Part shown: positions 1 to 39,899 of the stretch, in pieces
Layout of the letters: each line of letters starts with the position of its first letter
Position numbering within the stretch: position 1 is the first letter of the stretch
Sequence record: MZ234023.1
Reading direction: 5' to 3' (one strand)
Source: Escherichia phage vB_EcoP-101120B2
Length of the DNA stretch: 39,899 nucleotides
Program-made: the position numbers and the translations under genes
Notes under the pieces: generated by a model
What the model was told of the DNA's origin: nothing
The model's database searches: none
What the model saw: only the letters and a program-made list of their open reading frames with translations

Positions 1-3000
1 ATGCAGGAGCAAGAGGACCGCTCTACGTGGTTCGGTTTCGGTGCGGCTACAGAAGCTGAAGTGAAGAACTCTATGGTCGGCGTGGCTATACGAGCTGGTC
101 AGACTGAGGACTCACTGGATGTCATTGGCGATGTGTTCAACCCAACCAGATGGAACAACCATAAGTGGTCTCGTGAGGAGCTAGACCAGATTCGTAACGC
201 TGGGGTTTTGCCTCAGTATTACGGAGTCATTACTGGTGGCTCTCCTCAGAACCTGACCGAGCTTATTAACTTGGCGCTTGAGAACCAGAAGTTGGACCAA
301 GAGAAGGCCAAGGCTGGGACTGGTGCTCAACTGGCGGCTGGTGTGATTGGTGCTGGCGTGGACCCTCTGACCTACGTTCCTATTGCTGGGCAGGTAGGTA
401 AAGGTGGTAAGCTAGTCAACAAGATGTTCACTGTGGCTGCTCAGTCTGGTGCTCTGGCTGGGGCATCCGAGATTGCTCGAACATCAGTTGCTGGTGGGGA
501 CGCTCATGTTGCTGAAGCTATCCTTGGTGGCGCTCTCTTCGGTGGTGGCATGACTGCTATCGCTGATGGACTAGGCAGAGCCTTAGGTCGCAACACTAAT
601 GAGTTTGCTGGTCCAGCTACACGTTTGGAAGCTCGTGAGACAGCTCGTAACGTTGATGGTCAGGACCTGTCCCGTCTCCCTATTCAGGAAGGTGAGCAGA
701 CCTTTAGTCATCAAGGCGTTAAGTTCGCTGACGTTCCGAATGAGCCGGGAAGTGTACGATTAGAAGACGGTTCAATCCTGATTGGTGAGAACCCTCTGAA
801 CCCTAAGACACGTCAAGTCTTTGACGAAGTGATTGAGCCGGAACGTGCCGCTGCTGGTGTGAACCTTGGTGGACTTACCGAGATTGGCCTGAAGCTGCTT
901 CGGTCTGAGAACCCTGAGATTCGTGGAGTAGCTGCTGACTTAGTGCGTTCACCTACTGGTATGCAGTCTGGGGCCTCAGGTAAAATCGGGACAACTGCGT
1001 CAGACGTGTTCGAGAGACTTCGTTCTGTGGACCATCGGTTCTACAACGACATCGACGATGCGGTTACTGAGGCACTAAAGGACCCGTACTTCCAGACTGC
1101 ATTCTGGCGAGACTCTGGCGCATTCCGTCAGGACATCTACCAGCGTGTGTCTATGGCTATCGAAGATGGTAGCGGAAACCTGAAGGCTGAACTGACTCCG
1201 GGAGAACTGAAAGTCTATGACCTACTGAAGAACCAGTTCGACGCCAAGCGTGAGATGATGGAGAACCCAGCGATGTTTGGTCGTCCAGACGCTCAGTCTA
1301 TCTTTCCGGGTAGCCGCTTCAAGGGAACCTACGTCCCTCATGTGTATAGCAAACAGATGAAGGAGCTGTACATCAAGGAGCTTGGGAGTCCAGAGGCGTT
1401 GCAGGAGGCCATCAAGAAGTCATGGTTGACCAGCTATGCGTCTCGACCTGAAGTCAAGAAACGCGTGGACGAGGCACTTTTAGAGGCTGACCCTACGTTG
1501 ACTCCAGAAGGACTTGCGGCTGCGGTCGATAAGTACGCCAACGATAAGGCTTATGGTATCTCTCACACCGAGCAGTTCGAGCGTTCATCCGTAATGGAGG
1601 AGAACATCAACGGGCTGGTGGGTCTGGAGAACAACAGCTTCCTTGAGGCTCGTAACCTGTTCGATAGCGATATGTCAATCGTTCTTCCTAACGGTCAGAC
1701 CTTCAGTGTCAACAACCTGCGTGAGTGGGACATGGACAAGATTGTCCCGGCCTACAACCGTCGAGTTAATGGTGATATTGCTATCATGGCTGGTACAGGC
1801 AAGACCACGAAGGAAATGAAGGACTTAGTTGAGACCATGATGAACAAGGCTGGCGATGACGGAAAGTTGAAAGGTGAAGTATCTACCTTACGTGACACCC
1901 TGAAGATTCTCACTGGTCGTGCTCGACGTGATGGTGCTGATGATGCGGCCTTCGCTACCGTGATGCGCACGATGACAGACCTATCGTTCTTCGCTAAGAA
2001 TGCCTACATGGGTGTTCAGAACTTAACGGAGATTGGTGGTATGCTGGCTCGTGGTAACGTTCGTGCACTGCTACACGGAGTACCGATGTTCCGTGACCTA
2101 GCCTTCCGTAACAAGAAGGTCGGGGCCTCGGAGATTAAGGACCTGCATAATGTTATCTTCGGTAAAGAATTAGACGACTCAATCCGTCCGTCTAAACAGG
2201 ATGTTATCGACCGTCTGCGATCTTACAGTGACCTTAGTCGTGGTACAGCTACAGCTCTGGGGACTGCTAAGTATTACACTGGTGAACTTGCAGTACGCTC
2301 TCCGTTCACTAAAGTCCTCAACGGTACGACCAACTACCTGTTAGATGCTGGACGTCAAGGCTTCCTGTCTGACATCGTGGAGCATAGCCTGACTGGTAGT
2401 AAGCGTAAGTTCGATGACCGCTGGCTGAAGACCGCTGGTATATCTGGCGAGCAGTGGAGTGGAATTAAGTCCCTAATCCGTGAGTCAGTGACTCGTGGGC
2501 CAGACGGGAAGTACACCATCAAGGATAAGAAGGCGTTCAGTCAGGACCCAAGGGCTATGGACCTGTGGCGTATGGGTGACACCATCGCTGACGAGACGTT
2601 ACTCCGGCCTCATAAGCTGTCAAACATGGACGCCAAGGCTTATGGTCCTCTCGCTAAGACTGTCCTTCAGTTTAAGAACTTCGTCATCAAGTCTATCAAT
2701 GGGAGAACCATGCGAACCTTCTATAACGCCACGAAGAACAACAGAGCGATTGACGCTGCACTGTCGACCGTGATGTCTATGGGTCTGGCTGGTATCTACT
2801 ACATGGCTCAGGCGCATGTCAAGGCTTATGCTATGCAGGATGGTCGAGACCGTGACTACCTTAAGCAAGCTCTGGACCCAACGATGATTGGCTATGCGGC
2901 CCTGTCCCGTAGTTCACATCTTGGTGGCCCACTTGGGGTAGCTAACATTCTGGGAGGCATCGCTGGATATGAGGACACTAAGATGCTCCGTTCGTCTATC

Positions 3001-3303
3001 CTACCTCGTTCTCCTACAGAGAAGCCTGAGCGTGCCATCGCGTATGGTGCAGCTACAAGTGACCCTGTGATGAATGTTGTTGGTAACTTCTTGGAGCAGG
3101 TTCCAGCTTTCGGATATGCTGCTAACGTTGGCGCTTCGGCTTACAACTTGGCTGGCTACCTCAAGGCTGATACTCGTGTCAACGAGCGTGACTACATGAC
3201 CGGGATGTATAATACGTTCCGTGAACTGGTTCCGAACGACCCCATTACCCAGAAGCTGCTGCTTGGAACGTTTGAGGAGCAAGGCATCCACATCAAGGAC
3301 TAA
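1..3303 (+). CDS. Internal virion protein D (gp16-like), C-terminal ~1100 aa; 5' partial at window edge
   Basis: Long uninterrupted ORF. Translation aligns from recalled T7 gp16 residue ~230 onward (e.g. TRWNNHKWSREELDQIRN, VITGGSPQNLTELINLA, GVIGAGVDPLTYVP motifs). Position directly upstream of the tail fibre gene as in T7. Confidence 0.85.
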   Translation: MQEQEDRSTWFGFGAATEAEVKNSMVGVAIRAGQTEDSLDVIGDVFNPTRWNNHKWSREELDQIRNAGVLPQYYGVITGGSPQNLTELINLALENQKLDQEKAKAGTGAQLAAGVIGAGVDPLTYVPIAGQVGKGGKLVNKMFTVAAQSGALAGASEIARTSVAGGDAHVAEAILGGALFGGGMTAIADGLGRALGRNTNEFAGPATRLEARETARNVDGQDLSRLPIQEGEQTFSHQGVKFADVPNEPGSVRLEDGSILIGENPLNPKTRQVFDEVIEPERAAAGVNLGGLTEIGLKLLRSENPEIRGVAADLVRSPTGMQSGASGKIGTTASDVFERLRSVDHRFYNDIDDAVTEALKDPYFQTAFWRDSGAFRQDIYQRVSMAIEDGSGNLKAELTPGELKVYDLLKNQFDAKREMMENPAMFGRPDAQSIFPGSRFKGTYVPHVYSKQMKELYIKELGSPEALQEAIKKSWLTSYASRPEVKKRVDEALLEADPTLTPEGLAAAVDKYANDKAYGISHTEQFERSSVMEENINGLVGLENNSFLEARNLFDSDMSIVLPNGQTFSVNNLREWDMDKIVPAYNRRVNGDIAIMAGTGKTTKEMKDLVETMMNKAGDDGKLKGEVSTLRDTLKILTGRARRDGADDAAFATVMRTMTDLSFFAKNAYMGVQNLTEIGGMLARGNVRALLHGVPMFRDLAFRNKKVGASEIKDLHNVIFGKELDDSIRPSKQDVIDRLRSYSDLSRGTATALGTAKYYTGELAVRSPFTKVLNGTTNYLLDAGRQGFLSDIVEHSLTGSKRKFDDRWLKTAGISGEQWSGIKSLIRESVTRGPDGKYTIKDKKAFSQDPRAMDLWRMGDTIADETLLRPHKLSNMDAKAYGPLAKTVLQFKNFVIKSINGRTMRTFYNATKNNRAIDAALSTVMSMGLAGIYYMAQAHVKAYAMQDGRDRDYLKQALDPTMIGYAALSRSSHLGGPLGVANILGGIAGYEDTKMLRSSILPRSPTEKPERAIAYGAATSDPVMNVVGNFLEQVPAFGYAANVGASAYNLAGYLKADTRVNERDYMTGMYNTFRELVPNDPITQKLLLGTFEEQGIHIKD

Positions 3304-3320
3304 ACTATCACTATAGGAAA
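3299..3320 (+). promoter_or_regulatory. Phage RNAP promoter (phi17 equivalent) upstream of tail fibre gene
   Basis: Sequence TAAACTATCACTATAGGAAA matches the window-wide repeated promoter consensus and resembles T7-group promoters (CACTATAGG core). Confidence 0.7.
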
Positions 3321-3367
3321 CTGGAGGCGCTACCATAGGTCTCCATTTAAATCACAAAGGAGGCATA

Positions 3368-5899
3368 ATGTCCACGATTACACAATTCCCTTCAGGAAAC
3401 ACTCAGTACAGGATTGAGTTCGACTACCTAGCCAGAACGTTTGTTGTTGTTACGCTGGTGAATAGCTCTAACCCTACCCTGAACCGTGTACTGGAAGTTG
3501 GTCGAGATTACCGATTCCTTAATCCAACGATGATTGAGATGTTGGTTGACCAATCAGGTTTCGACATAGTTCGTATTCACCGTCAGACTGGAACTGACTT
3601 AGTGGTAGATTTCAGGAATGGCTCAGTGTTGACAGCTAGTGACCTGACCAATTCAGAGCTTCAGGCTATCCATATTGCAGAAGAAGGTCGAGACCAAACG
3701 GTTGACTTAGCGAAGGAATATGCCGATGCTGCTGGTAGCTCTGCTGGCAACGCTAAGGATAGCGAGGACGAAGCACGCCGAATCGCTGCGAGTATCAGGG
3801 AAGCTGGTCTAATTGGCTATATTACCCGTCGCTCCTTCGAGAAAGGCTACAACGTTACAACATGGAGCGAGGTCCTGCTATGGGAAGAGGATGGTGATTA
3901 TTACCGCTGGGATGGTACGCTTCCAAAGAACGTTCCTGCTGGTTCAACTCCTGAAACTTCCGGTGGGATTGGATTAGGTGCGTGGGTTAGTGTTGGTGAT
4001 GCTGCTTTAAGAAGTCAGATTTCAAACCCGGAAGGGGCAATACTCTACCCGGAATTGCAGATGGCAAGATGGCGTGATGAGGGTGATGTTCGAGGCTGGG
4101 GTGCTAAAGGGGATGGTGTAACAGATAGTACGGAGAATATAGCTGCTTCACTAAGTTCTCAAAAAGCTGTCGTAGCATCAGAAGGTGTATTCTCTAGTTC
4201 TGGTATTAATAGTAATTACTGTAACTTAGACGGTAGGGGTAGTGGCGTGCTAAGTCACCGTTCCAGTACAGGTAACTACTTAGTATTTAACAATCCACGT
4301 ACAGGTCGCTTAAGTAATATTACGGTAGAAAGTAATAAGGCGACTGATACAACTCAGGGACAGCAGGTATCTCTTGCGGGTGGAAGCGATGTTACTGTAA
4401 GTGACGTTAACTTCTCAAACGTTAAAGGTACTGGTTTCAGTTTAATCGCATACCCTAATGATGCGCCACCTGATGGACTTATGATTAAAGGCATTCGAGG
4501 TAGCTATTCCGGCTATGCTACTAATAAGGCAGCCGGATGCGTACTTGCTGACTCCTCAGTTAACTCCCTCATAGATAACGTTATTGCTAAGAACTACCCT
4601 CAGTTCGGAGCAGTAGAGTTGAAAGGTACAGCCAGTTACAACATAGTCAGTAATGTTATAGGGGCAGATTGCCAGCATGTAACTTACAACGGCACTGAAG
4701 GGTCAATAGCTCCTTCTAATAACATTATAAAGGGGGTGATGGCTAATAACCCTAAGTATGCAGCGGTTGTTGCAGGCAAAGGAAATACTAACTTAATCTC
4801 AGACGTGCTCGTAGATTACTCAACTTCTGATGCTAGCCAGGCTCATGGCGTTACCGTAGAAGGGTCTGATAACGTCATAAATAATGTGCTTATGTCAGGA
4901 TGTGATGGTACTAACTCTTTAGGACAAGGGCAGACTGCTACAATTGCACGCTTTATAGGTACAGCTAATAACAACTATGCGTCTGTATTTCCTAGCTACA
5001 GTGCTACAGGTGTTATTACTTTCGAATCCGGCTCTACCCGTAACTTCGTAGAGGTAAAACACCCTGGCAGGAGAAACGACCTTCTCAGTTCTGCTAGTAC
5101 TATTGACGGTGCAGCTACTATTGACGGCACTAGTAATAGTAACGTAGTGCACGCACCTGCCTTAGGGCAGTACATAGGTAGTATGTCAGGTAGGTTCGAA
5201 TGGTGGATTAAGTCCATGTCACTCCCTTCAGGCGTTCTTACTTCTGCTGATAAGTACAGAATGCTTGGGGATGGTGCTGTGTCATTAGCTGTAGGTGGTG
5301 GTGCATCTTCTCAAGTTCGACTATTTACTTCTGATGGTATTTATCGGACAGTGTCCCTCACCAACGGCAACGTGCGTCTTCCTACCAGTAGCACAGGTTA
5401 TTTGCAGTTAGGTTCTAATGCAATGACCCCAGATAGTACTAATACATACGCATTAGGTTCCGCAAGTCGAGCATGGTCTGGCGGTTTTACTCAATCAGCA
5501 TTCACTGTTGTCTCAGATGCTAGGGATAAAACAGAGCCTCTTAATATCTCAGATGCTTTACTGGATGCTTGGTCTGAAGTTGACTTTGTGCAGTTTCAGT
5601 ACTTGGACCGAATTGAGGAGAAGGGTGCAGACTCAGCTAGATGGCACTTCGGCATCATCGCTCAGCGAGCTAAGGAGGCCTTCGAACGTCACGGTATAGA
5701 TGCACATCGCTATGGCTTCCTGTGCTTCGACAGTTGGGATGATGTATACGAGGAAGATGCCAATGGCTATCGTAAACTGATTACACCAGCAGGTTCCCGC
5801 TACGGTATTCGTTACGAGGAAGTACTGATATTAGAGGCTGCGTTGATGCGGCGTACTATTAAGCGTATGCAGGAAGCATTAGCTGTTATGTCTAAGTGA
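3368..5899 (+). CDS. Tail fibre / tailspike: gp17-like N-terminal adaptor + putative beta-helix depolymerase domain + C-terminal intramolecular chaperone (peptidase S74-like)
   Basis: 843-aa ORF with AAAGGAGG RBS. N-terminal ~150 aa resemble T7 gp17 (YLARxFVVVTL, LVDFxxGSxL, AEEGRD). Central region has the GWGAKGDGVTD motif typical of pectate-lyase-like tailspikes. C-terminus has the SDARDK motif (5513-5530) and an ~125-aa tail like autoproteolytic chaperone domains of endosialidase-type spikes. Confidence 0.85.
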   Translation: MSTITQFPSGNTQYRIEFDYLARTFVVVTLVNSSNPTLNRVLEVGRDYRFLNPTMIEMLVDQSGFDIVRIHRQTGTDLVVDFRNGSVLTASDLTNSELQAIHIAEEGRDQTVDLAKEYADAAGSSAGNAKDSEDEARRIAASIREAGLIGYITRRSFEKGYNVTTWSEVLLWEEDGDYYRWDGTLPKNVPAGSTPETSGGIGLGAWVSVGDAALRSQISNPEGAILYPELQMARWRDEGDVRGWGAKGDGVTDSTENIAASLSSQKAVVASEGVFSSSGINSNYCNLDGRGSGVLSHRSSTGNYLVFNNPRTGRLSNITVESNKATDTTQGQQVSLAGGSDVTVSDVNFSNVKGTGFSLIAYPNDAPPDGLMIKGIRGSYSGYATNKAAGCVLADSSVNSLIDNVIAKNYPQFGAVELKGTASYNIVSNVIGADCQHVTYNGTEGSIAPSNNIIKGVMANNPKYAAVVAGKGNTNLISDVLVDYSTSDASQAHGVTVEGSDNVINNVLMSGCDGTNSLGQGQTATIARFIGTANNNYASVFPSYSATGVITFESGSTRNFVEVKHPGRRNDLLSSASTIDGAATIDGTSNSNVVHAPALGQYIGSMSGRFEWWIKSMSLPSGVLTSADKYRMLGDGAVSLAVGGGASSQVRLFTSDGIYRTVSLTNGNVRLPTSSTGYLQLGSNAMTPDSTNTYALGSASRAWSGGFTQSAFTVVSDARDKTEPLNISDALLDAWSEVDFVQFQYLDRIEEKGADSARWHFGIIAQRAKEAFERHGIDAHRYGFLCFDSWDDVYEEDANGYRKLITPAGSRYGIRYEEVLILEAALMRRTIKRMQEALAVMSK

Positions 5900-5925
5900 G
5901 TAATACTGGTACGGTATTTCGCACA

Positions 5926-6123
5926 ATGAAATCGTTGAACACACTGACGAGGAGGGTAATGTCACTACTACGGAAGAACCTGTATACACCGAGGTGGTTA
6001 TTCACGAAGAGGGTGAGGAGTGGGGGTGTTCGGCCTGACGGAATTTTCTTTGCTGAAGCCGCTTATCAGAGAAGAAAACTGGAAAGAATCGAAGCCAGAC
6101 TTTCTGCTCTTGAACAGAAGTAA
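5926..6123 (+). CDS. Hypothetical small basic protein (start uncertain: GTG 5896, ATG 5926 or ATG 5959)
   Basis: ORF in a ~330-bp gap between tail fibre and holin that T7 lacks. GAGGAGGG precedes ATG 5959 but with very short spacing. Highly basic, Arg/Lys-rich product. Confidence 0.3.
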   Translation: MKSLNTLTRRVMSLLRKNLYTPRWLFTKRVRSGGVRPDGIFFAEAAYQRRKLERIEARLSALEQK

Positions 6124-6233
6124 TAAACAAAACCATTTTGCCATTAGGTTGGTGGGGTAGAGACTAACTACACGCTAACCAACGTATGTAACAACTTTGG
6201 GTCACGGACGACCCGCTTTAAACTGGAGGTTTT

Positions 6234-6428
6234 ATGATTGAGTTAGACTTCAAGAATGAGGTCCTTAAAGCCTCTCCTATCGTCGGGACCGCTGCGGCTG
6301 ATGGTGCCAGTCGGTTCTTCTTCGGACTTACACTGAACGAATGGTTCTACGTTGCAGCTATCGCGTACACCGTTGTCCAGATTGGTGTGCTAGTCTACAA
6401 AACGATTAAAGGAGGTGGTAAAACATGA
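6234..6428 (+). CDS. Holin (gp17.5-like)
   Basis: 64-aa product MIELDFKNEVLKASPIVGTAAAD...WFYVAAIAYTVVQIG closely resembles recalled T7 gp17.5, with one hydrophobic segment. GGAGG RBS. Confidence 0.8.
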   Translation: MIELDFKNEVLKASPIVGTAAADGASRFFFGLTLNEWFYVAAIAYTVVQIGVLVYKTIKGGGKT

Positions 6429-6688
6429 CGCAGATGGACTTAGAGAAGTTCCTCTTGATGCTGGATACTGAACGTGCTAGACTCATGCTGCAAGACCTGC
6501 GGGATGACTCTAAGCGTTCACCTCAGCTTTACAACGCCATTGAGAAGCTACTGGCTCGTCACAACTTCGTGCTAAGTAAGGTGTCTGTGGACGAGAAGAC
6601 GCTGGCTGATATGGAGGCCCTGAACGCAGAGTACGATAAGGTGCTTTCAGCGACTGAGGATAATGACACCGGGTATGGCGTTCAATAA
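6425..6688 (+). CDS. Terminase small subunit (gp18-like)
   Basis: 87-aa product with FLLMLDTERARLMLQDL...RSPQLYNAIEKLLARH resembling T7 gp18. ATGA overlap with the holin stop. Confidence 0.85.
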   Translation: MTQMDLEKFLLMLDTERARLMLQDLRDDSKRSPQLYNAIEKLLARHNFVLSKVSVDEKTLADMEALNAEYDKVLSATEDNDTGYGVQ

Positions 6689-6694
6689 GTGTTA

Positions 6695-6736
6695 GACTCA
6701 AGGTCATTACTATATGTAGTGGCCTTTATGGTTAAC
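6695..6736 (+). promoter_or_regulatory. Conserved structured RNA element, probable RNase III processing site
   Basis: Motif GACTCAAGGTCAT...GTGGCCTTTATGGTTAAC, one of three near-identical copies (also 16393 and 23617). Resembles T7 R1.1-type RNase III substrates from memory. Confidence 0.4.
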
Positions 6737-6789
6737 ACTAACTAGTGGAGGAGACTCTACGTGAAATCTGATAAACCGGGAGGGCAACT

Positions 6790-7233
6790 ATGCTCGAATT
6801 TTTAAAGAGAGCGGCTCCGTGGTTACTTGCAGCAGTGATGTTTGCTGGTGGCTACCACACCGCTAACAATAAGTGGGAGGCTAAGGTAAATGCAGAATAC
6901 ACCTCGAATCTTAAGGCATCGGAGGATACAAGGCTTGCTGTCCAAGCTGAAGTCAACAAAGTGTCCAAACGGTTTCAGGACGAAATGTCCTCGCTGGAAG
7001 GCAGCACTGACAGGATTATTGCTGACCTTCAGTCTGACAATAAGCGGCTGCGCATCCGAGTCAAACCTACGAGTGGAACCACGCAAAGTGACGGTCGATG
7101 CGTCATTGATGGTTACGCCGAACTTGACGAACGAGATGCTAAACGTCTTATCTCCATCGGACTGAAAGGGGACGCTTGGATTAAAGCACTACAGGATACT
7201 ATCCGCAAACTTCAACAAGACAAGGAGAAATGA
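6790..7233 (+). CDS. Rz-like i-spanin (gp18.5-like)
   Basis: 147-aa product beginning MLEFLKRAAPWLLAAVMFAGG (N-terminal TM) and ending with DAKRLISIGLKGDAWIKALQDTIRKLQ, like recalled T7 gp18.5. Confidence 0.85.
   Translation: MLEFLKRAAPWLLAAVMFAGGYHTANNKWEAKVNAEYTSNLKASEDTRLAVQAEVNKVSKRFQDEMSSLEGSTDRIIADLQSDNKRLRIRVKPTSGTTQSDGRCVIDGYAELDERDAKRLISIGLKGDAWIKALQDTIRKLQQDKEK
6890..7165 (+). CDS. Rz1-like o-spanin (gp18.7-like) embedded in the +1 frame of the Rz gene
   Basis: ORF nested in Rz. Product contains a lipobox-like LTISGC followed by ASES and SLMVTPNLTNEMLNV, matching recalled T7 gp18.7. Exact start uncertain. Confidence 0.7.
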   Translation: MQNTPRILRHRRIQGLLSKLKSTKCPNGFRTKCPRWKAALTGLLLTFSLTISGCASESNLRVEPRKVTVDASLMVTPNLTNEMLNVLSPSD

Positions 7234-7670
7234 TGCTCAGTGATTCGTATTTCTATGATGAGTCCAGTAAGTCTGGCCTGAAGTCCCTGCGTTCTGGTAA
7301 GGATGTGGGGTGTGTGGGAAACCACGGGTATTATCAGGTAGGAACTCGACGTCATGGACTCCTGCTGGCCCATAGAGTCGTCTGGGAGCTAACCAACGGT
7401 CCTATACCAGAAGGGATGGAGATTGACCATATCGACCGCTGCCGGACTAACAACAGGCTGGACAACCTCCGGCTAGTTACTTCAAGCGAGAACTCCTGCA
7501 ACACCTCAGGACATTCCGACTCAAAGACTGGAGTTAAGAACATATCGTTCCATCAGAATGGCTACGCTATCGAGGTCATGCGTAAGGGGGTCCGTATGCG
7601 AACAACACGTCCTACTTTAGAGGAGGCTATCTCTGTCCGGGACCTAATGCTGGAGGGACTCTATGTCTAA
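7230..7670 (+). CDS. HNH homing endonuclease with C-terminal AP2-like DNA-binding domain
   Basis: 146-aa ORF with ATGA overlap to Rz stop and 8-nt overlap with large terminase start. HNH-like motif [26 protein letters not shown]-terminal [33 protein letters not shown] resembles AP2 domains. No counterpart at this position in T7. Confidence 0.75.
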
Positions 7671-9429
7671 GAAAACACCTGCTGAAAGACAGGCTGAAAT
7701 GACCCAAAGGATGAGGGACGACTTCGTGTTCTTCATCTTCGTTCTCTGGAAAGCGCTGAGCCTTCCGGTTCCAACCAGATGTCAGATAGATATGTGTAAG
7801 AAGCTGGCTGCTGGCGATAACCGACGCTTCATCCTTCAGGCGTTCCGAGGTATTGGCAAATCGTTTCTGACCTGTGGTTTCGTGGTCTGGAAGCTATGGA
7901 ATAACCCAGACTTGAAGTTCATGATTGTGTCGGCCTCAAAGGAGCGAGCCGATGCTAACTCCATCTTCATCAAGCGAATCATCGACCTCATGCCTCAGCT
8001 TCAGGAACTCAAACCTAAGCAGGGACAGCGAGATGCGGTTATTAGCTTCGACGTGGGACCTGCCAAGCCAGACCACTCACCTTCGGTTAAGTCCGTTGGT
8101 ATCACTGGTCAGTTGACTGGTAGTCGTGCTGACATCCTGATTGCCGATGACGTGGAGGTTCCGAACAACTCAGCGACTCAGGCTGCACGAGACCGTCTAT
8201 CAGAGCTTGTGAAAGAGTTCGACGCTATCCTGAAGCCGGGAGGTACGATCATCTATCTGGGTACTCCTCAGAACGAGATGACCCTGTACCGTGAGCTGGA
8301 AGGTCGTGGGTACACCACTACTATCTGGCCCGCTCGTTATCCACGCGACAGGAAGGACTGGCAGTCTTACGGCGACCGTCTGGCTCCTATGCTTCAGGCA
8401 GAGCTGGAAGAGGACCCTGAGTCCTTCTACTGGCGTCCGACTGATGAAGTACGCTTCGATGATACGGACCTGAAGGAACGTGAGCTGTCCTACGGTAAAG
8501 CTGGCTTCGCTCTACAGTTCATGCTTAACCCGAACCTGAGTGATGCCGAGAAGTACCCTCTTAAGCTCCGTGACCTTATCGTAGCCGACTTGGACCCAGC
8601 GTCCAGCCCAATGGCCTACCAATGGTTGCCGAACCCTCAGAACAAGCGTGAGGACGTTCCTAACGTTGGACTCATGGGTGACTCGTACCACACGTATCAG
8701 ACTGTAGGTTCTGCCTTCAGCTCATACACCCAGAAGATTCTGGTCATTGACCCTAGTGGTCGTGGTAAGGATGAAACTGGATATGCGGTACTGTACCAGC
8801 TCAACGGCTACATCTTCGCTATGGAAGTTGGTGGCATGCGTGGTGGTTATGAATACTCTACGCTGGAAGCCTTGGCTAAGATTGGTCGTAAGTGGAGGGT
8901 AAACGAATACGTCATTGAGGGTAACTTCGGTGATGGTATGTACCTTGAGCTATTCAAGCCTGCATCGGCCCGTATCCATCCTGCGGCTGTAACTGAAGTG
9001 AAGAGTAAGGGTCAGAAAGAACTACGCATCTGTGACGTTCTGGAGCCTATCATGGGGTCTCACAGACTTATCGTTAACGCTGCTGCTATCGTCCAAGACT
9101 ACCAGACAGCCTCTGACAAGGATGGTGTTCGTAACCCTATCTACTCTCTATTCTATCAGATGACACGTATCTCTCGTGAGCGTGGAGCCTTGGCACACGA
9201 TGACCGACTTGATGCGCTGGCTATCGGTGTACAGTTCTTCGTTGAGTCGATGGCTAAGGATGCCAACAAAGGCGAACGTGAAGTCACTGAGGAATGGCTG
9301 GAGGAACAGATGGAGAACCCACGGAAAGGCTTCGAGTCCATCCACACTGAGTTCTGGGACAATGGGGTCCGGGTAACTCACGATACGGACGACGAGCTTG
9401 GACTAGGGTCATACGTTACGTTCCACTAG
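7663..9429 (+). CDS. Terminase large subunit (gp19-like)
   Basis: 588-aa ORF, size and sequence similar to recalled T7 gp19 (ATPase and nuclease regions). GGAGGG RBS. Confidence 0.9.
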
Positions 9430-9524
9430 CTGAATGAATAATTATAGGTGAAAGCCGCATGAATACGCGGTTAGTAACCTATAGTTACTACCAGTCTAAC
9501 ATACTGTTTTACAAGGAGTTTGGA

Positions 9525-9547
9525 CTTAACTATCACTATAGGGAAGA
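9525..9547 (+). promoter_or_regulatory. Phage RNAP promoter (phiOR equivalent)
   Basis: CTTAACTATCACTATAGGGAAG downstream of terminase, position equivalent to T7 phiOR. Confidence 0.65.
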
Positions 9548-9726
9548 CCCCCGGTTACTTATAGTATTACTGTAGTGAATATACATATGCAGACTTTATG
9601 CAAGACCTTAGGAGGCAGACTCCGAGTTCTTACCTAAGGCTTGCACCGATGGAAGGAGGGTGATATTAATCATAATCCCTCCAATACAGATAGTCACCGA
9701 CCATAGATACAGGAGGTATGTAGCAT

Positions 9727-9885
9727 ATGGCAAAGACCAAAGCTGTACTTAAAGCTCTGGCGACCAATCGAGCTACATACAGGTTTCTTGCTGCTGTTCT
9801 ACTTGCTGCTGGCGTTACTGCTGGAAGTCAGTGGGTCGGGTGGGTCGAGACTCTCGTATGTTCTCTGGTGTCTGAGTGTCGTTAA
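9727..9885 (+). CDS. Small membrane protein (gene 19.5-position ORF)
   Basis: 52-aa ORF (below the ORF-track cutoff) with AGGAGG RBS 10 nt upstream. Hydrophobic core FLAAVLLAAGVTAGSQWVGWV. Sits downstream of the phiOR-like promoter as T7 gene 19.5 does. Confidence 0.4.
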   Translation: MAKTKAVLKALATNRATYRFLAAVLLAAGVTAGSQWVGWVETLVCSLVSECR

Positions 9886-10121
9886 CGCCGTAATGGTAAC
9901 AATCAACGAAAGTAAGACCTAAGGTCAGTTCATAGCTGACGCTACTCTACTGACCTTAGCTACTGTAGTCAAGGACTTTAGGTAACACCTTAAAAGAAGC
10001 TCACTTAGGGTCATCCTACTTATTGGTCTATCCTAGTGTCGCCTGACCTACGGTCCTTGACCTACAGTAGCTGGTTCCTAAGGAGGGACGATGAGTTTTG
10101 GACCAAAAGTTTGAGACCACA

Positions 10122-10335
10122 TCTCACAGTTCAAGAACATCAAGTCTCCCCCATAGGCCTCTTTCAGTCCAGACCAAAGGCCCTACCCCAGTCTATCATA
10201 AGGTTGGACCGATGGTCAAGACTTCAGGTCAACGATAGGTTGTGGCTATGGCTTAGGGAAGGACGATAGGTTGGGACTATGGGTCTGTCTTTGAGTCTCT
10301 ATCTGTATCAGACCTTGAGTCACTACCTACAGTCT
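10122..10335 (+). repeat. Probable direct terminal repeat / concatemer junction (single copy); physical left end inferred near 10122
   Basis: Begins TCTCACAGT and contains CCCCCATAGG, GGGTCTGTCTTTGAGT, CCTTGAGT and TACAGTC, which recall the T7 left-end terminal repeat in the same order. Boundaries approximate. Confidence 0.35.
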
Positions 10336-10393
10336 AACTACCTACAGTCATCGACCATCGGTAATGCCGCTACCTACAGTCATCGACCTACGG
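10323..10393 (+). repeat. Short direct repeats CTACCTACAGTC(ATCGACC), three copies, with related GACCTACRGT copies at 10045-10070
   Basis: Direct observation. Analogous in position to the short CCTAAAG repeats flanking the T7 terminal repeat. Confidence 0.5.
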
Positions 10394-10507
10394 TTAATAG
10401 ACACAAGGATATAGACTTAAGGTCTAATACATGTTAGTCAAAGACTATATCCTCTTAGTCACTATGGGGCCGACGATAGCTTAATCAATATTATTTAAGA
10501 TTACCTA

Positions 10508-10540
10508 TTGACTACAGGTCCAGACTATGGCTTAATAGCT
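10508..10540 (+). promoter_or_regulatory. Candidate host sigma70 early promoter (A1-like)
   Basis: TTGACT, 17-18 bp spacer, then a weak -10 (CTTAAT/TTAATA). Confidence 0.3.
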
Positions 10541-10648
10541 TCCGTCAACACGACACGGCAACAACCGGATAGTGAAGACGCCGGGTCATCCCGGTTAAGT
10601 AGACAGCCTGATAAGTCATACGAACAACAGGCAGATGACAGAAAGTAG

Positions 10649-10686
10649 TTGACAAGATGTACCGACTTAAAGTAGTATGTACCACA
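10649..10686 (+). promoter_or_regulatory. Candidate strong host sigma70 early promoter (A2/A3-like)
   Basis: TTGACA at 10649-10654, 18-bp spacer, TAGTAT -10. Flanking sequence resembles the T7 A2/A3 region (GTAGACAGCCTGATAAGTC ... GTTGACAA). Confidence 0.5.
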
Positions 10687-10794
10687 TCAACACGAAACAA
10701 CGGTGACGACCAACACTGAAACGGTCTACCTGAAGTCCTCTGACTGAAGGGAATGCTCTTTAACAATCTGGATAAACTCTTAATGTGCGCCGAC

Positions 10795-10854
10795 AGTGAT
10801 TAACTACAGGGTCTTTGAGTCTACATCTGAAGGCCCTGACTGATAGTCACTAAC
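10795..10854 (+). repeat. Early-region repeated element copy 1 (AGTGATTAACTACAGG ... CCTGACTGATAGTCACTAAC)
   Basis: About 60-bp element with imperfect terminal inverted repeats. Shares its central segment with copy 4 (11998-12057). Immediately precedes an early ORF. Confidence 0.7.
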
Positions 10855-10861
10855 TTAACGG

Positions 10862-11116
10862 ATGGACACTATGAAACACTTAAGCACAATCACTAATCGC
10901 AATGAAGTATTCGTGAACACTAAAGGTTATGCGTGGATTCAGCTTAAAGAGATGAGAGGAGCGCGTCACCGTGTGGTAGTTCGCAAGGTATCAAGCAAGC
11001 CGTTCAGCAACTACAGCGTAGATACTATGCGTATAGACAACGAGACTTACCTGATAGACTCGCAGATAACCGTGCGTCCTACAGCGGGCATCTCAGCTCC
11101 TTATTTCGCTAACTGA
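10862..11116 (+). CDS. Hypothetical early protein
   Basis: 84-aa ORF downstream of repeat element; weak RBS; no recognisable homolog. Confidence 0.5.
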   Translation: MDTMKHLSTITNRNEVFVNTKGYAWIQLKEMRGARHRVVVRKVSSKPFSNYSVDTMRIDNETYLIDSQITVRPTAGISAPYFAN

Positions 11117-11117
11117 G

Positions 11118-11226
11118 AGTGATTAACTACAGGTCGTTAGACTGATAGCGGCCTGACTGATAGTCACTAACAAGTGATTAACTACAGGTCGTTAGACTGA
11201 TAGCGGCCTGACTGATAGTCACTAAC
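11118..11226 (+). repeat. Early-region repeated element copies 2 and 3, perfect tandem duplication of a 54-bp unit
   Basis: 11118-11171 and 11173-11226 are identical, separated by one base. Same termini as copies 1 and 4 but a different central segment. Confidence 0.8.
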
Positions 11227-11254
11227 ACATAATTAACTTTGAGAGGATATAACT

Positions 11255-11761
11255 ATGGAACGTAATGCTAACGCATACTATGAGCTGCTGGCTGCAACCG
11301 TTGAGGCATTTATCGAGCGTATTCAGTACGACCACCTGACTCAAGATGATGACTACAGCGATGCGCTGCATGAGGTCGTAGACGGTCAGGTTCCACACTA
11401 TTACCACGAGATTTTTACGGTGATGGCTGCTGATGGTATAGACCACGAGTTCGAAGACTCTGGGCTGATGCCTGAAACCAAGGACGTAACGCGTATCCTA
11501 CAAGCTCGCATCTATGAGGCGCTTTATAACGATGTGTCTAATAGCTTGGATGTAGTCTGGTTTGAGGATGAAGAGGCAGAAGAAGAGGATGAATATTGGG
11601 TAGTTGACGCTAAAACAGGCGCAATAATTGTGCAAGCTGTAGCTCTTGAGGTCGCTACTGCATGTACCAAGGTTAACTATGCGGCAGGTCGCCACCTGAA
11701 GGTGGAAGACATCAATGATAACGTAGTGTTCGACCCTGCGGCTGAGGACTGCGAGCGATGA
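11255..11761 (+). CDS. ocr: Ocr-like anti-restriction protein (gp0.3) with ~50-aa C-terminal extension
   Basis: GAGAGGA RBS. Residues ~30-105 ([44 protein letters not shown]) closely match recalled T7 Ocr, followed by an acidic stretch. The ORF continues to 168 aa, whereas T7 Ocr is 117 aa. Confidence 0.8.
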
Positions 11762-11928
11762 TAACTTACGGTTTATGCCAGCACCACGTCACCAACGCCC
11801 GACTTATGGTCAAGACCGGGCGGTTAACCCATGATGAGACTATGCGTCTCCTGAAGGTGGTCTACAAGCGCCGCAAGCGCATACACGACAGTTTGCACGC
11901 TGAGGATAACCAACAATGCTCCAGATAA
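11758..11928 (+). CDS. Hypothetical small basic protein (translationally coupled to ocr)
   Basis: 56-aa ORF whose ATG overlaps the ocr stop (ATGA). Below ORF-track cutoff. No homolog recognised. Confidence 0.3.
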
Positions 11929-11997
11929 CTTATAGCAGCGAACAAGCGTTCTACGACGGGTGCTACGAGATGATGAAGCGCGATACTTGCTAGCGAC

Positions 11998-12057
11998 AGT
12001 GATTAACTACAGGGTCTTTGAGTCTACATCTGAAGGCCCTGACTGATAGCCACTAAC
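11998..12057 (+). repeat. Early-region repeated element copy 4
   Basis: Near-identical to copy 1 (one substitution, TAGTCACT to TAGCCACT). Precedes the ORF at 12074. Confidence 0.7.
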
Positions 12058-12073
12058 AACTGAGAGGACAGAT

Positions 12074-12301
12074 ATGAACACAATCACTGGTGCCATAGCC
12101 AAAGGTTTTCGAGCAATTTTCAGTGAATCGCAAGAAGTATGCACCAATCATAAATTCGTACTTTCTTGCGTAGTAGGGGACGAGTTTGACGGATTCGATA
12201 AACTGGTGGTTTGCGACCATTGTGGACAAGAGGCTATCCAACGCTCAAACGGTAAATTTGAATTAATAGACGATAGCCTTACAGAAGGAGACGGCGAGTA
12301 A
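12074..12301 (+). CDS. Hypothetical early protein with possible Cys4 zinc-binding motif
   Basis: 75-aa ORF with GAGAGGA RBS. Cys at 23, 32, 47 and 50 (CDHC). Confidence 0.5.
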   Translation: MNTITGAIAKGFRAIFSESQEVCTNHKFVLSCVVGDEFDGFDKLVVCDHCGQEAIQRSNGKFELIDDSLTEGDGE

Positions 12302-12334
12302 CCTAGATAAACAGGAGAGAACCAAATCGTAGCT

Positions 12335-12362
12335 TGACCATAACGCTGACAGGTGGATACTG
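12335..12362 (+). promoter_or_regulatory. Candidate sigma70 promoter
   Basis: TTGACC, 16-bp spacer, GATACT (the same -10 hexamer as T7 A1). Confidence 0.3.
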
Positions 12363-12433
12363 AGTGATAGACGAGAGGCCGTCGAATGATAGGTGGCCTC
12401 AAAGATTATCACTTGAATTAATAGGAGTTAACT

Positions 12434-12523
12434 ATGAGTGTGGGATATTGGGTCTGCCTAGCGCCAGTTATCTGGATGATAGGCTATGGGTTATACGACT
12501 GTATTAAACGGAAATCACTATGA
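12434..12523 (+). CDS. Hypothetical 29-aa hydrophobic peptide
   Basis: TAGGAG RBS. ATGA overlap with the next ORF. Hydrophobic sequence. Confidence 0.3.
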   Translation: MSVGYWVCLAPVIWMIGYGLYDCIKRKSL

Positions 12524-12717
12524 GTCTTGCACTATTGATAGCCATAGGCTATGGACTTATCGCATACGTGCTGGTGAGAGACATCAACAAGGCACGTAAA
12601 GTCTATAAATTCAACTATGTACGTATGGTCCGCTGGACTGTACGTCAACCTAACGGACGATTCCTGCGCAATTTAGCGAACGTCTGGGATATAGCAACTC
12701 TTGGGAGCAAACTGTAA
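12520..12717 (+). CDS. Hypothetical small membrane protein
   Basis: 65-aa ORF with N-terminal hydrophobic helix (SLALLIAIGYGLIAYVLV). Overlapping start and stop with neighbours. Confidence 0.5.
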   Translation: MSLALLIAIGYGLIAYVLVRDINKARKVYKFNYVRMVRWTVRQPNGRFLRNLANVWDIATLGSKL

Positions 12718-13043
12718 TGAACAAGTCATACGGGATTAATCTGGTACACTCTATGGACGCAGAAATGAACATGTTAAGCCTACTGGCTACCGGGTATCGT
12801 CACGGAACGTCAAGTCACACCGCACGTCAACAGCAGGAGAGGGACCGTGTACTACAGGCGCGACTCAGGGCAGAGGGCCATAAGTCCGAACTGATGTGTC
12901 TGGCGTATGGCGGACGACCGATCACTGACGATGGTAAACTTCTGGTATCAGGCTGGAAGGCGATAGACCAACGGTCAACCATCAAGCACACGACTCACGG
13001 TGACTTCAGCCGTCTCCACGCTAACCCACTGATATGCAAGTGA
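12717..13043 (+). CDS. Hypothetical early protein
   Basis: 108-aa ORF with GGGAG RBS, occupying the position of T7 gene 0.7. No kinase motifs recognised. Confidence 0.55.
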   Translation: MNKSYGINLVHSMDAEMNMLSLLATGYRHGTSSHTARQQQERDRVLQARLRAEGHKSELMCLAYGGRPITDDGKLLVSGWKAIDQRSTIKHTTHGDFSRLHANPLICK

Positions 13044-13050
13044 TTATGAC

Positions 13051-13072
13051 TTAACTATCACTATAGGACTCA
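13051..13072 (+). promoter_or_regulatory. Phage RNAP promoter immediately upstream of the RNAP gene
   Basis: TTAACTATCACTATAGGACTC, 70 bp upstream of the gene 1 start codon. Followed by a repeat-rich leader (AAGTGAAAGAC x2, GACTTTAAGT x2). Confidence 0.6.
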
Positions 13073-13140
13073 AGGTCTAAGACTCCAAGTGAAAGACCAA
13101 AGAGACTTTAAGTGAAAGACTAATAACAAGGACTTTAAGT

Positions 13141-15822
13141 ATGAGCGTCATCTCTATTGACAAACACGACTTCTCTGATGTGTCGAACGCCATTGAGCCG
13201 TTTAACCTGCTGGCTGACCACTACGGGCAAGACCTTGCAGTCAAACAGCTTCAGCTTGAGCATGAGGCCTACACTGAAGGTGAGCGACGTTTCATCAAGA
13301 ACCTTGAGCGTCAGACCGAGCGAGGGGAACTGGCAGACAATCAGGTCGCCAAGCCTTTGATGCAGACTCTGGTTCCTAAGATTGCGCAAGCCGTCAAGGA
13401 GTGGCACGAAGGTCCAGACGGGAAGCTGTCAACCTCACGTCCGAGCGTAGCGTTCACCATGTTAAGCACTGAAGAGAAGGCCGTCAAGGACCGCTCTCTT
13501 CGCATCTCCTGCGAGTCTGCTGCGGTTATCATACTGAAGGTCATCCTCTCCAAGCTGGTCAAGCCTGAAGGTATACCGATTACACCGATGGCCTCCGCGA
13601 TAGGTCGCACACTTGAGGATGAAATCCGATTCGGTCGCATTCGTGACAAGGAGAAGGAGCACTTCAAGAAGGCGATAGCTGATAACCTGAACAAGAGAGC
13701 CGGGGCATCATACAAGAAAGCCTACATGCAAGCGGTCGAGACATCCATGCTGGAGCAAGGCCAACTAGAAGATGCGTGGGGAACTTGGAGTCCGACCGAG
13801 GCTGTCCACGTTGGAATCAAGATGCTGGAGATTGTCATACAGTCAACACAACTGGTCGAGCTTAAGCGTTACGGTGCTGGCAATGCAGCGGCTGACGTTG
13901 AGATGGTCCACCTGTCAGACTTCTGGGTCAAGAAGATGGCACAACGAGGATTCAGCCTTGCGGGTATCGCCCCAGTCTACCAGCCTTGCGTCGTTCCGCC
14001 TAAGCCGTGGACTGGTGTCGTAGGCGGTGGGTATTGGGCCAAAGGTCGAAGACCATTGCCACTGATTCGCTTAGGGTCTAAGTCTGCGGTAGCACGTTAT
14101 GAAGACGTATACATGCCTGAAGTCTATGAAGCTGTGAATATCATCCAGAATACACCTTGGAAAGTGAACAAGAAGGTATTGGACGTGGTGAACAGGGTCG
14201 AGAAGCTGAACAACACGCCTATTAATGACATCCCTCAGATGGAACCGCTGAAGCCTGAGGACTATGCTGGTGAAACCGAGGAGGAACTCAAGGCATGGAA
14301 GAAGGCTGCTGCTGGTATCTATCGCCGCGAGAAGGCCAGACAGTCACGCAGATTATCACTGAGCTTTATCGTTAACCAAGCAAACAAGTTCTCTCAGTTC
14401 AAGGCCATCTGGTTCCCGTACAACATGGATTGGCGAGGTCGTGTCTACGCTGTCCCGATGTTCAACCCTCAGGGTAACGACATGCAGAAGGGGCTCCTGA
14501 CTCTGGCAGTCGGCAAGCCTATTGGTGCTGACGGTTTCAAATGGCTGAAGGTCCACGGTGCAAACTGTGCGGGTGTCGATAAAGTCACCTTCGATGAGCG
14601 CATCAAGTGGGTGGAAGACAACCACGAAAACATCATGGCTGCTGCTAAGGCACCGATGGATAGCATTGAGTGGTGGGGCAAGTTAGACTCTCCGTTCTGC
14701 TTCCTAGCGTTCTGCTTCGAGTATGCTGGCGTAATGCACCACGGCTTGTCTTACTCCTGCTCGCTGCCGATAGCGTTCGATGGGTCCTGCTCTGGGATTC
14801 AGCACTTCAGCGCTATGCTTCGCGACCACATCGGTGGACATGCAGTAAACCTGACGCCATCCGGTAAGGTCCAAGACATCTACCGCATCGTGTCTGACCG
14901 CATTGAGGAGGAGCTTAAAGTCCTACTGGTTAACGGTACGGACAACGAGATGGTAACTCACGAGGACAAGAAAACTGGTGAGATTACCGAGCGTCTCAAG
15001 CTGGGGACACGAGAGCTTGCCCGTCAGTGGCTGACCTACGGTATGTCACGAAAGGTCACTAAGCGTTCGGTCATGACTCTGGCCTACGGGTCGAAAGAGT
15101 ACGGCTTCGCAGACCAAGTTTACGAGGACATCGTGATGCCAGCGATTGACTCAGGGTCTGGCGCTATGTTCACTGAACCAAGCCAAGCAGCTCGCTTCAT
15201 GGCTAAGATGATTTGGGAAGCTGTGAGTGTGACCGTAGTTGCTGCGGTTGACGCGATGAAATGGCTTCAGGGTGCTGCCAAGCTGCTTGCTGCTGAAGTG
15301 AAGGACAAGAAGACTGGAGAAATCCTGAAGCCTTGTCTTCCGGTACACTGGGTCACACCTGATGGTTTCCCTGTCTGGCAGGAATACCGAAAGAAGGACA
15401 CCACTCGTCTGAACCTGATGTTCTTAGGGTCATTCAACCTTCAGCCTACCGTCAACAAAGGCACGAAGAAAGAGCTGGACAAGCACAAGCAGGAGTCAGG
15501 CATTAGCCCGAACTTCGTCCACTCACAAGATGGTAGCCACCTCCGCAAGACTGTAGTCCACACGCACCGCAAATATGGCGTGATGTCATTCGCAGTGATT
15601 CACGATAGCTTCGGGACCATCCCGGCTGACGCTGAGTATCTGTTCCGTGGAGTCCGTGAGACGATGGTCGAGACCTACCGCGACAACGATGTGCTGCTTG
15701 ACTTCTACGAGCAGTTTGAATACCAGCTTCACGAGAGCCAGAGAGACAAGTTGCCTGAGCTTCCTAAGAAAGGTAAACTGAATATCGAAGACATCTTGTC
15801 TTCAGACTTTGCATTCGCTTAA
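13141..15822 (+). CDS. Single-subunit DNA-dependent RNA polymerase (gp1)
   Basis: 893-aa ORF. Extensive identity to recalled T7/T3 RNAP (YMPEVYEAVNIIQNTPWKVNKKVL, WFPYNMDWRGRVYAVPMFNPQGNDM, HGANCAGVDKV, FAVIHDSFGTIPADA, C-terminal SDFAFA). Confidence 0.95.
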   Translation: MSVISIDKHDFSDVSNAIEPFNLLADHYGQDLAVKQLQLEHEAYTEGERRFIKNLERQTERGELADNQVAKPLMQTLVPKIAQAVKEWHEGPDGKLSTSRPSVAFTMLSTEEKAVKDRSLRISCESAAVIILKVILSKLVKPEGIPITPMASAIGRTLEDEIRFGRIRDKEKEHFKKAIADNLNKRAGASYKKAYMQAVETSMLEQGQLEDAWGTWSPTEAVHVGIKMLEIVIQSTQLVELKRYGAGNAAADVEMVHLSDFWVKKMAQRGFSLAGIAPVYQPCVVPPKPWTGVVGGGYWAKGRRPLPLIRLGSKSAVARYEDVYMPEVYEAVNIIQNTPWKVNKKVLDVVNRVEKLNNTPINDIPQMEPLKPEDYAGETEEELKAWKKAAAGIYRREKARQSRRLSLSFIVNQANKFSQFKAIWFPYNMDWRGRVYAVPMFNPQGNDMQKGLLTLAVGKPIGADGFKWLKVHGANCAGVDKVTFDERIKWVEDNHENIMAAAKAPMDSIEWWGKLDSPFCFLAFCFEYAGVMHHGLSYSCSLPIAFDGSCSGIQHFSAMLRDHIGGHAVNLTPSGKVQDIYRIVSDRIEEELKVLLVNGTDNEMVTHEDKKTGEITERLKLGTRELARQWLTYGMSRKVTKRSVMTLAYGSKEYGFADQVYEDIVMPAIDSGSGAMFTEPSQAARFMAKMIWEAVSVTVVAAVDAMKWLQGAAKLLAAEVKDKKTGEILKPCLPVHWVTPDGFPVWQEYRKKDTTRLNLMFLGSFNLQPTVNKGTKKELDKHKQESGISPNFVHSQDGSHLRKTVVHTHRKYGVMSFAVIHDSFGTIPADAEYLFRGVRETMVETYRDNDVLLDFYEQFEYQLHESQRDKLPELPKKGKLNIEDILSSDFAFA

Positions 15823-15837
15823 CAACAGGAGAAGTAT

Positions 15838-16068
15838 ATGTCAATGAAACTTGTAGCACACAACAGGGTATTCAACGATGGGTCGGGACGTTGCCATGTA
15901 GAGCTGACTTATAAGGATTTAATCATTCTCCGAGACAGATTACAGTCGGGTGTGACTGGGTGGATTCAACCTAACGAGTACAACCTTATAGCTTCGATTG
16001 ATGAAGTTCTTAACGCGTGGATGGAAGACGAGCGCATTCAGTATCCGTCATTCCCTCTAATTAGATAA
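15838..16068 (+). CDS. Hypothetical protein
   Basis: 76-aa ORF with AGGAG RBS directly after gene 1. T7 has no gene here. Confidence 0.55.
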   Translation: MSMKLVAHNRVFNDGSGRCHVELTYKDLIILRDRLQSGVTGWIQPNEYNLIASIDEVLNAWMEDERIQYPSFPLIR

Positions 16069-16078
16069 GGAGAGAGTT

Positions 16079-16294
16079 ATGAAATTTGCACACAAGCATA
16101 CTGGCGTTAATGGTGGGACTCAAATCGTGACCGTAACAGAACACAACGGCAAGGGTCTGGTGAAGACCACGGTCATCCCTACCGAGATGTCCAAGCAGCT
16201 TAACATCCCGTTCAAGACTCTTGTATATCTGGTCGAGTCCAGCCACGAGAAGTACCTGAAGGACGCAGTGTCCAAGCTGGAGCAGGCCAAATGA
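16079..16294 (+). CDS. Hypothetical protein
   Basis: 71-aa ORF with AAGGAG RBS. No homolog recognised. Confidence 0.55.
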   Translation: MKFAHKHTGVNGGTQIVTVTEHNGKGLVKTTVIPTEMSKQLNIPFKTLVYLVESSHEKYLKDAVSKLEQAK

Positions 16295-16371
16295 CAGACA
16301 TACAGTTACTGGCCCTGTGGCTGGGAGCACTCGCAGTATTCACTTTAATCCAACGCAGAAGAGGTTAACCC

Positions 16372-16392
16372 TAAACTATCACTATAGGCTTA
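16372..16392 (+). promoter_or_regulatory. Phage RNAP promoter (phi1.1 equivalent)
   Basis: TAAACTATCACTATAGGCTTA. Confidence 0.7.
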
Positions 16393-16436
16393 GACTCAAG
16401 GTCATGACTCAAAGTCGTGGCCTTCATGATTAACCC
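16393..16436 (+). promoter_or_regulatory. Probable RNase III processing site (R1.1 equivalent)
   Basis: GACTCAAGGTCATGACTCAAAGTCGTGGCCTTCATGATTAACC, second copy of the conserved motif, between promoter and gene 1.1 as in T7. Confidence 0.4.
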
Positions 16437-16465
16437 TAAATAAACACTACTGGAGATTTAACCGT

Positions 16466-16645
16466 ATGTATCAGAACACTATCAACTTCGAGCGCATCCG
16501 TGAACGTCAGCAGACTGAAGGTTACATCCCTAAGGGCCGCAAGCTGAACAAGACTAAACGTGGCGGTGGTATCAAAGGCGCTTTCAGAAACGCTGAAGGT
16601 AAAGACTCTCTGGTCAACCAAGAGAAATACTTCGTAGGAGCATAA
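16466..16645 (+). CDS. gp1.1-like small basic protein
   Basis: 59-aa ORF (below ORF-track cutoff) with GGAG RBS. Contains GRKLNKTKR, matching recalled T7 gp1.1. Confidence 0.6.
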   Translation: MYQNTINFERIRERQQTEGYIPKGRKLNKTKRGGGIKGAFRNAEGKDSLVNQEKYFVGA

Positions 16646-16649
16646 CTCT

Positions 16650-16913
16650 ATGGGCCGACTTTATAGTGGCAACCTCAACGCTTTCAGAGCAGCGTGTAAC
16701 AGGCTTTATCAGTTAGACTTCTGCGTGATACAGCAGGACTGGTACGACGCGCATCTTCGGAAAGAGTGCATGAGACTTCAAGTCGAGGACCGAGCTGGTA
16801 ACATCTTCGCGCTTGAGACCTTCGCACACTACGATGAAGACGTGCTGTATAATACCGCAACCGACTACCTCAACGGTCTCGCTGACCATCTCGACACATG
16901 GAGCAAAGAATAA
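16650..16913 (+). CDS. gp1.2-like inhibitor of host dGTPase
   Basis: Product begins MGRLYSGNLNAFRAACNRLYQLDF, as recalled T7 gp1.2 does, and is the same size (87 vs 85 aa). Confidence 0.8.
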   Translation: MGRLYSGNLNAFRAACNRLYQLDFCVIQQDWYDAHLRKECMRLQVEDRAGNIFALETFAHYDEDVLYNTATDYLNGLADHLDTWSKE

Positions 16914-18001
16914 TGACAACTATCAAAACTAACCCTCACCGCGCTGTAGATTACTCTGAGTCTGGAATTAAGAAGGCACTGGAAGCAGCCGGGTCTCTGG
17001 AAGCTGAAGTGAAGTACGATGGTGTGCGCCTGAACCTCCTGGTCCTGCGTGAAGGTGAGACCTACTGGCTTAGCCGCGAGTCGAAACCTCTACCAGCCTT
17101 GGAGTGGATGAACTCTGAGTTAGGTAATGCGTGGACCCAAGCTGACTGGCGATGGTTCCTGCGTCAATCCGGCTACGAAGGTGTGGGCATGATGATTGAT
17201 GGCGAGGTCATGGTCAAAGGTGTAGACTTCAACACCTCCTCAGGTCTCATCCGAACGAAGTGGCTCAAGCCTAACAACGAGGAGTTCGCTGAATACTATT
17301 CGCCGGCGACTGGTGGAAAGAAGCTCCCGTTCTGGGGATCCCGGTCACGACTTCAGGTTGTGGTATATGGCGTTGTCGATATGACAACCATAGCAGACCC
17401 GAAAGCAGAAGGTCCTATCCATAGCGTAACCCGCCTGAAGGCTGAAGCTATCGTCCCTCTCCTCCAGAAATACTTCCCGGAAATCGACTGGGTTCTGTCT
17501 GAGTCACACACGGTCTATGACCTTGAGTCGCTCAACTCCCTGTACGAACAGAAGCGTCTGGAAGGACATGAGGGTCTGGTAGTCAAGGACCCACTGGGTA
17601 AGTACAAGCGTGGCAAGAAGTCTGGCATGTGGAAAATGAAGCCTGAGGAGACCATCGACGGGACCGTGTGTGGCCTCGTGTGGGGGACTCCTGGTAAGGC
17701 TAACGAAGGTAAGGTCATCGGCTTTGAGGTTCTACTGGAGGATGGCATGGTGGTCAACGCCTGTGGTCTGACTGAAGAACAGAAGGACGAGTTTACGGCT
17801 AAGGTCAAGGAGGACACGCTTGCTGCGGTTGGCATCTTTGCGCCGTACGGCATTGGTGGTAACGAACCTTGCTTCGATAACCCATACGAAGGCTGGCAGT
17901 GTGAAGTCCTCTTCATGGAGAGGTTCCCTGATGGCTCCCTTCGTCACCCCAGCTTCAAGTGCTGGCGTGGAACCGAAGACAACCCAACGGTGAAGTCATG
18001 A
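16913..18001 (+). CDS. ATP-dependent DNA ligase (gp1.3)
   Basis: Strong similarity to T7 ligase including adenylation motif EVKYDGVR and EGHEGLVVKDP. Start placed at ATG 16913 (MTTIKTNPHR) by homology; the ORF-track start 16898 is an upstream alternative. Confidence 0.9.
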   Translation: MTTIKTNPHRAVDYSESGIKKALEAAGSLEAEVKYDGVRLNLLVLREGETYWLSRESKPLPALEWMNSELGNAWTQADWRWFLRQSGYEGVGMMIDGEVMVKGVDFNTSSGLIRTKWLKPNNEEFAEYYSPATGGKKLPFWGSRSRLQVVVYGVVDMTTIADPKAEGPIHSVTRLKAEAIVPLLQKYFPEIDWVLSESHTVYDLESLNSLYEQKRLEGHEGLVVKDPLGKYKRGKKSGMWKMKPEETIDGTVCGLVWGTPGKANEGKVIGFEVLLEDGMVVNACGLTEEQKDEFTAKVKEDTLAAVGIFAPYGIGGNEPCFDNPYEGWQCEVLFMERFPDGSLRHPSFKCWRGTEDNPTVKS

Positions 18002-18177
18002 GTACACAACTTTATATCAACATAGCAAGTGGTCAACTCTACGCTGTGGTAAATGGCGAGCTGTGGTATCGTAAACTCAAGAAGTGGGCCAAGTCCTACT
18101 ACGATGAAGAGACAATATCAACCATGAGTAATCGCTACCGTAAGGCTGCTAAGGTGAACAACTTTAAGATGCGTTAA
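17998..18177 (+). CDS. Hypothetical small protein
   Basis: 59-aa ORF with ATG overlapping the ligase stop. The ORF track extends it to 17959. Confidence 0.45.
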   Translation: MSTQLYINIASGQLYAVVNGELWYRKLKKWAKSYYDEETISTMSNRYRKAAKVNNFKMR

Positions 18178-18181
18178 CGTC

Positions 18182-18215
18182 AACCCAGTGGTCTTAGGAC
18201 TGCTGGGTTTCTTTG
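18182..18215 (+). terminator. Intrinsic terminator, candidate early terminator (TE equivalent)
   Basis: AACCCAGUGG / CUGCUGGGUU stem (~10 bp with G-U pairs), 8-nt loop, followed by TTTCTTTG. Lies at the end of the early/ligase region. Confidence 0.55.
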
Positions 18216-18237
18216 CTTCTGGGCCACCAGCTAGACC

Positions 18238-18259
18238 CTAAGCTATCACTATAGGACAA
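18238..18259 (+). promoter_or_regulatory. Phage RNAP promoter
   Basis: TAAGCTATCACTATAGGACAA. Confidence 0.7.
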
Positions 18260-18285
18260 CCCTAACCGACCAAAGGAGAAACCTT

Positions 18286-18540
18286 ATGTCTAAAAACTTA
18301 ATGTTCAACCGATCTACTCGAAGCTTCCACCTGTCGCATAGCCCATTCAGCTTCCATAAAGCTAATCAACCATTACCCCGCTTTGGTAAGACAGTGGCTC
18401 TGTCTCCAGCAGTTCATGCGCTAGTCACCCGCAAGTCTATGCTGAAGGCTATGGATAAAGAACAAGTTGATGTGCCTGTGGTCATTACAAAATGGCCTCG
18501 CATTAAGCTGGCACTTCTGGTAATTAAGGAGGCGCTCTGA
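18286..18540 (+). CDS. Hypothetical protein
   Basis: 84-aa ORF with AAGGAGA RBS. Confidence 0.5.
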   Translation: MSKNLMFNRSTRSFHLSHSPFSFHKANQPLPRFGKTVALSPAVHALVTRKSMLKAMDKEQVDVPVVITKWPRIKLALLVIKEAL

Positions 18541-18872
18541 TGACATACTGTGATAGCACCACATACTGTGAAGCGTGTAATGGTGACGACCGCTTCCCGC
18601 ACGTTGGTAAACTTGTAGGTAACAAACTACAAGAAATTGATGACGTCCGCAAGCCGTCCCACTATCAGGTCTTTGATAGCGTGGAATCCATTGAGATTAT
18701 CGCACGGTCAATGACTGTGAGTGAGTTCCGTGGGTTCTGCATGGGTAACGTCCTGAAGTATCGACTCCGGGCTGGTAAGAAGTCCGAACTGGCTACTATG
18801 GAGAAGGACCTGAACAAAGCATCCTTCTATCAGAAGCTGTTCGACTTGCATAAAGGTAAGTGCTATGCTTAA
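18540..18872 (+). CDS. Hypothetical protein
   Basis: 110-aa ORF with ATGA overlap to the upstream ORF. Cys-rich N-terminus (CDSTTYCEACNGDD). Confidence 0.55.
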   Translation: MTYCDSTTYCEACNGDDRFPHVGKLVGNKLQEIDDVRKPSHYQVFDSVESIEIIARSMTVSEFRGFCMGNVLKYRLRAGKKSELATMEKDLNKASFYQKLFDLHKGKCYA

Positions 18873-19047
18873 TGATATTGTGTATTACTGTGTAGTATGC
18901 GCCGGAGTTGGAGCACTAATCCTTTTAATATATTGGGCCATAGAGGTGTAATATGGAAAAGCCGAGTGAGTGGTGCGAGCGTAAATTTGAGGAGACAGGT
19001 AACGTCGATTACCTTCAGCTCTACAACTTATGGAAGGAGCGTGGTCT

Positions 19048-19206
19048 ATGACTGACGTAGAGAAGAAGTACATCGTGGAGCTTGAGGGTCGCATTCAGTC
19101 CTTCGAGGTTCCGGTGTACGCAAAGTCTCTTGAAGAGGCTACCCTGAAGTCCCAAGAGTATGAGGACGCTGGGTTTGTGGTCGGACGGATTCGCCCTGAG
19201 ACCTAA
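19048..19206 (+). CDS. gp2-like inhibitor of host RNA polymerase
   Basis: 52-aa ORF (below cutoff) with [25 protein letters not shown]...GFVVGRIRP aligns with recalled T7 Gp2 (SFEVPIYAETLDEA...GFEVTRVRP). Confidence 0.65.
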
Positions 19207-19224
19207 ACTATCACTGTAGGACAG
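19204..19224 (+). promoter_or_regulatory. Phage RNAP promoter (phi2.5 equivalent), one mismatch
   Basis: TAAACTATCACTGTAGGACAG, with TATAGG replaced by TGTAGG. Confidence 0.55.
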
Positions 19225-19263
19225 ACGTCCAGTTCGTAACTTTAAATTAGGAGATTTACACCA

Positions 19264-19962
19264 ATGGCTAAAGAGCAACTGAAGACTTTCACCACTCCGG
19301 TAGCTGGTATCGTTGAGCCTTACGCATGGCTGAACAAAGCAGACACCAAGTTTAATGAACGTGGTGAGCATAAGGTTAACCTGACATTCGACCTGAGCAA
19401 CCCGAAGGTCCGTAAGATGATTGATGTCTTACAGAAGATTCACGACGATGCGTATGCGAAAGCACTCGCAGACCACGAGAAGAACCCACCTCAGGTTCAG
19501 CGTGGCAAGAAGCCTATTGAACCACGAGAGGGCGACATGCCGTGGATTGAGAATGGGGACGGTACTGTTACCATGAAGTTTAAATGCTTTGCGTCTTACC
19601 TGAAAGACGGCAAGTCAGAGCCTATCGTATTACGGTTCTACGACACTGATGCTAAGTTAATCCGTGACGTCCCGAATATTGGCGCTGGCTCCAAACTGAA
19701 GGTCAAGTTCAAAGTCCTGCCGTTCAAGTGGAACGCTGCGACTGGTGCAAGCGTTAAGCTCCAGCTTGAGTCCTGCCGTCTGGTAGAACTGAAGGAGTGG
19801 AAAGGTGATGGTGCTGGTGGTGATGGTGGCTGGGGTGACGATGAAGACCTCGGTACTGGGTACAAAGCGTCAACCGATGGTGACTTCGGGTCTGATGACT
19901 TCGGTGACGATGGTTCCGAAGGTGGTGACGACTCCAGCTCTGGTGGCGATTACGACTTCTAA
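19264..19962 (+). CDS. Single-stranded DNA-binding protein (gp2.5)
   Basis: 232 aa, same length as T7 gp2.5. Shares GSKLKVKF, ASVKLQLES and an acidic C-terminal tail ending in F. Confidence 0.9.
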   Translation: MAKEQLKTFTTPVAGIVEPYAWLNKADTKFNERGEHKVNLTFDLSNPKVRKMIDVLQKIHDDAYAKALADHEKNPPQVQRGKKPIEPREGDMPWIENGDGTVTMKFKCFASYLKDGKSEPIVLRFYDTDAKLIRDVPNIGAGSKLKVKFKVLPFKWNAATGASVKLQLESCRLVELKEWKGDGAGGDGGWGDDEDLGTGYKASTDGDFGSDDFGDDGSEGGDDSSSGGDYDF

Positions 19963-20417
19963 TGGCCCAATGGTCTGCAAAACGGGGGCACTCTGTGGGT
20001 GCCTACCGCTCTGGACTTGAAGCCAAGAACCAGCAGTGGCTGGAACAGAACGGCGTCAAAGCGGAGTACGAAAGCCATTATATCAACTATGTGATTCCGG
20101 CTTCCGACCACAAGTACACACCAGATTTTATCCTTCCCAACGGTATCATCGTGGAGACCAAAGGTATCTTCGATAGTGATGACCGTAAGAAGCACCTTCT
20201 GGTACGAGAACAGCACCCAGAGTTAGACATCCGGTTCGTGTTCTCAAGTTCACGCTCCAAGCTATACAAAGGGTCCCCGACCACGTATGGCGCATGGTGC
20301 GAAAAGAACGGCTTTAAGTTTGCCGACAAGTTTATCCCTGTTGAGTGGCTGCGAGAGGCGACTGTACGTCTGCCTTCAGGTATACTCATTCCCAAGAAGA
20401 AAGGAGTTAAGAAATGA
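19962..20417 (+). CDS. Endonuclease I, Holliday junction resolvase (gp3)
   Basis: YTPDFILPNGIIVETKG, SDDRKKHLLVREQHPELDIRFVFSSSRSKLYKGSPTTYG match recalled T7 gp3. Confidence 0.9.
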   Translation: MAQWSAKRGHSVGAYRSGLEAKNQQWLEQNGVKAEYESHYINYVIPASDHKYTPDFILPNGIIVETKGIFDSDDRKKHLLVREQHPELDIRFVFSSSRSKLYKGSPTTYGAWCEKNGFKFADKFIPVEWLREATVRLPSGILIPKKKGVKK

Positions 20418-20905
20418 GCCAGAAGTTTAAACTGTTAGTAGATATATATGGTTGGCCTCGTGGGACTATCGTTACCAAGTGTAAGAAGGACCCAGCTCCG
20501 TTGCCTACCCTTACCCTAGTTGAGTGCCAGACTCCAGGCAAATACAAACATGGGCCTAACGGCTTCAATACTCAGCCTAAGGGCATGTGGGGAGCATGGA
20601 TTGCTGACAGATATCTTGAGGAAATCAAACCAGAAGAGGAACTCACTGGTGTACAGACCACTCAAGTCCTTCCAGCTTCGAGCGTACCTCCTGTGACAGT
20701 GAAACGCGAAGTCCTGACCATCGACAAGATTGGTGTAGGCCAGACGTTCATCGTCCATGGAAAGCCTGAAGAAGTTTACGTGAAGATTAGCAACTCACAC
20801 GTCTTCAACCATAAGCATCTCCAGATGCACACCACGGACGCACAACGCTTCACCCAGCACCTGAATCTGGTTGTCGTAGAATTGGTGGTGTACAATGGTA
20901 AGTAA
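20414..20905 (+). CDS. Hypothetical protein inserted between genes 3 and 3.5
   Basis: 163-aa ORF with AAAGGAG RBS. ATGA overlap with the gene 3 stop and 11-nt overlap with the lysozyme start. No homolog recognised; T7 has no gene here. Confidence 0.6.
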   Translation: MSQKFKLLVDIYGWPRGTIVTKCKKDPAPLPTLTLVECQTPGKYKHGPNGFNTQPKGMWGAWIADRYLEEIKPEEELTGVQTTQVLPASSVPPVTVKREVLTIDKIGVGQTFIVHGKPEEVYVKISNSHVFNHKHLQMHTTDAQRFTQHLNLVVVELVVYNGK

Positions 20906-21353
20906 GGTACAGTTCAATCCACGGTCCCGGACCGACGCTATCTTCGTTCACTGTTCGGCTACCAAGCCAGAGATGGACATCGGGGTAGAGACCATCCGTA
21001 TGTGGCACAAGCAGCAAGGCTGGCTGGACGTAGGCTACCACTTTATCATCAAGCGCGATGGTACTGTGGAAGAGGGACGCCCTGTCAATGTCGTAGGGTC
21101 ACACGTTAAGGACTGGAACTCACGGTCTGTAGGCGTCTGCCTTGTAGGTGGAATTGACGCTAAGGGCAAGTTTGAAGCTAACTTCACTCCAGCCCAGATG
21201 AACTCCCTGCGCAACAAGCTGGCTGACCTGAAGGACTTGTATCCTCAGGCAGAAATCAAGGCTCACCACGATGTAGCACCAAAGGCTTGCCCAAGTTTCG
21301 ACTTGCAGCGCTGGCTTAACACTAACGAACTGGTCACTTCCGACCGAGGCTAA
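20895..21353 (+). CDS. Lysozyme, N-acetylmuramoyl-L-alanine amidase (gp3.5)
   Basis: AIFVHCSATKP, WLDVGYHFIIKRDGTVEEGR, HHDVAPKACPSFDL and C-terminal ELVTSDRG match recalled T7 gp3.5. Confidence 0.9.
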   Translation: MVSKVQFNPRSRTDAIFVHCSATKPEMDIGVETIRMWHKQQGWLDVGYHFIIKRDGTVEEGRPVNVVGSHVKDWNSRSVGVCLVGGIDAKGKFEANFTPAQMNSLRNKLADLKDLYPQAEIKAHHDVAPKACPSFDLQRWLNTNELVTSDRG

Positions 21354-21367
21354 TAAGGAGAATTAAC

Positions 21368-21580
21368 ATGATTAAACTTATTGAATTTCTGGGTCGTCTG
21401 GTTGTGCGTGGCTATTCTCGTGCTGCGAGTGTGGAACGAAAAGTCGCATCTGCTGCGGCTAAAGGTGCGGAAGCGGCTGCTGCGGAAGCGGATAGTCTGC
21501 GCATCAAGTCTCTGGACGCTGGCCTACGTGCCAAAGGTCTTGACAAGAAAGCCGAGCAACTGAAAGGCTTCTTCAGCTAA
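21368..21580 (+). CDS. Hypothetical protein, Ala/Lys-rich
   Basis: 70-aa ORF with TAAGGAG RBS. Confidence 0.5.
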   Translation: MIKLIEFLGRLVVRGYSRAASVERKVASAAAKGAEAAAAEADSLRIKSLDAGLRAKGLDKKAEQLKGFFS

Positions 21581-21600
21581 ACTATCACCTTAGGGATGAG
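21578..21600 (+). promoter_or_regulatory. Degenerate phage promoter-like sequence
   Basis: TAAACTATCACCTTAGGGATGAG has two mismatches in the CACTATAGG core. Followed by a GGGATGAGACC/GGTCTTGTCCC hairpin and a T-rich run. Confidence 0.3.
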
Positions 21601-21643
21601 ACCACGGGTCTTGTCCCTTTGTTCGCATTTGAGATTAAGAAAT

Positions 21644-21722
21644 GTCTCCATAGCTCAAACGGTAGAGCGGTGGGTCGTGATGGCCTATTGCGATTAGGGT
21701 TCGAATCCCCGTGGAGACGCCA
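21644..21722 (+). tRNA. tRNA-like element with canonical acceptor stem, D-arm and T-arm but ambiguous anticodon arm
   Basis: GTCTCCA pairs perfectly with TGGAGAC, followed by G and CCA. D-arm TAGCTCAAACGGTAGAGC. T-loop GGGTTCGAATCCC. The 26 nt between D-arm and T-arm do not fold by eye into a canonical 5-7-5 anticodon arm with U33. Confidence 0.45.
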
Positions 21723-21733
21723 CTAAGGAGTGA

Positions 21734-23437
<1,704 letters not shown>

Positions 23438-23448
23438 GGAGGAGTACA

Positions 23449-23613
23449 TTGCTAAGAAAACTTAAAGCTCGCTACCATCGGTTCATGTACAAATGGTGGA
23501 GCGATGAAGCAACCTGCCTGTCGAACATTCTGGGAGACCAGCGGTTCAACTCTGAGGCATGGAAGAAAGCTAACCGGAAGTTCATGTATCACTTCTTGCG
23601 TACAGACTTCTAG
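23449..23613 (+). CDS. Hypothetical small basic protein (TTG start inferred)
   Basis: TAAGGAGGAG RBS followed by TTG. The ORF-track ATG at 23416 lies inside gp4 without an RBS. Confidence 0.35.
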   Translation: MLRKLKARYHRFMYKWWSDEATCLSNILGDQRFNSEAWKKANRKFMYHFLRTDF

Positions 23614-23616
23614 GTC

Positions 23617-23658
23617 TAGACTCAAGGTCATTCATAGCGAGTGGCCTTTATGATTAGA
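23617..23658 (+). promoter_or_regulatory. Probable RNase III processing site upstream of DNA polymerase gene
   Basis: AGACTCAAGGTCATTCATAGCGAGTGGCCTTTATGATTAGAC, third copy of the conserved motif. Confidence 0.4.
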
Positions 23659-23677
23659 CTAAAGCGGAGGATTAACC

Positions 23678-25849
23678 ATGTTTGACCTTAAGAGTATCTG
23701 GGGTTCTGACATCGAGACCAACGGTCTCCTTGATACAGTCTCCCAGTTTCACTGTGGGGTCCTGATTAACGCCGAGTCGAATGAGACCCTTAAGTATGGG
23801 GTAGCTCCGATGGTCGGTATCGTCGGCGGCTTCAAAGAGTATGTTCATAAAGTGGAAGAGATTGCCGCATCACCTGATGGTATGCTGGTATTCCATAACG
23901 GTATCAACTATGACGTCCCGGCTATAGACAAGCTGAAGCGTTTGTACTTTGGGAAACGCTTTAACTTCCCGAAACATAAGATGATTGATACCTTGGTGCT
24001 GGGACGCTTGATGTATCCAAACATTAAGTTCTCAGACATGGGCGCGGTGAAAGCTGGTCGTCTGCCACCTAAGATGATGGGACGCCAGTCTCTTGAGGCT
24101 TGGGGCTATCGTCTCGGTGAGATGAAAGGTGAGTACAAACACGATTACGTTGCCAAGTGCAAGGCTGAAGGTATCGAATATAAGGCTGGGGACGAATGGT
24201 TGTTCCCGTCTCAGGAGATGCTGGACTATAACGTTCAAGACGTTGTGGTCACACTGGCGTTGTTCAAGAAGTTCCTGACTGACAAGTATTACTTCCAGTC
24301 TGAACAGTTCGCTTTCGACCAGATTTATGCGTTGCGTCTGGAACATGATGCTGCGTGGACCTGTGCGAAGATGGAGCGTAATGGCTATCCGATGAACACC
24401 GAGATGGTCGAAGGCTTATATCGTGAACTCACTGTCAAACGAGCAGAGTTGCTGGACAAGCTGCGTTCGACTTTCGGTAGCTGGTACGCACCAAAGGGAG
24501 GCAAGGAGTTCTTCAGGCATCCACGGACAGGTAAGGACCTTCCGAAGTATCCGAGGGTCGTGTATCCTAAGGTCGGTGGCATCTTTAAGAAGCCGAAGAA
24601 CAAAGCTCAACGCTTAGGTCTTGAACCTTGTGAACGCGATACGCGAGACACGATGGAAGGAGCACCATTCACGCCAATCACTTACGTTGAGTTTAATCCG
24701 GGAAGCGGAGACCACTTAGCGAAAGTCCTGATGGAGCGTGGCTGGGAGCCTGTTGACTTCACTGACACCGGGAAACCTGTAGTCGATGACGAGACGTTGG
24801 AACACGTTAAGTTACCAGACGCAGAGGCTCAGGCTTGCGTAGAGCTGGTCCGTGAGTATCTGGTAGTCCAGAAGCGCATCGGTCAGGCGGCTGAAGGTAA
24901 GAACGCATGGTTGAAACTTGTAGGTCCAGACGGACGGATGCACGGCTCAATAAACCCATGCGGGGCAGTAACCGGACGTGCGACCCATAGTTCACCAAAC
25001 ATGGCTCAGGTCCCGGCTAACGGTGCTCCATATGGTGAGACTTGCCGTGGTGCTTTCGGTGCAGCGTGGAACAAGAAGGACGGTAAGCCAGACCCTTGGA
25101 TTCAAGTTGGTGTGGATGCCTCAGGTCTTGAGCTTCGTTGTCTTGGGAACAGAGCGGCTCCGTTTGATGGTGGTGCATATGCGAAGACTGTGGTAGAAGG
25201 TGACATCCACTGGGCCAACGCAGTAAACGCTGGGTTAGCACCTAACGTCCAACGCGATAAGTCTAACCACGACCATGAGGCTTTCCGTAACAACGCTAAG
25301 ACGTTCATCTACGCGTTCCTGTATGGTGCAGGGGCCGCTAAGATTGGACTGATAGTAGGCGGTGGTAAGAAGGAAGGTTCAGCGCTCATGAAGAAATTCA
25401 TTGAGGGTACACCAGCTATCAAGGACCTCAGGGAAGCTGTAAGTAATACGTTAATCTCAGACTCTAAGTGGGTGGACGGAGAGAACATCGTTAAATGGAA
25501 ACGCCGTTGGTTGCGTGGACTCGATGGTCGCCGTATACACATACGGTCTCCACACTCAGCACTGAACGCATTACTTCAAGGTGATGGTGCGGTAGTATGT
25601 AAGCACTGGATTGTTGAGACTGAACGTATGCTCGAAGAGGCCGGGTATGTCCACGGCTGGGAAGGAGACTTTGCGTACATGGCATGGGTCCACGACGAAT
25701 TGCAGATTGCAGCTCGGAACATGGAGATTGCCGAAGATATTCGCAGGATTGCTCAACTTGCTATGCGTAAGGTGGGTGAGTTCTATAACTTTAAATGTGT
25801 CCTTGATACTGAAGGTAAGATTGGACCAACTTGGAAGGAGTGTCACTAA
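23678..25849 (+). CDS. DNA polymerase (gp5)
   Basis: 723-aa ORF with GGAGG RBS. Exonuclease motifs (DIETNGL, FHNG..YDVPA), thioredoxin-binding-region-like insert, and polymerase motifs (DASGLELRCL, KTFIYAFLYGAG, YMAWVHDELQ) matching T7 gp5. Confidence 0.95.
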   Translation: MFDLKSIWGSDIETNGLLDTVSQFHCGVLINAESNETLKYGVAPMVGIVGGFKEYVHKVEEIAASPDGMLVFHNGINYDVPAIDKLKRLYFGKRFNFPKHKMIDTLVLGRLMYPNIKFSDMGAVKAGRLPPKMMGRQSLEAWGYRLGEMKGEYKHDYVAKCKAEGIEYKAGDEWLFPSQEMLDYNVQDVVVTLALFKKFLTDKYYFQSEQFAFDQIYALRLEHDAAWTCAKMERNGYPMNTEMVEGLYRELTVKRAELLDKLRSTFGSWYAPKGGKEFFRHPRTGKDLPKYPRVVYPKVGGIFKKPKNKAQRLGLEPCERDTRDTMEGAPFTPITYVEFNPGSGDHLAKVLMERGWEPVDFTDTGKPVVDDETLEHVKLPDAEAQACVELVREYLVVQKRIGQAAEGKNAWLKLVGPDGRMHGSINPCGAVTGRATHSSPNMAQVPANGAPYGETCRGAFGAAWNKKDGKPDPWIQVGVDASGLELRCLGNRAAPFDGGAYAKTVVEGDIHWANAVNAGLAPNVQRDKSNHDHEAFRNNAKTFIYAFLYGAGAAKIGLIVGGGKKEGSALMKKFIEGTPAIKDLREAVSNTLISDSKWVDGENIVKWKRRWLRGLDGRRIHIRSPHSALNALLQGDGAVVCKHWIVETERMLEEAGYVHGWEGDFAYMAWVHDELQIAARNMEIAEDIRRIAQLAMRKVGEFYNFKCVLDTEGKIGPTWKECH

Positions 25850-26133
25850 TGGCTATTACTAAACGTATTCGTGTGAGTTTTGATCTGAAGATGGTTGCTA
25901 ACTCAAAGGAAGAAGATACCATGTGTCGCCAACTGGCTGATATGACTAAAGCCTACGCTGAGGGTGAGAAGCTGGATGGTCTTCAGTTGGCTCTGGTCAA
26001 AACCGCAATCGAGTCAGGCCCTGAGTCTGCCCTTGAAATTGCCCTCAAGAAGACCATCAAGGAGAAGCTGGTAGACGACTTTGGTTATGGCCAGTTCGGA
26101 GTATCTAACCTGCGATTCGAGGTCAAGCAATGA
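25849..26133 (+). CDS. gp5.5-like protein
   Basis: 94-aa ORF from ATG 25849 (TAATG overlap with gp5 stop, GGAAGGAG RBS). N-terminus MAITKRIRVSFDL resembles recalled T7 gp5.5. Confidence 0.55.
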   Translation: MAITKRIRVSFDLKMVANSKEEDTMCRQLADMTKAYAEGEKLDGLQLALVKTAIESGPESALEIALKKTIKEKLVDDFGYGQFGVSNLRFEVKQ

Positions 26134-26339
26134 GTGAATACTTACGGGTCCTAGCGGCCCTTAAGTCCTGCCCGAAGACCTTCCAGTCCAACTATGTGCG
26201 CAACAACGCTGCACTTGTGGCTGAGGCTGCGAGTCGTGGACATCTAAGCTGCCTGTCTATGGATGGGCGTAACAACGGTGCGTGGGAGATTACCGCTGCT
26301 GGCACCAAGTTCCTGAACCAACACGGAGGATGCCTGTGA
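26130..26339 (+). CDS. gp5.7-like protein
   Basis: 69 aa. MSEYLRVLAALKSCPKTFQSNYVRNNAALVAEAASRGHLSC is near-identical to recalled T7 gp5.7. Confidence 0.8.
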   Translation: MSEYLRVLAALKSCPKTFQSNYVRNNAALVAEAASRGHLSCLSMDGRNNGAWEITAAGTKFLNQHGGCL

Positions 26340-27202
26340 GCGAAAAGAAAATAGCTCTGGTGCTAGACGGTGACTACTTAGTGTTCTCTTCTATGGCTGC
26401 TGCCGAGGACGAGACAGACTGGGGTGATGGCATATGGACCCTTATCTGCGACCATGAGAAGGCTCGTCGTATCCTTGAGAACACCATCGCTGAAATCGTT
26501 AAGAAGCGTAAGGCGTGGAAAGACGCTAAGATTGTGATGTGCTTTACTGACGATAACAACTGGCGTAAGGACGTGCTACCTACCTATAAGGCCAATCGTA
26601 AAGGTTCCCGCAAGCCTGTAGGTTACAAGAAGTTCGTAGCCGAAGTGATGGCTGACCCACGGTTCAACAGCTTCCTGCGTCCTACGCTTGAAGGTGATGA
26701 CTGTATGGGCATCATCGGGACCAGACCTCAGATTGTCGGCTGTGACCATGCGGTTCTGGTATCCTGCGATAAGGACTTCAAGACCATCCCGAACTGTGAG
26801 TTCTTCTGGTTAACCACTGGTGAAATCCTGAGTCATACGACTGCTGAGGCAGACTACTGGCACATGGAGCAAACCATCAAGGGTGACACTACAGATGGAT
26901 ACGGTGGCATTCCGGGGATGGGTGAGGACACCACTCGTGCGTTCCTTGACGAGCCGTACTACTTCGTGCAGGAGAGCCGTGAGCTTAAGACTGGTAAGAA
27001 CAAAGGCCAGATTAAGACTGAGTGGAAGAAGTATCCAAAGCGTGAAGACATGACGCTGTGGGACTGCATGGTGACTCTGGCTGCTAAAGCGGGGATGACC
27101 GAGGAGGAACTTCTGGTCCAAGCTCAGGTAGCTCGTATTTGTCGAGCCTCTGACTACGACCCTAAGTCAAAGGAGGTCATCCTGTGGACACCATCCATGT
27201 AA
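26336..27202 (+). CDS. 5'-3' exonuclease (gp6)
   Basis: DGDYLVF, KANRK...KPVGY, SCDKDFKTIPNC, QTIKGDTTDGYGGIPG and TLWDCMVTLAAKAGMTEEE match T7 gp6. Start taken as GTG 26336 (GGAGG 6 nt upstream); ATG 26330 is an alternative. Confidence 0.85.
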   Translation: MSEKKIALVLDGDYLVFSSMAAAEDETDWGDGIWTLICDHEKARRILENTIAEIVKKRKAWKDAKIVMCFTDDNNWRKDVLPTYKANRKGSRKPVGYKKFVAEVMADPRFNSFLRPTLEGDDCMGIIGTRPQIVGCDHAVLVSCDKDFKTIPNCEFFWLTTGEILSHTTAEADYWHMEQTIKGDTTDGYGGIPGMGEDTTRAFLDEPYYFVQESRELKTGKNKGQIKTEWKKYPKREDMTLWDCMVTLAAKAGMTEEELLVQAQVARICRASDYDPKSKEVILWTPSM

Positions 27203-27208
27203 TTTACT

Positions 27209-27233
27209 GGGCCGGACTTCTGGCCCTTTACTG
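27209..27233 (+). terminator. Candidate hairpin/terminator after exonuclease gene
   Basis: GGGCCGG/CTGGCCC 7-bp stem with a 4-nt loop, followed by TTTACTG. Confidence 0.3.
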
Positions 27234-27330
27234 CATGTACAAGTGGTTCGGGTCGAACAACCGCCCTAAACACTGAGTCTAACCGATAGTCATATCCTAT
27301 CAATCCAACAGTCATCCATAGGTGAAATAC

Positions 27331-27352
27331 TAAACTATCACTATAGGGACTT
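27331..27352 (+). promoter_or_regulatory. Phage RNAP promoter (phi6.5 equivalent)
   Basis: TAAACTATCACTATAGGGACTT. Confidence 0.7.
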
Positions 27353-27412
27353 TAGGACCTAAGATATGACTATAAGATAGACTTTAGTCTTAACTTAAAG
27401 AGGAGATTCAAG

Positions 27413-27685
27413 ATGGCGATTAATGCTATTGAAAACGTTGTTAAGCAGTTACAGGAAGAAAGACTTGATGTCCCTAACATCTCCCAGTCTGCCATCCAGT
27501 TCCTGCACGTACTGTTCAACGCAAGCTACGCTGAGAAGATGGGAGCTATCAGTCTCCTCAAGCAGCAGGGCTACAGCGATGCGTTCATTGCTGGGTTCAT
27601 CAAGGGTCTCCAGTATTGTTCTGACACTCTCGACTCTGCGATTGCTATGCGTCGTGAGCTGAAAGATACCGTTCAGTTCGATTAA
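27413..27685 (+). CDS. Hypothetical protein (gene 6.5 position)
   Basis: 90-aa ORF with AAGAGGAG RBS. Confidence 0.55.
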   Translation: MAINAIENVVKQLQEERLDVPNISQSAIQFLHVLFNASYAEKMGAISLLKQQGYSDAFIAGFIKGLQYCSDTLDSAIAMRRELKDTVQFD

Positions 27686-27699
27686 CTGTAGGAGGGACT

Positions 27700-27924
27700 A
27701 TGTGTTTCAGTCCAAAGATTAGCACTCCGAAGCCTTCGGTCCAAGCACCTGAACCAGCACCTCTGAGTGAGGAAGTTGCGTCAGTTGACATCGGGGCTGA
27801 ATCGGATGTGGACACCAACGAGACCAAAGGTATCAAAGACCTGAAGGTCAAGAAGGAGTCTGCACCTAAAGATAAATCGTCAGTGAGTCGCGCCATGCGA
27901 GCCTCTGGCGTAAACATGGGGTAA
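27700..27924 (+). CDS. gp6.7-like virion protein
   Basis: Product begins MCFSPKISTPKP, as recalled T7 gp6.7 (MCFSPKIKTPK) does. GGAGGG RBS. Confidence 0.75.
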   Translation: MCFSPKISTPKPSVQAPEPAPLSEEVASVDIGAESDVDTNETKGIKDLKVKKESAPKDKSSVSRAMRASGVNMG

Positions 27925-27928
27925 GACA

Positions 27929-28333
27929 ATGCTACCATATCTCAACTCACGCGAAGGTCGCCACATGTGCGCCTGTCGCCTCTGGGAAGACGGGCAGTAT
28001 AACTTCAAGTCATTCGAGGACTTCAAGGCTCATACTTACCGTATGGCTGACGAGTTCGAAGGTGAAGAGTACACAATCTACGATGTCTCAGGTCAACCAG
28101 TAGCGTATCTCTACATGCTGGCTACCGCATCTTGGCACCGACCGACTCCCGGTCTTGACCTTTCAATCGTCGCTATTCGTAGTGACTCTCAGTCCTCCCG
28201 CAAGGTTCTTGAGACTGTCAGGCACATCATAAACGAAGAATGCAAGCGTTGGGGTCTTGGCTGGTATTCTCGTGTCAAGCATGTTTCCGGGTCGGTAGAC
28301 ATCGTAACAACTAAGGAGATTAACCGTGGGTAA
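27929..28333 (+). CDS. Hypothetical protein (gene 7 position)
   Basis: 134-aa ORF at the gene 7 position. Confidence 0.55.
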   Translation: MLPYLNSREGRHMCACRLWEDGQYNFKSFEDFKAHTYRMADEFEGEEYTIYDVSGQPVAYLYMLATASWHRPTPGLDLSIVAIRSDSQSSRKVLETVRHIINEECKRWGLGWYSRVKHVSGSVDIVTTKEINRG

Positions 28334-28574
28334 ATCAATCAGTAAGGCTTTCAAGAAAGTGGTGAACAATGCGTTGGGGACCGTTGGTCTAGGTAAGGAC
28401 GATGCGCCTAAGGTTGTTGAGGCTCAGACCCCAGCAGCACCAGTGGAAGTACCGAACGACAAAGTGGAGGATGTGGATACTGAAACAACCGCATCTGACG
28501 AGAAGAAAGTGAAGCGTTCCGGTAAGCGTAGCCTTCAGGTCTCTCGTACCTCTGGTGGCGGTATTTCTATTTAA
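28326..28574 (+). CDS. gp7.3-like tail/host-range protein
   Basis: Lys-rich N-terminus and C-terminal SLQVSRTSGGGISI, matching the recalled T7 gp7.3 end (SLSVARSSGGGINI). Confidence 0.7.
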   Translation: MGKSISKAFKKVVNNALGTVGLGKDDAPKVVEAQTPAAPVEVPNDKVEDVDTETTASDEKKVKRSGKRSLQVSRTSGGGISI

Positions 28575-28585
28575 GGAGGTGACGA

Positions 28586-30154
28586 ATGGCTGAACGTGAA
28601 GGGTTCGCTGCTGAAGGAGCCAAAGCGGTCTATGACCGACTGAAGAACGGTAGACAGCCATATGAGACACGCGCTCAGAACTGTGCTGCTGTCACTATCC
28701 CGTCACTGTTTCCTAAGGAGTCCGACAACTCGTCTACTGAGTACACCACTCCGTGGCAATCTGTGGGTGCTCGCTGCTTGAACAACTTGGCTGCGAAGCT
28801 GATGTTGGCATTATTCCCTCAGTCACCGTGGATGCGACTTACAGTCTCCGAATATGAGGCAAAGACCTTGAGTCAGGACTCAGAGGCGGCTGCTCGTGTT
28901 GATGAAGGGCTGGCTATGGTCGAGCGTGTGTTGATGGCTTACATGGAGACTAACAGTTTCCGTGTCCCATTATTCGAGGCGCTGAAGCAGCTTATCGTCT
29001 CAGGTAACTGCCTGCTCTACATCCCTCCTCCAGAACAAGGAACCTACAGTCCTATGCGAATGTACCGCTTAGTGTCCTACGTTGTTCAACGTGATGCTTT
29101 CGGTAACATCTTACAGATTGTGACTCTCGACAAGGTAGCGTTTAGTGCTCTACCGGAAGACGTGAAGTCTCAACTCAACGCAGACGACTATGAGCCTGAC
29201 ACCGAGCTTGAAGTGTATACGCACATCTACCGTCAGGACGACGAGTATCTGCGCTACGAGGAAGTGGAAGGCATTGAGGTGACAGGTACCGATGGTTCCT
29301 ACCCGCTGACTGCATGTCCATACATCCCGGTACGAATGGTTCGACTGGATGGTGAAGACTACGGTCGTTCTTACTGCGAGGAGTATCTGGGCGACCTCAA
29401 CTCGCTGGAGACGATTACAGAAGCTATCACAAAAATGGCTAAGGTAGCCTCCAAGGTGGTGGGCCTCGTTAACCCGAACGGTATCACGCAACCTAGACGT
29501 CTGAACAAGGCGGCTACAGGTGAGTTCGTGGCTGGTCGAGTTGAGGACATCAACTTCCTGCAACTGACGAAAGGTCAGGACTTTACGATTGCTAAGTCGG
29601 TGGCTGACGCTATCGAGCAACGTTTAGGCTGGGCCTTCCTTCTTAATAGTGCTGTTCAGCGTAATGCCGAGCGTGTCACTGCTGAAGAGATTCGTTATGT
29701 TGCTGGCGAACTGGAGGCGACCTTAGGTGGCGTGTACTCAGTACAGTCACAAGAGCTTCAGTTGCCTATCGTCCGTGTGCTGATGAACCAACTTCAGTCT
29801 GCTGGCATGATTCCAGACCTTCCGAAAGAAGCGGTAGAGCCTACGGTCTCCACTGGTCTGGAAGCGTTAGGTCGTGGTCAGGACTTAGAGAAGCTGACTC
29901 AGGCAGTCAACATGATGACCGGGCTACAGCCTCTACAACAGGACCCAGACATTAACTTGCCTACACTGAAGCTGCGACTGCTGAATGCCTTAGGCATTGA
30001 CACCGCTGGTCTGCTACTGACTCAGGACGAGAAGTTGCAACGCATGGCTGAACAATCCGCTCAAGGAGCTGTGGTCAATGGTGCGTCTGCTGCTGGTGCT
30101 AACATGGGTGCTGCTGTGGGTCAGGGAGCTGGTGAGGACATGGCTCAAGCCTAA
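28586..30154 (+). CDS. Portal / head-tail connector protein (gp8)
   Basis: 522-aa ORF with extensive identity to recalled T7 gp8 (YETRAQNCA, SLFPK, MYRLVSYVVQRDAFGN, CPYIPVRMVRLDGEDYGRSY, GLVNPNGITQPRRL). Confidence 0.95.
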   Translation: MAEREGFAAEGAKAVYDRLKNGRQPYETRAQNCAAVTIPSLFPKESDNSSTEYTTPWQSVGARCLNNLAAKLMLALFPQSPWMRLTVSEYEAKTLSQDSEAAARVDEGLAMVERVLMAYMETNSFRVPLFEALKQLIVSGNCLLYIPPPEQGTYSPMRMYRLVSYVVQRDAFGNILQIVTLDKVAFSALPEDVKSQLNADDYEPDTELEVYTHIYRQDDEYLRYEEVEGIEVTGTDGSYPLTACPYIPVRMVRLDGEDYGRSYCEEYLGDLNSLETITEAITKMAKVASKVVGLVNPNGITQPRRLNKAATGEFVAGRVEDINFLQLTKGQDFTIAKSVADAIEQRLGWAFLLNSAVQRNAERVTAEEIRYVAGELEATLGGVYSVQSQELQLPIVRVLMNQLQSAGMIPDLPKEAVEPTVSTGLEALGRGQDLEKLTQAVNMMTGLQPLQQDPDINLPTLKLRLLNALGIDTAGLLLTQDEKLQRMAEQSAQGAVVNGASAAGANMGAAVGQGAGEDMAQA

Positions 30155-30172
30155 ACTATCACTATAGGAACA
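30152..30172 (+). promoter_or_regulatory. Phage RNAP promoter (phi9 equivalent)
   Basis: CTAAACTATCACTATAGGAAC overlapping the portal stop. Followed by a nested inverted repeat (GGAACAAC...GTTGTTCC) at the transcript 5' end. Confidence 0.7.
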
Positions 30173-30243
30173 ACGTCTGGTCTACAATTTGTAGGTTTCT
30201 AGTCCAGTTGTTCCTACCATTTCAATCAAAGGAGAATGACTCA

Positions 30244-31128
30244 ATGTCTCAATCAGTTTATGCCGAGTTCGGCGTTAGCTCTAATGCAATCACTGGTTCC
30301 GTTGAGGACCTGAACGAACACCAGAAGTCTATGCTTGAACAGGACGTAGCTGTTCGTGATGGCGATGACGCTATTACCTTCAAGCAACTGGAAGCCGAAA
30401 ACGAAGAGGCGACCGAAGAAGACGAGAACGTCGAAGAGACGGAGGGTGCTGAAGACAACGAGTCCGATGACGAAGAGTCTGAGACCGATGGTGAGCAGCC
30501 TGAGTTCATTGAACTGGGTGATGCACCGAAAGAGCTGACCGAAAGTGTCACCGCTCTGGATGAAAACGAAGCTGCATTTGACGACATGGTGTCTTCCGCT
30601 GTAGAAGCTGGCAAGGTCACTGCTGATGAAATTACCGCTATCAAGGCTGAATACGCCAAGGACGGTAAGCTGTCTGACGCATCCTACGCTAAGTTGCAGG
30701 AAGCAGGTTACACCAAGCGTTTCGTAGATTCGTTTGTCCGTGGTCAGGAAGCTCTGGCTGAACAGTATGCTGCTGGAGTGGTTCGCTACGCTGGTGGAGC
30801 TGAACAGTTTAACCGCATTCTGTCTCACCTTGAGTCAACCGACCCGTCAACTCGTGAGGCACTGGAAGCTGCTATCGTTCGTAAGGACATTTCGACTACC
30901 AAAGCTCTGCTGAATCTGGCTGGCAAGACTCTGGGTAAAGCTGTTGGTGTTAAACCTCAGCGTACCATCACCACTCAGGCTAAACCTGTGGTCGCACCTA
31001 AGGCTCCTCAGACCGAAGCATTCAGCTCCAAGGCTGACATGATTAAGGCTATGAGTGACCCGCGATACCTTCGTGACGCTAAGTACACGATGGAAGTACG
31101 CGCTAAGGTAGCTGCCTCAAGCCTGTAG
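30244..31128 (+). CDS. Capsid assembly / scaffolding protein (gp9)
   Basis: Acidic protein. Start at ATG 30244 with AAAGGAG RBS. C-terminal region (KAMSDPRYLRDAKY) matches recalled T7 gp9. Confidence 0.85.
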   Translation: MSQSVYAEFGVSSNAITGSVEDLNEHQKSMLEQDVAVRDGDDAITFKQLEAENEEATEEDENVEETEGAEDNESDDEESETDGEQPEFIELGDAPKELTESVTALDENEAAFDDMVSSAVEAGKVTADEITAIKAEYAKDGKLSDASYAKLQEAGYTKRFVDSFVRGQEALAEQYAAGVVRYAGGAEQFNRILSHLESTDPSTREALEAAIVRKDISTTKALLNLAGKTLGKAVGVKPQRTITTQAKPVVAPKAPQTEAFSSKADMIKAMSDPRYLRDAKYTMEVRAKVAASSL

Positions 31129-31130
31129 GA

Positions 31131-31153
31131 CTAAACTATCACTATAGGGAGAC
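31131..31153 (+). promoter_or_regulatory. Phage RNAP promoter (phi10 equivalent)
   Basis: CTAAACTATCACTATAGGGAGACC, followed by GGGAGACCAAGAGACAGACTCAAGGTTTCCC, analogous to the T7 phi10 leader hairpin. Confidence 0.75.
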
Positions 31154-31254
31154 CAAGAGACAGACTCAAGGTTTCCCTATTACTTCAGTCCATACGGATT
31201 GGGCGTACAGTAAGTAATAAACTTTATCTTTCAATTGAATAGGAGAATTATCAT

Positions 31255-32304
31255 ATGGCAAACGTTCCGGGTCAGAAAGTTGGTACAGACCAAGGTAAAG
31301 GCAAATCTGGTTCCGACGCTCTGGCGTTGTTCCTGAAGGTCTTTGCTGGTGAAGTCCTGACCGCATTCACTCGCCGCTCTGTAACTGCTGACAAGCATAT
31401 TGTCCGTACCATTCAGAACGGTAAGTCTGCTCAGTTCCCGGTCATGGGACGCACCTCTGGGGTGTATCTGGCTCCGGGTGAGCGACTGTCCGATAAGCGT
31501 AAAGGTATCAAACATACCGAGAAAGTGATTACCATTGATGGTCTGCTGACTGCCGATGTGATGATTTTCGACATTGAAGACGCGATGAACCACTATGACG
31601 TGGCTGGCGAGTACTCCAACCAGTTGGGCGAAGCTCTGGCTATCGCTGCCGATGGTGCGGTACTGGCTGAGATGGCTATTCTGTGTAACCTACCGGCTAC
31701 ATCTGATGAAAACATCGCTGGTCTTGGCAAAGCGTCTGTGCTGGAAGTTGGTACTAAAGCAGACCTGAACACTCCGGCTAAGCTGGGTGAAGCAATCATC
31801 GGTCAACTGACCATTGCTCGTGCGAAGCTGACATCCAACTACGTTCCTGCTGGCGACCGTTACTTCTACACCACGCCGGACAACTACTCTGCAATCCTCG
31901 CGGCTCTGATGCCGAACGCTGCTAACTATGCTGCGCTGATTGACCCAGAGACTGGTAACATCCGTAACGTAATGGGCTTCGTGGTTGTTGAAGTTCCACA
32001 CTTGACTCAGGGTGGTGCTGGGGAAACTCGTGGTGCCGATGGTATCACTATTGCGACTGGTCAGAAGCACGCCTTCCCAGCTACTGCTACTGGTGATGTT
32101 AAAGTTGCTCTGGACAACGTTGTGGGCCTGTTCTCTCACCGTTCTGCTGTAGGTACTGTTAAGCTGCGTGACTTGGCGCTGGAACGTGACCGTGACGTCG
32201 ATGCTCAGGGCGACCTGATTGTTGGTAAGTACGCTATGGGTCACGGTGGTCTGCGTCCAGAAGCAGCAGGCGCACTGGTTTTCACAGCGGCGTCAGCGGG
32301 TTAA
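31255..32304 (+). CDS. Major capsid protein (gp10A)
   Basis: 349 aa. ALFLKVF, HTEKVITIDGLLTADVMIFDIEDAMNHYDV, AILAALMPNAANYAALIDPE and KYAMGHGGLRPEAAGA match T7 gp10A. Confidence 0.95.
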   Translation: MANVPGQKVGTDQGKGKSGSDALALFLKVFAGEVLTAFTRRSVTADKHIVRTIQNGKSAQFPVMGRTSGVYLAPGERLSDKRKGIKHTEKVITIDGLLTADVMIFDIEDAMNHYDVAGEYSNQLGEALAIAADGAVLAEMAILCNLPATSDENIAGLGKASVLEVGTKADLNTPAKLGEAIIGQLTIARAKLTSNYVPAGDRYFYTTPDNYSAILAALMPNAANYAALIDPETGNIRNVMGFVVVEVPHLTQGGAGETRGADGITIATGQKHAFPATATGDVKVALDNVVGLFSHRSAVGTVKLRDLALERDRDVDAQGDLIVGKYAMGHGGLRPEAAGALVFTAASAG

Positions 32305-32567
32305 CGACCTTTAAGGCCCTCTCTACAGAGGGTCCTACCTTAGAGACGTATAGTTCTACGGTGGGAACCAGCCTGAAGGTTGACTTCCCTGAGCTTTCAG
32401 ATGTGACCGATTGGTCGCTGCTTGAGGTGACTACGCCTGATGGTGTTAGCTACTCCCGTAGAACCAACAGTCTCTACTTCAAGGCCACCTCTGGCGTGGA
32501 AGGTCTGGTGATTGTTGGGTATGACGGTACGCCTGTGCGTTCCTTCAACGTATCTTTCACAAACTAA
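31255..32567 (+). CDS. Minor capsid protein (gp10B-like), predicted product of -1 programmed frameshift near 32277-32283
   Basis: G GTT TTC heptamer in the same codon context (ALVF) as the recalled T7 10A/10B shift site. The -1 frame is open from there to the stop at 32567 (~95-aa extension). Confidence 0.5.
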
Positions 32568-32573
32568 TTGAAA

Positions 32574-32610
32574 CCCCTTGGGTGCCTTCGGGTGCTTGAG
32601 GGGTTTTTTT
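32574..32610 (+). terminator. Tphi-like intrinsic terminator after the capsid gene
   Basis: CCCCUUGGGUGCC / GGUGCUUGAGGGG 13-bp stem (with G-U pairs), UUCG tetraloop, followed by TTTTTTT. Very similar to T7 Tphi. Confidence 0.8.
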
Positions 32611-32625
32611 GCTTAAGGAGGGACT

Positions 32626-32715
32626 ATGTTCCTTATTTACACAGGGTTAGCACTATTCGTCTTATTCTGGGCGTACCTGCTGCCCAGCTCACCGTCTAGC
32701 CCCTATGACCGCTAA
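32626..32715 (+). CDS. Hypothetical 29-aa hydrophobic peptide
   Basis: AAGGAGGG RBS 5 nt upstream of ATG. Product MFLIYTGLALFVLFWAYLLPSS... is membrane-like. Confidence 0.3.
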   Translation: MFLIYTGLALFVLFWAYLLPSSPSSPYDR

Positions 32716-32726
32716 GGAGTAAACCT

Positions 32727-33293
32727 ATGTCTCAATACATTCCACTTAATGCTAACGATGACTTAGATGCCATCAACGATATGTTAGCTGCTATTGGTGA
32801 ACCAGCAGTCCTACAGCTTGACGAAGGTAACGCTGACGTCTCGAACGCTCAACGTATCCTGCATCGTGTTAATCGTCAGGTCCAAGCTAAAGGCTGGAAC
32901 TTTAACATCAACGAAGCTGCTGTCCTGACGCCTGATGTCCAAGACAACAGGATTCGATTCCTGCCGTCTTACCTTCGGGTCATGACTGCTGGGACCACCA
33001 GCTACTACAGCAACATGGGTGGATACCTATACGACCTGTCCACTCAGTCAACCACTTTCACCGACCCTATAACGGTAGAGCTTGTTGAGATGAAACCGTT
33101 CTCGGAGATGCCTGTGGTATTCAGGGACTACATCGTTACCAAGGCCAGCCGTGAGTTCAACGCTAAGTTCTTCGGTAGCCCAGAGTCTGAACTGTACCTT
33201 CGTGAGCAGGAATCAGAACTCTATCAGCAGGTCATGGAATACGAGATGGACACTGGTCGCTACAACATGATGTCCGACATCGGGAGGGACTAA
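32727..33293 (+). CDS. Tail tubular protein A (gp11)
   Basis: 188 aa. ILHRVNRQVQAKGWNFNINE, YLYDLSTQS, FRDYIVTKASREFNAKFFGSPE and MEYEMD match T7 gp11. Confidence 0.9.
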   Translation: MSQYIPLNANDDLDAINDMLAAIGEPAVLQLDEGNADVSNAQRILHRVNRQVQAKGWNFNINEAAVLTPDVQDNRIRFLPSYLRVMTAGTTSYYSNMGGYLYDLSTQSTTFTDPITVELVEMKPFSEMPVVFRDYIVTKASREFNAKFFGSPESELYLREQESELYQQVMEYEMDTGRYNMMSDIGRD

Positions 33294-33520
33294 TGGCTAG
33301 TCACAACCTGAAGATTCACCGCCAGCACTTTGGTCCGGTACAACTAGGTCTAAAGACAGCAGAGCTGAGACTTAACGACCGGGACTTTAAGGTTGGCGAC
33401 TGGCTTATCCTGAATGAGTGGGACAACGGGTATACTGGACAACAGGTAGCACGTAAGGTTGTCCACATTGCTGACGTTGGTGACATCGCTGAGGGATACG
33501 TCCTAATGAGTATGATTTAA
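33293..33520 (+). CDS. Hypothetical protein, DUF3850/ASCH-like
   Basis: 75-aa ORF with GGGAGGG RBS and ATG overlapping the gp11 stop. Pattern LKIHRQHFGPVQLGLKTAELRLNDRDFKVGDWLILNEW...YTG resembles DUF3850-type small domains. T7 has nothing between genes 11 and 12. Confidence 0.55.
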   Translation: MASHNLKIHRQHFGPVQLGLKTAELRLNDRDFKVGDWLILNEWDNGYTGQQVARKVVHIADVGDIAEGYVLMSMI

Positions 33521-33529
33521 GGAGGGCCT

Positions 33530-35887
33530 ATGCCACTAATTACTCAATCAATCAAGAACCTTAAAGGTGGCATTAGCCAGCAGCCAGACATCCTGAGGTT
33601 CTCGGACCAAGGCGAAGAACAGGTAAACTGCTGGTCATCAGAGAGTGATGGCCTACAGAAGCGTCCACCTACAGTCTTCAAGAGACGTCTTAACATCGAC
33701 GTTGGGAGCAACCCTAAGTTCCACCTGATTAACCGTGACGAGCATGAGCAGTATTACATCGTGTTCAACGGGTCAAACATTCAGGTAGTTGACTTGAGTG
33801 GTAATCAATACTCAGTTTCCGGTGCGGTAGATTACGTTAAGTCGTCCAACCCGCGAGATGACATCCGTGTCGTTACTGTTGCAGACTATACGTTCGTCGT
33901 TAACCGTAAGGTTGTCGTTAAAGGTGGAAGCGATAAGTCACACTCTGGTTATAATCGTAAAGCACGCGCTTTAATTAACCTGCGCGGTGGACAGTATGGT
34001 CGCACCCTTAAGGTAGGAATCAACGGTGGAGTTAAGGTCTCGCATAAGCTGCCAGCAGGTAATGATGCCGAGAATGACCCACCTAAGGTGGACGCTCAAG
34101 CCATTGGTGCAGCTCTGAGAGACCTTCTTGTTGCTGCCTATCCTACCTTCACGTTCGACCTTGGGTCTGGCTTCCTGCTAATCACAGCTCCTTCAGGGAC
34201 CGACATTAACTCAGTGGAGACTGAGGATGGATACGCTAACCAGCTAATCAGCCCAGTCCTCGACACGGTGCAAACAATCTCTAAGTTGCCTCTTGCGGCT
34301 CCAAATGGGTACATCATTAAGATTCAAGGTGAGACCAACAGTAGCGCCGATGAATATTACGTGATGTACGACTCCAACACTAAGACGTGGAAGGAGACAG
34401 TAGAGCCGGGAGTGGTCACTGGGTTCGATAACACCACAATGCCACATGCTCTGGTGAGACAATCTGACGGCTCCTTTGAGTTCAAGACTCTGGACTGGTC
34501 CAAGCGTGGTGCTGGTAATGATGACACAAACCCTATGCCTAGCTTCGTGGATGCCACGATTAACGATGTGTTCTTCTACAGGAACAGGCTGGGGTTCTTG
34601 TCAGGTGAGAACGTAATCATGAGCCGTTCAGCCAGCTACTTTGCGTTCTTCCCTAAGAGTGTGGCGACACTGAGTGATGATGACCCTATTGATGTAGCTG
34701 TAAGTCACCCTAGAATCTCAATACTTAAGTATGCCGTTCCGTTTAGCGAGCAGCTACTACTTTGGTCTGATGAGGTTCAGTTTGTGATGACAAGCTCTGG
34801 GGTCCTTACCTCGAAGTCTATCCAGCTTGATGTAGGCTCAGAGTTTGCCTTAGGTGACAATGCCAGACCGTTCGCTGTAGGACGCTCAGTCTTCTTCTCA
34901 GCTCCTCGTGGGTCATTCACCAGCATTAAGAGATACTTCGCTGTAGCTGATGTGTCTGATGTGAAGGATGCCGATGATACAACTGGTCACGTACTGTCCT
35001 ACATCCCTAACGGGGTGTTTGATATTCAAGGTACAGGGACTGAGAACTACATCTGCGTCAACTCTACAGGTGCATACAACCGTATCTACATCTACAAGTT
35101 CTTGTTTAAGGATGGCGTACAGCTTCAAGCCTCTTGGTCACACTGGGAGTTCCCTAAAGCTGATAAGATTCTGGCATCTGCTTCCATTGGCTCTACCATG
35201 TTCATTGTTCGTCAGCACCAAGGCGGCGTGGACCTTGAGCACCTTAAGTTCATCAAGGAGGCAACTGACTTTCCGTCAGAGCCGTATAGACTCCACGTTG
35301 ACTCCAAGGTGTCTATGGTCATCCCAATTGGCTCGTTTAATGCTGACACATATAAGACTACGGTTGACATTGGTGCTGCTTATGGTGGTAATGCCCCTTC
35401 TCCCGGTCGGTACTATCTGATTGACAGTCAGGGTGCTTATTTGGACCTTGGGGACTTGACCAGTATCTCTACTGTGATTACCCTCAACGGCGATTGGTCA
35501 GGACGTACAGTGTTCATCGGGAGGCCCTATCTGATGTCCTACAAGTTCTCACGGTTCCTGATTAAGATTGAAGATGATAGTGGCACCCAGTCTGAAGACA
35601 CTGGTCGTCTACAGCTTCGTCGGGCTTGGGTCAACTACAAGGACACTGGCGCTCTGAGACTCATTGTCAGAAACGGTGAGCGAGAGTTCGTTAACACCTT
35701 TAATGGGTACACCCTTGGTCAGCAGACCATAGGGACTACTAACATTGGTGACGGGCAGTATCGCTTCGCTATGAATGGTAACGCATTGACCACGAGTCTA
35801 ACCTTAGAGTCCGACTATCCTACCCCAGTGTCAATCGTTGGGTGTGGCTGGGAGGCGTCATACGCTAAGAAAGCTCGTTCCGTTTAA
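33530..35887 (+). CDS. Tail tubular protein B (gp12)
   Basis: 785 aa. MPLITQSIKNLKGGISQQPDILRF, DEHEQYYIVFNGS, VTVADYTFVVNRKVV, FFYRNRLGFLSGENVIMSR and LQLRRAWVNYKDTG match T7 gp12. Confidence 0.95.
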   Translation: MPLITQSIKNLKGGISQQPDILRFSDQGEEQVNCWSSESDGLQKRPPTVFKRRLNIDVGSNPKFHLINRDEHEQYYIVFNGSNIQVVDLSGNQYSVSGAVDYVKSSNPRDDIRVVTVADYTFVVNRKVVVKGGSDKSHSGYNRKARALINLRGGQYGRTLKVGINGGVKVSHKLPAGNDAENDPPKVDAQAIGAALRDLLVAAYPTFTFDLGSGFLLITAPSGTDINSVETEDGYANQLISPVLDTVQTISKLPLAAPNGYIIKIQGETNSSADEYYVMYDSNTKTWKETVEPGVVTGFDNTTMPHALVRQSDGSFEFKTLDWSKRGAGNDDTNPMPSFVDATINDVFFYRNRLGFLSGENVIMSRSASYFAFFPKSVATLSDDDPIDVAVSHPRISILKYAVPFSEQLLLWSDEVQFVMTSSGVLTSKSIQLDVGSEFALGDNARPFAVGRSVFFSAPRGSFTSIKRYFAVADVSDVKDADDTTGHVLSYIPNGVFDIQGTGTENYICVNSTGAYNRIYIYKFLFKDGVQLQASWSHWEFPKADKILASASIGSTMFIVRQHQGGVDLEHLKFIKEATDFPSEPYRLHVDSKVSMVIPIGSFNADTYKTTVDIGAAYGGNAPSPGRYYLIDSQGAYLDLGDLTSISTVITLNGDWSGRTVFIGRPYLMSYKFSRFLIKIEDDSGTQSEDTGRLQLRRAWVNYKDTGALRLIVRNGEREFVNTFNGYTLGQQTIGTTNIGDGQYRFAMNGNALTTSLTLESDYPTPVSIVGCGWEASYAKKARSV

Positions 35888-35914
35888 CTTATTGAAGGGC
35901 CTATAGATTTACCT

Positions 35915-35937
35915 TAACTATCACTATAGGGACTATA
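35915..35937 (+). promoter_or_regulatory. Phage RNAP promoter (phi13 equivalent), flanked by a 10-bp perfect inverted repeat
   Basis: TTAACTATCACTATAGGGACT; GGGCCTATAG (35897-35906) and CTATAGGCCC (35933-35942) bracket it. Confidence 0.7.
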
Positions 35938-35973
35938 GGCCCTTTAAGTTATAATACTTTAATAGGAGACTTT

Positions 35974-36444
35974 ATGTATATTCGTAAAGCTACTGAACCC
36001 GATGTCCACCACTTTCTATGGAATCTTTCGGCAGATGATGTTAATGAGTGCAAAGCAAACTACGGGTCAACCGTGGGTCTCTCTGAAAGACTGCTTAAGC
36101 ACCTATCTCCGTCATCTGTGGTTTTAACGAACGGTGTAGGCGAAGTGTTTGCCTATGGTGGAAACCAAGGGGATAACGTATGGTTCTTGACTTCCGGTCT
36201 TGTCTATAAGCTGAGACCTAAAGAGAAGCGAGAGTTCATGAAGCGTATCTCTGAGTACAGGGACTTAATGTTAGACCAATACGGGACCATCTGGAACTAC
36301 GTGTGGTCAGGCAATAAGTCTCACATTAAATTCTTGAAGTTGCTTGGGGCTAAATTCCATGATGATTGGACTGTCAGCCCGGTAACTGGTGAGCGTTTTC
36401 AATTATTCACTATCTCTAAGGAGGACGTATGTGTGAACCCGTAA
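35974..36444 (+). CDS. Internal virion protein A (gp13-like)
   Basis: 156-aa ORF with TAGGAG RBS at the gene 13 position. Confidence 0.7.
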   Translation: MYIRKATEPDVHHFLWNLSADDVNECKANYGSTVGLSERLLKHLSPSSVVLTNGVGEVFAYGGNQGDNVWFLTSGLVYKLRPKEKREFMKRISEYRDLMLDQYGTIWNYVWSGNKSHIKFLKLLGAKFHDDWTVSPVTGERFQLFTISKEDVCVNP

Positions 36445-37016
36445 GTATCGGCATGGGTATCATGGCTGTAGCCGGGGCCACTATGTCCGCATCCCAGCAG
36501 GCCAAGGCCGAAGGTGCAGCAATTGACGCTCAGAACCGACAGGCTCAGGAAATGGTTAAGCAGATGAACTACTCTGACGCCAACCTGAGGATGCAGGAGC
36601 GAGACCTGAAGGAGCAGCAGATGGCTGAACTGACAGAGACCACGCTCAACGGTATCCGAAATCAGGGTATGGTACGAGCTGCGGTGGCTGAGTCCGGTCT
36701 GGAAGGTAACTCTATGGACAGGATTGAACGTCAGGTCGAAGGGGATACAGTCAAGGAGCGAGCAGGGATTACAGAAAGTTACAACCGCGACTATGCGGCT
36801 ATCTTCGGGAACCGTATCGCCAACATTGAGAACACCAAGTCTGCTATCCGTGGTCAGGGTAAAATTATCAAGACCAGCCCACTGGCTCATGCACTTAATG
36901 TTGCAAGCGCCGGGATGCAGGGGTACGCTGCTGGTAAGTCAATCTCTGGGGCATCAAGCTCTGGTGGTGCTGCACCGATTAGTGCTGCTAAAGGCACACC
37001 TACAGGTCATAGCTAA
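36429..37016 (+). CDS. Internal virion protein B (gp14-like)
   Basis: 195 aa with AAGGAGG RBS. Begins with MC like T7 gp14; shares LEGNSMDRI and ESYNRDYAAIFG-like motifs with it. Confidence 0.85.
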   Translation: MCEPVSIGMGIMAVAGATMSASQQAKAEGAAIDAQNRQAQEMVKQMNYSDANLRMQERDLKEQQMAELTETTLNGIRNQGMVRAAVAESGLEGNSMDRIERQVEGDTVKERAGITESYNRDYAAIFGNRIANIENTKSAIRGQGKIIKTSPLAHALNVASAGMQGYAAGKSISGASSSGGAAPISAAKGTPTGHS

Positions 37017-37027
37017 GAGGAGGACTA

Positions 37028-39310
37028 ATGGCTAGTAATATTGAATCAGCTCTGGCTAATCGGACTATGGGTCGCGGCAGAGCGCCGGGTAAAACTATCG
37101 CCGTAAACTATCAAGCAGCCAACGTTCAGGCTCCGACTGGGGACTCCGGGCTGGCTCGTGCATTGACTAACTTCGTTGAGTCTGGGACAGGATTGTACAA
37201 GCAGTTCAAGGACGATGAGAAGACCAGAGCTGACGAGCGGTCTAACGAGATTATCCGTAAGTTGACACCTCAGCAGAGACGTGAGGCTATCCAGAACGGC
37301 ACATTGCTGTATCAGGATGACCCTTACGCTATGGAAGCACTTCGAGTCAAGACTGGTCGTAATGCTGCCTTTGCCGTAGACGACGAGATTAACGTTAAGA
37401 TTCAGAATGGTGAGTTCCGCACACGTCAGGAAATGGAAGAATATCGACACCAGCGACTTCAGGATGCCGCTAAGTCATATGCCGAAGAGGCGGGTATTAA
37501 CCCTACCGACGAGTTCTTCCAGCGTGGATTCAACGATAACATCACGGACCGAAACATCGCTATCTATGGGTCTTTCAATAAGTATTTCAGCAAGCAGTCT
37601 GAAGAGACAGCAATGTTGAACACTCGTATTGAGATGAACTCATTCCTGAACGATGGGGACCTGATGCGTTCGCCTGAGTCTGGAAAGACCTTCATGGCCT
37701 ACCTTCGGGATGGACTAACGACTGCAGCTATCCCTTCGGACCAGCGAGCACGAGAGGTCATTACCCAGACGGTACGTGACGCAATCCAGAAGTCTGGAGG
37801 CTCAAACTTCCTACAGCAAGTTCGAGGCGAGCGAATCACCCTTAACGGTGTGGATGCTACAGTCGAAGAGATTGTAGGACCTGATGTCTTCAACGCTGCT
37901 ATTGTTGAGGCACAGGGCACTGAGTACAAGCTGGTGGCTAAGTATCAGGAAGACTTGGCTTTAGGCGTTCAGTCTGCGATTCTTCAGGATGACCCGACCA
38001 TCGGTCTGGCCCAGATTCAGAAACTCAAGGAGCAGAACAACCTGCTTCAACCGGGTGAAGAACTCACGCCTCAGCGTCAGATGCTTATTAATGCCGAAGC
38101 CAGCTTGCTTGAAGCGGTCAAGCGTAAGTCTGCTGAACAGGCGAAGGAGAACACTAAGTTAATCCAGACCCAGAACAAGCAACTGGTCATTGACCAAGTG
38201 TATCAGCGACGTCTGGCTGGGGACAACGTGTCCACCAACTATGAGGACCTTCCTGTCTCTGACGCTACAGGTGAGTTCAAGCGTTCAGATATGAACAACT
38301 ACGCGTCTGCCAAGCTACAGCAGATTGACCAGATGGACATCCCTGAGGCTGCTAAGGACGCTCAGAAGGTGGCATTGTTAAGAGCTGACACTAACAACGG
38401 TCCATTCCGTAATGCCTTCCAGACGCTGACTCAGGACGCTGCTGGTGAGTGGCAAGCTGCGGTCATCCGTGGACAGTACGACCCAGACAAGATGAAACGC
38501 TTCGAGTCTCTTCGTCGTGCCTACACTCAGGACCCTTCAAGTTTCGCTGCTCTGTATCCTGACCAAGCTCAGTTGTTCTCTACGTTCGACCAGATGGACA
38601 AGATGGGTCTGGACCCTCAGACGATGATTGAAGCCGATAAGCAAGCTGCAAGTCAAAGCCGTGAGATGCGCATGGAGTCAGACAAGGCGTGGCAGGAGTT
38701 GAAGAACGACTCTCGGAATAAGGACCTTTCGCGTCTTCCTACGTCTCTGGACGCAAGTGCTCGTAAGGTCTGGGACTCATGGTACTACCGTACAGGTAAC
38801 GCTGATGCTGCAACTCAGCAGACTCAACGATGGCTGAATGAAAATACCGTAACGTTCCAGTCTGAAGGTTCTGACGGTAAGTCCATCGGCATGGTGTCAA
38901 AGCACCAGCTTATGGTCGGGGATAACCCAGAGTCGTGGCAGGTTGGTCGAGACATTATCGACACCGCTCGTAAGCAGCTCATTAAGGCCAACCCTTGGGT
39001 AGTGAACTCTCAGTTGTCCGTTGTTGAACAGAACGGCTCTATCTTCCTCCAAGACGCTACAGGGACTATTCGTATTCGCTACGATAAAGAACTTGTAGGT
39101 AAACTCTACCGCGAACAACAGCAGAAGGCACAAGATGCCGCATACGCTCAGGCAGAACGTGACGCTAACAAGCGCGCGCGTATCGTCGGGACTAAAGCTG
39201 CTGGTGACAAACGTCGAGCTGACCGAGAGGCCAACATCGAGAAGCGCGGAGGGATGTACAATGACGTCTCATTGGAGGGTATCGCAAACGTACTAATCGG
39301 TAAGGAGTAA
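37028..39310 (+). CDS. Internal virion protein C (gp15-like)
   Basis: 760-aa ORF with AGGAGG RBS, size and position matching T7 gp15. Confidence 0.85.
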   Translation: MASNIESALANRTMGRGRAPGKTIAVNYQAANVQAPTGDSGLARALTNFVESGTGLYKQFKDDEKTRADERSNEIIRKLTPQQRREAIQNGTLLYQDDPYAMEALRVKTGRNAAFAVDDEINVKIQNGEFRTRQEMEEYRHQRLQDAAKSYAEEAGINPTDEFFQRGFNDNITDRNIAIYGSFNKYFSKQSEETAMLNTRIEMNSFLNDGDLMRSPESGKTFMAYLRDGLTTAAIPSDQRAREVITQTVRDAIQKSGGSNFLQQVRGERITLNGVDATVEEIVGPDVFNAAIVEAQGTEYKLVAKYQEDLALGVQSAILQDDPTIGLAQIQKLKEQNNLLQPGEELTPQRQMLINAEASLLEAVKRKSAEQAKENTKLIQTQNKQLVIDQVYQRRLAGDNVSTNYEDLPVSDATGEFKRSDMNNYASAKLQQIDQMDIPEAAKDAQKVALLRADTNNGPFRNAFQTLTQDAAGEWQAAVIRGQYDPDKMKRFESLRRAYTQDPSSFAALYPDQAQLFSTFDQMDKMGLDPQTMIEADKQAASQSREMRMESDKAWQELKNDSRNKDLSRLPTSLDASARKVWDSWYYRTGNADAATQQTQRWLNENTVTFQSEGSDGKSIGMVSKHQLMVGDNPESWQVGRDIIDTARKQLIKANPWVVNSQLSVVEQNGSIFLQDATGTIRIRYDKELVGKLYREQQQKAQDAAYAQAERDANKRARIVGTKAAGDKRRADREANIEKRGGMYNDVSLEGIANVLIGKE

Positions 39311-39314
39311 CATA

Positions 39315-39899
39315 ATGGCGACTCGTGGTATTCGCAATAACAATCCGGGTAACATCCGGGTAAGTAAGGACCAATGGGAAGGAATGACTGGAGATGATGG
39401 CGCATTCGTCACCTTCGATAGTCCAGAGTCTGGCGTCCGAGCTTTAGGTAAAAACCTGCTGTCCTACGGTCGCCAAGGTTATGATTCCATCGAGAAGATT
39501 ATCAACAGATGGGCACCTCCTAACGAGAACGACACTAAGGCTTATATTGACTCAGTGGTGGCTGCAACTGGTATTCCAGCTACACAGAGTCTCGACCTAT
39601 CGGACCCTGACACCCTGTCTTCTCTGGCACAAGCTATCAGCTTCCATGAGACAGGCTCACGGTACGACCCTGAAGTCTATCAGAAGGGAGTCGCACGGGC
39701 ACTCAACGGCATTAGCCCAAAGACTCCACCAGTAAGCGCTAACGTATTTGACGCACTCACGGAAGGACTCAAGGCTAAACCTAAAGTAGCTCTGGGTGAG
39801 AACCTTCCGACCGCTGCTGGTCTGAACATTGAGGGTCAAGCACCTGAATCTCCCAACGAATCGTTCGGTGAGATGTTCTATAAGGCTACTGGAGAGACC
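39315..39899 (+). CDS. Internal virion protein D (gp16-like), N-terminal 195 aa; 3' partial at window edge
   Basis: ATG 39315 with TAAGGAG RBS; open to the window end. Product MATRGIRNNNPGNIRVSKDQWEGMTG... does not resemble the recalled T7 gp16 N-terminal transglycosylase domain. Confidence 0.75.
   Translation, partial: MATRGIRNNNPGNIRVSKDQWEGMTGDDGAFVTFDSPESGVRALGKNLLSYGRQGYDSIEKIINRWAPPNENDTKAYIDSVVAATGIPATQSLDLSDPDTLSSLAQAISFHETGSRYDPEVYQKGVARALNGISPKTPPVSANVFDALTEGLKAKPKVALGENLPTAAGLNIEGQAPESPNESFGEMFYKATGET

Follow-up and report, generated by a model that had tools for sequence, protein, structure and literature searches.

Gene 17 of a T7-like Escherichia phage: a probable K5 lyase tailspike on a K1F-type attachment end, with the marks of a cassette exchange

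What does gene 17 of Escherichia phage vB_EcoP-101120B2 encode, which host would its product serve, and how did the gene come by its present form? The window analysed here is the whole 39,899-nucleotide stretch of record MZ234023.1. The genome is that of a T7-like Kayfunavirus, and encodes the nozzle protein gp12. In the closest GenBank records the spike is labelled "hypothetical protein", while a short stretch downstream of it, described below as a relic, is labelled "tail fiber protein". The gene order around the spike is gp16, spike, relic, holin, gp18/small terminase, Rz, HNH, and large terminase, with no second spike gene after gene 17. The features discussed are listed in Table 1.

K5 lyase tailspikes have already been cloned, biochemically characterised, and crystallised. 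Judged by homology, gene 17 encodes one of them: the well-studied E. coli phage tailspike that cuts the K5 (heparosan) capsule, fused to a K1F-type attachment end. CDS 002 of Escherichia phage vB_EcoP-PM131 is 100% identical to gene 17, and the authors of the source paper name it "K5 lyase" (PMC8614997). The structure 9vvr_A is approximately 97% identical to the protein over residues 1–843. Because of these two matches, the open reading frame and its motifs cannot be put down to chance. The product is thus already known, having been both described and structurally solved, and its architecture is ordinary.

Table 1. Positions of gene 17, its parts, and the downstream relic (numbering of the whole window)
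Feature	Position	Strand	Basis
Gene 17, tailspike precursor (K5 lyase tailspike)	3368..5899	+	ATG-to-stop ORF, 843 aa, 90.3 kDa
T7 gp17-type tail-attachment domain and the helical segment behind it, aa 1-150	3368..3817	+	Pfam, PDB, K1F gp17
Tail_spike_N domain (CBA120 TSP / G7C gp66 type), aa 151-225	3818..4042	+	Pfam PF18668
Mature K5 (heparosan) lyase body, aa 242-715	4091..5512	+	PDB 2x3h, PHROG 14895
GWGAKGDGVTD, aa 243-253, and left recombination junction	4094..4126	+	Motif position, collinearity ends
Swapped-in cassette, 1783 nt: K5 lyase body, own chaperone, stop codon, and 10 nt more	4127..5909	+	
Putative catalytic residues E417, K419, Y440	4616..4687	+	Equivalent to E206/K208/Y229 of K1-5 gp46
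C-terminal intramolecular chaperone domain (Peptidase_S74), aa 716-843, 128 aa, 14.9 kDa	5513..5896	+	Pfam, PDB
SDARDK, aa 716-721, Ser716/Lys721 autoproteolysis dyad	5513..5530	+	Alignment with endoNF
Frameshifted relic of displaced K1F-type endosialidase: gp17 chaperone domain, codons ~996-1064	5910..6123	+	

The N-terminal end is that of a T7-type spike. The Pfam profile for the T7 gp17 N-terminal domain (PF03906) matches aa 10–115 (E = 2e-15; score 57.2 bits, threshold 25.2), and the T7 gp17 structures 7boz, 8dsp and 8e4g align with aa 6–116; the T7-like context, with gene 16 upstream, agrees with this assignment. Identity to K1F gp17 is 93% over aa 1–150. A preliminary description of the gene had recognised the T7-type adaptor, which stands, but had ended the resemblance at about 150 residues, whereas the conserved virion-proximal unit of Kayfunavirus spikes extends to approximately 211–253 aa. 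It had also overlooked a fourth module, Tail_spike_N, which PF18668 places at aa 156–211 (E = 3e-19, 69.3 bits, cut-off 25), and with which PDB entries 4oj5, 5w6h, 6nw9, 5w6f and 9occ, including structures of CBA120 TSP1-4, align over aa 149–265. Most Kayfunavirus spikes are more than 94% identical to the gene up to approximately nt 632–654 of the gene (aa ~211–218), and diverge beyond that point.

The GWGAKGDGVTD motif, previously read as the mark of a β-helix depolymerase, sits in the K1F-derived part, and the K1F endosialidase has the identical motif, likewise at aa 243–253. Since that enzyme is annotated and known as a sialidase and not as a lyase, the motif cannot be taken as a sign of a β-helix. 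The catalytic body of the K1F endosialidase has a β-propeller fold. The pattern G-x-G-A-x-G-D-G-x-T-D is common to two unrelated catalytic bodies, those of the endosialidase and the lyase.

The nature of the catalytic body is indicated instead by homology along its whole length. The K5 lyase KflA (PDB 2x3h) matches aa 242–716 with E = 1e-286 and approximately 96% identity; PHROG 14895, 'tail spike protein', matches aa 209–843 with 1292 bits; and gp46 of phage K1-5 is 94% identical to aa 244–843, without gaps and with 35 substitutions. The earlier proposal of a polysaccharide depolymerase core is borne out by the likeness to crystallised KflA, and the expected capsule- or O-antigen-degrading spike with an encapsulated host would become, through identity to K5 lyase, one directed at the E. 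coli K5 (heparosan) capsule. According to PMC8822698, KflA is a trimer in which a triple-stranded β-helix comes after the β-helical lyase, and the body is accordingly predicted to consist of a right-handed β-helix that leads into a triple-stranded β-helix stalk. This assignment comes from the identity to solved 2x3h and the published description, and not from Pfam. The Pectate_lyase_3 match that had been expected was not obtained above threshold: PF12708 (Pect-lyase_RHGA_epim / Pectate_lyase_3) aligned with aa 241–372 at E = 0.037 and 14.2 bits, where the cut-off is 27. By homology to KflA the spike would therefore be a β-helix polysaccharide lyase, yet one that PF12708 does not recognise as a member. 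An AlphaFold2 model of the 843-residue spike, made from the single sequence only, was unusable (mean pLDDT 33, pTM 0.25).

Candidate catalytic residues were located using the numbering of K1-5 gp46. The catalytic residues are reportedly E206, K208 and Y229 in KflA/gp46 numbering (Thompson et al. 2010). With an offset of 211, these positions fall on E, K and Y in the spike, and the agreement of all three residue types is consistent with the catalytic assignment, although it is no proof of it. The same three residues are kept in K1-5 gp46 and in the K5 lyase of phage UE-S5b, and 2x3h shows no difference over this segment. Mapping by the chain index of 2x3h (offset 174) was rejected, since it led to Y, G and D, evidently because additional residues precede the lyase at the N-terminus of that chain. 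A text search of the literature for the names of the catalytic residues returned nothing relevant.

It might be argued that the KflA fold has been kept while the 4–6% or so of substitutions retarget the spike to another capsule or O-antigen, so that the host is not K5. The 35 differences from K1-5 gp46, some of which lie in the β-helix, might in theory modulate specificity; isolation of the phages was on UPEC ST131 strains for which the available text of PMC8614997 states no K type, and the phages bred in that study gained point mutations in gene 17. Set against this, aa 319–418 and 494–593 show 100% identity to K1-5 gp46, all three putative catalytic residues are kept, and tailspikes normally switch specificity by replacement of a whole domain, as has happened at this locus. 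We consider retargeting very unlikely, and the K5 capsule the probable substrate.

The C-terminal domain is a clear member of Peptidase_S74. PF13884 matches aa 716–776 (E = 5e-14; score 52.7 bits, threshold 22), as the preliminary description had anticipated in proposing a self-cleaving chaperone of this type. The domain aligns with PDB entries 3gud (the C-terminal domain of the GA-1 neck appendage, 1e-23), 3gw6 (that of the K1F endosialidase, endoNF), 7y5s, 6eu4, and 4uw8 (T5 pb1), and the alignments of 3gud, 3gw6 and 4uw8 reach approximately aa 838. A gap-free BLASTP segment places S716 on S911 of endoNF and K721 on K916, preserving the S-x4-K spacing, and both residues are also conserved in K1-5 gp46. 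The earlier estimate of about 125 residues and 14 kDa, with SDARDK, was close to the values in Table 1.

In the K1F record, mature gp17* comprises aa 2–910 and gp17-CTD begins at aa 911, so that cleavage is at 910|911. Given the match of Ser716/Lys721 to the endosialidase dyad Ser911/Lys916, the spike is predicted to be cleaved between Val715 and Ser716, freeing the 128-aa, 14.9-kDa chaperone. In T5 pb1, mutation of the equivalent Ser to Ala stops autoproteolysis, and the catalytic Ser departs with the chaperone (PMC4690869). An alternative is that the domain escapes cleavage and remains part of the virion, forming a tip with a structural or receptor-binding role, as might be suggested by the deposited sequence of 9vvr, which comprises the full 843 residues. 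This alternative is extremely unlikely: neither residue of the dyad is lost and both line up with those of endoNF, the S74 score is far above its cut-off, the last residue of the 2x3h chain aligns with S716, and the homologous domains of endoNF, T5 pb1 and GA-1 are all released. Cleavage and release remain the preferred prediction.

The origin of the gene can be read from its junctions. Nucleotides 1–4126 and 5910–7000 are collinear with phage K1F at about 95–96% identity, and the cassette between them is the sole stretch of nucleotides 1–7000 that is not. Collinearity with K1F stops at nt 4126, and collinearity with K1-5 gp46 (95%) covers nt 4121–5903; over the whole cassette, DNA identity to gp46 is 95.3%. 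The cassette has a GC content of 0.448 compared with 0.502 for the backbone, a value undercut by only 1 of 382 windows of equal size. Gene 17 is thus a clean mosaic whose left crossover lies within GWGAKGDGVTD, and this is the new detail reported here.

The right-hand side carries a remnant of what was there before. The relic is 92.7–93.3% identical to the 3′ end of K1F gp17 and the following intergenic region, and when it is translated, K1F 'SHNEIVEHTDEEGNVTTTEEPVYTEVVIHEEGEEWG' is matched by one reading frame and K1F 'VRPDGIFFAEAAYQRRKLERIEARLSALEQK' by a different one. The 3′ end of the UE-S5b endosialidase gene is 98% identical to it. PM131 carries the annotation 'tail fiber protein' for 5959..6123. 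We considered whether the 75-aa open reading frame at 5896..6123 could encode a small tail protein in its own right, or another receptor-binding protein; this was rejected, as the frame is a piece of the K1F gp17 chaperone domain broken by frameshift, and a Pfam search of the relic gave no match. It is only because of the relic that a direction can be suggested for the exchange, with a lyase cassette replacing an endosialidase.

A chimera of this kind might also be an artefact of assembly or of laboratory breeding, for example a recombinant from cocktail passaging, and not a natural gene. The closest records do come from a study which deliberately recombined Kayfunavirus and Vectrevirus phages (PMC8614997). 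The full-length chimera is however present at 96–99% identity in phages isolated independently by different laboratories in other countries (AN17P1, AN24P4, SHAK7854, EcoIv10b_Midid, PDP21P1, vB_EcoP-R1, IME177 and ZG49), as well as in the wild-type ancestors 101120B1-2 and 22664UKE3-2 of the same study and in PDB 9vvr, and the frameshifts in the relic imply that time has passed since the swap. The independent isolates rule out laboratory recombination, and the probability left to an artefact of any kind is negligible. The chimera is taken to be natural.

Among the closest relatives, KflA of coliphage K5A/K5 and gp46 of K1-5 (Vectrevirus, SP6-like) have a lyase body and chaperone 94–96% identical to aa 244–843, without gaps, and presumably the same substrate, K5 heparosan. 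K1-5 gp46 has 632 aa and an N-terminus of approximately 32 aa, compared with the 253-aa K1F-type N-terminus here; according to a review the adaptor gp37 anchors it to the virion beside a second spike, whereas the present protein would attach directly to the T7-like tail as its only spike. The K5 lyase of UE-S5b (Gamaleyavirus, N4-like, G7C group; genome 74 kb) is approximately 91% identical to aa ~206–843, including the K1F-like aa 206–253, but differs at the N-terminus, where aa 156–205 are 40–56% identical and the upstream part is unrelated. Its gene adjoins the endosialidase gene. PDB 9vvr, 'Tail spike protein' (843 aa, 18 chains), has the same length and architecture, being a Kayfunavirus-type chimera that differs from our spike by a few dozen substitutions; a literature search found no paper behind it.

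K1F gp17 is 93% identical over aa 1–253, GWGAKGDGVTD included, and the flanking genes 16 and 17.5–18.5 of K1F are approximately 95% identical in DNA to those here. EndoNF follows the same logic of anchor, catalytic body, triple β-helix stalk, and S74 chaperone cleaved at Ser, but its catalytic body is annotated as a K1-capsule endosialidase where ours is a K5 lyase, and the two chaperone domains are only approximately 30% identical. T5 pb1, the GA-1 neck appendage and the phiAB6 tailspike share a homologous C-terminal domain and pre-cleavage stalk motif, while their upstream receptor-binding or catalytic parts are unrelated to that of the spike.

The following account, in which we place high confidence, brings these points together. 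Gene 17 would encode a homotrimeric tailspike whose target is the K5 capsule (heparosan) of E. coli, which it would recognise and degrade by β-elimination. The first ~211–253 residues, inherited from a K1F-type spike, would fix the trimer to the tail; aa ~242–715 would form the KflA-type β-helix, with putative catalytic Glu417, Lys419 and Tyr440, and then the intertwined triple β-helix stalk. The S74 chaperone (aa 716–843) would nucleate folding of the trimer from the C-terminus and then remove itself by Ser716/Lys721 autoproteolysis, leaving a mature chain of approximately 75 kDa in the virion. We infer that in a K1F-like ancestor the endosialidase body gave way to the lyase-plus-chaperone cassette, whose nearest counterparts are in the SP6-like phages K5 and K1-5. 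The exchange would have moved the host range from K1 to K5 capsule, the old chaperone being left downstream as a decaying fragment.

A wider reading is offered tentatively, as one that we regard as possible but would not bet on. It takes the locus as a readable K1-to-K5 switch, in which body and matched chaperone move together, as one complete cassette, from one podovirus family to another among Vectrevirus (SP6-like), Kayfunavirus (T7-like) and Gamaleyavirus (N4-like) phages. On this view the motif G-x-G-A-x-G-D-G-x-T-D, along with a second boundary where Tail_spike_N ends (aa ~211), would serve as a conserved recombination linker for spike swapping and not as a signature of fold, and an orphaned chaperone would decay because it is specific for its own stalk.

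For annotation, the labels of spike and relic in the closest GenBank records can be corrected. K5 lyase has been reported to cut unsulfated domains of mammalian heparan sulfate (as cited in PMC7885116), and for this reason virions might, speculatively, interact with mucosal glycans. The phage is predicted, from sequence, to require K5-encapsulated E. coli, for example many UPEC and Nissle 1917-type strains, which is relevant to the choice of phages for therapy cocktails. It also makes the locus a neat textbook illustration of how exchanging a cassette changes host range that the two junctions can still be seen, as can a molecular fossil.

The spike gene (3368..5899, + strand) is an ATG-to-stop open reading frame of 843 aa in the window, exactly as given in the preliminary description, which had read it as a T7-type adaptor, a pectate-lyase-like core and a self-cleaving chaperone. 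That interpretation is supported, apart from minor corrections. PDB chain 9vvr_A, a "Tail spike protein" of 843 aa from an entry with 18 chains, aligns end to end with the spike at ~97% identity, and 2x3h_A ("K5 LYASE") aligns with aa 242-716 at ~96% identity (E=1e-286), its last residue falling at the position aligned to Ser716. Other structures match individual regions, namely T7 gp17 (aa 6-116), the N-terminal domains of the CBA120 tailspike (aa ~150-265), and the chaperone domains of the GA-1 neck appendage, endoNF (the endosialidase of phage K1F) and T5 pb1 (aa ~685-838). At the level of sequence, the PDB matches settle the identity of the protein as a K5-lyase tailspike. The protein was already known, as were its structure and name, and a literature search for the paper behind 9vvr found none. 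PHROG 14895 ("tail spike protein") matches aa 209-843 with 1292 bits. A single-sequence AlphaFold prediction gave an unusable model (pLDDT 33).

Positions and Pfam support of sequence features of the spike gene and the region downstream
Feature	Position in spike	Position in window	Strand	Match
Phage_T7_tail	aa 10-115			Pfam 2e-15, 57.2 bits (cut-off 25.2)
Tail_spike_N (PF18668)	aa 156-211			Pfam 3e-19
GWGAKGDGVTD motif	aa 243-253	nt 4094-4126	+	
SDARDK motif	aa 716-721	nt 5513-5530	+	
Peptidase_S74	aa 716-776			Pfam 5e-14, 52.7 bits (cut-off 22)
Relic		nt 5910-6123; ORFs 5896..6123, 5959..6123	+	K1F gp17 codons ~996-1064

Both motifs in the table had been noted previously, as had a C-terminal domain of ~125 aa; the piece from Ser716 to the C-terminus measures 128 aa and 14.9 kDa. 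Pfam returned the expected Peptidase_S74 domain, while the expected pectate-lyase family stayed below threshold (PF12708, E=0.037, 14.2 bits against 27). This was the only family membership that the spike failed to show, and by its matches it is classed with the KflA K5-lyase tailspikes and the carriers of S74 chaperones.

The putative catalytic residues of KflA, reportedly E206, K208 and Y229 (Thompson et al., 2010), correspond to E417, K419 and Y440 of the spike, and are conserved in the K5 lyases of phages K1-5 (gp46) and UE-S5b. A text search of the literature gave no confirmation that E206, K208 and Y229 are catalytic. KflA is a trimeric K5 lyase with a β-helix at its centre and a triple-stranded β-helix after it (PMC8822698). 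By homology, the close match to 2x3h supports the β-helical lyase core proposed for the spike. K5 lyases act on the heparosan capsule and on unsulfated parts of heparan sulfate (PMC7885116). We infer lyase activity and K5 dependence for this spike.

Ser716 and Lys721 align without gaps to Ser911 and Lys916 of endoNF, for which the K1F record places the boundary between mature protein and C-terminal domain at 910/911. In T5 pb1, mutation of the equivalent Ser to Ala stops autoproteolysis, and the Ser departs with the chaperone (PMC4690869). The cut is therefore predicted between Val715 and Ser716, and would split the precursor into a mature chain of 75.4 kDa and a released chaperone of 14.9 kDa.

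In a BLAST comparison, the window is collinear with phage K1F over nt 1-4126 (95-96% identity) and again over nt 5910-7000, leaving only nt 4127-5909 (1783 nt) as non-K1F sequence. This cassette is 95.3% identical to gp46 of the SP6-like Vectrevirus K1-5 (over window nt 4121-5903). Its GC content is 0.448, compared with 0.502 in the remaining genome, and is lower in just 1 of 382 equal-sized windows. Given that the K1F match runs to nt 4126 and the K1-5 match starts at nt 4121, the left crossover is placed in the last codons of GWGAKGDGVTD. This motif had been taken as a sign of a β-helix depolymerase. The identical motif occurs at aa 243-253 of the K1F endosialidase, which is annotated as a sialidase and has a presumed β-propeller catalytic fold; the K5/K1-5 counterpart is FGAAGDATTD. 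The motif is thus part of the inherited K1F-type region here, marking the junction, and is no evidence for a β-helix in this protein.

Directly after the spike stop lies the relic, which shares ~93% identity with the final ~70 codons of gene 17 in K1F. The end of that gene is annotated gp17-CTD in the K1F record, and the match runs on into gene 17.5. On translation, one frame yields K1F "SHNEIVEHTDEEGNVTTTEEPVYTEVVIHEEGEEWG" and a different frame "VRPDGIFFAEAAYQRRKLERIEARLSALEQK", which shows that the relic is frameshifted. It is a decaying remnant of a K1F-type endosialidase chaperone domain, and indicates that the K5 cassette was received by a K1F-like, K1-specific ancestor. In the closest GenBank record, Escherichia phage vB_EcoP-PM131, the part at 5959..6123 is labelled "tail fiber protein". 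The cassette chaperone is only ~30% identical to that of K1F. Chaperone and triple β-helix stalk may form matched pairs, and a cassette that carries its own, dissimilar chaperone fits such pairing.

The spike gene is 100% identical in DNA to CDS 002 of PM131 and its sister phages (Autographiviridae, Studiervirinae, Kayfunavirus), labelled "hypothetical protein" in GenBank. At least 80% of the gene is present in 15 phage records, in 13 of them at full length with 96-100% identity. A passage in PMC8614997 describes point mutations accumulated in "CDS 002 (K5 lyase)" of PM131-group phages. In phage ZG49 (L004, 3001-6241), the spike is spread over two adjoining genes, gp38 covering aa 1-686 and gp39 covering aa 458-843. 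The segment aa 458-686 is therefore present twice, through either a true partial duplication or an error in the assembly.

The gene is preceded by gp16 and followed by holin, gp18, Rz, HNH endonuclease and large terminase genes. None of the genes that follow is a second spike-sized gene, and the phage is therefore a single-spike phage. The HNH ORF (7230-7670; Pfam HNH_3, 1.8e-21), between the Rz and large terminase genes, is listed in the PM131 record as a homing endonuclease. The record is circularly permuted within gene 16, so ORF 1..3303 is just the 3' 85% of that gene; joining 39315-39899 to 1-3303 gives one gp16 of 1295 aa, equal in length to its K1F counterpart. This gp16 is internal virion protein D and carries a transglycosylase at its N-terminus.

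Among ~200 related records, N-terminal similarity to the spike ends repeatedly at two places. In most Kayfunavirus spikes it stops where Tail_spike_N ends, at gene nt ~632-654 (aa ~211-218); in the K1F group and a few others it reaches the motif, at gene nt ~750-759. Two domains and ~211-253 aa thus make up the conserved anchor, which extends beyond the first ~150 aa originally likened to T7 gp17. Judged from these alignments, the anchor is a module common to many phages and sharply bounded near aa 211. Salmonella and Klebsiella phage records match the first ~633 nt of the gene at 94-97% identity and Enterobacter phage records at 81-82%, in each case followed by divergence; one record labelled Enterococcus phage is 95% identical over the first ~587 nt.

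The lyase-plus-chaperone cassette is found on three different virion platforms. In SP6-like phages it has a short N-terminus and the spikes are attached to the virion through the adaptor protein gp37, whereas here it sits on a K1F/T7-type anchor. In the N4-like phage UE-S5b (Gamaleyavirus, 74 kb; L003, 1-4918) it has another N-terminus, and the K5 lyase and endosialidase genes are adjacent. Modular exchange of such cassettes is established for K1 and K5 phages. The UE-S5b K5 lyase contains a K1F-like segment (aa 206-253), and the relic matches the 3' end of the UE-S5b endosialidase gene at 98% identity, which suggests that both cassettes have been exchanged between Kayfunavirus and Gamaleyavirus.

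Follow-up and report, generated by a model that had tools for sequence, protein, structure and literature searches.

What is a gene doing at a position that is empty in T7, and is it there for the benefit of the phage or for its own? The question is raised by an open reading frame of Escherichia phage vB_EcoP-101120B2 that lies between the genes for the spanin and the large terminase subunit. In T7 these two genes, 18.5 and 19, are separated by 21 nt only, as was implied when the preliminary description of this DNA called the position empty in T7. The window analysed here is the whole stretch of 39,899 nt.

The frame runs from 7230 to 7670 on the plus strand and encodes 146 aa when read from the ATG at 7230; its product in GenBank is 'HNH homing endonuclease'. 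There are two candidate starts, ATG 7230 and ATG 7233, the latter giving 145 aa. The true start is probably ATG 7233, in agreement with GenBank, because the Shine-Dalgarno sequence AAGGAG (7222..7227, plus strand; located from the sequence, the junction alignments and the edge of BLAST homology) leaves a spacing of only 2 nt to the first ATG, against 5 nt to the second. The gene is tightly fitted between its neighbours, as previously described. The stop codon of the Rz gene (TGA, 7231-7233) overlaps both candidate ATGs, and the HNH stop codon (TAA, 7668-7670) falls within codons 2-3 of the terminase gene, which starts at ATG 7663, so that these two genes overlap by 8 nt. The terminase Shine-Dalgarno sequence GGAGGG (7652..7657, plus strand) is located inside the last HNH codons, 5 nt before ATG 7663.

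The identity of the neighbours is also as described earlier. Upstream is the Rz-like i-spanin gene (gp18.5; 6790..7233, plus strand; phrog_1327, E 7e-61; phrog_4306, E 1.7e-36; GenBank), with the Rz1 o-spanin gene embedded in it at 6890..7165. Downstream is the gene for a T7-type large terminase subunit (gp19; 7663..9429, plus strand; PF22530, E 1.9e-36). A foreign base composition of the HNH gene is ruled out, its GC content (51.6%) being like that of the genome (49.9%).

Between 6200 and 9500 the window is 100% identical to MZ234022.1 (vB_EcoP-101120B1-2; Autographiviridae, Studiervirinae, Kayfunavirus). The window is 54 nt longer than this record (39,899 nt vs 39,845 nt). The coordinates of one gene of MZ234022.1, 20359-20850, give no open frame in the window, and there is therefore an indel somewhere between 9500 and 20359.

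The nuclease domain was readily identified by the domain search that had been proposed for it. Pfam HNH_3 (PF13392) matches residues 46-89 (nt 7365-7496, plus strand), the HNH_3 or HNN nuclease core, with E 1.8e-21 and 75.9 bits against a cut-off of 24.8, well outside what chance would give, and none of the other Pfam HNH families matches the protein. PHROGs assigns it to phrog_99, HNH endonuclease (E 7.5e-45). The sole match among PDB sequences is I-HmuI (1U3E; E 0.0026, residues 9-92); a structural similarity to I-HmuI was also found, and residues 1-45 form a β-rich N-terminal region like that of I-HmuI. In the alignment, D66, H67, N75 and N88 of the window protein correspond to D74, H75, N83 and N96 of I-HmuI, and D66, H67, N75, N79 and N91 are invariant among 28 homologues. 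Enzymes of the I-HmuI type are reportedly strand-specific nickases, and the roles of the I-HmuI residues are likewise reported (Shen et al. 2004). The HNH protein is under purifying selection, since dN/dS of its gene is 0.05-0.27 against five alleles; against a copy in Citrobacter phage NS1, described below, it is 0.046 at a dS of 0.46. The prediction that the protein is an HNH_3, I-HmuI-like His-Me finger endonuclease (group 2 of PMC5714182) is well supported.

The C-terminal part (residues ~100-141, nt ~7527-7652, plus strand) had been described as AP2-like, and here the fold agrees with that description although the Pfam AP2 family does not match. Pfam AP2 (PF00847) gave no match to the whole protein at E<=0.1, nor to the C-terminal fragment of residues 91-146 even at E<=10, and a profile of the C-terminal domain searched against PDB sequences found no AP2 protein. 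The structure model has three strands and a helix in residues 105-141, and this three-stranded antiparallel sheet packed on one helix superposes on solved AP2 domains. Furthermore, Pfam AP2 matches 7 of the 28 aligned homologues, in the aligned columns, with E from 1e-3 to 9e-7, all below the gathering score of 33.3 bits, and hhalign of the two C-terminal profiles gives a probability of 77.6% (E 1.9e-5). Because the Pfam AP2 and PDB-profile searches found nothing, the assignment is based on the fold and the intermediate homologues. On the model, the C-terminal part is a diverged AP2-fold domain, predicted to bind DNA. Of the domain architecture proposed earlier, the HNH half is thus confirmed, and the AP2 half holds in part, as an AP2-type fold without a Pfam AP2 match.

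If the gene is mobile, related phages should exist without it, and the alignment of genomes with and without the insert that had been proposed now defines its exact junctions. A probe of 431 nt across the Rz/terminase junction of phage LNA5 was used to find empty sites, a record being counted when the probe was covered in one place. The junction is uninterrupted in 124 phage records, including the type species K1F, and carries the HNH gene in 56, so that insert-free alleles are plentiful among close relatives. The 56 consist of 39 type A records (at least 90% aa identity to the window HNH) and 17 type B records (60-80% aa identity, for example CR44b and Hafnia phage Ca), type B being a sister allele that is 66% identical.

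The empty alleles are of two kinds. In the K1F type, here called e1, Rz and terminase overlap by TTGA, and the terminase has a TTG start behind AAGGAGGTGA, its protein beginning LSKDLVARQALMTAR; the sequence of the empty junction reads ...AAGGAGGTGACGCATTGAGTAAAGACTTAGTGGCGCGTCAGGCGCTAATGAC.... In the IME177 type, e2, which is found in IME177 and about six others, the 5′ end of terminase is of the kind otherwise linked to the HNH gene, with no HNH gene present. Here Rz ends with the very TAA at which the HNH gene stops in occupied alleles, the GTG start of terminase corresponds to the codon with which type B HNH starts, and terminase follows Rz directly, with none of the mini-ORFs described below. 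As judged from the alignments, e2 could be either the cognate empty site or the result of a precise loss. Because the IME177-type alleles carry this 5′ end without an HNH gene, its presence is no strict marker for the element.

Comparison with the e1 alleles reveals how the gene is fitted in. BLAST homology to them stops at 7227-7229, just past AAGGAG, and resumes at ~7690-7711. In the K1F-type empty alleles AAGGAG(G) serves the TTG start of terminase. Because the cassette begins directly past this Shine-Dalgarno sequence, the junction alignments show the HNH gene to have taken over the predicted ribosome-binding site of terminase in K1F-type alleles. In exchange, the cassette brings its own Shine-Dalgarno sequence (GGAGGG), an ATG, and the opening ~15 codons of terminase in a diverged form. 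Terminase expression is therefore kept, and both neighbours are overlapped. This cassette-linked terminase 5′ end with its ATG start (7663..7710, plus strand; from BLAST and alignment) replaces the TTG-start version of the K1F-type alleles and travels with HNH: it is 96-100% identical in every HNH-bearing allele of either type, and has no BLAST match in any e1 allele. The GGAGGG is kept in all HNH-bearing alleles and in all alleles that retain only a remnant of the gene.

An intron-encoded homing endonuclease was considered and rejected. No Rfam family was matched at E<=0.1 within 5800-9800 of the window, and Rz and terminase are complete on both sides of the gene.

The junction also has other contents. 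Phages P762 and CLB_P1 have an unrelated ORF of 263 aa at the same Rz/terminase junction. That of P762 (locus L003, 1536-2327) contains no Pfam domain, and in CLB_P1 it is annotated as 'putative protease'; the C-terminal half of the 263-aa ORF shares 30-35% identity with proteins from N4-like phages and from Aeromonas phages. In EcoDS1-type phages there is an ORF of 53 aa at the junction. Judged by these genomes, the Rz/terminase junction is a hotspot at which extra genes of various kinds settle.

The clearest sign of movement comes from Citrobacter phage CR8, which belongs to a different genus, Caroctavirus. Its HNH gene is 98.6% identical to that of the window in nucleotide sequence, and identity continues at ~100% to ~7930, that is, over the first ~270 nt of terminase. 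The flanks are only 71-85% identical (Rz 71%, distal terminase ~78%), with a sharp left edge at ~7225. A sliding identity profile places the shared cassette at about 7228-7930, 98-100% identical. The first ~270 nt of terminase thus appear to have been transferred together with the HNH gene. PRF-SP1 presents the same sharp left edge, with 98.4% identity in HNH against 72% in Rz. Such a one-sided tract of identity would fit a recent transfer with co-conversion into terminase.

A copy is also found at a second site. In Citrobacter phage NS1 (MN715150.2; locus L004, 1417-2091) a copy of window positions 7231-7708, 90% identical in nucleotide sequence, lies between gp17 and the holin gene. It consists of the HNH gene and the first 46 nt of terminase, and is flanked by an imperfect direct repeat of ~85 nt of the intergenic region. 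The terminase gene of NS1 itself has a third N-terminal variant, with a tandem duplication of GTCAGTAC. A search for other phages with HNH between gp17 and the holin gene found none, and limited weight is given to the ectopic copy because the arrangement rests on one record.

More distant relatives of the protein, which are 62-81% identical and come from distant T7-like contigs and Aeromonas phage PT2, are always encoded directly before a T7-type terminase. They share the 8-nt ATGNNTAA overlap with terminase even though the upstream genes differ.

In other records the gene has been largely lost. Ro45lw, Penshu1 and KM02 have remnants of type B HNH, comprising the first 6-9 and last 8-17 codons (17-23 codons in all). 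Two types of scar can be distinguished. In Ro45lw (locus L018, 1144-1215) there is an open mini-ORF of 23 codons, in which an additional deletion of 1 nt restores the frame, while Penshu1 and KM02 (loci L019 and L020, both 1163-1216) have an open mini-ORF of 17 codons, whose scar corresponds to removal of the 385-nt interval between two copies of GGACC. Both kinds of mini-ORF begin at the HNH start codon and end in the same ATGTCTAA overlap with the terminase gene, which points to selection for keeping translation going up to the start of terminase. Since these scars exist, the HNH gene is dispensable. Read in this way from the alignments, the three scars are the decay stage of a presumed homing cycle.

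A deletion has also been described in Hafnia phage Ca, in which a variant of the homing endonuclease gene with a 397-bp deletion arose spontaneously and was linked to small plaques (PMC8861465). No repeat of at least 5 nt occurs at that spacing in the deposited record. It is worth adding that the record for Hafnia phage yong1/Ca (MK610268.1; locus L010, ~2480-2490) has one extra T compared with CR44b, which shifts the HNH frame after 19 codons; this is why the homing endonuclease annotated in MK610268.1 consists of just the final 45 codons.

On the basis of these observations, we consider it likely that this ORF encodes a free-standing homing endonuclease, I-HmuI-like and of the HNH_3 ('HNN') class, with a divergent AP2-fold domain, and that it sits in a compact cassette where the terminase gene begins. 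The transfer involving CR8, the second allele, the scars and the ectopic copy in NS1 all favour the mobile HNH gene that had originally been suggested, as far as sequence comparison can take it. We hypothesise that in a mixed infection the enzyme would recognise and nick or cut an HNH-free allele, at a sequence located either in the Rz/terminase junction or in the ~270 nt with which terminase begins. A nick would be converted to a break by replication, whereupon recombinational repair, with the HNH-bearing genome as template, would copy the cassette and neighbouring terminase sequence into the broken one. The carrier itself would escape cleavage by virtue of the diverged 5′ end of terminase that comes with the cassette. 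A search for the target site yielded none, the polymorphisms among terminase nt 1-400 being mosaic, with no clean split by HNH status: LNA5 and Seyj3-1 are HNH-free yet have cassette-like downstream sequence, and Ro45lw combines a type B scar with type A downstream sequence. The genome-typical GC content, and the same position over a deep divergence, could also fit a long vertical residence.

Other explanations give the gene a function for the phage, or none at all. The HNH protein might be a packaging cofactor of terminase, like HK97 gp74; it would then stimulate or complete the cutting of concatemers by terminase, and its gene would be placed beside that of terminase for this reason. The gene does adjoin and overlap the large terminase gene, and its position is kept across distant T7-like phages; in addition, Hafnia phage Ca genomes without the gene were enriched in small plaques, for which the authors raised this idea, citing Kala et al. 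2014 (PMC8861465). However, the 124 relatives with an uninterrupted junction, including K1F, have no gene there and neither does T7, while Ro45lw, Penshu1 and KM02 were isolated and propagate with only 17-23 of its codons. The domain is moreover HNH_3, like that of I-HmuI, with a predicted sequence-specific DNA-binding module, and the other Pfam HNH families are unmatched; and the terminase is of the T7 type (PF22530), whereas PMC8861465 ascribes dependence on gp74-type proteins to the Terminase_1 family, in long-tailed phages. The HNH-free and scar alleles appear largely to refute a cofactor role, which we regard as very improbable. The idea that the gene is an inactive relic of a homing endonuclease, no longer able to cut and persisting by linkage to terminase, can point to its genome-like GC content and to the decay of related copies, including the frameshift in the deposited yong1 record. 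It is just as hard to uphold, and we give it hardly any credence: the residues at the catalytic positions are all intact and invariant, dN/dS is far below 1, including the value against the NS1 copy, and the transfer into CR8 was very recent, as judged from the 98.6% identity against 71-85% in the flanks.

It is less improbable, although still unlikely, that the gene is kept because it benefits its carrier and not by homing alone, either (a) as a weapon against co-infecting HNH-free relatives, or (b) because translation of terminase has come to depend on the upstream ORF. Purifying selection on the protein is compatible with such a benefit. So is the capture by the cassette of the terminase ribosome-binding site and its supply of a new one, and so are the two independent scar types, both of which keep a mini-ORF to the ATGTCTAA overlap, in Ro45lw by way of the compensating 1-nt deletion. 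The small-plaque deletion variant of Hafnia phage Ca (PMC8861465) points the same way, but the plaque data in that paper are correlative. Form (a) has the same mechanism as homing, and because of this identity the two are inseparable by sequence data. As for form (b), two frame-preserving scars make for weak statistics, with a chance expectation of about 1 in 9, and the IME177-type alleles express terminase right after Rz without any mini-ORF. A particular version of dependence deserves mention, namely that terminase expression is translationally coupled to the selfish gene. This would be a form of genetic addiction that makes the cassette hard to lose, and we consider it a real possibility, though a doubtful one. 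The cassette uses the ribosome-binding site of terminase in empty alleles and, in its type B form, even the codon at which terminase begins there, so that terminase has to start inside the HNH frame. Coupling, if true, would also account for the small plaques seen with the deletion variant of Hafnia phage Ca.

Homing by a free-standing endonuclease, the reading preferred here, places the gene among systems that have already been described, and the gene itself is already known: it has a GenBank annotation, there are named orthologues in CR8 and CR44b, and a sister allele is in print. QZI79754.1, 'HNH homing endonuclease' of MZ234022.1, has the same sequence and the same position as the window gene, and is an annotation-level record. 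Gene 3.8A of CR8, a 'predicted homing endonuclease', is the 98.6% identical copy already discussed, and lies between gene 18.5 and gene 19 with the same overlaps; gene 3.8A of CR44b, likewise a 'predicted homing endonuclease', is the 66%-identical sister allele. The sister allele of Hafnia phage Ca (MK610268) has been published as a homing endonuclease gene (PMC8861465). It occupies the same Rz/terminase site, overlaps both neighbours and is followed by the same terminase 5′ variant, and differs in being a type B allele, with about 65% aa identity.

Free-standing HNN-AP2 endonucleases are a described class of phage enzymes (PMC2248197, PMC5714182), and those of Xp10/OP1/Xop411, T5 and T1 (PMC2248197; Magnani et al. 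2004), as well as T7 gp3.8, have the same architecture of HNN core and AP2-type domain. A sporadic distribution, and degeneration after spread, have been reported for them (PMC2248197). The window clade differs in being fixed at the terminase 5′ end, whereas the HNN-AP2 copies of Xanthomonas phages are scattered, and its AP2 domain, unlike those of the described class, is too diverged for Pfam. I-HmuI itself, from Bacillus phage SPO1, is an intron-encoded nicking enzyme with ~21% identity to the product of the free-standing window gene, and its C-terminus is of the helix-turn-helix type, compared with the AP2 fold of the window protein. The closest T7 paralogue is gp3.8, with 48% identity across 60 residues (E 5e-18); its gene lies upstream of gene 4.

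As for the earlier statement that HNH genes beside terminase genes are a recurrent arrangement in phages, the literature for it, Kala et al. 2014 as cited in PMC8861465, concerns a different HNH class, namely terminase cofactors, a role that finds no support here. The proteins of the HK97 gp74 type (Kala et al. 2014; Moodley et al. 2012) are likewise small HNH proteins encoded beside terminase. They belong to another HNH family, carry no sequence-specific DNA-binding domain, work with enzymes of the Terminase_1 type, and are both conserved and required, none of which applies to the window gene. The latter is not universal with its terminase type: most Kayfunavirus records lack it, as does T7, and it is deleted in viable isolates.

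The fine anatomy of the cassette and the series of alleles are thus useful detail, and do not amount to a new kind of system. What they provide is a natural series at one site, with two kinds of empty allele, two diverged occupied alleles, a very recent transfer between genera that left a one-sided co-conversion tract, two independent types of scar and an ectopic copy. The locus would be a convenient model for homing, and for its costs and benefits, in T7-like phages. Kayfunavirus phages are also used in therapy cocktails, and elements of this kind drive recombination around the essential terminase gene during co-infection.

Some further HNH genes and one further record were noted in the course of the searches. 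A relative of the HNH protein with 43% identity (loci L026 and L027, 3001-3438) is encoded directly before the DNA ligase gene of T7-like contigs, with an overlap of 11 nt, and is preceded by a T7-like promoter-like sequence, taatacgactcagtatagggat, an arrangement that repeats the one at terminase beside a different conserved gene. A second HNH_3 gene, '3.8B', follows directly after terminase in CR44b (locus L007, 4709-5125) and in a metagenomic T7-like contig (locus L024, 5201-5725); the window has no gene of the '3.8B' type after 9429. Finally, OR786095.1, deposited as 'Staphylococcus phage MBBL139' with S. aureus as host, is 88-100% identical to the Rz-HNH-terminase region of Kayfunavirus, and either its host label or the sample looks to be wrong.

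What the first reader, a model, noticed from the sequence alone, without database searches (positions are those of the whole stretch)
10795..12057. Family of ~55-60 bp structured repeats punctuating the early region, including a perfect tandem duplication
Four copies (10795-10854, 11118-11171, 11173-11226, 11998-12057) share termini AGTGATTAACTACAGG and CCTGACTGATAGTCACTAAC, which are imperfect inverted repeats of each other, with two alternative central segments. Each sits directly upstream of an early ORF (10862, ocr, 12074). They may be early RNase III processing hairpins like T7 R0.3/R0.5, or another regulatory element. The exact tandem duplication before ocr suggests recent rearrangement.
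Basis: seen in the sequence. Interest (0 to 1): 0.5.

Follow-up and report, generated by a model that had tools for sequence, protein, structure and literature searches.

The report
T7-type RNase III processing hairpins
The repeats are this K1F-like phage's own versions of the well-known hairpins at which the host enzyme RNase III cuts the long early messenger RNA of phage T7 into separate gene messages, so the feature is real but ordinary; the only mild curiosity is that one such site varies between near-identical phages.

Summary
Four copies sit at the stated coordinates, and two of them form a perfect 55-nt tandem pair. The window is a Kayfunavirus (K1F-like T7 relative), probably phage 101120B2.

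The repeats align base-for-base with the five classical T7 early RNase III sites and the five curated T3 "RNase III recognition site" stem-loops. All 14 sequences share one structure: lower stem, internal loop, upper stem. It is 93% paired, against 31-46% in slid controls, and 11 of 18 pairs show compensatory changes.

A covariance model built from them finds eight sites in the window, all on the transcribed strand and all intergenic. On held-out T3 sequence it recovered three of five annotated late sites with no unannotated hits at E<1. The two "alternative central segments" are compensatory variants of the same upper stem.

The tandem pair is one allele of a series. Phages identical over 3.4 kb carry hairpin-ORF-hairpin, hairpin-hairpin (this window) or a single hairpin.

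Verdict: a new, unannotated member of a known kind. Interest is low.

The parts
10649..10678 (+). Host sigma-70-type early promoter (TTGACA-18-TAGTAT). It is the likely start of the early transcript that runs through the hairpins.
   Evidence: Best promoter-like match in 9400-13200, 10 of 12 positions. This is a consensus match only. Its position is equivalent to the T7/T3 A promoters.
10795..10854 (+). Hairpin A, the first early RNase III-type site and the positional and sequence counterpart of T7/T3 R0.3. Predicted cut is after U10841 (CCUGACU|GAUAG).
   Evidence: Covariance model 55.7 bits, E 1.5e-11. Fold -24 kcal/mol, z -2.25. Aligned with T7 R0.3, sharing the GGG/CCC upper stem.
10862..11116 (+). 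84-aa early ORF between hairpins A and B1. Its stop codon abuts B1. It is conserved in all Kayfunavirus loci examined.
   Evidence: No Pfam family.
11118..11171 (+). Hairpin B1. Predicted cut is after U11158.
   Evidence: Covariance model 66.3 bits, E 2.8e-14. Fold -25.3 kcal/mol, z -4.49; the minus strand has z -0.30.
11173..11226 (+). Hairpin B2, an exact tandem copy of B1, 28 nt upstream of ocr. Predicted cut is after U11213.
   Evidence: 55-nt unit repeated twice at 100% identity. Covariance model 56.7 bits. Fold z -4.11. In PM129-type phages a 92-aa ORF lies between B1 and B2.
11255..11761 (+). ocr (gene 0.3 homologue), the gene served by hairpin B2.
   Evidence: Pfam PF08684, E 3.5e-30.
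11998..12057 (+). Hairpin D, an A-type copy 98% identical to A over 64 nt. A T->C change at 12050 weakens its lower stem. It lies 16 nt upstream of the 75-aa ORF at 12074-12301. Predicted cut is after U12044.
   Evidence: Covariance model 53.8 bits. The minimum-energy fold keeps the upper stem but loses the lower stem, z -0.39.
12361..12417 (+). Fifth early hairpin, diverged from the others. It has the same two-stem architecture but lacks the invariant U before the predicted cut.
   Evidence: Covariance model 31.9 bits, E 1.9e-5. Fold -22.9 kcal/mol, z -4.26. Present in all 12 related Kayfunavirus loci examined that have an intact early region.
16384..16441 (+). Canonical T7-type site (ACUCAAGGUCAU...GUGGCCUUCAUGAU) just after a phage promoter at 16372-16388. 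This is the R1.1/R1.3-like arrangement.
   Evidence: Covariance model 43.8 bits. Fold z -4.60. Promoter match. The T3 phi1.1/R1.1 layout is shown.
23613..23665 (+). Canonical T7-type site 13 nt upstream of the 723-aa DNA polymerase ORF (R4.7-like).
   Evidence: Covariance model 45.8 bits. ORF map. The K1F equivalent, 12856-12908, precedes gene 5. Fold z -2.81.
6686..6743 (+). Canonical T7-type site between the gene 18-like and gene 18.5-like ORFs (R18.5-like).
   Evidence: Covariance model 59.8 bits. ORF map. The K1F equivalent, 36446-36503, lies between genes 18 and 18.5. Fold z -4.12.

Best explanation
The repeats are RNA-level processing signals of the T7 type. Host RNA polymerase starts at the early promoter near 10650-10680 and makes one long early transcript. 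In that RNA each repeat folds into a hairpin of about 54-60 nt. The hairpin has an 8-bp lower stem (AGUGAUUA/UAGUCACU), an asymmetric internal loop, a 10-bp upper stem and an apical loop.

Host RNase III binds this interrupted two-turn helix. By homology with T7, it cuts a single phosphodiester on the 3' side of the internal loop, after the invariant U (CCUGACU|GAUAG). The predicted cuts are after 10841, 11158, 11213 and 12044.

The cut separates the polycistronic precursor into gene-sized mRNAs. It leaves most of the hairpin as a protective 3' end on the upstream message. It gives the downstream message (84-aa ORF, ocr, 75-aa ORF) a defined 5' end 20-40 nt before its ribosome-binding site.

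Shown here: homology to experimentally established sites, the covarying structure, strand specificity, intergenic placement and conservation. Inferred: cleavage itself, its exact position, and its effects on mRNA stability and translation.
For: 1. Homology. The four copies align with the T7 intergenic hairpins before genes 0.3, 0.5, 1, 1.1 and 1.3, and with T3's five curated 'RNase III recognition site' stem-loops. The invariant columns are U..AGG / G.CCU...U.

2. Common structure. One two-stem structure fits all 14 sequences: 92.9% of cells are paired, against 31-46% when partners are slid. 11 of 18 pairs have changes on both sides, and 0 of 500 shuffles reach the observed covariation score. 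On 64 hits from 17 relatives the figures are 95.8% paired and 115 double-change cells. The A-type and B-type 'central segments' differ by compensatory changes, for example G-C versus U-G and C-G versus G-C.

3. Model performance. The covariance model hits eight sites in the window and 64 in relatives, all on the + strand. On the held-out T3 late region it recovered the annotated R4.7, R6.5 and R18.5 sites and nothing unannotated at E<1.

4. Strand specificity. Plus-strand folds have z -2.3 to -4.5, while the minus strand of the same DNA has z about 0. This is as expected from G-U pairs.

5. Cleavage position. The T7 cleavage positions I recall from Dunn & Studier 1983 (890, 1468, 3138, 5887, 6448) all fall, by hand count on the sequences, on the same invariant U column of alignment A2.

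6. T7 background. Five co-transcriptional early cuts and a single-phosphodiester cleavage of R1.1 are described in PMC4858673. Internal loops that limit cleavage to one bond, and the resulting 3' hairpins that protect against 3'-5' exonucleases, are described in PMC1540722.

7. Conservation. The B unit is found in 112 phage records at 80-100% identity, across Escherichia, Enterobacter, Salmonella, Yersinia, Citrobacter, Klebsiella, Hafnia and Pantoea phages.
Against: No cleavage data exist for this phage or, as far as I could find, for any Kayfunavirus. A search for 'RNase III' plus 'Kayfunavirus' returned no papers.

Rfam has no family for these sites, so there is no independent curated model.

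Copy D's lower stem is broken by an A.C mismatch and folds weakly (z -0.39).

The repeats use ACAGG/CCUGA where most T7 sites have CAAGG/CCUUU. A C-G pair next to the loop could lower catalytic reactivity if it falls on the proximal-box position described in PMC1540722. However, T7 R1 and T3 R1 carry the same variant.

Kayfunaviruses lack a gene 0.7 kinase, which in T7 stimulates RNase III. No ORF of that size lies between ocr and the RNA polymerase gene.
Confidence: 0.85

Rival explanations
1. The hairpins are mainly structural mRNA elements: 3' stabilisers, translation modulators, or RNase III binding sites that are bound but not cut. Alternatively they are processed by another nuclease such as RNase E.
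For: The structure is under selection, but nothing here shows cleavage. PMC1540722 describes base pairs that allow binding while suppressing cleavage. The repeats have a C-G pair at the loop-proximal end of the upper stem, where most T7 sites have A-U.
Against: T7 R1 and T3 R1 carry the same ACAGG/CCUGA variant. The internal-loop residues around the T7 scissile bond, including the invariant U followed by GAU, are retained in all four copies.
Confidence: 0.08
2. The repeats work primarily at the DNA level, as recombination joints or cassette boundaries that promote gain and loss of small early genes. On this view the RNA structure is secondary.
For: There are three alleles at one hairpin site in phages with 0 mismatches over 3.4 kb: B-orf92-B, B-B and B. 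The orf92 homologues in Teetrevirus and Apdecimavirus (60% amino-acid identity, E 6e-40) keep a B-type hairpin at their 3' end. Copy D is an A-type copy where other lineages have a different variant.
Against: Breakpoints of indels of 25 bp or more among 12 Kayfunavirus early regions are not significantly enriched at hairpins: 7 of 34 against 13.9% expected, P 0.19. Strand-specific folding and G-U-mediated covariation point to selection on the RNA. The sites keep orthologous positions across genera. Any 54-nt direct repeat will recombine, so no special function is needed to explain the alleles.
Confidence: 0.05
3. They are intrinsic (rho-independent) transcription terminators or attenuators of early transcription.
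For: They are stable G+C-containing hairpins in intergenic regions. One GenBank record (phage ASO2B) labels the B hairpin 'terminator'.
Against: No U-tract follows any copy; the tails are AACUUAACGG, AACAAGUG, AACACAUAAU and AACAACUGAG. The terminator scan found none at these positions. Essential downstream early genes, including the RNA polymerase gene, depend on read-through.
Confidence: 0.01
4. They are copies of a small mobile element (MITE-like, or a homing-endonuclease target) that has spread within the early region.
For: The unit has terminal inverted repeats, there are several near-identical copies, and copy number varies between close relatives.
Against: All eight copies lie in one orientation, on the transcribed strand only. 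No target-site duplications are visible. They are homologous to the T7 and T3 sites at orthologous intergenic positions. No copies were found elsewhere in the genome on either strand beyond the model hits.
Confidence: 0.01

Closest known systems
Bacteriophage T7 early RNase III processing sites R0.3, R0.5, R1, R1.1 and R1.3 (Dunn & Studier). R1.1 is the standard E. coli RNase III model substrate (Nicholson lab; PMC1540722, PMC4858673).
   Same: The architecture is the same: lower stem, asymmetric internal loop and an upper stem of about 10 bp. The conserved residues are the same (U..AGG / G.CCU, and the U before the scissile bond). So are the intergenic position just upstream of a ribosome-binding site, the transcribed strand, and the location in the host-polymerase early transcript.
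   Different: The loop-proximal motif is ACAGG/CCUGACUGAU rather than CAAGG/CCUUUAUGAU; only T7 R1 shares the ACAGG/CCUGA part. The apical parts are longer: A-type copies have a 12-nt apical loop. Four copies are nearly identical to each other, whereas the T7 sites are individually diverged. One site is tandemly doubled. Cleavage has not been demonstrated.
Bacteriophage T3 'RNase III recognition site' stem-loops, as curated in NC_003298 (R0.3 to R18.5).
   Same: The sequences can be aligned directly, and they were used together with the T7 sites to build the model. The held-out T3 sites R4.7, R6.5 and R18.5 are recovered by that model. The window also has R4.7-like, R18.5-like and promoter-adjacent R1.1-like sites.
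   Different: No counterparts of the atypical short T3 sites R3.8 and R13 were detected in the window; the model also misses these in T3 itself. No hairpin precedes the RNA polymerase gene in the window. A phage promoter sits there instead.
Orthologous unannotated hairpins in phage K1F and other Kayfunavirus, Teetrevirus, Apdecimavirus and Berlinvirus genomes.
   Same: K1F has A-type (707-769), B-type (1030-1086), diverged (1766-1822), post-gene-1, pre-gene-5 and pre-18.5 sites at the same relative positions. The B unit occurs in 112 phage records.
   Different: K1F has one B copy and lacks the D copy with its 75-aa ORF. K1F-type A copies have the 5' arm AGCGACUAAC, whereas in the window it is identical to that of B. 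None of the records examined labels these sites as RNase III sites. Some label them 'terminator' or lay a hypothetical protein over them.

Membership tests
T7-group RNase III processing signal (single-cut, internal-loop type) | The transcribed-strand RNA folds into a helix of about two turns, interrupted by an internal loop. At least about 10-11 bp lie between the cut and the apical loop. | tested here: met
   Copies A, B1 and B2 have an 8-bp lower stem, an internal loop and a 10-bp upper stem. The covariance model assigns the same structure to all eight sites. The requirement for an 11-bp helix is from PMC1540722. Copy D's lower stem is weakened.
T7-group RNase III processing signal (single-cut, internal-loop type) | Sequence homology to experimentally defined T7 sites and curated T3 sites, including the conserved residues flanking the internal loop. 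| tested here: met
   Alignment A2 has invariant columns U15, A18 G19 G20, G43, C45 C46 U47 and U51. Model scores are 54-66 bits, E 1e-11 to 1e-14.
T7-group RNase III processing signal (single-cut, internal-loop type) | The structure is maintained by compensatory substitutions, indicating selection on the RNA fold. | tested here: met
   92.9% paired against 31-46% when slid, 11 of 18 pairs with double changes, and 0 of 500 shuffles reaching the score. On 64 sequences, 95.8% paired (that alignment was fitted to the model, so it leans towards the structure).
T7-group RNase III processing signal (single-cut, internal-loop type) | Located between genes, on the transcribed strand, inside a polycistronic transcription unit, and close upstream of a ribosome-binding site. 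| tested here: met
   All hits are on the + strand and intergenic. A host-type promoter lies upstream at 10649-10678.
T7-group RNase III processing signal (single-cut, internal-loop type) | Proximal-box and distal-box base pairs are compatible with E. coli RNase III binding and catalysis, with no antideterminant pairs. | tested here: inconclusive
   The box positions could not be mapped unambiguously from the text of PMC1540722, because its figures are not held. Empirically, every upper-stem pair type in the repeats except G23-C42 has a precedent in a T7 or T3 site, including C17-G48 in R1.
T7-group RNase III processing signal (single-cut, internal-loop type) | [quoted passage not shown] | not testable with these tools
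   No transcript-end data for any Kayfunavirus were found.
Intrinsic transcription terminator | A G+C-rich hairpin followed immediately by a U-tract. | tested here: not met
   No T-run follows any copy. No terminator-like site was found at these positions.
Any curated Rfam RNA family | A match to a covariance model at or near its gathering score. | tested here: not met
   Only two chance-level matches (E 5-9) were found elsewhere in 9400-16500.

The most novel reading that the evidence does not exclude
Besides acting as RNase III sites, the near-identical hairpins may serve as portable homology patches that let small early genes move as 'ORF plus hairpin' cassettes between Studiervirinae phages. 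On this reading the window's empty hairpin-hairpin doublet is either a vacated slot or a ready slot for such a cassette. Its sibling phages carry a 92-aa ORF exactly there, and that ORF keeps a B-type hairpin at its 3' end even in Teetrevirus and Apdecimavirus phages.
Probability: 0.25. Interest if true: 0.45.

Novelty: new member of a known kind. Interest (0 to 1): 0.25.

Why it matters
The practical value is in annotation. Kayfunavirus records, K1F included, do not label these sites as RNase III sites. Some call the B hairpin a 'terminator' or place hypothetical proteins over it.

The alignment and covariance model give exact testable cleavage coordinates. They also show that T7-type RNase III signals are conserved across at least four further Studiervirinae genera (Kayfunavirus, Teetrevirus, Apdecimavirus and Berlinvirus).

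For phage engineering, K1F-type phages are used against E. coli K1 and uropathogenic E. coli. The hairpins mark natural boundaries between early messages, and the doublet site tolerates an ORF, an empty doublet or a single hairpin. That makes it a plausible neutral insertion point.

Biologically, nothing here changes the established picture of T7-group early mRNA processing.

Tried and rejected
- Rfam scan of 9400-16500 at E<=10 found no relevant family.
- The T7 records NC_001604 and V01146, as held here, list no RNase III features. I therefore used the intergenic hairpins themselves, plus cleavage positions recalled from Dunn & Studier 1983. All five positions land on one alignment column.
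- The K1F genome paper (Scholl & Merril 2005) and Panayotatos & Truong 1985 are not held. I could not check whether the K1F authors already mentioned these sites.
- No paper in the library holds both 'RNase III' and 'Kayfunavirus'.
- I tried to map the proximal and distal boxes of PMC1540722 onto the repeats. This could not be done reliably without the figures.
- Terminator hypothesis: rejected, because there is no U-tract.
- Mobile-element hypothesis: rejected, because all copies have one orientation, sit at orthologous positions and lack target duplications.
- Breakpoint-enrichment test for the cassette-joint idea: not significant, 7 of 34, P 0.19. It rests on a crude global alignment of partly diverged regions.
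- Direction of the tandem event: unresolved between a 55-bp duplication of a single copy and a 294-bp loss of orf92 from the two-copy state. PM129 and 101120B1-2 are both identical to the window in the flanks. PM129's orf92 differs at 2 positions from the only sequenced candidate donor, 22664UKE3-2.
- A search for the contiguous doublet junction in 50,697 phage records found only two-piece matches, so the doublet is private to this genome in that collection.

Full report
**What the window is**

The 2.8-kb region around the finding matches Kayfunavirus phages (K1F-like members of the T7 subfamily Studiervirinae) at up to 99.7% identity. The RNA polymerase gene lies at 13141-15822 and the large terminase gene at 7663-9429, so the genome is circularly permuted in the window.

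The window length of 39,899 bp equals that of phage 101120B2 (MZ234023) in Table 1 of PMC8614997. That phage is a wastewater isolate and one of three ancestors used in an Autographiviridae 'breeding' experiment. Its own record was not among the hits, so the identification rests on length and on near-identity to sibling phages.

**Observation**

All four copies are at the stated coordinates.
- The 16-nt 5' terminus occurs exactly four times, and the 20-nt 3' terminus occurs three times exactly plus once with one mismatch (copy D, T->C at 12050). Both are far above chance.
- There are two central variants: A and D versus B1 and B2.
- B1 and B2 form a perfect 55-nt tandem repeat.
- A, B2 and D sit 7-28 nt upstream of the ORFs at 10862, 11255 and 12074. 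The middle ORF is Ocr (Pfam PF08684, E 3.5e-30).

**Structure and strand**

As RNA, the + strand of A, B1 and B2 folds into an 8-bp lower stem, an asymmetric internal loop, a 10-bp upper stem and an apical loop. Energies are -23 to -25 kcal/mol and z-scores are -2.3 to -4.5. The complementary strand of A and B1 folds no better than shuffled sequence, with z about -0.2 to -0.3. That asymmetry is what G-U pairs produce, and it points to function in the transcript.

Copy D keeps the upper stem, but its lower stem is weakened by the 12050 change (z -0.39). The doublet can also fold as one long composite hairpin (-47.7 kcal/mol). That fold would still be double-stranded RNA.

**Homology to known RNase III sites**

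The T7 intergenic hairpins before genes 0.3, 0.5, 1, 1.1 and 1.3 fold the same way and visibly share sequence with the repeats. The T3 RefSeq record carries curated stem_loop features called 'RNase III recognition site' R0.3 to R18.5.

An alignment of the four window copies with the five T7 and five T3 early sites has these invariant columns: U15, A18 G19 G20, G43, C45 C46 U47 and U51. One two-stem structure fits all 14 sequences:
- 92.9% of cells are paired, against 31-46% when the 3' partners are slid by 1-3 columns.
- 11 of 18 pairs change on both sides.
- 0 of 500 shuffles reach the observed covariation score.

A-type copies share the GGG/CCC start with T7 R0.3. This fits A being the first site after the early promoter.

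**Cleavage position (part recalled, part checked)**

I recall the T7 cleavage positions from Dunn & Studier 1983 as 890, 1468, 3138, 5887 and 6448. Counting on the sequences, all five fall on the same invariant U (column 51 of alignment A2). This cross-checks both the recollection and the alignment.

Transferred to the window, the predicted cut is CCUGACU|GAUAG: after 10841, 11158, 11213 and 12044.

The literature held here confirms the T7 framework. A precursor of about 7,000 nt is cut co-transcriptionally at five sites, and R1.1 is cut at one phosphodiester (PMC4858673). Internal loops restrict cleavage to one bond, and the resulting 3' hairpins protect against 3'-5' exonucleases (PMC1540722).

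**Model and held-out test**

A covariance model built from the 14 sequences was run over the whole window with filters off. It found eight sites with E <= 2e-5, all on the + strand:
- the four reported copies;
- a diverged early site at 12361-12417;
- canonical T7-type sites at 16384-16441, 23613-23665 and 6686-6743.

These last three occupy the expected places. One is just after a phage promoter downstream of gene 1. One is 13 nt before the DNA polymerase ORF. One lies between the gene 18-like and 18.5-like ORFs. All of them fold into the same shape.

On the T3 late region, which was not used for training, the model recovered the annotated R4.7, R6.5 and R18.5 sites. It missed the short atypical R3.8 and R13, and it gave no unannotated hit at E<1.

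K1F has the same set of sites at the same relative positions, but its record has no such annotation.

**Conservation**

The B unit is found in 112 phage records at 80-100% identity, across phages of eight host genera. In 17 early regions from Kayfunavirus, Teetrevirus, Apdecimavirus and Berlinvirus the model found 64 sites, all on the + strand. On the model-fitted alignment of these, 95.8% of cells are paired and 115 cells show double changes.

**The tandem pair**

Over window 10100-13500, three near-isogenic phages differ only at this site:
- PM129 (a bred phage, 40,193 bp = 39,899 + 294) has 0 mismatches and carries a 92-aa ORF between B1 and B2.
- Phage 101120B1-2 (isolated on the same host strain) has 0 mismatches and carries a single B.
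- The window has the empty doublet.

No record among 50,697 phage genomes contains the contiguous doublet junction.

I could not resolve whether the doublet arose by a 55-bp duplication or by a 294-bp loss of the ORF. PM129's ORF differs at two positions from the copy in 22664UKE3-2, the only sequenced candidate donor.

**Cassette-like behaviour (suggestive only)**

The 92-aa ORF has homologues in Teetrevirus and Apdecimavirus phages (60% identity, E 6e-40). These keep a B-type hairpin overlapping their stop codon.

K1F-type phages lack both the 75-aa ORF and its preceding hairpin. Other lineages have a different hairpin variant at copy D's position.

A crude test of whether indel breakpoints concentrate at hairpins was not significant: 7 of 34 against 13.9% expected, P 0.19. 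From memory, T7 early-region deletions between RNase III sites were described by Studier and Dunn. I could not check that here.

**Rivals**

- Terminators are excluded: there is no U-tract and the scan was negative.
- A mobile element is unlikely: all copies have one orientation and orthologous positions, with no target duplications.
- A purely DNA-level role does not explain strand-specific folding or G-U covariation.
- Binding without cleavage, or processing by another nuclease, cannot be excluded without experiments.

**Verdict**

It is a previously unannotated set of T7-type RNase III processing hairpins in a K1F-like phage: a new member of a known kind, not a new mechanism. The three-allele series at one hairpin site is a neat but minor observation.

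Noticed in passing
window 13051-13067 (also 9526-9542, 35914-35930, 3301-3317, 16372-16388, 18239-18255, 19204-19220, 21578-21594, 27331-27347, 30152-30168, 31132-31148): There are eleven + strand matches to T(T/A)AACTATCACTATAGG, against 0.13 expected by chance. This is evidently the phage RNA polymerase promoter consensus. One exact copy sits about 75 nt upstream of the RNA polymerase gene itself, where T7 has an RNase III site (R1) and no phage promoter. This suggests the polymerase gene is also transcribed by its own product.
   Followed up: partly
L019 (phage PSK1) 694-756, compared with window 10795-10854: In PSK1 the apical part of the A hairpin is exactly reverse-complemented: GGGCCTTCAGATGTAGACTCAAAGGCCC instead of GGGCCTTTGAGTCTACATCTGAAGGCCC. 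This palindrome 'flip' preserves the stem, as expected from template switching at a quasi-palindrome.
   Followed up: no
L012 (phage ECG4) 1370-1439: The B hairpin before ocr carries an internal 18-nt direct duplication (CTACAGGTCGTTAGACTG twice) that should distort the upper stem. The ocr ORF in ECG4 is also shortened, 111 aa against 168 aa.
   Followed up: no
window 10287-10305 compared with 10811-10829 and 12014-12032: The apical segment of the A/D hairpins (GTCTTTGAGTCTACATCTG) recurs with 2 mismatches in the short-repeat array near the genome's left end. Zero matches are expected by chance. The B core has a looser resemblance at 10511-10534. The origin and meaning of this are unknown.
   Followed up: partly
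window 11917-11994: A 25-aa ORF ([25 protein letters not shown]) ends 3 nt before hairpin D. Similar peptides are encoded as 41-aa ORFs in ECG4 and in Enterobacter phage 04_vB_Eclo_IJM. It is below the usual annotation length and is not annotated in the sibling records.
   Followed up: no
window 12334-12361: A sigma-70-like promoter match (TTGACC-16-GATACT, 9 of 12) ends exactly where the fifth early hairpin (12361-12417) begins. This resembles the T3 'B' and 'C' host promoters, which sit just before R0.5 and R1.
   Followed up: no
GenBank records under the B hairpin (hits H44, H45, H53, H60, H62-H66): Several records annotate the hairpin as a 'terminator' (phage ASO2B) or lay 'hypothetical protein' CDSs across it. 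None of the records examined labels it as an RNase III site.
   Followed up: no
window 10795-10810 compared with L005 (K1F) 707-769: K1F-type A copies have the 5' arm AGCGACTAAC, which gives a C.A mismatch in the lower stem. In the window, the A and D copies have AGTGATTAAC, identical to the B copies. This suggests homogenisation (gene conversion) between hairpin copies within this lineage.
   Followed up: no
window 11255-11761: The Ocr homologue is 168 aa, and the Pfam ocr domain covers only residues 8-95. The C-terminal ~70 residues beyond the acidic stretch have no family match. T7 Ocr is 117 aa (925-1278).
   Followed up: no

Follow-up and report, generated by a model that had tools for sequence, protein, structure and literature searches.

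A predicted folded domain inserted within the acidic tail of the DNA mimic Ocr in K1F-like phages

The anti-restriction gene of Escherichia phage vB_EcoP-101120B2 (MZ234023.1), which lies in the 39,899-nt stretch of DNA analyzed here in full (the window), encodes a long form of Ocr in which a module of ~50 aa, confidently predicted to fold autonomously, is set within the acidic tail that follows the Ocr core. The module is genuine, dates far back within the Studiervirinae, and was found only as part of Ocr; it is also under selection, one half being held more tightly than the Ocr core and the other being near-neutral or diversifying. The reading that we prefer, to which we assign a probability of roughly 0.45, is that the protein would form a canonical Ocr dimer with an accessory protein-binding head tethered at each tip.

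The long Ocr gene and its surroundings

Ocr is the textbook DNA-mimic anti-restriction protein and is known both as an inhibitor of BREX and as a trigger of PARIS. The features of the locus in the window were as follows.

11118-11172 and 11173-11227, plus strand: a 55-nt hairpin element repeated perfectly in tandem, directly upstream of the Ocr gene
11241-11246, plus strand: Shine-Dalgarno sequence GAGAGG, 8 nt upstream of the Ocr ATG, read from the sequence
11255-11761, plus strand: gene for the long form of Ocr (equivalent to gene 0.3), with an ATG start, 168 codons, and a stop, from the list of open reading frames
11276-11539, plus strand: Ocr DNA-mimic core, aa 8 to 95, from the Pfam match (PF08684) and the match to T7 Ocr (1s7z)
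11758-11928, plus strand: downstream gene for a 56-aa protein, equivalent to K1F gp0.35 and of the T7 gp0.4 family (phrog_5058, E = 4e-25)

The open reading frame at 11255 to 11761 and the protein quoted for it in a preliminary description matched the translation of the window exactly, and the homology to Ocr proposed there, acidic tail included, was borne out. Pfam profile PF08684 (ocr) matched aa 8 to 95 (E = 3.5e-30; 104.9 bits, with a cut-off of 25), and in a phmmer search of all PDB sequences, aa 11 to 113 aligned with residues 11 to 116 of T7 Ocr (1s7z) through the acidic tail (E = 1e-25), with ~55 residues of the window protein remaining beyond the alignment. In alignments with T7 Ocr and 120 long forms, F54 and its flanking motif were invariant, as were, across the 120 long forms, most of the residues common to the T7 and window proteins. 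F54 is required for dimerization of Ocr (PMC9122126). The net charge of the core (aa 1 to 92) was -15, and helices were predicted in it at residues 2 to 25, 35 to 59, and 75 to 91 by full-length AlphaFold2 (AF2) modeling.

The window genome is that of a Kayfunavirus (K1F-like, Autographiviridae), and the window protein was 100% identical to "protein Ocr" of another Kayfunavirus, Escherichia phage vB_EcoP-101120B1-2 (MZ234022). In the annotated context of MZ234022, K1F, and LS3, Ocr sits among small early genes that are followed by the RNA polymerase, and in a comparison of the loci the Shine-Dalgarno sequence of the Ocr gene was kept in LS3, vB_EcoP_F, and K1F. Judged from its sequence, the window protein belongs to the Ocr family, within which it represents an ordinary long allele of the K1F type. 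The downstream 56-aa gene is labeled in GenBank as hypothetical only; in related contigs, PF26807 (Phage_T7_GP04) is found in the gene that follows Ocr at this position, and T7 gp0.4 is an inhibitor of FtsZ. Through the ATGA overlap, this gene is likely translationally coupled to Ocr.

For each copy of the 55-nt element upstream of Ocr, a stable hairpin interrupted by an internal loop was predicted (-22.9 kcal/mol; z = -5.0). MZ234022, the nearest relative in GenBank, has a single copy, and the tandem duplication of the element accounts for the difference in length between the window and that record (39,899 and 39,845 nt, respectively). Related copies were found at 10792 to 10854 and 12043 to 12057, and in the former the lower stem (AGUGAUUA/UAGUCACU) was kept and the upper stem was different in sequence and still base-paired. 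Since all hairpin copies precede early open reading frames, they resemble RNase III processing sites of the T7 type, and the element is probably an RNA processing site. No match to Rfam was found in the early region.

An insertion within the acidic tail

The preliminary description had placed an extra C-terminal module of ~50 aa behind the region shared with T7 Ocr. The presence of an added module of that size on an Ocr family protein was supported by Pfam, phmmer, and the alignments, but the module is inserted rather than appended. In a locus alignment of the window with LS3 (Ocr of 111 aa), vB_EcoP_F (114 aa), and K1F (169 aa), the long forms of Ocr differed from the short ones by 171 nt (11573 to 11743), a clean indel that preserves the reading frame, and both forms end in EDCE(R), use the same stop codon, and overlap the next gene through ATGA. 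Because the indel is clean and the EDCE(R) terminus is shared, the module constitutes an insertion within the acidic tail, which is divided as follows.

11564-11590, plus strand: acidic linker EDEEAEEED (aa 104 to 112), of low AF2 confidence and variable in length and sequence
11573-11743, plus strand: 171-nt block that keeps the reading frame, carried by long forms and missing from the short-Ocr relative LS3, from the junction coordinates of the DNA alignment
11591-11740, plus strand: inserted module (aa 113 to 162; EYWVVD...VVFDPA), a predicted autonomous beta-beta-alpha-beta-beta domain
11741-11761, plus strand: terminal acidic tail AEDCER plus stop, common to the short forms, with the stop overlapping the next ATG (ATGA)

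The linker varied from ~3 to 25 residues among homologues and showed high column entropy, and inspection of its sequence revealed no in-frame ATG or ribosome binding site that could serve as a separate internal start for the module. A foreign origin of the module was rejected on composition, as its GC content was 48.7% versus 49.9% for the genome and its dS was like that of the core. Cys166 (11750 to 11752), in the terminal tail (EDCE or DCDD), was conserved among the Ocr proteins, whether long or short, of Kayfunavirus and of relatives infecting Klebsiella; T7 Ocr has no such cysteine. A zinc site made of C137, H141, H147, and C166 was considered and discarded, as these residues were not conserved across clades.

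The full-length protein was modeled by AF2 with an alignment of 120 sequences. Within this model the module (aa 111 to 160) reached a pLDDT of 83 to 87, whereas confidence in the linker was low (pLDDT < 50 at aa 93 to 100 and 103 to 110). The pTM of the full-length model was 0.41, and the core and the module are therefore predicted to have no fixed orientation relative to each other. When the 56-residue module was modeled alone, a beta-beta-alpha-beta-beta fold was obtained with a pLDDT of 88.4 and a pTM of 0.71. The module was acidic in every clade, with a net charge of -3 to -10.

Selection was assessed by the Nei-Gojobori method in 45 pairs from ten Kayfunavirus-type genes, among which dS was similar across all partitions. 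The ratios were as follows.

Ocr core: dN/dS 0.17
Whole module: dN/dS 0.39
Beta1-turn (EYWVVD..TG) plus beta3-beta4 hairpin of the module: dN/dS 0.05
Beta2 plus helix of the module (aa 123 to 149): dN/dS 0.86 (range, 0.36 to 2.0), from only 27 codons in 10 sequences

By column entropy in 120 proteins, L131, A134, Y142, G145, V150, and P161 were fixed or nearly so, and the helix positions between them varied, each among a few alternative residues. The fast half (beta2 plus helix) is suggestive of an interaction surface; the high ratio in the helix could also reflect relaxed constraint instead of an arms race.

Distribution, relatives, and loss of the module

A tblastn search with the module alone retrieved 71 of 50,697 phage records, always inside a gene annotated as Ocr or gp0.3, and gp0.3 of K1F (169 aa) was among them, with a module 66% identical to that of the window. 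In a database of 5.8 billion proteins, the best 119 clusters (at 90% identity) were all long forms of 162 to 179 aa, and from these at least 119 long-form clusters we obtained 110 distinct module sequences. Among megablast-similar phage records, the module was present in 66 of the 112 records at the level of Kayfunavirus, such that long Ocr is the majority form in this genus and ~40% of close relatives are without the module. Divergent modules (~20 to 27% identical to that of the window, with the same residue pattern) occupied the same position of Ocr in Stenotrophomonas phage IME15, several Aeromonas phages, Escherichia phage Ebrios, and Kosakonia phage Kc166A. Roughly 81 of 572 Ocr-bearing phage records had the long architecture, and carriers of the module include K1F, LM33_P1, and CLB_P1, which are among the phages used against pathogenic Escherichia coli. 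Across 1.84 billion representative proteins and the 50,697 phage records, the module was never found alone and never fused to another protein.

Long Ocr proteins were misannotated as "protein kinase" in CY1, ZH4, IME177, and LM33_P1, as "similar to N4-like RNA polymerase" in SHAK7854 and SHAK9454, and as "NinH protein" in CHX131; the unusual length of the protein probably confuses automated annotation. In Ebrios (154 to 609 of its locus extract) and KFSA9 (6 to 461), a SAM hydrolase of the T3 type was located a few hundred bases upstream of long Ocr, and these two phages therefore carry two different anti-restriction genes in one early region.

No profile of Pfam, PHROGs, or PADLOC matched the 56-aa module; phrog_2568 (ocr-like) ran partly into it when the full protein was scanned. 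A profile search of PDB sequences with the module gave nothing at E <= 10, and a profile HMM of the module run against the 1.84 billion representative proteins returned only two marginal matches, which were repeat proteins recognized through a short VEDxN..GYDP-like motif and were judged irrelevant. A word-indexed profile search of the 5.8 billion proteins for free-standing module genes returned only three small open reading frames, all of which turned out to derive from gene 0.3 by frameshift or deletion. With Foldseek, nothing was found below E = 1 in the PDB, with Dmd and AcrIF9 near the top, and nothing below 8.6e-3 in BFVD, where the matches were small uncharacterized phage proteins. No sequence homology was found to T4 Dmd (hhalign probability, 0.09%) or to E. 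coli ClpS (<0.1%), and for ClpS and the C-terminal domain of L7/L12 neither sequence homology nor a structural match over the full domain of the module was detected. What the module has in common with small phage inhibitor proteins is no more than a simple fold.

The short forms of Ocr pointed to repeated loss. In LS3, the background of the deletion was window-like on both sides, with N-terminal coding DNA 97.2% identical and ~80 nt after the junction identical, whereas in vB_EcoP_F it was K1F-like (95.6% identical), and the left junctions differed (WFEDEE|EDCER in LS3 versus WFEAEESDEE|EDCE in vB_EcoP_F). That both the backgrounds and the left junctions are different speaks for two or more separate losses of the module, at short GAGG repeats in tracts of acidic codons in either case; GAGG microhomology was found at both junctions of the 171-nt block. 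Decayed variants of gene 0.3 were also recovered from metagenomes and GenBank. In one of these (P0123; three contigs), a frameshift had separated Ocr (117 aa) from the module, which lay in a separate overlapping frame. In another (P0125; three unrelated samples), nearly the whole Ocr core had been deleted in frame, leaving 11 N-terminal residues (MERNTNAYYDL) and half of the module. In a third (P0099), a truncated module was fused to the downstream gp0.4-like gene, and IMEP24 (MZ648215) has a truncated version, its 186-aa protein diverging once the helix has begun and ending in an unrelated C-terminus. Given the natural short forms and these decayed variants, the module is dispensable for viability in some settings.

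The preliminary description had envisaged that the extra residues might stem from a sequencing error or might form a disordered, nonconserved, and dispensable extension. Indeed, an artifactual read-through, whether by sequencing error or by recent loss of a stop codon, with a nonfunctional tail as its product, would explain the unusual length relative to T7 Ocr, which is the only observation in its favor. We regard it as refuted: the protein is identical in the nearest record (MZ234022), the module is an in-frame insertion followed by a shared terminal tail and stop, it recurs in the 71 independent phage genomes from GenBank and as 110 distinct sequences, its dN/dS as a whole was below 1 in 44 of 44 evaluable pairs, and its fold was predicted with confidence. 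Disorder of the extension was likewise rejected by structure prediction (pLDDT of 88 for the module alone and 83 to 87 within the full-length protein), and its lack of conservation by the dN/dS of 0.39, or 0.05 on one half. Dispensability held in part, in that the natural short forms of some lineages do without the module, but most of the genus retains it under selection.

Possible roles of the module and comparison with known systems

The dimer of T7 Ocr is banana-shaped, with the C-terminus of each monomer at the distal tip. In the arrangement that we consider best, aa 1 to ~103 of the window protein would form the canonical acidic helical DNA mimic, which would dimerize and block type I restriction-modification (R-M) and BREX as T7 Ocr does; that the N-terminal part would work as Ocr is indicated by the match to Pfam, by conservation of the motifs shared with T7 (F54 among them), by its acidic charge, and by where its gene lies in the genome. 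The module would be an independently folding, mildly to strongly acidic domain carried on a disordered poly-Glu/Asp linker, and, by extension from the known structure of T7 Ocr, one copy would be held at each distal tip of the dimer. There it would act as an accessory head that binds protein and tunes what the mimic engages, and it could either add a second target in the host or its defenses or alter how Ocr-sensing defenses see Ocr; the preliminary description had likewise suggested that an added domain could change or widen the target range of Ocr. That the module is a structural necessity seems unlikely. T7 Ocr lacking its last 7 to 17 residues keeps anti-restriction activity (PMC3439906), and an insertion in the tail should therefore not disable Ocr. 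We favor tethered heads because of the tethering at the tip, the linkage to Ocr in three divergent clades, the coexistence of a conserved and a fast half, and the repeated loss; a constrained half, a fast half, and repeated loss together form the pattern expected of a part that is in contest with host defenses. A more specific proposal, to which we give a rather low probability, is that the module is a new anti-defense domain with an activity of its own on a DNA-mimic chassis, which might bind a second immune component, blind an abortive-infection system that senses Ocr, such as PARIS, or, more speculatively, act as a ClpS-like adaptor passing the trapped restriction complex on to proteolysis by the host, with the hypervariable helix face as the arms-race interface and the invariant hairpin as the functional or scaffold core.

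The module might instead be a passive stabilizer or cap without a target of its own, protecting against proteolysis or aggregation or modulating the stability of the dimer or its expression. Its constant fusion to Ocr, its acidity (like that of the remaining protein), the many relatives that do without it, and the lack of a matching functional family would all suit such a cap, but T7 Ocr and most other Ocr proteins work without one, the AF2 model (linker pLDDT < 50; full-length pTM 0.41) showed no fixed packing on the core, and a simple cap is not expected to pair a half with a dN/dS of 0.05 with one of ~0.86. We consider a cap unlikely. The same degree of doubt applies to an independent host-takeover effector unrelated to restriction, such as an inhibitor of a host enzyme, fused to Ocr only so as to be co-expressed with it as the first protein of the early region. 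A domain that folds autonomously and is flexibly tethered would suit such an effector, and the early region of the T7 group abounds in small proteins for host takeover, the gene after Ocr being of the T7 gp0.4 family; however, the module never occurs as a separate gene in 1.84 billion representative proteins or 50,697 phage records, and the matches to its fold were not significant (hhalign against Dmd, 0.09%). It is also fused at the same position of Ocr in three divergent clades, and the maintenance of this fusion favors a function linked to Ocr.

Ocr, like other small acidic proteins, is sensed by PARIS (PMC9122126, PMC11464382). We also considered an anti-sensor shield, in which bulky heads at both tips would keep abortive-infection systems that sense Ocr, such as PARIS with its protein AriA, off the mimic while inhibition of type I R-M and BREX is retained. 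AriA forms a hexamer, and the sensing apparently proceeds via its positively charged pores (PMC11464382, PMC9122126); moreover, recurrent gain and loss together with a fast-evolving surface fit an arms race. [quoted passage not shown]

The long-Ocr architecture itself is not new and has been in GenBank since gp0.3 of phage K1F. A full-text search of the literature gave no description of long Ocr or its module, and genome papers merely list the long form as Ocr, e.g., as a protein of 169 aa in a Hafnia phage. As far as the libraries and literature that we searched extend, it has not been described that the extra residues constitute a distinct folded and selected domain, that this domain sits inserted in the Ocr tail, or that it recurs over several lineages of Studiervirinae with repeated loss. 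A domain that is folded, selected, and repeatedly lost at the tips of the mimic suggests that the Ocr chassis has been extended in the arms race between phage and host. LS3, which lacks precisely 11573 to 11743, provides a natural deletion control. If the module has a target of its own, it would be a new small anti-defense domain; if it has none, a common oddity of annotation would still be explained.

Compared with known systems, the first ~103 residues of the window protein are homologous (E = 1e-25) to those of T7 Ocr (gp0.3; PF08684; 1S7Z), with which they share the helical acidic core, the PHYY..IF..MA motif, the motif containing F54, and the acidic tail, and both genes occupy the same early position upstream of the phage RNA polymerase. 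T7 Ocr, however, is 117 aa in length and ends in the acidic tail, whereas the window protein (168 aa) carries a folded domain of ~50 aa and additional linker within that tail and ends in the Cys-containing EDCE(R), which T7 Ocr does not have. The same two-part architecture is found at the same locus in K1F gp0.3 and other "ocr-like anti-restriction" proteins of Kayfunavirus (162 to 179 aa), from which the window protein differs by allele only (residues of the helix and beta2, and the linker). In the long Ocr proteins of IME15, the Aeromonas phages, Ebrios, and Kc166A, the core and acidic linker are followed by a module that is more acidic than that of the window and shows a like pattern, consisting of an aromatic-W/Y-V strand, a hairpin, an L/F-E-x-A helix, Y..G, a V-E-D strand, and aromatic-x-P. 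The T4 Dmd antitoxin, AcrIF9, ClpS, and the C-terminal domain of L7/L12 bear a weak resemblance to the module in fold, as expected for a simple fold of 50 residues.

Follow-up and report, generated by a model that had tools for sequence, protein, structure and literature searches.

An ordinary Kayfunavirus early gene block encodes a diverged T7 gp0.4-family protein, a candidate for the FtsZ inhibitor of phage K1F

Introduction

Gp0.4 of bacteriophage T7 is built of two antiparallel α-helices. The protein is an inhibitor of FtsZ (Kiro et al. 2013, cited in PMC9372555). Both its binding to FtsZ and its toxicity need residues V15, V22, W28, M32, L35 and Y39, and the single substitutions W28L and W28A inactivate it (PMC13423816). 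Phage K1F produces a comparable phenotype: infected E. coli form filaments, division is blocked and FtsZ is mislocalized (Dhanoa et al. 2022, PMC9372555). The same study states that K1F "lacks the 0.4 genes" and describes its inhibitor as "currently unknown" and likely novel.

The K1F early region (NC_007456 / AM084414) consists of genes 0.3 and 0.35, a gene for an unnamed 55-aa membrane protein, gene 0.6 and gene 1, in that order. Here, we describe the corresponding region of Escherichia phage vB_EcoP-101120B2. An earlier note had read this region as one in which the T7 genes 0.4–0.7, among them the 0.7 kinase, were replaced by small genes of which none was recognizable.

Results

The early block is colinear with that of T7 and T3

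The window (the whole stretch of DNA analyzed, 39,899 nucleotides; MZ234023.1) is a permuted complete Kayfunavirus genome with 99.6% nucleotide identity to PM129 and relatives. Six small ORFs on the plus strand, of 56, 25, 75, 29, 65 and 108 aa, separate ocr (11255–11761) from the RNA polymerase gene (13141–15822). The features of the region are as follows.

10795–10851, + strand: RNase III-type processing hairpin upstream of the 84-aa ORF (−23.2 kcal/mol, z = −3.6)
10862–11116, + strand: 84-aa early ORF, outside the finding (phrog_10124, E 1e-38; 93–94% in K1F and LM33_P1)
11118–11227, + strand: two tandem 55-nt units, 100% identical, with one RNase III-type hairpin each (z = −4.6)
11255–11761, + strand: ocr (gene 0.3), DNA-mimic anti-restriction protein, 168 aa (PF08684, E 3.5e-30)
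11758–11928, + strand: 56-aa gp0.4-family protein, orthologue of K1F gp0.35/gp02, predicted FtsZ polymerization inhibitor
11916–11993, + strand: 25-aa ORF, the 5' portion of a truncated 41-aa ORF; Ro45lw has the intact version
11998–12054, + strand: RNase III-type hairpin before the 75-aa cassette, a 98% copy of the hairpin at 10795–10851
12074–12301, + strand: 75-aa acidic protein with a putative CxxH...CxxC zinc ribbon, mobile early cassette (phrog_32657)
12334–12361, + strand: predicted sigma-70-like promoter, TTGACC, 16 nt, GATACT (consensus match 9/12)
12363–12413, + strand: homologue of the T7/T3 RNase III site R0.5
12434–12523, + strand: 29-aa membrane peptide in the T7 gene 0.5 position, with an AGGAG ribosome-binding site
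12520–12717, + strand: 65-aa membrane-anchored basic protein, K1F '0.6' (phrog_2385)
12717–13043, + strand: 108-aa protein in the gene 0.7 position of other Studiervirinae (phrog_7066)
13051–13067, + strand: phage RNA polymerase promoter upstream of gene 1, an exact match to the consensus TTAACTATCACTATAGG
13141–15822, + strand: gene 1, T7-type single-subunit RNA polymerase, 893 aa

The ORFs of the earlier note are correct in size and position, and the 25-aa ORF is present in addition to them. Its description of the block as translationally coupled was confirmed by overlapping start and stop codons at three junctions: ATGA between ocr and the 56-aa ORF (11758–11761), ATGA between the 29-aa and 65-aa ORFs, and TAATG between the 65-aa and 108-aa ORFs. 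The 56-aa and 25-aa ORFs also overlap, by 13 nt. Shine-Dalgarno sequences are recognizable for most ORFs, those of the 65-aa and 84-aa ORFs being weak. All six small ORFs, including the 25-aa and 29-aa ones, are kept in other Kayfunavirus genomes, with pN/pS values of 0.10–0.55.

K1F, which belongs to the same genus, has the same gene order and likewise lacks the kinase. Identities are 81% for ocr (51% to T7 Ocr, relative to which there is a C-terminal extension of roughly 50 aa), 92% for gp0.35 (gp02), the counterpart of the 56-aa ORF, and 92% for gp0.6, the counterpart of the 65-aa ORF. The two phages differ in three respects. The 75-aa cassette and its extra hairpin are found in the window only, K1F has the 55-aa membrane protein where the window has the 29-aa peptide, and a 65-aa remnant stands in K1F in place of the full-length 108-aa gene. 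The order in common with T7 and T3 is 0.3, a 0.4-like gene, the R0.5 RNase III site, a small membrane peptide and a 0.6-type gene. Departures from the T7/T3 layout are limited to the 0.7 position, where a different gene is located, and one inserted mobile cassette. This layout, found in K1F and some 200 deposited genomes, is the standard one of the genus Kayfunavirus rather than a peculiarity of this phage, contrary to the earlier view of a particular replacement of genes 0.4–0.7.

Could the block nevertheless consist of wholly unrecognizable novel host-takeover or anti-defense genes, as the earlier note proposed? Pfam and NCBIfam scans gave no matches for the small ORFs, whose public names are all 'hypothetical protein', and for four of the six products (25, 75, 29 and 108 aa) we detected no relative with a known function. 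This reading is unlikely, however, as two ORFs have clear T7/T3 counterparts and the block follows T7 and T3 in gene order and in the location of the R0.5 site. The description of the ORFs as unrecognizable fails for the 56-aa ORF, assigned to the T7 gp0.4 family, and for the 65-aa ORF, a homologue of T3 gp0.6. Homology to 0.4–0.7 products, which the note itself had set against its reading, is thus found in part of the block.

The 56-aa ORF is a diverged member of the gp0.4 family

BLAST does not detect a relationship between the 56-aa protein and T7 gp0.4, which are about 30% identical over 42 residues. Profile comparisons, in contrast to BLAST, place the 56-aa ORF in the gp0.4 family as a diverged member. 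T7 gp0.4 matches phrog_5058, the family of the 56-aa ORF (E 9e-5), and phrog_25044 is matched by both proteins. Direct comparison with hhalign gave 91% probability (E 1e-6); the family-against-family comparison gave 98% (E 2.8e-13) with a gp0.4-family alignment that includes KpZ57, recruited by a weak match only. Searching 1.84 billion representatives with the profile of the 56-aa family returned 10 proteins and did not reach T7 gp0.4 at E < 1e-3; one of the matches, P0187, was discarded as a tandem-repeat artefact. Proteins of Pectobacterium phages PP47/PPWS4 and Klebsiella phage KpV289 are intermediate in sequence between gp0.4 and the 56-aa protein. A precomputed Pfam accession, PF26807.1, is found on all homologues of the 56-aa protein; no mention of PF26807 was found in the literature.

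Gene position agrees with this assignment. The 56-aa gene adjoins ocr through the ATGA overlap and lies upstream of R0.5, as in T7, where the end of gene 0.3 and the start of gene 0.4 fall together at nt 1278. The pN/pS of the ORF is 0.23–0.55. Further points of likeness to T7 Gp0.4 are a YGL motif, a central Gly, a length of about 50 aa and, at the level of phenotype, the filamentation seen in K1F infection as in that by T7. The 56-aa protein differs from T7 Gp0.4 in its more basic C-terminal tail (RRKRIH).

The T7 residues V15, V22, W28, M32, L35 and Y39 align with V11, V18, H25, M29, L32 and Y36 of the 56-aa protein. Five of these six FtsZ-contact residues are therefore identical (V11, V18, M29, L32 and Y36), and they are nearly invariant across the family. 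The exception is the W28 equivalent, H25, which is invariant in the alignment of close homologues; PP47 also has a His at this position. All five residues that contact CapRel differ between the 56-aa protein and T7 gp0.4. Because none of the CapRel-Ebc contacts is retained, the 56-aa protein may not trigger the CapRel-Ebc defense.

An alternative is that the 56-aa protein and gp0.4 have a common ancestor, yet the 56-aa protein acts on another target, filamentation then being caused by a different early protein such as the 65-aa or 29-aa product. The His in place of W28, a residue essential in T7 gp0.4, the identity of only about 30% and the diverged surface seen at the five CapRel contacts would all fit such a change of target. 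We regard it as doubtful, since the other five FtsZ contacts are unchanged and hardly vary within the family, K1F infection gives the same phenotype as T7 infection, and His also occupies the W28 position in the PP47 protein, whose record names it a putative FtsZ inhibitor. Under the favored assignment to FtsZ, the 56-aa protein would bind monomeric FtsZ at the synergy-loop face through V11, V18, M29, L32 and Y36. Such binding would block assembly of the Z-ring and leave the host filamentous. Membership in the gp0.4 family, together with this predicted binding, makes the 56-aa protein the best candidate for the FtsZ inhibitor of K1F.

RNase III-type hairpins are predicted to divide the block

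The R0.5 homologue can be aligned to the hairpin that the T3 record labels 'RNase III recognition site R0.5', and its lower stem is identical to that of T7 R0.5. Across 10 phages, 96.8% of cells in the alignment are paired, and compensatory changes, located in the upper stem, are seen at 3 pairs. The sigma-70-like promoter predicted at 12334–12361 is the positional equivalent of the annotated T3 'E. coli B promoter'; its −10 element abuts the R0.5 hairpin exactly as in T3.

The window differs from T7 and T3 in carrying extra, near-identical hairpins (at 10795, 11118, 11173 and 11998) that bracket variable cassettes. The hairpin at 10795–10851 has the lower stem, internal loop and upper stem of T7 R sites and would likewise be cleaved. 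At the place of the 11998–12054 hairpin, LM33_P1 has a variant hairpin; a scan of the K1F locus, which is without the 75-aa cassette, found none. No known RNA family was found in 9400–13200 with Rfam. A second difference is the phage promoter before gene 1, which stands in place of R1. Its consensus TTAACTATCACTATAGG occurs 11 times in the genome, where chance alone would give 0.13.

By analogy with T7 and T3, we infer RNase III cleavage at these hairpins as well as early transcription of the block. Host RNA polymerase would transcribe it from left-end promoters, and cuts at the hairpins would release units carrying the 84-aa ORF; ocr with the 56-aa and 25-aa ORFs; the 75-aa gene; and the 29-aa, 65-aa and 108-aa genes. 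Within each unit, the stop/start overlaps would couple translation.

At one site, three phages with about 99.5% identity to one another have different arrangements: hairpin–ORF–hairpin, hairpin–hairpin or a single hairpin. This is the site of the tandem units at 11118–11227, between the copies of which PM129 has a 92-aa ORF; phage 101120B1-2 has a single copy. Near-identical RNase III-site hairpins might accordingly be portable recombination joints for the gain and loss of cassettes, with the 75-aa protein, the 108-aa protein or both as new host-takeover or anti-defense effectors. The position of the 75-aa gene behind an extra hairpin copy fits such joints, yet we consider the proposal as a whole improbable.

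The 29-aa and 65-aa ORFs encode predicted membrane proteins

The two membrane peptides of the earlier note correspond to the 29-aa and 65-aa ORFs, both with hydrophobic N-terminal segments (Kyte-Doolittle 17-residue maxima of 1.60 and 2.52, respectively). The 65-aa ORF can be assigned by sequence as a homologue of T3 gp0.6, with 40% identity over 63 aa (E 1e-9); it is also 41% identical to KpV289 gp05. It shares with T3 gp0.6 the length of 65 aa, an N-terminal transmembrane helix (the hydrophobic segment comprises residues 3–19), an RFTVR-x2-NGRF motif and the location after R0.5. Downstream the two phages diverge: genes 0.65 and 0.7 (the kinase) come next in T3, the 108-aa gene in the window. 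There was no BLAST match between the 65-aa protein and T7 gp0.6A, the MreB inhibitor, and their PHROGs differ (2385 versus 8393 and 29241).

The 29-aa ORF matches T7 gp0.5 in its position directly after R0.5 and in its hydrophobic character; no sequence homology between the two was detected by BLAST or PHROG. It is kept in ST31, yong1 and Ro45lw (66–93% identity, pN/pS 0.14–0.26), and a member of its cluster is named 'transmembrane domain containing protein'.

The 25-aa ORF is 88% identical to its counterparts in SH4 and Ro45lw, with a pN/pS of about 0.2 that is based on few sites. The 41-aa version in Ro45lw matches phrog_33188, whereas the hairpin and the 75-aa cassette interrupt the window version, its truncation being due to insertion of that cassette. 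It is possible, though we lean against it, that the 25-aa ORF and perhaps the 29-aa ORF are non-functional as genes. The former is a truncated ORF without a PHROG match and is unannotated in PM129. Nonetheless, pN/pS is about 0.2 for both. A strong AGGAG ribosome-binding site precedes the 29-aa ORF, which is also coupled to the 65-aa gene, and its pattern of hydrophobic and basic residues persists at 66% identity.

The 75-aa gene is a mobile cassette

The 75-aa gene is a horizontally mobile cassette in common with unrelated siphophages. Kagunavirus siphophages carry the protein at 88–93% amino-acid identity, and the DNA common to Bas73 is gene-sized (window 12047–12318, 88% nucleotide identity). 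The family is small, with only 5 clusters among 5.8 billion proteins. Within the phage collection, 56 records from two unrelated families matched, all but two of them named as Escherichia or Kayfunavirus phages (the others are one Salmonella and one Acinetobacter phage). The gene is immediate-early in both podophage and siphophage contexts, and among near-identical Kayfunavirus genomes some have it and others lack it. In the window it would have been inserted behind the extra hairpin copy.

The earlier note had pointed to a Cys-rich ORF, and the 75-aa ORF indeed has 4 Cys. C23, H26, C32, C47 and C50 are invariant in the family and include the putative knuckles C23-x2-H26 and C47-x2-C50. AlphaFold2 modeled the core, residues 21–68, as four β-strands with a pLDDT of about 70–77. 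Foldseek comparison of this model to PDB and BFVD returned nothing significant; the top PDB matches, kinase N-lobe β-sheets, were dismissed as chance (E about 0.6 or worse, TM about 0.35).

The distribution of this gene raises the possibility, a minority one in our estimate, that it is an E. coli-specific anti-defense or host-range determinant moving between unrelated phages. The predominance of Escherichia and Kayfunavirus phages from two unrelated families, the high identity, the gene-sized shared DNA with a pN/pS of 0.10, and the immediate-early and variable occurrence all point in this direction. Against it, the protein has no homology or fold match to known anti-defense proteins, and a role as a regulator of host metabolism is equally possible.

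The kinase is absent and its position is taken by a 108-aa gene

Absence of the kinase, as claimed in the earlier note, extends to the whole window. T7 gp0.7 had no tblastn match anywhere in the 39.9 kb (best E 0.77), no ORF of the window matched the kinase PHROGs, and none of 10 Kayfunavirus records examined has a kinase annotation. The kinase is present in 908 other phage records. Its absence is presumably tolerated because the host RNA polymerase inhibitors gp2 and gp5.7, both annotated in PM129, are retained.

The gene at the 0.7 position encodes a 108-aa protein that is limited to Kayfunavirus-like phages. It was found in 216 phage records, and the complete contigs among 140 homologues are phage-sized, at about 40 kb. 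Residues 25–108 form a conserved core, while the N-terminus is variable. The 108-aa gene resembles gene 0.7 in genomic position only and has no homology to the kinase or to the C-terminal shut-off domain; derivation from gp0.7 was rejected (hhalign probability 0.2%). An AlphaFold2 model (pLDDT 51) was too poor for a fold search, and a profile search of PDB sequences gave noise only. A 185-aa ORF inserted in Salmonella phage STP-SP3 was tested as a kinase remnant and is not one.

The 108-aa protein might still substitute for gp0.7 in function without being a kinase, by shutting off host transcription or by modulating RNase III and RNase E. Its gene immediately precedes gene 1, is translationally coupled to the 0.6-type gene and occurs throughout the genus under strong purifying selection (pN/pS 0.11–0.40). 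We find this very unlikely. The protein is unrelated in sequence to any part of gp0.7 and lacks a confident fold, and in STP-SP3 a further, unrelated ORF has been inserted immediately before the 108-aa gene. K1F has only the 65-aa remnant, which suggests that the 108-aa gene is dispensable.

Discussion

We put the probability at about 70% that this locus is an ordinary Kayfunavirus class I (early) block, colinear with that of T7 and T3, in which the 56-aa protein is a candidate for the K1F FtsZ inhibitor. The host-takeover roles that the earlier note proposed for the block remain plausible. In other respects the locus is typical of the genus, and it offers the mobile cassette and the 108-aa protein as candidates for functional screens.

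Recognition of the 56-aa protein and K1F gp0.35 as a diverged gp0.4 reduces the question of the K1F inhibitor to a one-gene experiment. The family relationships also suggest that gp0.4-type FtsZ inhibitors are far more common in Studiervirinae than assumed, extending to Kayfunavirus, Przondovirus and Pektosvirus, with different surfaces at the sites that the CapRel-Ebc defense senses.

Organization of the early region

The 39,899-bp sequence is a complete, circularly permuted T7-group genome of the genus Kayfunavirus (K1F-like). Its region 10800–13140 shows 99.4–99.6% identity to Escherichia phages vB_EcoP-PM129, PM131, PM137, PM139, 101120B1-2 and 22664UKE3-2, and matches 239 phage records, most of them Kayfunavirus. 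Such a locus is normal for the early region of K1F-like phages, has been sequenced before and is not a peculiarity of this genome. Six small ORFs, named here by product length, lie between ocr (gene 0.3, a DNA-mimic anti-restriction gene) and gene 1 (T7-type RNA polymerase). Public databases already contain all six products as "hypothetical protein", and one K1F record names the 56-aa homologue gp0.35.

Features of the early region
10795–10851, +, hairpin, same architecture as 12363–12413
11118–11168, +, hairpin, same architecture
11173–11223, +, hairpin, same architecture
11255–11761, +, ocr (Pfam PF08684, E 3.5e-30)
11758–11928, +, 56-aa ORF
11916–11993, +, 25-aa ORF
11998–12054, +, hairpin, same architecture
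12074–12301, +, 75-aa ORF
12334–12361, +, sigma-70-like element (TTGACC, 16 nt, GATACT; consensus match only)
12363–12413, +, R0.5-like hairpin, lower stem the same as T7 R0.5 (GAGUGAUAGAC ... GAUUAUCACUU)
12434–12523, +, 29-aa ORF
12520–12717, +, 65-aa ORF
12717–13043, +, 108-aa ORF
13051–13067, +, perfect phage promoter
13141–15822, +, RNA polymerase gene (893 aa)

The ORFs were found exactly where an earlier note had placed them, and the overlapping start and stop codons it described are present at ocr/56 (ATGA), 29/65 (ATGA) and 65/108 (TAATG). The 56-aa and 25-aa ORFs have 13 nt in common. Shine-Dalgarno sequences precede most ORFs but are weak for the 65-aa ORF and for an 84-aa early ORF upstream of ocr. 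All six ORFs are kept in other Kayfunavirus genomes with pN/pS of 0.10–0.55 (from small counts for the 25-aa and 29-aa ORFs), which argues that they are real coding sequences and not chance. The note also described two predicted membrane peptides and one Cys4 motif, and hydrophobic N-terminal segments are indeed present in the 29-aa and 65-aa products, as are four cysteines in the 75-aa product. Genus-wide, the conserved core consists of ocr and the 56-aa, 65-aa and 108-aa types, with variable cassettes in between.

The 84-aa ORF (10862–11116; phrog_10124) has its own RNase III-type hairpin before it and is kept in LM33_P1 and, unannotated, in K1F. The window ocr encodes 168 aa versus 117 aa in T7, with the extra ~50 aa at the C-terminus; this extension is found in most Kayfunavirus genomes and is missing from Salmonella phage STP-SP3.

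Absence of the gene 0.7 kinase

T7 gp0.7 had no tblastn match across the entire window (best E 0.77), bearing out the proposed absence of the kinase. No kinase is annotated between ocr and gene 1 in any of ten Kayfunavirus loci, K1F and nine others, with hosts in Escherichia, Salmonella, Citrobacter, Hafnia and Kosakonia; gp0.7 homologues are found in 908 records of other genera. The gp2 and gp5.7 inhibitors of host RNA polymerase are kept in PM129, which is 99.6% identical to the window, and their retention is plausibly why the kinase and shut-off function is dispensable. In Kayfunavirus records LT594300, MH400309 and OM355495, the name 'protein kinase' is in some cases attached to the ocr or gp0.4-like region, and 'N4-like RNA polymerase' in some cases to gene 1; these labels appear to be annotation errors and could mislead automated comparisons.

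The 108-aa protein, which precedes gene 1, could possibly be a functional stand-in for the kinase, an idea that is unsupported; a relationship to gp0.7 was ruled out by profile–profile comparison (hhalign probability 0.2%). The protein occurs in 216 phage records and has 140 homologues, of which the members with complete contigs come from phage-sized ones of about 40 kb. Lengths range from 83 to 139 aa, some members having a 31-aa insertion; residues 25–108 form a strongly conserved core, the N-terminus is variable and pN/pS is 0.11–0.40. A PDB search returned no relative, and the AlphaFold2 model is of low confidence (pLDDT 51). K1F (NC_007456, L005 2262–2468) carries an unannotated GTG-start remnant of 65 aa, covering the C-terminal two thirds only.

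The heptapeptide NLVHALD occurs both in the variable N-terminus of the 108-aa family (12717–12790; e.g. YGINLVHALDADLN) and in gp03 of Pectobacterium phage PP47 (L016 172–459), where an N-terminal extension (SSANLVHALDMHWN) is fused to a gp0.4-like domain; the stretch may be an N-terminal module common to the two. In STP-SP3 (L013 1387–1944), the gp0.6-type gene is separated from the 108-aa-type gene by an extra 185-aa ORF, which has neither a PHROG match nor kinase similarity and therefore looks like another orphan early cassette.

RNase III-type hairpins and promoters

The layout of the early genes follows that of T7 and T3 colinearly. In alignment, the 12363–12413 hairpin corresponds to T3's annotated "RNase III recognition site R0.5"; among ten phages, 96.8% of its cells are paired, with compensatory changes in three pairs. 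The sigma-70-like element stands right next to this hairpin, an arrangement exactly matched in T3 by R0.5 and its annotated "E. coli B promoter". By homology to T7, RNase III cleavage would divide the early transcript into four units: the 84-aa ORF; ocr with the 56-aa and 25-aa ORFs; the 75-aa ORF; and the 29-aa, 65-aa and 108-aa ORFs.

The phage promoter consensus TTAACTATCACTATAGG occurs at 11 sites in the genome versus 0.13 expected by chance. Immediately before gene 1, in the place taken in T7 and T3 by R1, an RNase III site, and by the E. coli C promoter, the window has a perfect phage promoter and no R1 hairpin, so that gene 1 is possibly transcribed autocatalytically. Folding of the gene 1 leader (13044–13140) is not significant (z = −0.7).

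At 11118–11227 a 55-nt hairpin unit is repeated in tandem, its two copies perfectly identical. PM129 (L001 1828–2227) has a 92-aa ORF (phrog_9817) exactly between two copies, and 101120B1-2 (L002 1828–1878) has one copy. Alleles differing in this way suggest that cassettes are gained and lost at the RNase III-site repeats.

A mobile cassette with the 75-aa ORF

Clustered at 90% identity, a set of 5.8 billion proteins contains just five clusters of the 75-aa product, and its 56 phage records are nearly all E. coli phages. Its product is 88–93% identical to those of Kagunavirus-type siphophages (44–45 kb) XY1, Golestan, Bas73 and K1ind1. The DNA common to Bas73 and the window is gene-sized (12047–12318, 88% identity), with mostly synonymous differences in the gene (pN/pS 0.10). 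In Bas73 the gene is the first behind a promoter (TTGACA, 17 nt, TATTAT), and so is early there too. In the window, the hairpin in front of it is 98% identical to the one that precedes the 84-aa ORF, and insertion of the gene cuts a 41-aa ORF, intact in Ro45lw, to 25 aa. The gene is missing from K1F, yong1, ST31, SH4 and Ro45lw.

Invariant in the family are C23-x2-H26, C47-x2-C50 and C32. AlphaFold2 predicts a four-stranded beta core (pLDDT about 70–77), consistent with a putative zinc ribbon, and a Foldseek search with this model gave no significant match in the PDB or BFVD.

Relatives of T7 and T3 early proteins

The 65-aa protein is 92% identical to K1F "0.6", 40% identical to T3 gp0.6 (63 residues, E 1e-9) and 41% identical to gp05 of Klebsiella phage KpV289, a Przondovirus. 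The motif R(F/W)TVR-x2-NGRF and an N-terminal transmembrane helix are common to these proteins. A relationship to T7 gp0.6A, the MreB inhibitor, was rejected, the two being unrelated in sequence. The 29-aa ORF lies immediately 3′ of R0.5, the position of hydrophobic gp0.5 in T7. Its hydrophobic segment and basic tail are preserved at 66% identity, and sequence homology to T7 gp0.5 is not detectable.

The 56-aa protein (K1F gp0.35) is, as judged by remote homology, a diverged member of the family of gp0.4, the T7 FtsZ inhibitor. BLAST gives 32% identity to T7 gp0.4 across 41 residues. T7 gp0.4 matches phrog_5058, the PHROG of the 56-aa ORF (E 9e-5), and both proteins match phrog_25044. By hhalign, the 56-aa family matches T7 gp0.4 with 91% probability (E 1e-6), and a broadened family matches the gp0.4 family (T7, Morganella, Pectobacterium PP74/PP47/PPWS4 and a Klebsiella phage) with 98% probability (E 2.8e-13, 42 columns). 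The proteins from Pectobacterium phages (...TTYGLTRETVNNFRCLMAYGLSHDRAMVHLKRLYENNK...) are clear sequence intermediates, as is KpV289 gp03, which has 48% identity to the window protein. The 56-aa ORF takes the position of T7 gene 0.4, both genes overlapping the ocr stop codon. Profile searching with the 56-aa family across 1.84 billion representatives did not reach T7 gp0.4. All homologues carry the precomputed Pfam accession PF26807.1, given which the link may already be recorded. The earlier view of the locus as uncharacterised early accessory genes thus stands in part; two ORFs have T7/T3 homologues within a T7/T3-colinear layout, and the statement that none is recognisable fails for the 56-aa (T7 gp0.4) and 65-aa (T3 gp0.6) ORFs.

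KpV289 (L020 1126–1475) has two tandem gp0.4-like paralogues, gp03 and gp04, 3′ of its SAM hydrolase gene with one small ORF in between, and has retained the kinase as well; genes of the gp0.4 type thus appear to be widespread in Studiervirinae. The 66-aa metagenomic protein P0186 is a natural in-frame fusion of the N-terminal ~39 gp0.4-like residues to ~27 C-terminal residues of the 65-aa gp0.6 type, a deletion variant from which everything between is gone.

Substitutions at V15, V22, W28, M32, L35 and Y39 abolish FtsZ binding and toxicity of T7 gp0.4 (PMC13423816). Their counterparts by hhalign are V11, V18, H25, M29, L32 and Y36, so that five of six are identical. The essential W28, however, is not conserved; the His in its place is invariant among close homologues and is also found in PP47. 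The gp0.4 residues contacted by the CapRel-Ebc sensor, A12, T14, L16, S19 and R23 (PMC13423816), correspond to Q8, H10, T12, R15 and K19. Because all five differ, the 56-aa protein may not trigger this defence.

E. coli cells infected with K1F become filamentous and mislocalise FtsZ, and K1F was reported to lack "the 0.4 genes", similarity not having been found by BLAST, with an inhibitor that "is currently unknown" (PMC9372555). Given its gp0.4 homology and the 92% identity of the window protein to K1F gp02/gp0.35, the 56-aa gene is the obvious candidate for the K1F FtsZ inhibitor. This family assignment is the most useful result of the analysis, as it offers a concrete candidate for a factor that the literature calls unknown.

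Follow-up and report, generated by a model that had tools for sequence, protein, structure and literature searches.

Promoters for the phage RNA polymerase (RNAP) have been described upstream of the RNAP gene itself. In Pseudomonas phage LUZ100, a phage-specific transcription start was mapped just before the RNAP gene, and the authors of that work put forward a positive feedback loop (PMC10134795). This promoter (phi1) is immediately upstream of the RNAP gene, as in the phage that we describe here, and the first polymerase arises from read-through by the host RNAP (PMC10134795). However, LUZ100 is a distant relative of T7, with an integrase and with a MarR-like repressor that is thought to gate the promoter, while our phage lacks a LUZ100-like lysogeny module. 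Also, the start in LUZ100 was mapped experimentally, while ours is predicted. In Vibrio phage phiA318, the promoter phi-A8 lies upstream of the kinase and RNAP genes, which was read as "autoregulation" (PMC4099482). The RNAP gene is separated from phi-A8 by the kinase gene; phiA318 is more akin to SP6/K1E-type phages, and its promoter comes from prediction alone.

Other cases are recorded in annotations. GenBank has a "predicted promoter" at the same place in Citrobacter phage CR44b (Kayfunavirus, HG818823: 1814-1836) and in Citrobacter phage CR8 (Caroctavirus, HG818824: 3356-3378). (The records give this "predicted promoter" feature only, and the word "promoter" is absent from the genome announcement, PMC4038870.) CR44b, which is locus L021 in our survey, has an RNAP that is 98% identical to that of our phage and a +1 at -75 relative to gene 1. 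CR8 has its own class of promoter, with the +1 at -102. There are no promoter features in the two K1F records or in the record for Escherichia phage vB_EcoP-PM129. We also found promoters of the phage's own type close to gene 1 in the Pseudomonas phages MR1 (Ghunavirus) and 71PfluR64PP (Pifdecavirus). Promoters are annotated in Vibrio phage ICP3 and Pectobacterium phage Q19, and none of these is directly before the RNAP gene. The original prediction had contrasted a phage promoter at this place with the layout of T7. Since this arrangement is annotated in two of these phages, described in two others, and present in MR1 and 71PfluR64PP, it is already known rather than new: it is conserved across the genus, and is real but ordinary.

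The same circuit has been considered for T7. An engineered T7 "autogene", with the polymerase gene directly behind its own promoter, has reportedly been built (Dubendorff and Studier 1991). A passage in PMC3737178, citing Endy et al. 2000, describes "auto-amplification feedback" in models of T7 with gene 1 relocated. In both the autogene and the genomes with gene 1 relocated, the RNAP gene lies behind its own promoter, which leads to auto-amplification, as we propose below for K1F-type phages. But those constructs are artificial, while the K1F-type layout is natural and conserved.

In wild-type T7, the layout is different. The original prediction held that the first phage promoter of T7 lies downstream of gene 1. 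In the RefSeq record, this is not so: phiOL is at 405, rightward and upstream of the host promoters A1-A3, while gene 1 is at 3171, or 2.77 kb further on. The same record has the minor E. coli promoter C at 3113, phi1.1A at 5848, and the terminator TE at 7588, after gene 1.3.

We analyzed a stretch of 39,899 nucleotides from Escherichia phage vB_EcoP-101120B2 (MZ234023.1), which we call the window. The window holds the genome of a K1F-like coliphage (Kayfunavirus, Studiervirinae) in circularly permuted form. Over positions 12500-15900, the identity is 100% with vB_EcoP-PM129 and its siblings, and 94-98% with many further Kayfunavirus records. The genes are in the T7-type order, with an Ocr-like gene 0.3, small early genes, the RNAP gene, gene 1.2, the ligase gene, and the endonuclease gene. 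The RNAP shares 62.8% identity with T7 RNAP, and 100% with the one annotated in vB_EcoP-PM129. The features in and around the region upstream of gene 1 are:

10649 to 10678, + strand: best candidate for a sigma-70-like early promoter, TTGACA-18-TAGTAT (10/12 positions in a consensus scan; a consensus match only)
11255 to 11761: Ocr-like gene 0.3, with the small early genes next
12717 to 13043, + strand: upstream early open reading frame, gp0.38-like, 108 amino acids (matches phrog_7066, E 7e-45)
13049 to 13071, + strand: predicted K1F-type phage RNAP promoter, -17 to +6 in T7 numbering, with predicted start G13066
13066 to 13140, + strand: predicted leader of gene 1 transcripts made by the phage RNAP, 75 nt, 64% purine, 37% G+C, unstructured
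13080 to 13100, + strand: leader direct repeat, copy 1, AGACTCCAAGTGAAAGACCAA
13103 to 13123, + strand: leader direct repeat, copy 2, AGACTTTAAGTGAAAGACTAA, 21 nt, 86% identical to copy 1
13128 to 13143, + strand: ribosome-binding region and start codon, AAGGACTTTAAGTATG, with Shine-Dalgarno AAGGA 8 nt before the ATG
13141 to 15822, + strand: gene 1, single-subunit RNAP, an open reading frame of 893 amino acids with its ATG at 13141
18182 to 18209, + strand: intrinsic terminator-like hairpin after the ligase gene, at the position of TE in T7

The gp0.38-like reading frame stops 5 nt short of the gene-1 promoter; K1F and CR8 have a homologue that bears the annotation gene 0.38. The physical ends of the genome are somewhere near 9.9-10.3 kb of the permuted record. 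Near the presumed left end, at 10300-10400, there are three close copies of CTACCTACAGTC, which resemble the (acctacagtcaac)3 repeat that is annotated in CR8.

We then examined the promoter motif. The window contains ten copies of AACTATCACTATAGG with at most 3 mismatches, all on the + strand, versus 0.00 expected in 100 dinucleotide shuffles. (The 19-mers start at 3301, 9526, 13051, 16372, 18239, 19204, 27331, 30152, 31132, and 35914.) The motif's total information content is 36.8 bits, and it has the pattern of promoters for T7-group (Studiervirinae) RNAPs: about 23 bp, from -17 to +6, repeated on the transcribed strand before genes. Besides the gene-1 site, the predicted phage promoters are:

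3299 to 3321, + strand: before the tail-fibre gene
9524 to 9546, + strand: phiOR position, after the terminase gene
16370 to 16392, + strand: phi1.1 position, the first promoter past gene 1, with an RNase III hairpin of the R1.1 type behind it at about 16390-16445
18237 to 18259, + strand: middle region
19202 to 19224, + strand: before gene 2.5
27329 to 27351, + strand: late, with a GGGA start
30150 to 30172, + strand: late
31130 to 31152, + strand: before the major capsid gene, with a GGGAGA start
35912 to 35934, + strand: late

At gene 1, the 19-mer TTAACTATCACTATAGGAC spans 13051-13069 on the + strand, so the phage promoter that had been claimed there is indeed one of the ten copies. Its core, CACTATAGG at 13059-13067, fits CACTATA at -7 to -1 followed by the initiating GG at +1/+2. 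The predicted +1, G13066, is 75 nt ahead of the ATG, and 71 bp separate the 19-mer from gene 1 (70 bp had been claimed). The description of this site as a full-consensus copy is right for -13 to +2, where it is identical to the consensus of the ten sites. But it has T at -14, where 7/10 sites have A, and its start is GGAC instead of GGGA, which late-type sites have. With a leave-one-out matrix, the gene-1 site scores 31.0 bits, and the ten sites range from 26.6 to 35.9. It ranks seventh overall and first among the four early- or middle-position sites. A run of 20 bases, GACTTAACTATCACTATAGG, which includes the minority T at -14, is the same in the gene-1 site and the phiOR-position site (13048-13067 and 9523-9542). 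This could reflect common descent or a shared special role. Between these two sites, a matrix scan found nothing above 9 bits, that is, no left-end promoter. We also considered a sigma-70 promoter at the gene-1 site, like the minor promoter C of T7 (at 3113), and rejected it: there is no + strand consensus match near 13050.

Two weaker promoter-like sites lie elsewhere in the window. One (15.5 bits) is at 27360, 29 nt past the promoter at 27331. The other is ACTATCACCTTAGGGA at 21578-21600 (20.6 bits), which is before gene 4 and is followed by a hairpin. Between this hairpin and the primase/helicase gene is a tRNA-like gene (21644-21722, + strand), which matches the Rfam tRNA model with 38.7 bits, is called as Ser(tga) by ARAGORN, and has an encoded CCA. 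Its anticodon arm is odd, as the minimum-energy fold has a 10-bp stem and a 5-nt loop. Only part of the genus has it (34 phage records), and its annotation varies between tRNA-Thr, tRNA-Pseudo(GTG), and tRNA-OTHER. Relatives such as locus L012 lack the insertion of about 85 bp that bears it.

If the gene-1 site were a chance match or a relic that is no longer used, then it should not be maintained across relatives or follow the specificity of the RNAP. We have several pieces of evidence that it does both.

First, we compared 80 viral contigs from IMG/VR that encode relatives of this RNAP, with a promoter matrix derived for each contig. In all 21 loci whose RNAP is at least 79% identical, a promoter matching that contig's own consensus lies upstream of gene 1, with the +1 at -75 to -102 from the ATG. 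In K1F, the identical site is at 2476-2494, and gene 1 is at 2566. The original prediction had suggested a comparison with relatives; with K1F and the window included, it gives 23/23 K1F-type genomes with the promoter at this position. Also, the entire 151-bp region is present in 220 GenBank phage records, as compared to 219 records with an RNAP that is at least 80% identical.

Second, the site changes along with the RNAP. There are three classes of specificity loop and promoter. In the K1F type, the promoter is AACTATCACTATAGG, with the specificity bases AACTATCAC, and the specificity loop of the RNAP is RLNLMFLGSFNLQ. In the group of Cronobacter phage GW1 (L016 and L042), the promoter is AACCCTCACTATAGG, with the bases AACCCTCAC and the loop RLDLMFLGTFRLQ. 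In Citrobacter phage CR8 (L014), the promoter is GGAAGGTACACTATAGG, with the bases GGAAGGTACAC and the loop RIKLMFMG-VQYR. In all three classes, the gene-1 site bears its own phage's bases at -8 to -12. The flanking sequences of the K1F and GW1 types remain alike (ctgatatgcaagt... and GGACTCAAGGTC...). The RNAPs of the GW1 group are 88% identical to the window's, yet all of their promoters carry the T3-type AACCCTCAC, and their loop matches that of a T3-like locus (L040) at T7 positions 748 and 756 (D and R), which we take to be the positions that discriminate between T7 and T3 promoters. The GW1 group is a natural example of promoter specificity having switched in a genome that is K1F-like in other respects. 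Independently of this, a promoter with the K1F consensus is activated by a T7 RNAP into which the K1F specificity loop has been built (PMC3458549).

Because the gene-1 site has been rewritten with each change in RNAP specificity, we conclude that it is used by the RNAP. Given the motif statistics, the conservation of its position, and the co-variation, the site is very probably a working promoter. Conversely, an unused chance match or relic is extremely unlikely: the chance expectation is zero, the position is shared by every K1F-type genome examined, the same layout recurs in two further genera (Ghunavirus and Pifdecavirus), and the co-variation of its specificity bases in three classes effectively refutes it.

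The strength of the promoter may have been tuned. In five loci of one clade (L010, L011, L012, L018, and L019), the gene-1 site is CACTAAAGG, with an A at -2 that is unlike their own consensus. Judging from this variant and from the GGAC start, which is also found at middle-region sites, the gene-1 promoter may be tuned to moderate strength. It may even be deliberately weak, so that the feedback is small.

We then asked how far this layout departs from that of other Studiervirinae. Among the surveyed T7-like, T3-like, and K11-type loci, no phage promoter was found within 400 nt of gene 1. Instead, nearly all of the T7- and K11-type loci have one or two promoters 2.2-3.4 kb upstream of gene 1, at the phiOL position. 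For nine loci, the seed-based approach did not detect promoters, and we examined these by repeated-word analysis. Seven of the nine were resolved and have variant cores (ending in CACTATT/CACTATG or CACTAAC); none of the seven has a phage promoter beside gene 1, and all of them have an R1-type RNase III hairpin directly before gene 1, as T7 does. The repeated-word analysis found no promoter motif in the other two (L030 and L039). (Locus L039 has eleven tandem 21-bp units, GGAACCACTGAGTATCATTGA/TAA, at about 207-437, or -1538 to -1308 from its RNAP gene, in the left-end region of a T7 relative.) So, the expectation based on T7 needs to be corrected: across the subfamily, phage promoters usually occur upstream of gene 1, and what differs is the distance (75 nt versus 2.4-3.4 kb) rather than presence or absence. 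T7 and K1F-type phages differ in where the upstream phage promoter is and in whether the early genes are in or out of its transcript.

T7's phiOL resembles the gene-1 promoter in that it is rightward, is upstream of gene 1 with no terminator for the phage polymerase in between, and has a leader with ACTTAAAG-type repeats. But phiOL is 2.77 kb upstream and precedes the host promoters A1-A3, so its transcript would take in the entire early region. At this left-end position, K1F-type phages lack a promoter.

What lies directly before gene 1 also differs. T7-, Berlin-, and T3-like loci have an R1-type hairpin (…TCTTCAAGGTC…GGCCTTTATAGA…) and no phage promoter in the 100 nt before gene 1. In the window, there is no extended hairpin of the R1 or R1.1 type directly upstream of gene 1. 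The leader begins with the 5' half-motif GACTCAAGGTC, but it lacks the 3' partner GGCCTTxATGATT that is present in the real hairpins of the window (at 6695, 16393, and 23619). Its fold energy is -13.5 kcal/mol (z = +1.0, or less structured than shuffled sequences), and the wider region from 12980 to 13145 is not significantly structured either (z = -0.32). On these grounds, we rejected an RNase III site in the leader. A search against Rfam, at gathering thresholds, gave no match to a known RNA family in the region. Elsewhere, the window has three hairpins of T7's R1.1 type (AGACTCAAGGTCAT…GTGGCCTTxATGATTA), at about 6690-6750, 16390-16445, and 23615-23675, which correspond to the positions of R18.5, R1.1, and R4.7 in T7. 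With one mismatch allowed, GACTCAAGGTC occurs 18 times in the window, versus 1 expected.

The exchange of hairpin for promoter brings up another role for the site. The promoter might serve to keep gene 1.05-1.3 and the genes beyond transcribed, or might give the mRNA of gene 1 a defined 5' end in place of the one made at R1, with no meaningful amplification of the RNAP. The presence of an R1-type hairpin in T7-, Berlin-, and T3-like loci where K1F-type phages have the promoter fits with this, and so does the half-motif that the leader retains without its partner. The -2 variant in one clade, which suggests modest strength, points the same way. However, any transcript that starts at 13066 would contain gene 1 and its ribosome-binding site, so some autogenous expression seems unavoidable, and the genes further on already have a phage promoter to serve them, at 16372. 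We consider it distinctly doubtful that either of these roles is the main one.

The leader itself has unusual features. The original prediction mentioned internal direct repeats, and these are present: a 21-nt pair that is 86% identical, and four units of GACT(N1-3)AAG[TG] within 75 nt, as compared to 27 such units on the + strand of the entire 39.9 kb. The motif CTTTAAG is enriched in the leader. Counting CTTAAG-like motifs (CT2-3A2-3G) in the gene-1 leaders of different lineages, we found 2 in the K1F type, 2 in GW1, 4 in CR8, 3 in MR1, and 3 in 71PfluR64PP. In T7, there are 4 in the phi1.1B leader and 2 in the phiOL leader, while the 75 nt upstream of gene 1 have none. (The leaders counted include 13066-13140 in the window, 3374-3459 in L083, 1698-1809 in L086, 4519-4598 in L087, and 405-497 and 5923-6006 in L082.) These motifs could be a translation enhancer, an element of a replication origin, or a binding site for a protein.

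The comparison to phi1.1B extends to the end of the leader. The window's leader ends, start codon included, in the 15-mer AGGACTTTAAGTATG, and T7 has these same 15 bases as the ribosome-binding region and start of its gene 1.1 (T7 5995-6009). That region closes the phi1.1B leader, and it is the best match to our leader within T7 1-8000 (E 6e-4). Both leaders have a GGA start, are A/T-rich, and contain CTTAAG or CTTTAAG repeats. On the other hand, phi1.1B is downstream of gene 1 and drives gene 1.1, its leader is far more A/T-rich, and the two leaders have no long alignment past the 15-mer.

In T7, phi1.1A/B is the primary origin of replication, and phiOL is regarded mainly as a secondary origin. 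The origins of T7 are reportedly modules of a promoter and an A/T-rich stretch that prime DNA synthesis (Saito et al. 1980; Rabkin and Richardson 1988). The transcripts from phi1.1B are both primers and mRNA, and the A/T-rich stretch at the primary origin is about 79% A+T over about 60 bp. By analogy, the promoter and the repeat-containing, A/T-rich leader at gene 1 could be mainly, or also, a replication origin, the counterpart of these T7 modules. In that case, gene 1 would be transcribed only incidentally, or the one transcript would be put to two uses.

The identical end of the phi1.1B leader is consistent with an origin, as is the enrichment of CTTAAG-like motifs in the gene-1 leaders of every lineage with the promoter as well as in the phi1.1B and phiOL leaders. 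Also, K1F-type phages have a single promoter and an RNase III hairpin at the phi1.1 position, with no second promoter and no A/T-rich stretch there, and they lack a phiOL-type promoter at the left end. But as a ribosome-binding region, the 15-mer in common could have arisen by convergence. Furthermore, the leader reaches only 68% A+T over 60 nt, well short of the figure for T7's primary origin. This maximum is the seventh-richest such window in the genome; it is equalled by the leader at the phi1.1 position and exceeded by the leaders of three late promoters, which rules out exceptional A/T-richness as a signature of an origin. Overall, a replication origin at this site seems unlikely, and it would be compatible with feedback.

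A more specific form of this idea is that the gene-1 promoter and its CTTAAG-repeat leader are the primary-origin module of phi1.1B, transposed, so that one transcript would prime replication and amplify the RNAP. This strikes us as improbable. If it were true, then the onset of replication would be coupled to auto-amplification of the RNAP, and the CTTAAG-like repeats, which five lineages and both T7 origins have in common, would have a function in this module.

We favor self-amplification of the polymerase. Specifically, 13049-13071 is probably a working middle ("class II"-like) promoter that starts transcription at G13066 and makes RNAP synthesis self-amplifying. The host RNAP would initiate at sigma-70 promoters near the left end (the candidate at 10649-10678) and read through the early genes into gene 1, which would supply the first molecules of phage RNAP. 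(A scan of the window found no terminator-like sites between 10.7 kb and gene 1.) These molecules would then initiate at the gene-1 promoter and produce a transcript with an unstructured, purine-rich leader of 75 nt and a good ribosome-binding site. Synthesis of the RNAP would thereby amplify itself and go on after the host polymerase is shut off, and the same transcript would also run into the downstream genes. Late in infection, the feedback would presumably be damped by the phage lysozyme, as in T7.

Positive feedback is expected because there is no terminator-like site or hairpin between the +1 at 13066 and gene 1. As the leader is also unstructured and AAGGA lies 8 nt before the ATG, transcripts from 13066 should carry a translatable gene 1. 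The claim that the promoter would create positive feedback agrees with the layout, which is that of the autogene: the RNAP gene is preceded, in the same orientation, by its cognate promoter, and the interval holds no terminator-like site. Self-amplifying transcription is the simplest consequence of that layout, with initiation at 13066, the size of the feedback, and its late damping all being inferences. A literature search found no data on transcript starts in Kayfunavirus. A caveat is that, while conservation and co-variation show use of the promoter, they do not show that it is maintained for self-amplification; transcription of downstream genes or priming of replication would conserve it equally.

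These findings about the gene-1 promoter do not open a long-standing question, but they do have some implications. K1F-type RNAP genes that are cloned with their native upstream region, for use in orthogonal expression, would bring a self-activating promoter along. If the promoter is active, then the "autogene" circuit, which engineers built and modelled for T7, exists in nature in K1F-type phages, where it is conserved. These phages could then be used to study how a self-amplifying polymerase is restrained within a 20-minute infection.

Follow-up and report, generated by a model that had tools for sequence, protein, structure and literature searches.

In the genome of Escherichia phage vB_EcoP-101120B2, an open reading frame (ORF) encoding 163 amino acids (aa) lies between the genes for endonuclease I (gene 3) and the amidase/lysozyme (gene 3.5). 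The locus raises the question of whether this ORF is a gene peculiar to the phage, inserted at the junction, and of what its product might do. The window, meaning the whole analysed stretch of 39,899 nucleotides (sequence record MZ234023.1), was found to be a circularly permuted Kayfunavirus genome. A sequence-only reading had described the ORF as an unrecognised gene with a strong ribosome-binding site (RBS), wedged between two genes that are adjacent in T7. The two T7 genes are indeed contiguous without this ORF: the end of gene 3 and the start of gene 3.5 are one base, 10706, with nothing between them, and the ORF, called gene 3.2 below, is therefore extra relative to T7.

Position, junctions and identity of gene 3.2

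The features of the locus and its surroundings, in positions of the window, are as follows.

19206–19220, + strand: promoter-like site AACTATCACTGTAGG, upstream of gene 2.5, with 1 mismatch to the 11-copy consensus
19962–20417, + strand: gene 3, endonuclease I (Pfam Phage_endo_I, E 8.6e-82)
20401–20406, + strand: Shine-Dalgarno sequence AAGGAG, spaced by 7 nt from the gene 3.2 ATG
20414–20905, + strand: gene 3.2 coding sequence (PHROG 16385, E 2.6e-91)
20414–20629, + strand: type-A N-terminal module, residues 1–72, predicted to fold as an SH3 beta-barrel; 17 hypervariable loop positions on an invariant scaffold
20418–20660, + strand: exchangeable cassette of 243 nt, the stretch swapped in relatives with other N-modules
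20630–20692, + strand: linker, residues 73–93, predicted disordered
20693–20902, + strand: constant C-terminal domain, residues 94–163, predicted small all-beta barrel with an invariant motif
20895–21353, + strand: gene 3.5, amidase/lysozyme (Pfam Amidase_2, E 7.7e-17)
21580–21594, + strand: next phage promoter-like site, before gene 4, with 2 mismatches

Gene 3.2 (20414–20905, + strand) starts with ATG and encodes a protein, gp3.2, of 163 aa (18.4 kDa, pI 9.0). No hydrophobic segment was found along these 163 aa, so the protein is expected to be cytoplasmic. The arrangement described by the sequence-only reading was borne out in each part: the neighbours carry the Phage_endo_I and Amidase_2 domains, the strong RBS (AAGGAG) stands 7 nt ahead of the ATG, and the gene overlaps both neighbours, by ATGA with gene 3 and by 11 nt with the start of gene 3.5. 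At the upstream junction, the 3' end of gene 3 harbours the RBS of gene 3.2, and the gene 3 stop codon (TGA, 20415–20417) shares the ATGA with the gene 3.2 start. At the downstream junction, the gene 3.5 ATG (20895) is located 11 nt upstream of the gene 3.2 stop (TAA, 20903–20905), and the RBS of gene 3.5 (GGTGGTG) and its start sit inside the final codons of gene 3.2 (ELVVYNGK). The codons at 20884–20905 are thus under dual constraint, which partly explains the conservation of the low-confidence C-terminal tail of gp3.2. In every relative with a located ORF, the ATGA junction was the same or nearly so and was preceded by an AAAGGAG-type RBS; the AAAGGAG was exact in all of them except the distant locus of Providencia phage PSTCR2, which has TAAAGGAG at a longer spacing.

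The sequence AACTATCACTATAGG, a probable core of the phage RNA polymerase promoter, occurred in 11 + strand copies in the window (at 3303, 9528, 13053, 16374, 18241, 19206, 21580, 27333, 30154, 31134 and 35916) against 0.95 expected. The site at 19206–19220 is the probable start of a transcription unit that runs through genes 2.5, 3, 3.2, 3.5 and 3.7. Inside gene 3.2, neither a promoter nor a convincing terminator was found. Since the nearest promoter copies are at 19206 and 21580, these five genes look like one class II transcription unit, in which gene 3.2 would be transcribed together with genes of DNA metabolism.

The gene proved not to be peculiar to this genome. Its region was 100% identical to that of Escherichia phage vB_EcoP-101120B1-2 (MZ234022) and about 90% identical to those of K1F and EcoDS1, in whose records the ORF has long been annotated as gene 3.2 ("gp3.2 protein", with no function given). 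The gp3.2 proteins of K1F (YP_424930) and EcoDS1 (ACF15799), with 77–86% identity, represent the same gene, in the same place between genes 3 and 3.5 and with the same overlaps; the window allele differs from them mainly at hypervariable loop positions. The protein matched PHROG 16385 over its full length (residues 1–163 against profile positions 1–157 of 157, E 2.6e-91), and its C-terminal 70 aa (residues 94–163) matched PHROG 15211 (E 3.1e-39); both families are catalogued as of unknown function. A total of 254 gp3.2 homologues were collected, mostly of 155–163 aa, many of them on contigs of about 39–41 kb, and the ORF was present in more than 200 phage records. When the gene 3/3.5 junction was compared in relatives, as the sequence-only reading had proposed, gene 3.2 recurred there across Kayfunavirus, Caroctavirus CR8 and an unclassified Providencia phage. 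By its sequence, gene 3.2 is thus an already known gene of the K1F-like phages, catalogued and uncharacterised.

The earlier impression that the product has no recognisable features held for sequence searches. No match to gp3.2 was obtained in Pfam (E up to 10; its models include ocr and several Acr families), in NCBIfam, among the PADLOC defence-protein families (0 families at E up to 1) or in PDB sequence searches with both gp3.2 profiles. A profile search of 1.84 billion representatives returned 18 clusters at 50% identity, all of them gp3.2-like or fragments, with no distant characterised relative. Nor did gp3.2 turn out to be a known T7 product: there was no T7 homologue in that search and no T7 or T3 protein among the tblastn matches listed. 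In the searchable literature (gp3.2, K1F, Kayfunavirus, accessory-gene screens), no functional data on gp3.2 were found. At the fold level, the same impression did not hold.

Domain anatomy and the N-terminal modules

Structure prediction, which had been suggested as a check, yielded two SH3-like beta-barrels joined by a flexible linker. Residues 1–72 were predicted with confidence as a compact SH3-fold barrel (AF2) that has the five strands of an SH3 barrel in the model, and they contain an invariant scaffold (GWP.GT, C23, DP.P, LVE, G.YKHG, TQP.GMWGAW). The linker (residues 73–93) begins with an acidic PEEEL and continues as a Pro/Ser-rich VLPASSVPPV; its pI is 4.05, the pLDDT is below 50 at residues 75–98, and the constant region takes in its 3' part. 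Residues 94–163 were predicted as a second barrel, weakly SH3-like, with an invariant polar motif (G..F...Y...SNSH.FN....QMH.T...RF), the core of which, in gp3.2 SNSHVFN..QMHTT..RF, was unvarying in alignments A2 and A3. Both domains are basic (pI 9.2–9.4).

Fold searches of the PDB retrieved generic SH3-like barrels only. The neighbours included KOW/EF-P, ribosomal L2, Tudor and Hpy99I DNA-binding barrels, as well as the SH3b-containing LytB and, from NlpC/P60 cell-wall hydrolases, the beta half; in BFVD, only the family itself and uncharacterised phage proteins of 70–85 aa were found. Among the closest known small-barrel systems are FeoA, the C-terminal domain of DtxR-IdeR, EF-P domain I (KOW) and Tudor. 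With the SH3 domains of spectrin, Sla1, STAC3 and the Src family, gp3.2 shares only the predicted fold, at 6–18% identity and without Pfam membership; Pfam SH3_1, SH3_2 and SH3_9 gave no profile match at E up to 10. For SH3b and NlpC-P60, gp3.2 showed neither a Pfam match nor the Cys-His-His/Asn triad. An NlpC/P60 peptidase was rejected as a candidate: the similarity to the beta half is weak and lacks the catalytic Cys, a residue missing from family members that consist of the C-domain only. As predicted, neither domain resembles a catalytic fold, and gp3.2 is modelled as a soluble, basic, two-domain protein of small SH3-like beta-barrels.

The two domains differ in their distribution. By tblastn, the C-domain was found in 220 phage records, 54 of which matched at least 80% of the query and hence the type-A module too, while the remaining records covered only the C-terminal 43–66% of gp3.2. 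The C-domain alone makes up the 74-aa gp3.2 encoded by Cronobacter phage Dev2, by the Citrobacter SH phages and by many phages of Salmonella, Shigella and Enterobacter. The Dev2 and Citrobacter SH form (PHROG 15211) corresponds to residues 94–163 of the window protein, with 79% identity; it keeps the ATGA start after gene 3 and the amidase overlap and is entirely without N-module and linker, which makes the C-domain an autonomous core. These comparisons show the C-terminal predicted barrel of about 70 aa to be the constant core of the family, apparently sufficient alone in many phages. Separate initiation of the C-domain from within the window gene was rejected on inspection of the sequence, as no RBS precedes it and the upstream sequence is CCTCC.

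Ahead of the C-domain, at least nine types of N-module (labelled A to J) were distinguished. By hhalign, the module cores were unrelated to one another and to the C-domain, save for a short N-terminal match between F and G; N-modules as diverged duplicates detectable in sequence were thereby excluded. When nine other module types and one double-module protein (P0096) were scanned against Pfam and PHROG, only the two gp3.2 PHROGs were matched. The type of N-module does not follow the host genus. Two modules are joined in some proteins (A+D in P0096 and P0116; A+C in P0110), and natural in-frame deletions of the N-module occur in type-A genes (P0122, P0160, P0166). Outside gp3.2, a search for module D retrieved only a split-off module at the same locus (P0201); this stand-alone ORF of 98 aa is present in one lineage (three contigs), and its existence indicates that a module can occur without the C-domain. 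Taken together, the loci compared show the N-module to be an accessory cassette that can be deleted, stacked or split off as an ORF of its own.

On a Logan contig of 40,065 bp (SRR30884456; L056:2052–3268), gene 3 is followed by a D-module ORF and then by a complete gene 3.2 with a C-type module. The 98-aa D-module ORF closes with a repeated copy of the gene 3 tail and RBS, after which the second, complete gene 3.2 begins. The tandem junction lies at the microhomology GTGACTGTA, which is common to the linker (P-V-T-V) and the gene 3 tail (T-V-R-L-P). From its sequence, this tandem locus is a direct footprint of the addition of a module.

A distant member, a gp3.2 of 152 aa in Providencia phage PSTCR2 (L004:2246–3278), belongs to a divergent C-domain subfamily with the motif LYLVMSNSHVFNLT..QMHTT. 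Between it and the endolysin gene lie two further small hypothetical genes; in some lineages, the number of accessory genes at the junction thus reaches three.

Exchange of the cassette, selection and loop variability

Homology to loci with other modules ended at 20417–20427 and resumed at 20661 (types B, C and D) or at 20713/4 (type E and C-only). Within these limits, the cassette at 20418–20660 was 17–19% divergent in 10 of the 12 close relatives compared, in which gene 3, the C-domain and often gene 3.5 differed by 0–4%; other relatives had an identical cassette, yet a gene 3.5 divergent by 8%. Synonymous divergence of the N- and C-terminal parts was discordant in both directions (0.345 N versus 0.065 C for the pair L008/L030; 0.021 N versus 0.255 C for L006/L007), and the GC3 of the cassette was 0.476 against 0.59–0.62 in the neighbours. 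The breakpoints, the island of divergence, the discordant synonymous divergence and the GC3 point to recombinational exchange between conserved flanks; the cassette has been exchanged by recombination between the gene 3 tail with the RBS on one side and the linker and C-domain on the other. The description of gene 3.2 as "inserted" has to be divided accordingly: the N-terminal cassette of 243 nt (20418–20660) alone acts as an insertion, whereas the whole gene is widespread at the junction. This modular architecture, a constant barrel with a recombining cassette of at least nine modules, was not found described in the searchable literature.

Selection was estimated from comparisons of 12 to 22 type-A genes. 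Purifying selection on gene 3.2 was measured at dS 0.46–1.16. The C-terminal half of gp3.2 (dS 0.46, dN 0.044, omega about 0.10) was close to gene 3 (dS 0.46, dN 0.049, omega about 0.11, figures that come from only 4 of 12 type-A loci) and to gene 3.5 (dS 0.36, dN 0.065, omega about 0.18). By these measures, it evolves indistinguishably from its essential neighbour genes. The scaffold of the N-terminal module (55 codons) had an omega of 0.24.

Among 110 type-A proteins, at least about 70% identical overall, 17 positions had an entropy of at least 2 bits and up to 17 different residues (9–11, 16, 28, 30, 31, 33, 39, 43, 49, 51, 64–67 and 72). They lie between invariant residues (G13, W14, P15, G17, T18, C23, D26, P27, P29, L35, V36 and E37; G42, Y44, K45, H46, G47, Q54, P55, G57, M58, W59, G60, A61 and W62), mostly in predicted loops or at strand ends. 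Their omega was 0.96 in pairwise comparison (pN/pS) and 1.24 when tree-based, against 0.24 for the scaffold; positive selection at these sites, a class picked post hoc for its variability, was not significant (P = 0.13). Diversifying selection at the loop sites is plausible from these values, and relaxed constraint accounts for them equally well. By eye, other module types also appear to combine a conserved scaffold with variable positions. Diversification of the type produced by diversity-generating retroelements was not supported, as the window holds no second copy of 20414–20660 that could serve as a template repeat. The window ORFs that were scanned or mapped were T7-like.

Possible functions of gp3.2

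Our main reading, to which we give a probability of roughly 0.4, is that gp3.2 is a cytoplasmic binding protein with a conserved barrel for a core task and a variable module engaged in phage–host conflict. With no enzyme-like fold predicted, gp3.2 would act by binding. Since the C-domain is nearly invariant over phages of many enterobacterial genera, the constant barrel would dock on a partner that is either phage-encoded or highly conserved across the Enterobacterales hosts. The turnover of the N-modules and the variability of their loops suggest a variable partner, and the module may independently recognise a target that varies between strains; phage–host conflict is the most economical reading of these two properties. 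The locus would accordingly be a slot for host-conflict functions, such as counter-defence, host takeover or escape from recognition. Early and middle genes of T7-group phages encode the small, non-enzymatic binders Ocr, gp2, gp1.2, gp5.5 and gp5.9. The likeness of gp3.2 to them would be one of function, no relationship in sequence or fold having been found, and to our knowledge none of them combines a constant domain with an exchangeable hypervariable module.

Several points count against a role in host conflict. The SH3-like fold is a generic one, shared by proteins that bind nucleic acids or the cell wall; the basic pI of both domains (9.2–9.4) fits nucleic-acid binding; and N-module type is independent of host genus. 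In addition, so tight a translational coupling to endonuclease I and lysozyme might instead reflect a housekeeping function. As a housekeeping factor of DNA metabolism or transcription, gp3.2 would bind a phage protein or nucleic acid through its conserved barrel, with the N-module as a tolerated decoration; candidate partners are endonuclease I, the lysozyme/RNA polymerase complex, the replisome, or nucleic acid itself, as with KOW, Tudor and Sm-like barrels. Translational coupling to genes 3 and 3.5 in every relative with a located ORF, membership of the 2.5-3-3.2-3.5 unit, conservation of the C-domain on a par with gp3 (4 loci) and gp3.5, the basic charge of both barrels and the KOW/EF-P, ribosomal L2, Tudor and Hpy99I neighbours in the fold searches all agree with such a factor. 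However, the same pathways operate in T7, T3 and other Studiervirinae in the absence of gp3.2, the constraint on the N scaffold (omega 0.24) means that the module is no mere decoration, and cassette turnover with hypervariable loops would be unusual for a protein of this kind. We regard this explanation as possible, if on balance unlikely.

The repeated natural deletion of the cassette (P0122, P0160 and P0166), its absence from many phages, its atypical GC3 and the nearly neutral evolution of its hypervariable sites would also be expected if only the C-domain were functional, and the cassette were in-frame filler, selfish or neutral, that rides on the translation signals of gene 3.2 with no benefit to the phage. 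Filler of this kind is difficult to reconcile with 55 scaffold codons at omega 0.24, many invariant residues and a confident, compact predicted fold, and the cassette has no homing-endonuclease-like or other mobility function; the explanation is therefore considered improbable. Still less probable is an accessory role in lysis, in which gp3.2 would bind the envelope in the manner of SH3b or PlyCB, as a partner of the amidase encoded downstream: the overlap with the amidase start and the fold matches to LytB (SH3b) and the NlpC/P60 beta half are in its favour, but the SH3b signature is absent and such a role gives no reason for the diversity of modules. That the ORF is spurious, for which the sole support was the absence of annotation-grade homology, can be dismissed, as purifying selection, the conserved RBS, translational coupling, presence in more than 200 genomes and confident predicted folds all contradict it, and the selection analysis has already refuted it.

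The reading of gp3.2 as a binding protein in phage–host conflict has a stronger form, in which the gene 3/3.5 junction is a dedicated slot. There, the invariant barrel would serve as a fixed platform for both expression and docking of at least nine unrelated, loop-hypervariable modules that are swapped, stacked or split by recombination. We hold this form to be rather doubtful; if true, T7-like phages would possess a modular system of counter-defence or host targeting that has not been described before. Gene 3.2 itself is ordinary for the genus, being conserved, uncharacterised and already in GenBank and the PHROGs; the interest lies in its architecture, a constant core with an exchangeable hypervariable cassette at a fixed and putatively highly expressed locus. 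The invariant SNSHVFN..QMHTT barrel probably marks a conserved interaction that T7 does without. Kayfunavirus phages such as K1F, LM33_P1, CLB_P1 and Bas105 are used in therapy and engineering. If the variable module decides success on particular strains, by counter-defence or evasion, it would be a compact, easily swapped determinant of post-adsorption host range and a good starting point in the search for new phage–host conflict proteins. The locus is a reasonable candidate for work on host range and counter-defence in the Kayfunavirus phages used therapeutically.

Some further observations were made in the window and its relatives. At the junction of genes 2.5 and 3 (19962), the window has no intervening gene, while in two relatives these genes are separated by an ORF of about 450 nt for an HNH-type endonuclease, like T7 gene 2.8 (L006:1119–1568 and L056:1633–2067), and in two others by an insertion of similar size (L020 and L038); this junction is thus a presence/absence polymorphism that adjoins the gene 3.2 cassette. 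Elsewhere in the window, an ORF of 146 aa resembling HNH_3 homing endonucleases (7230–7670, + strand; Pfam E 1.8e-21) overlaps both an ORF of 147 aa (6790–7233) and one of 588 aa (7663–9429), which by position correspond to T7 gene 18.5 and the large terminase (T7 gene 19), respectively. A homologue of the DNA mimic Ocr, of 168 aa, is encoded at 11255–11761 (+ strand); Pfam ocr covers its residues 8–95 only, and its C-terminal extension of about 70 aa had no match. In phage vB_EcoP-22664BS1 (MZ234009; L044:1083–1192), gene 3.5 contains a perfect tandem duplication of 55 bp, as a result of which the deposited annotation calls a truncated endolysin; the duplication is either a genuine frameshifting event or an assembly artefact.
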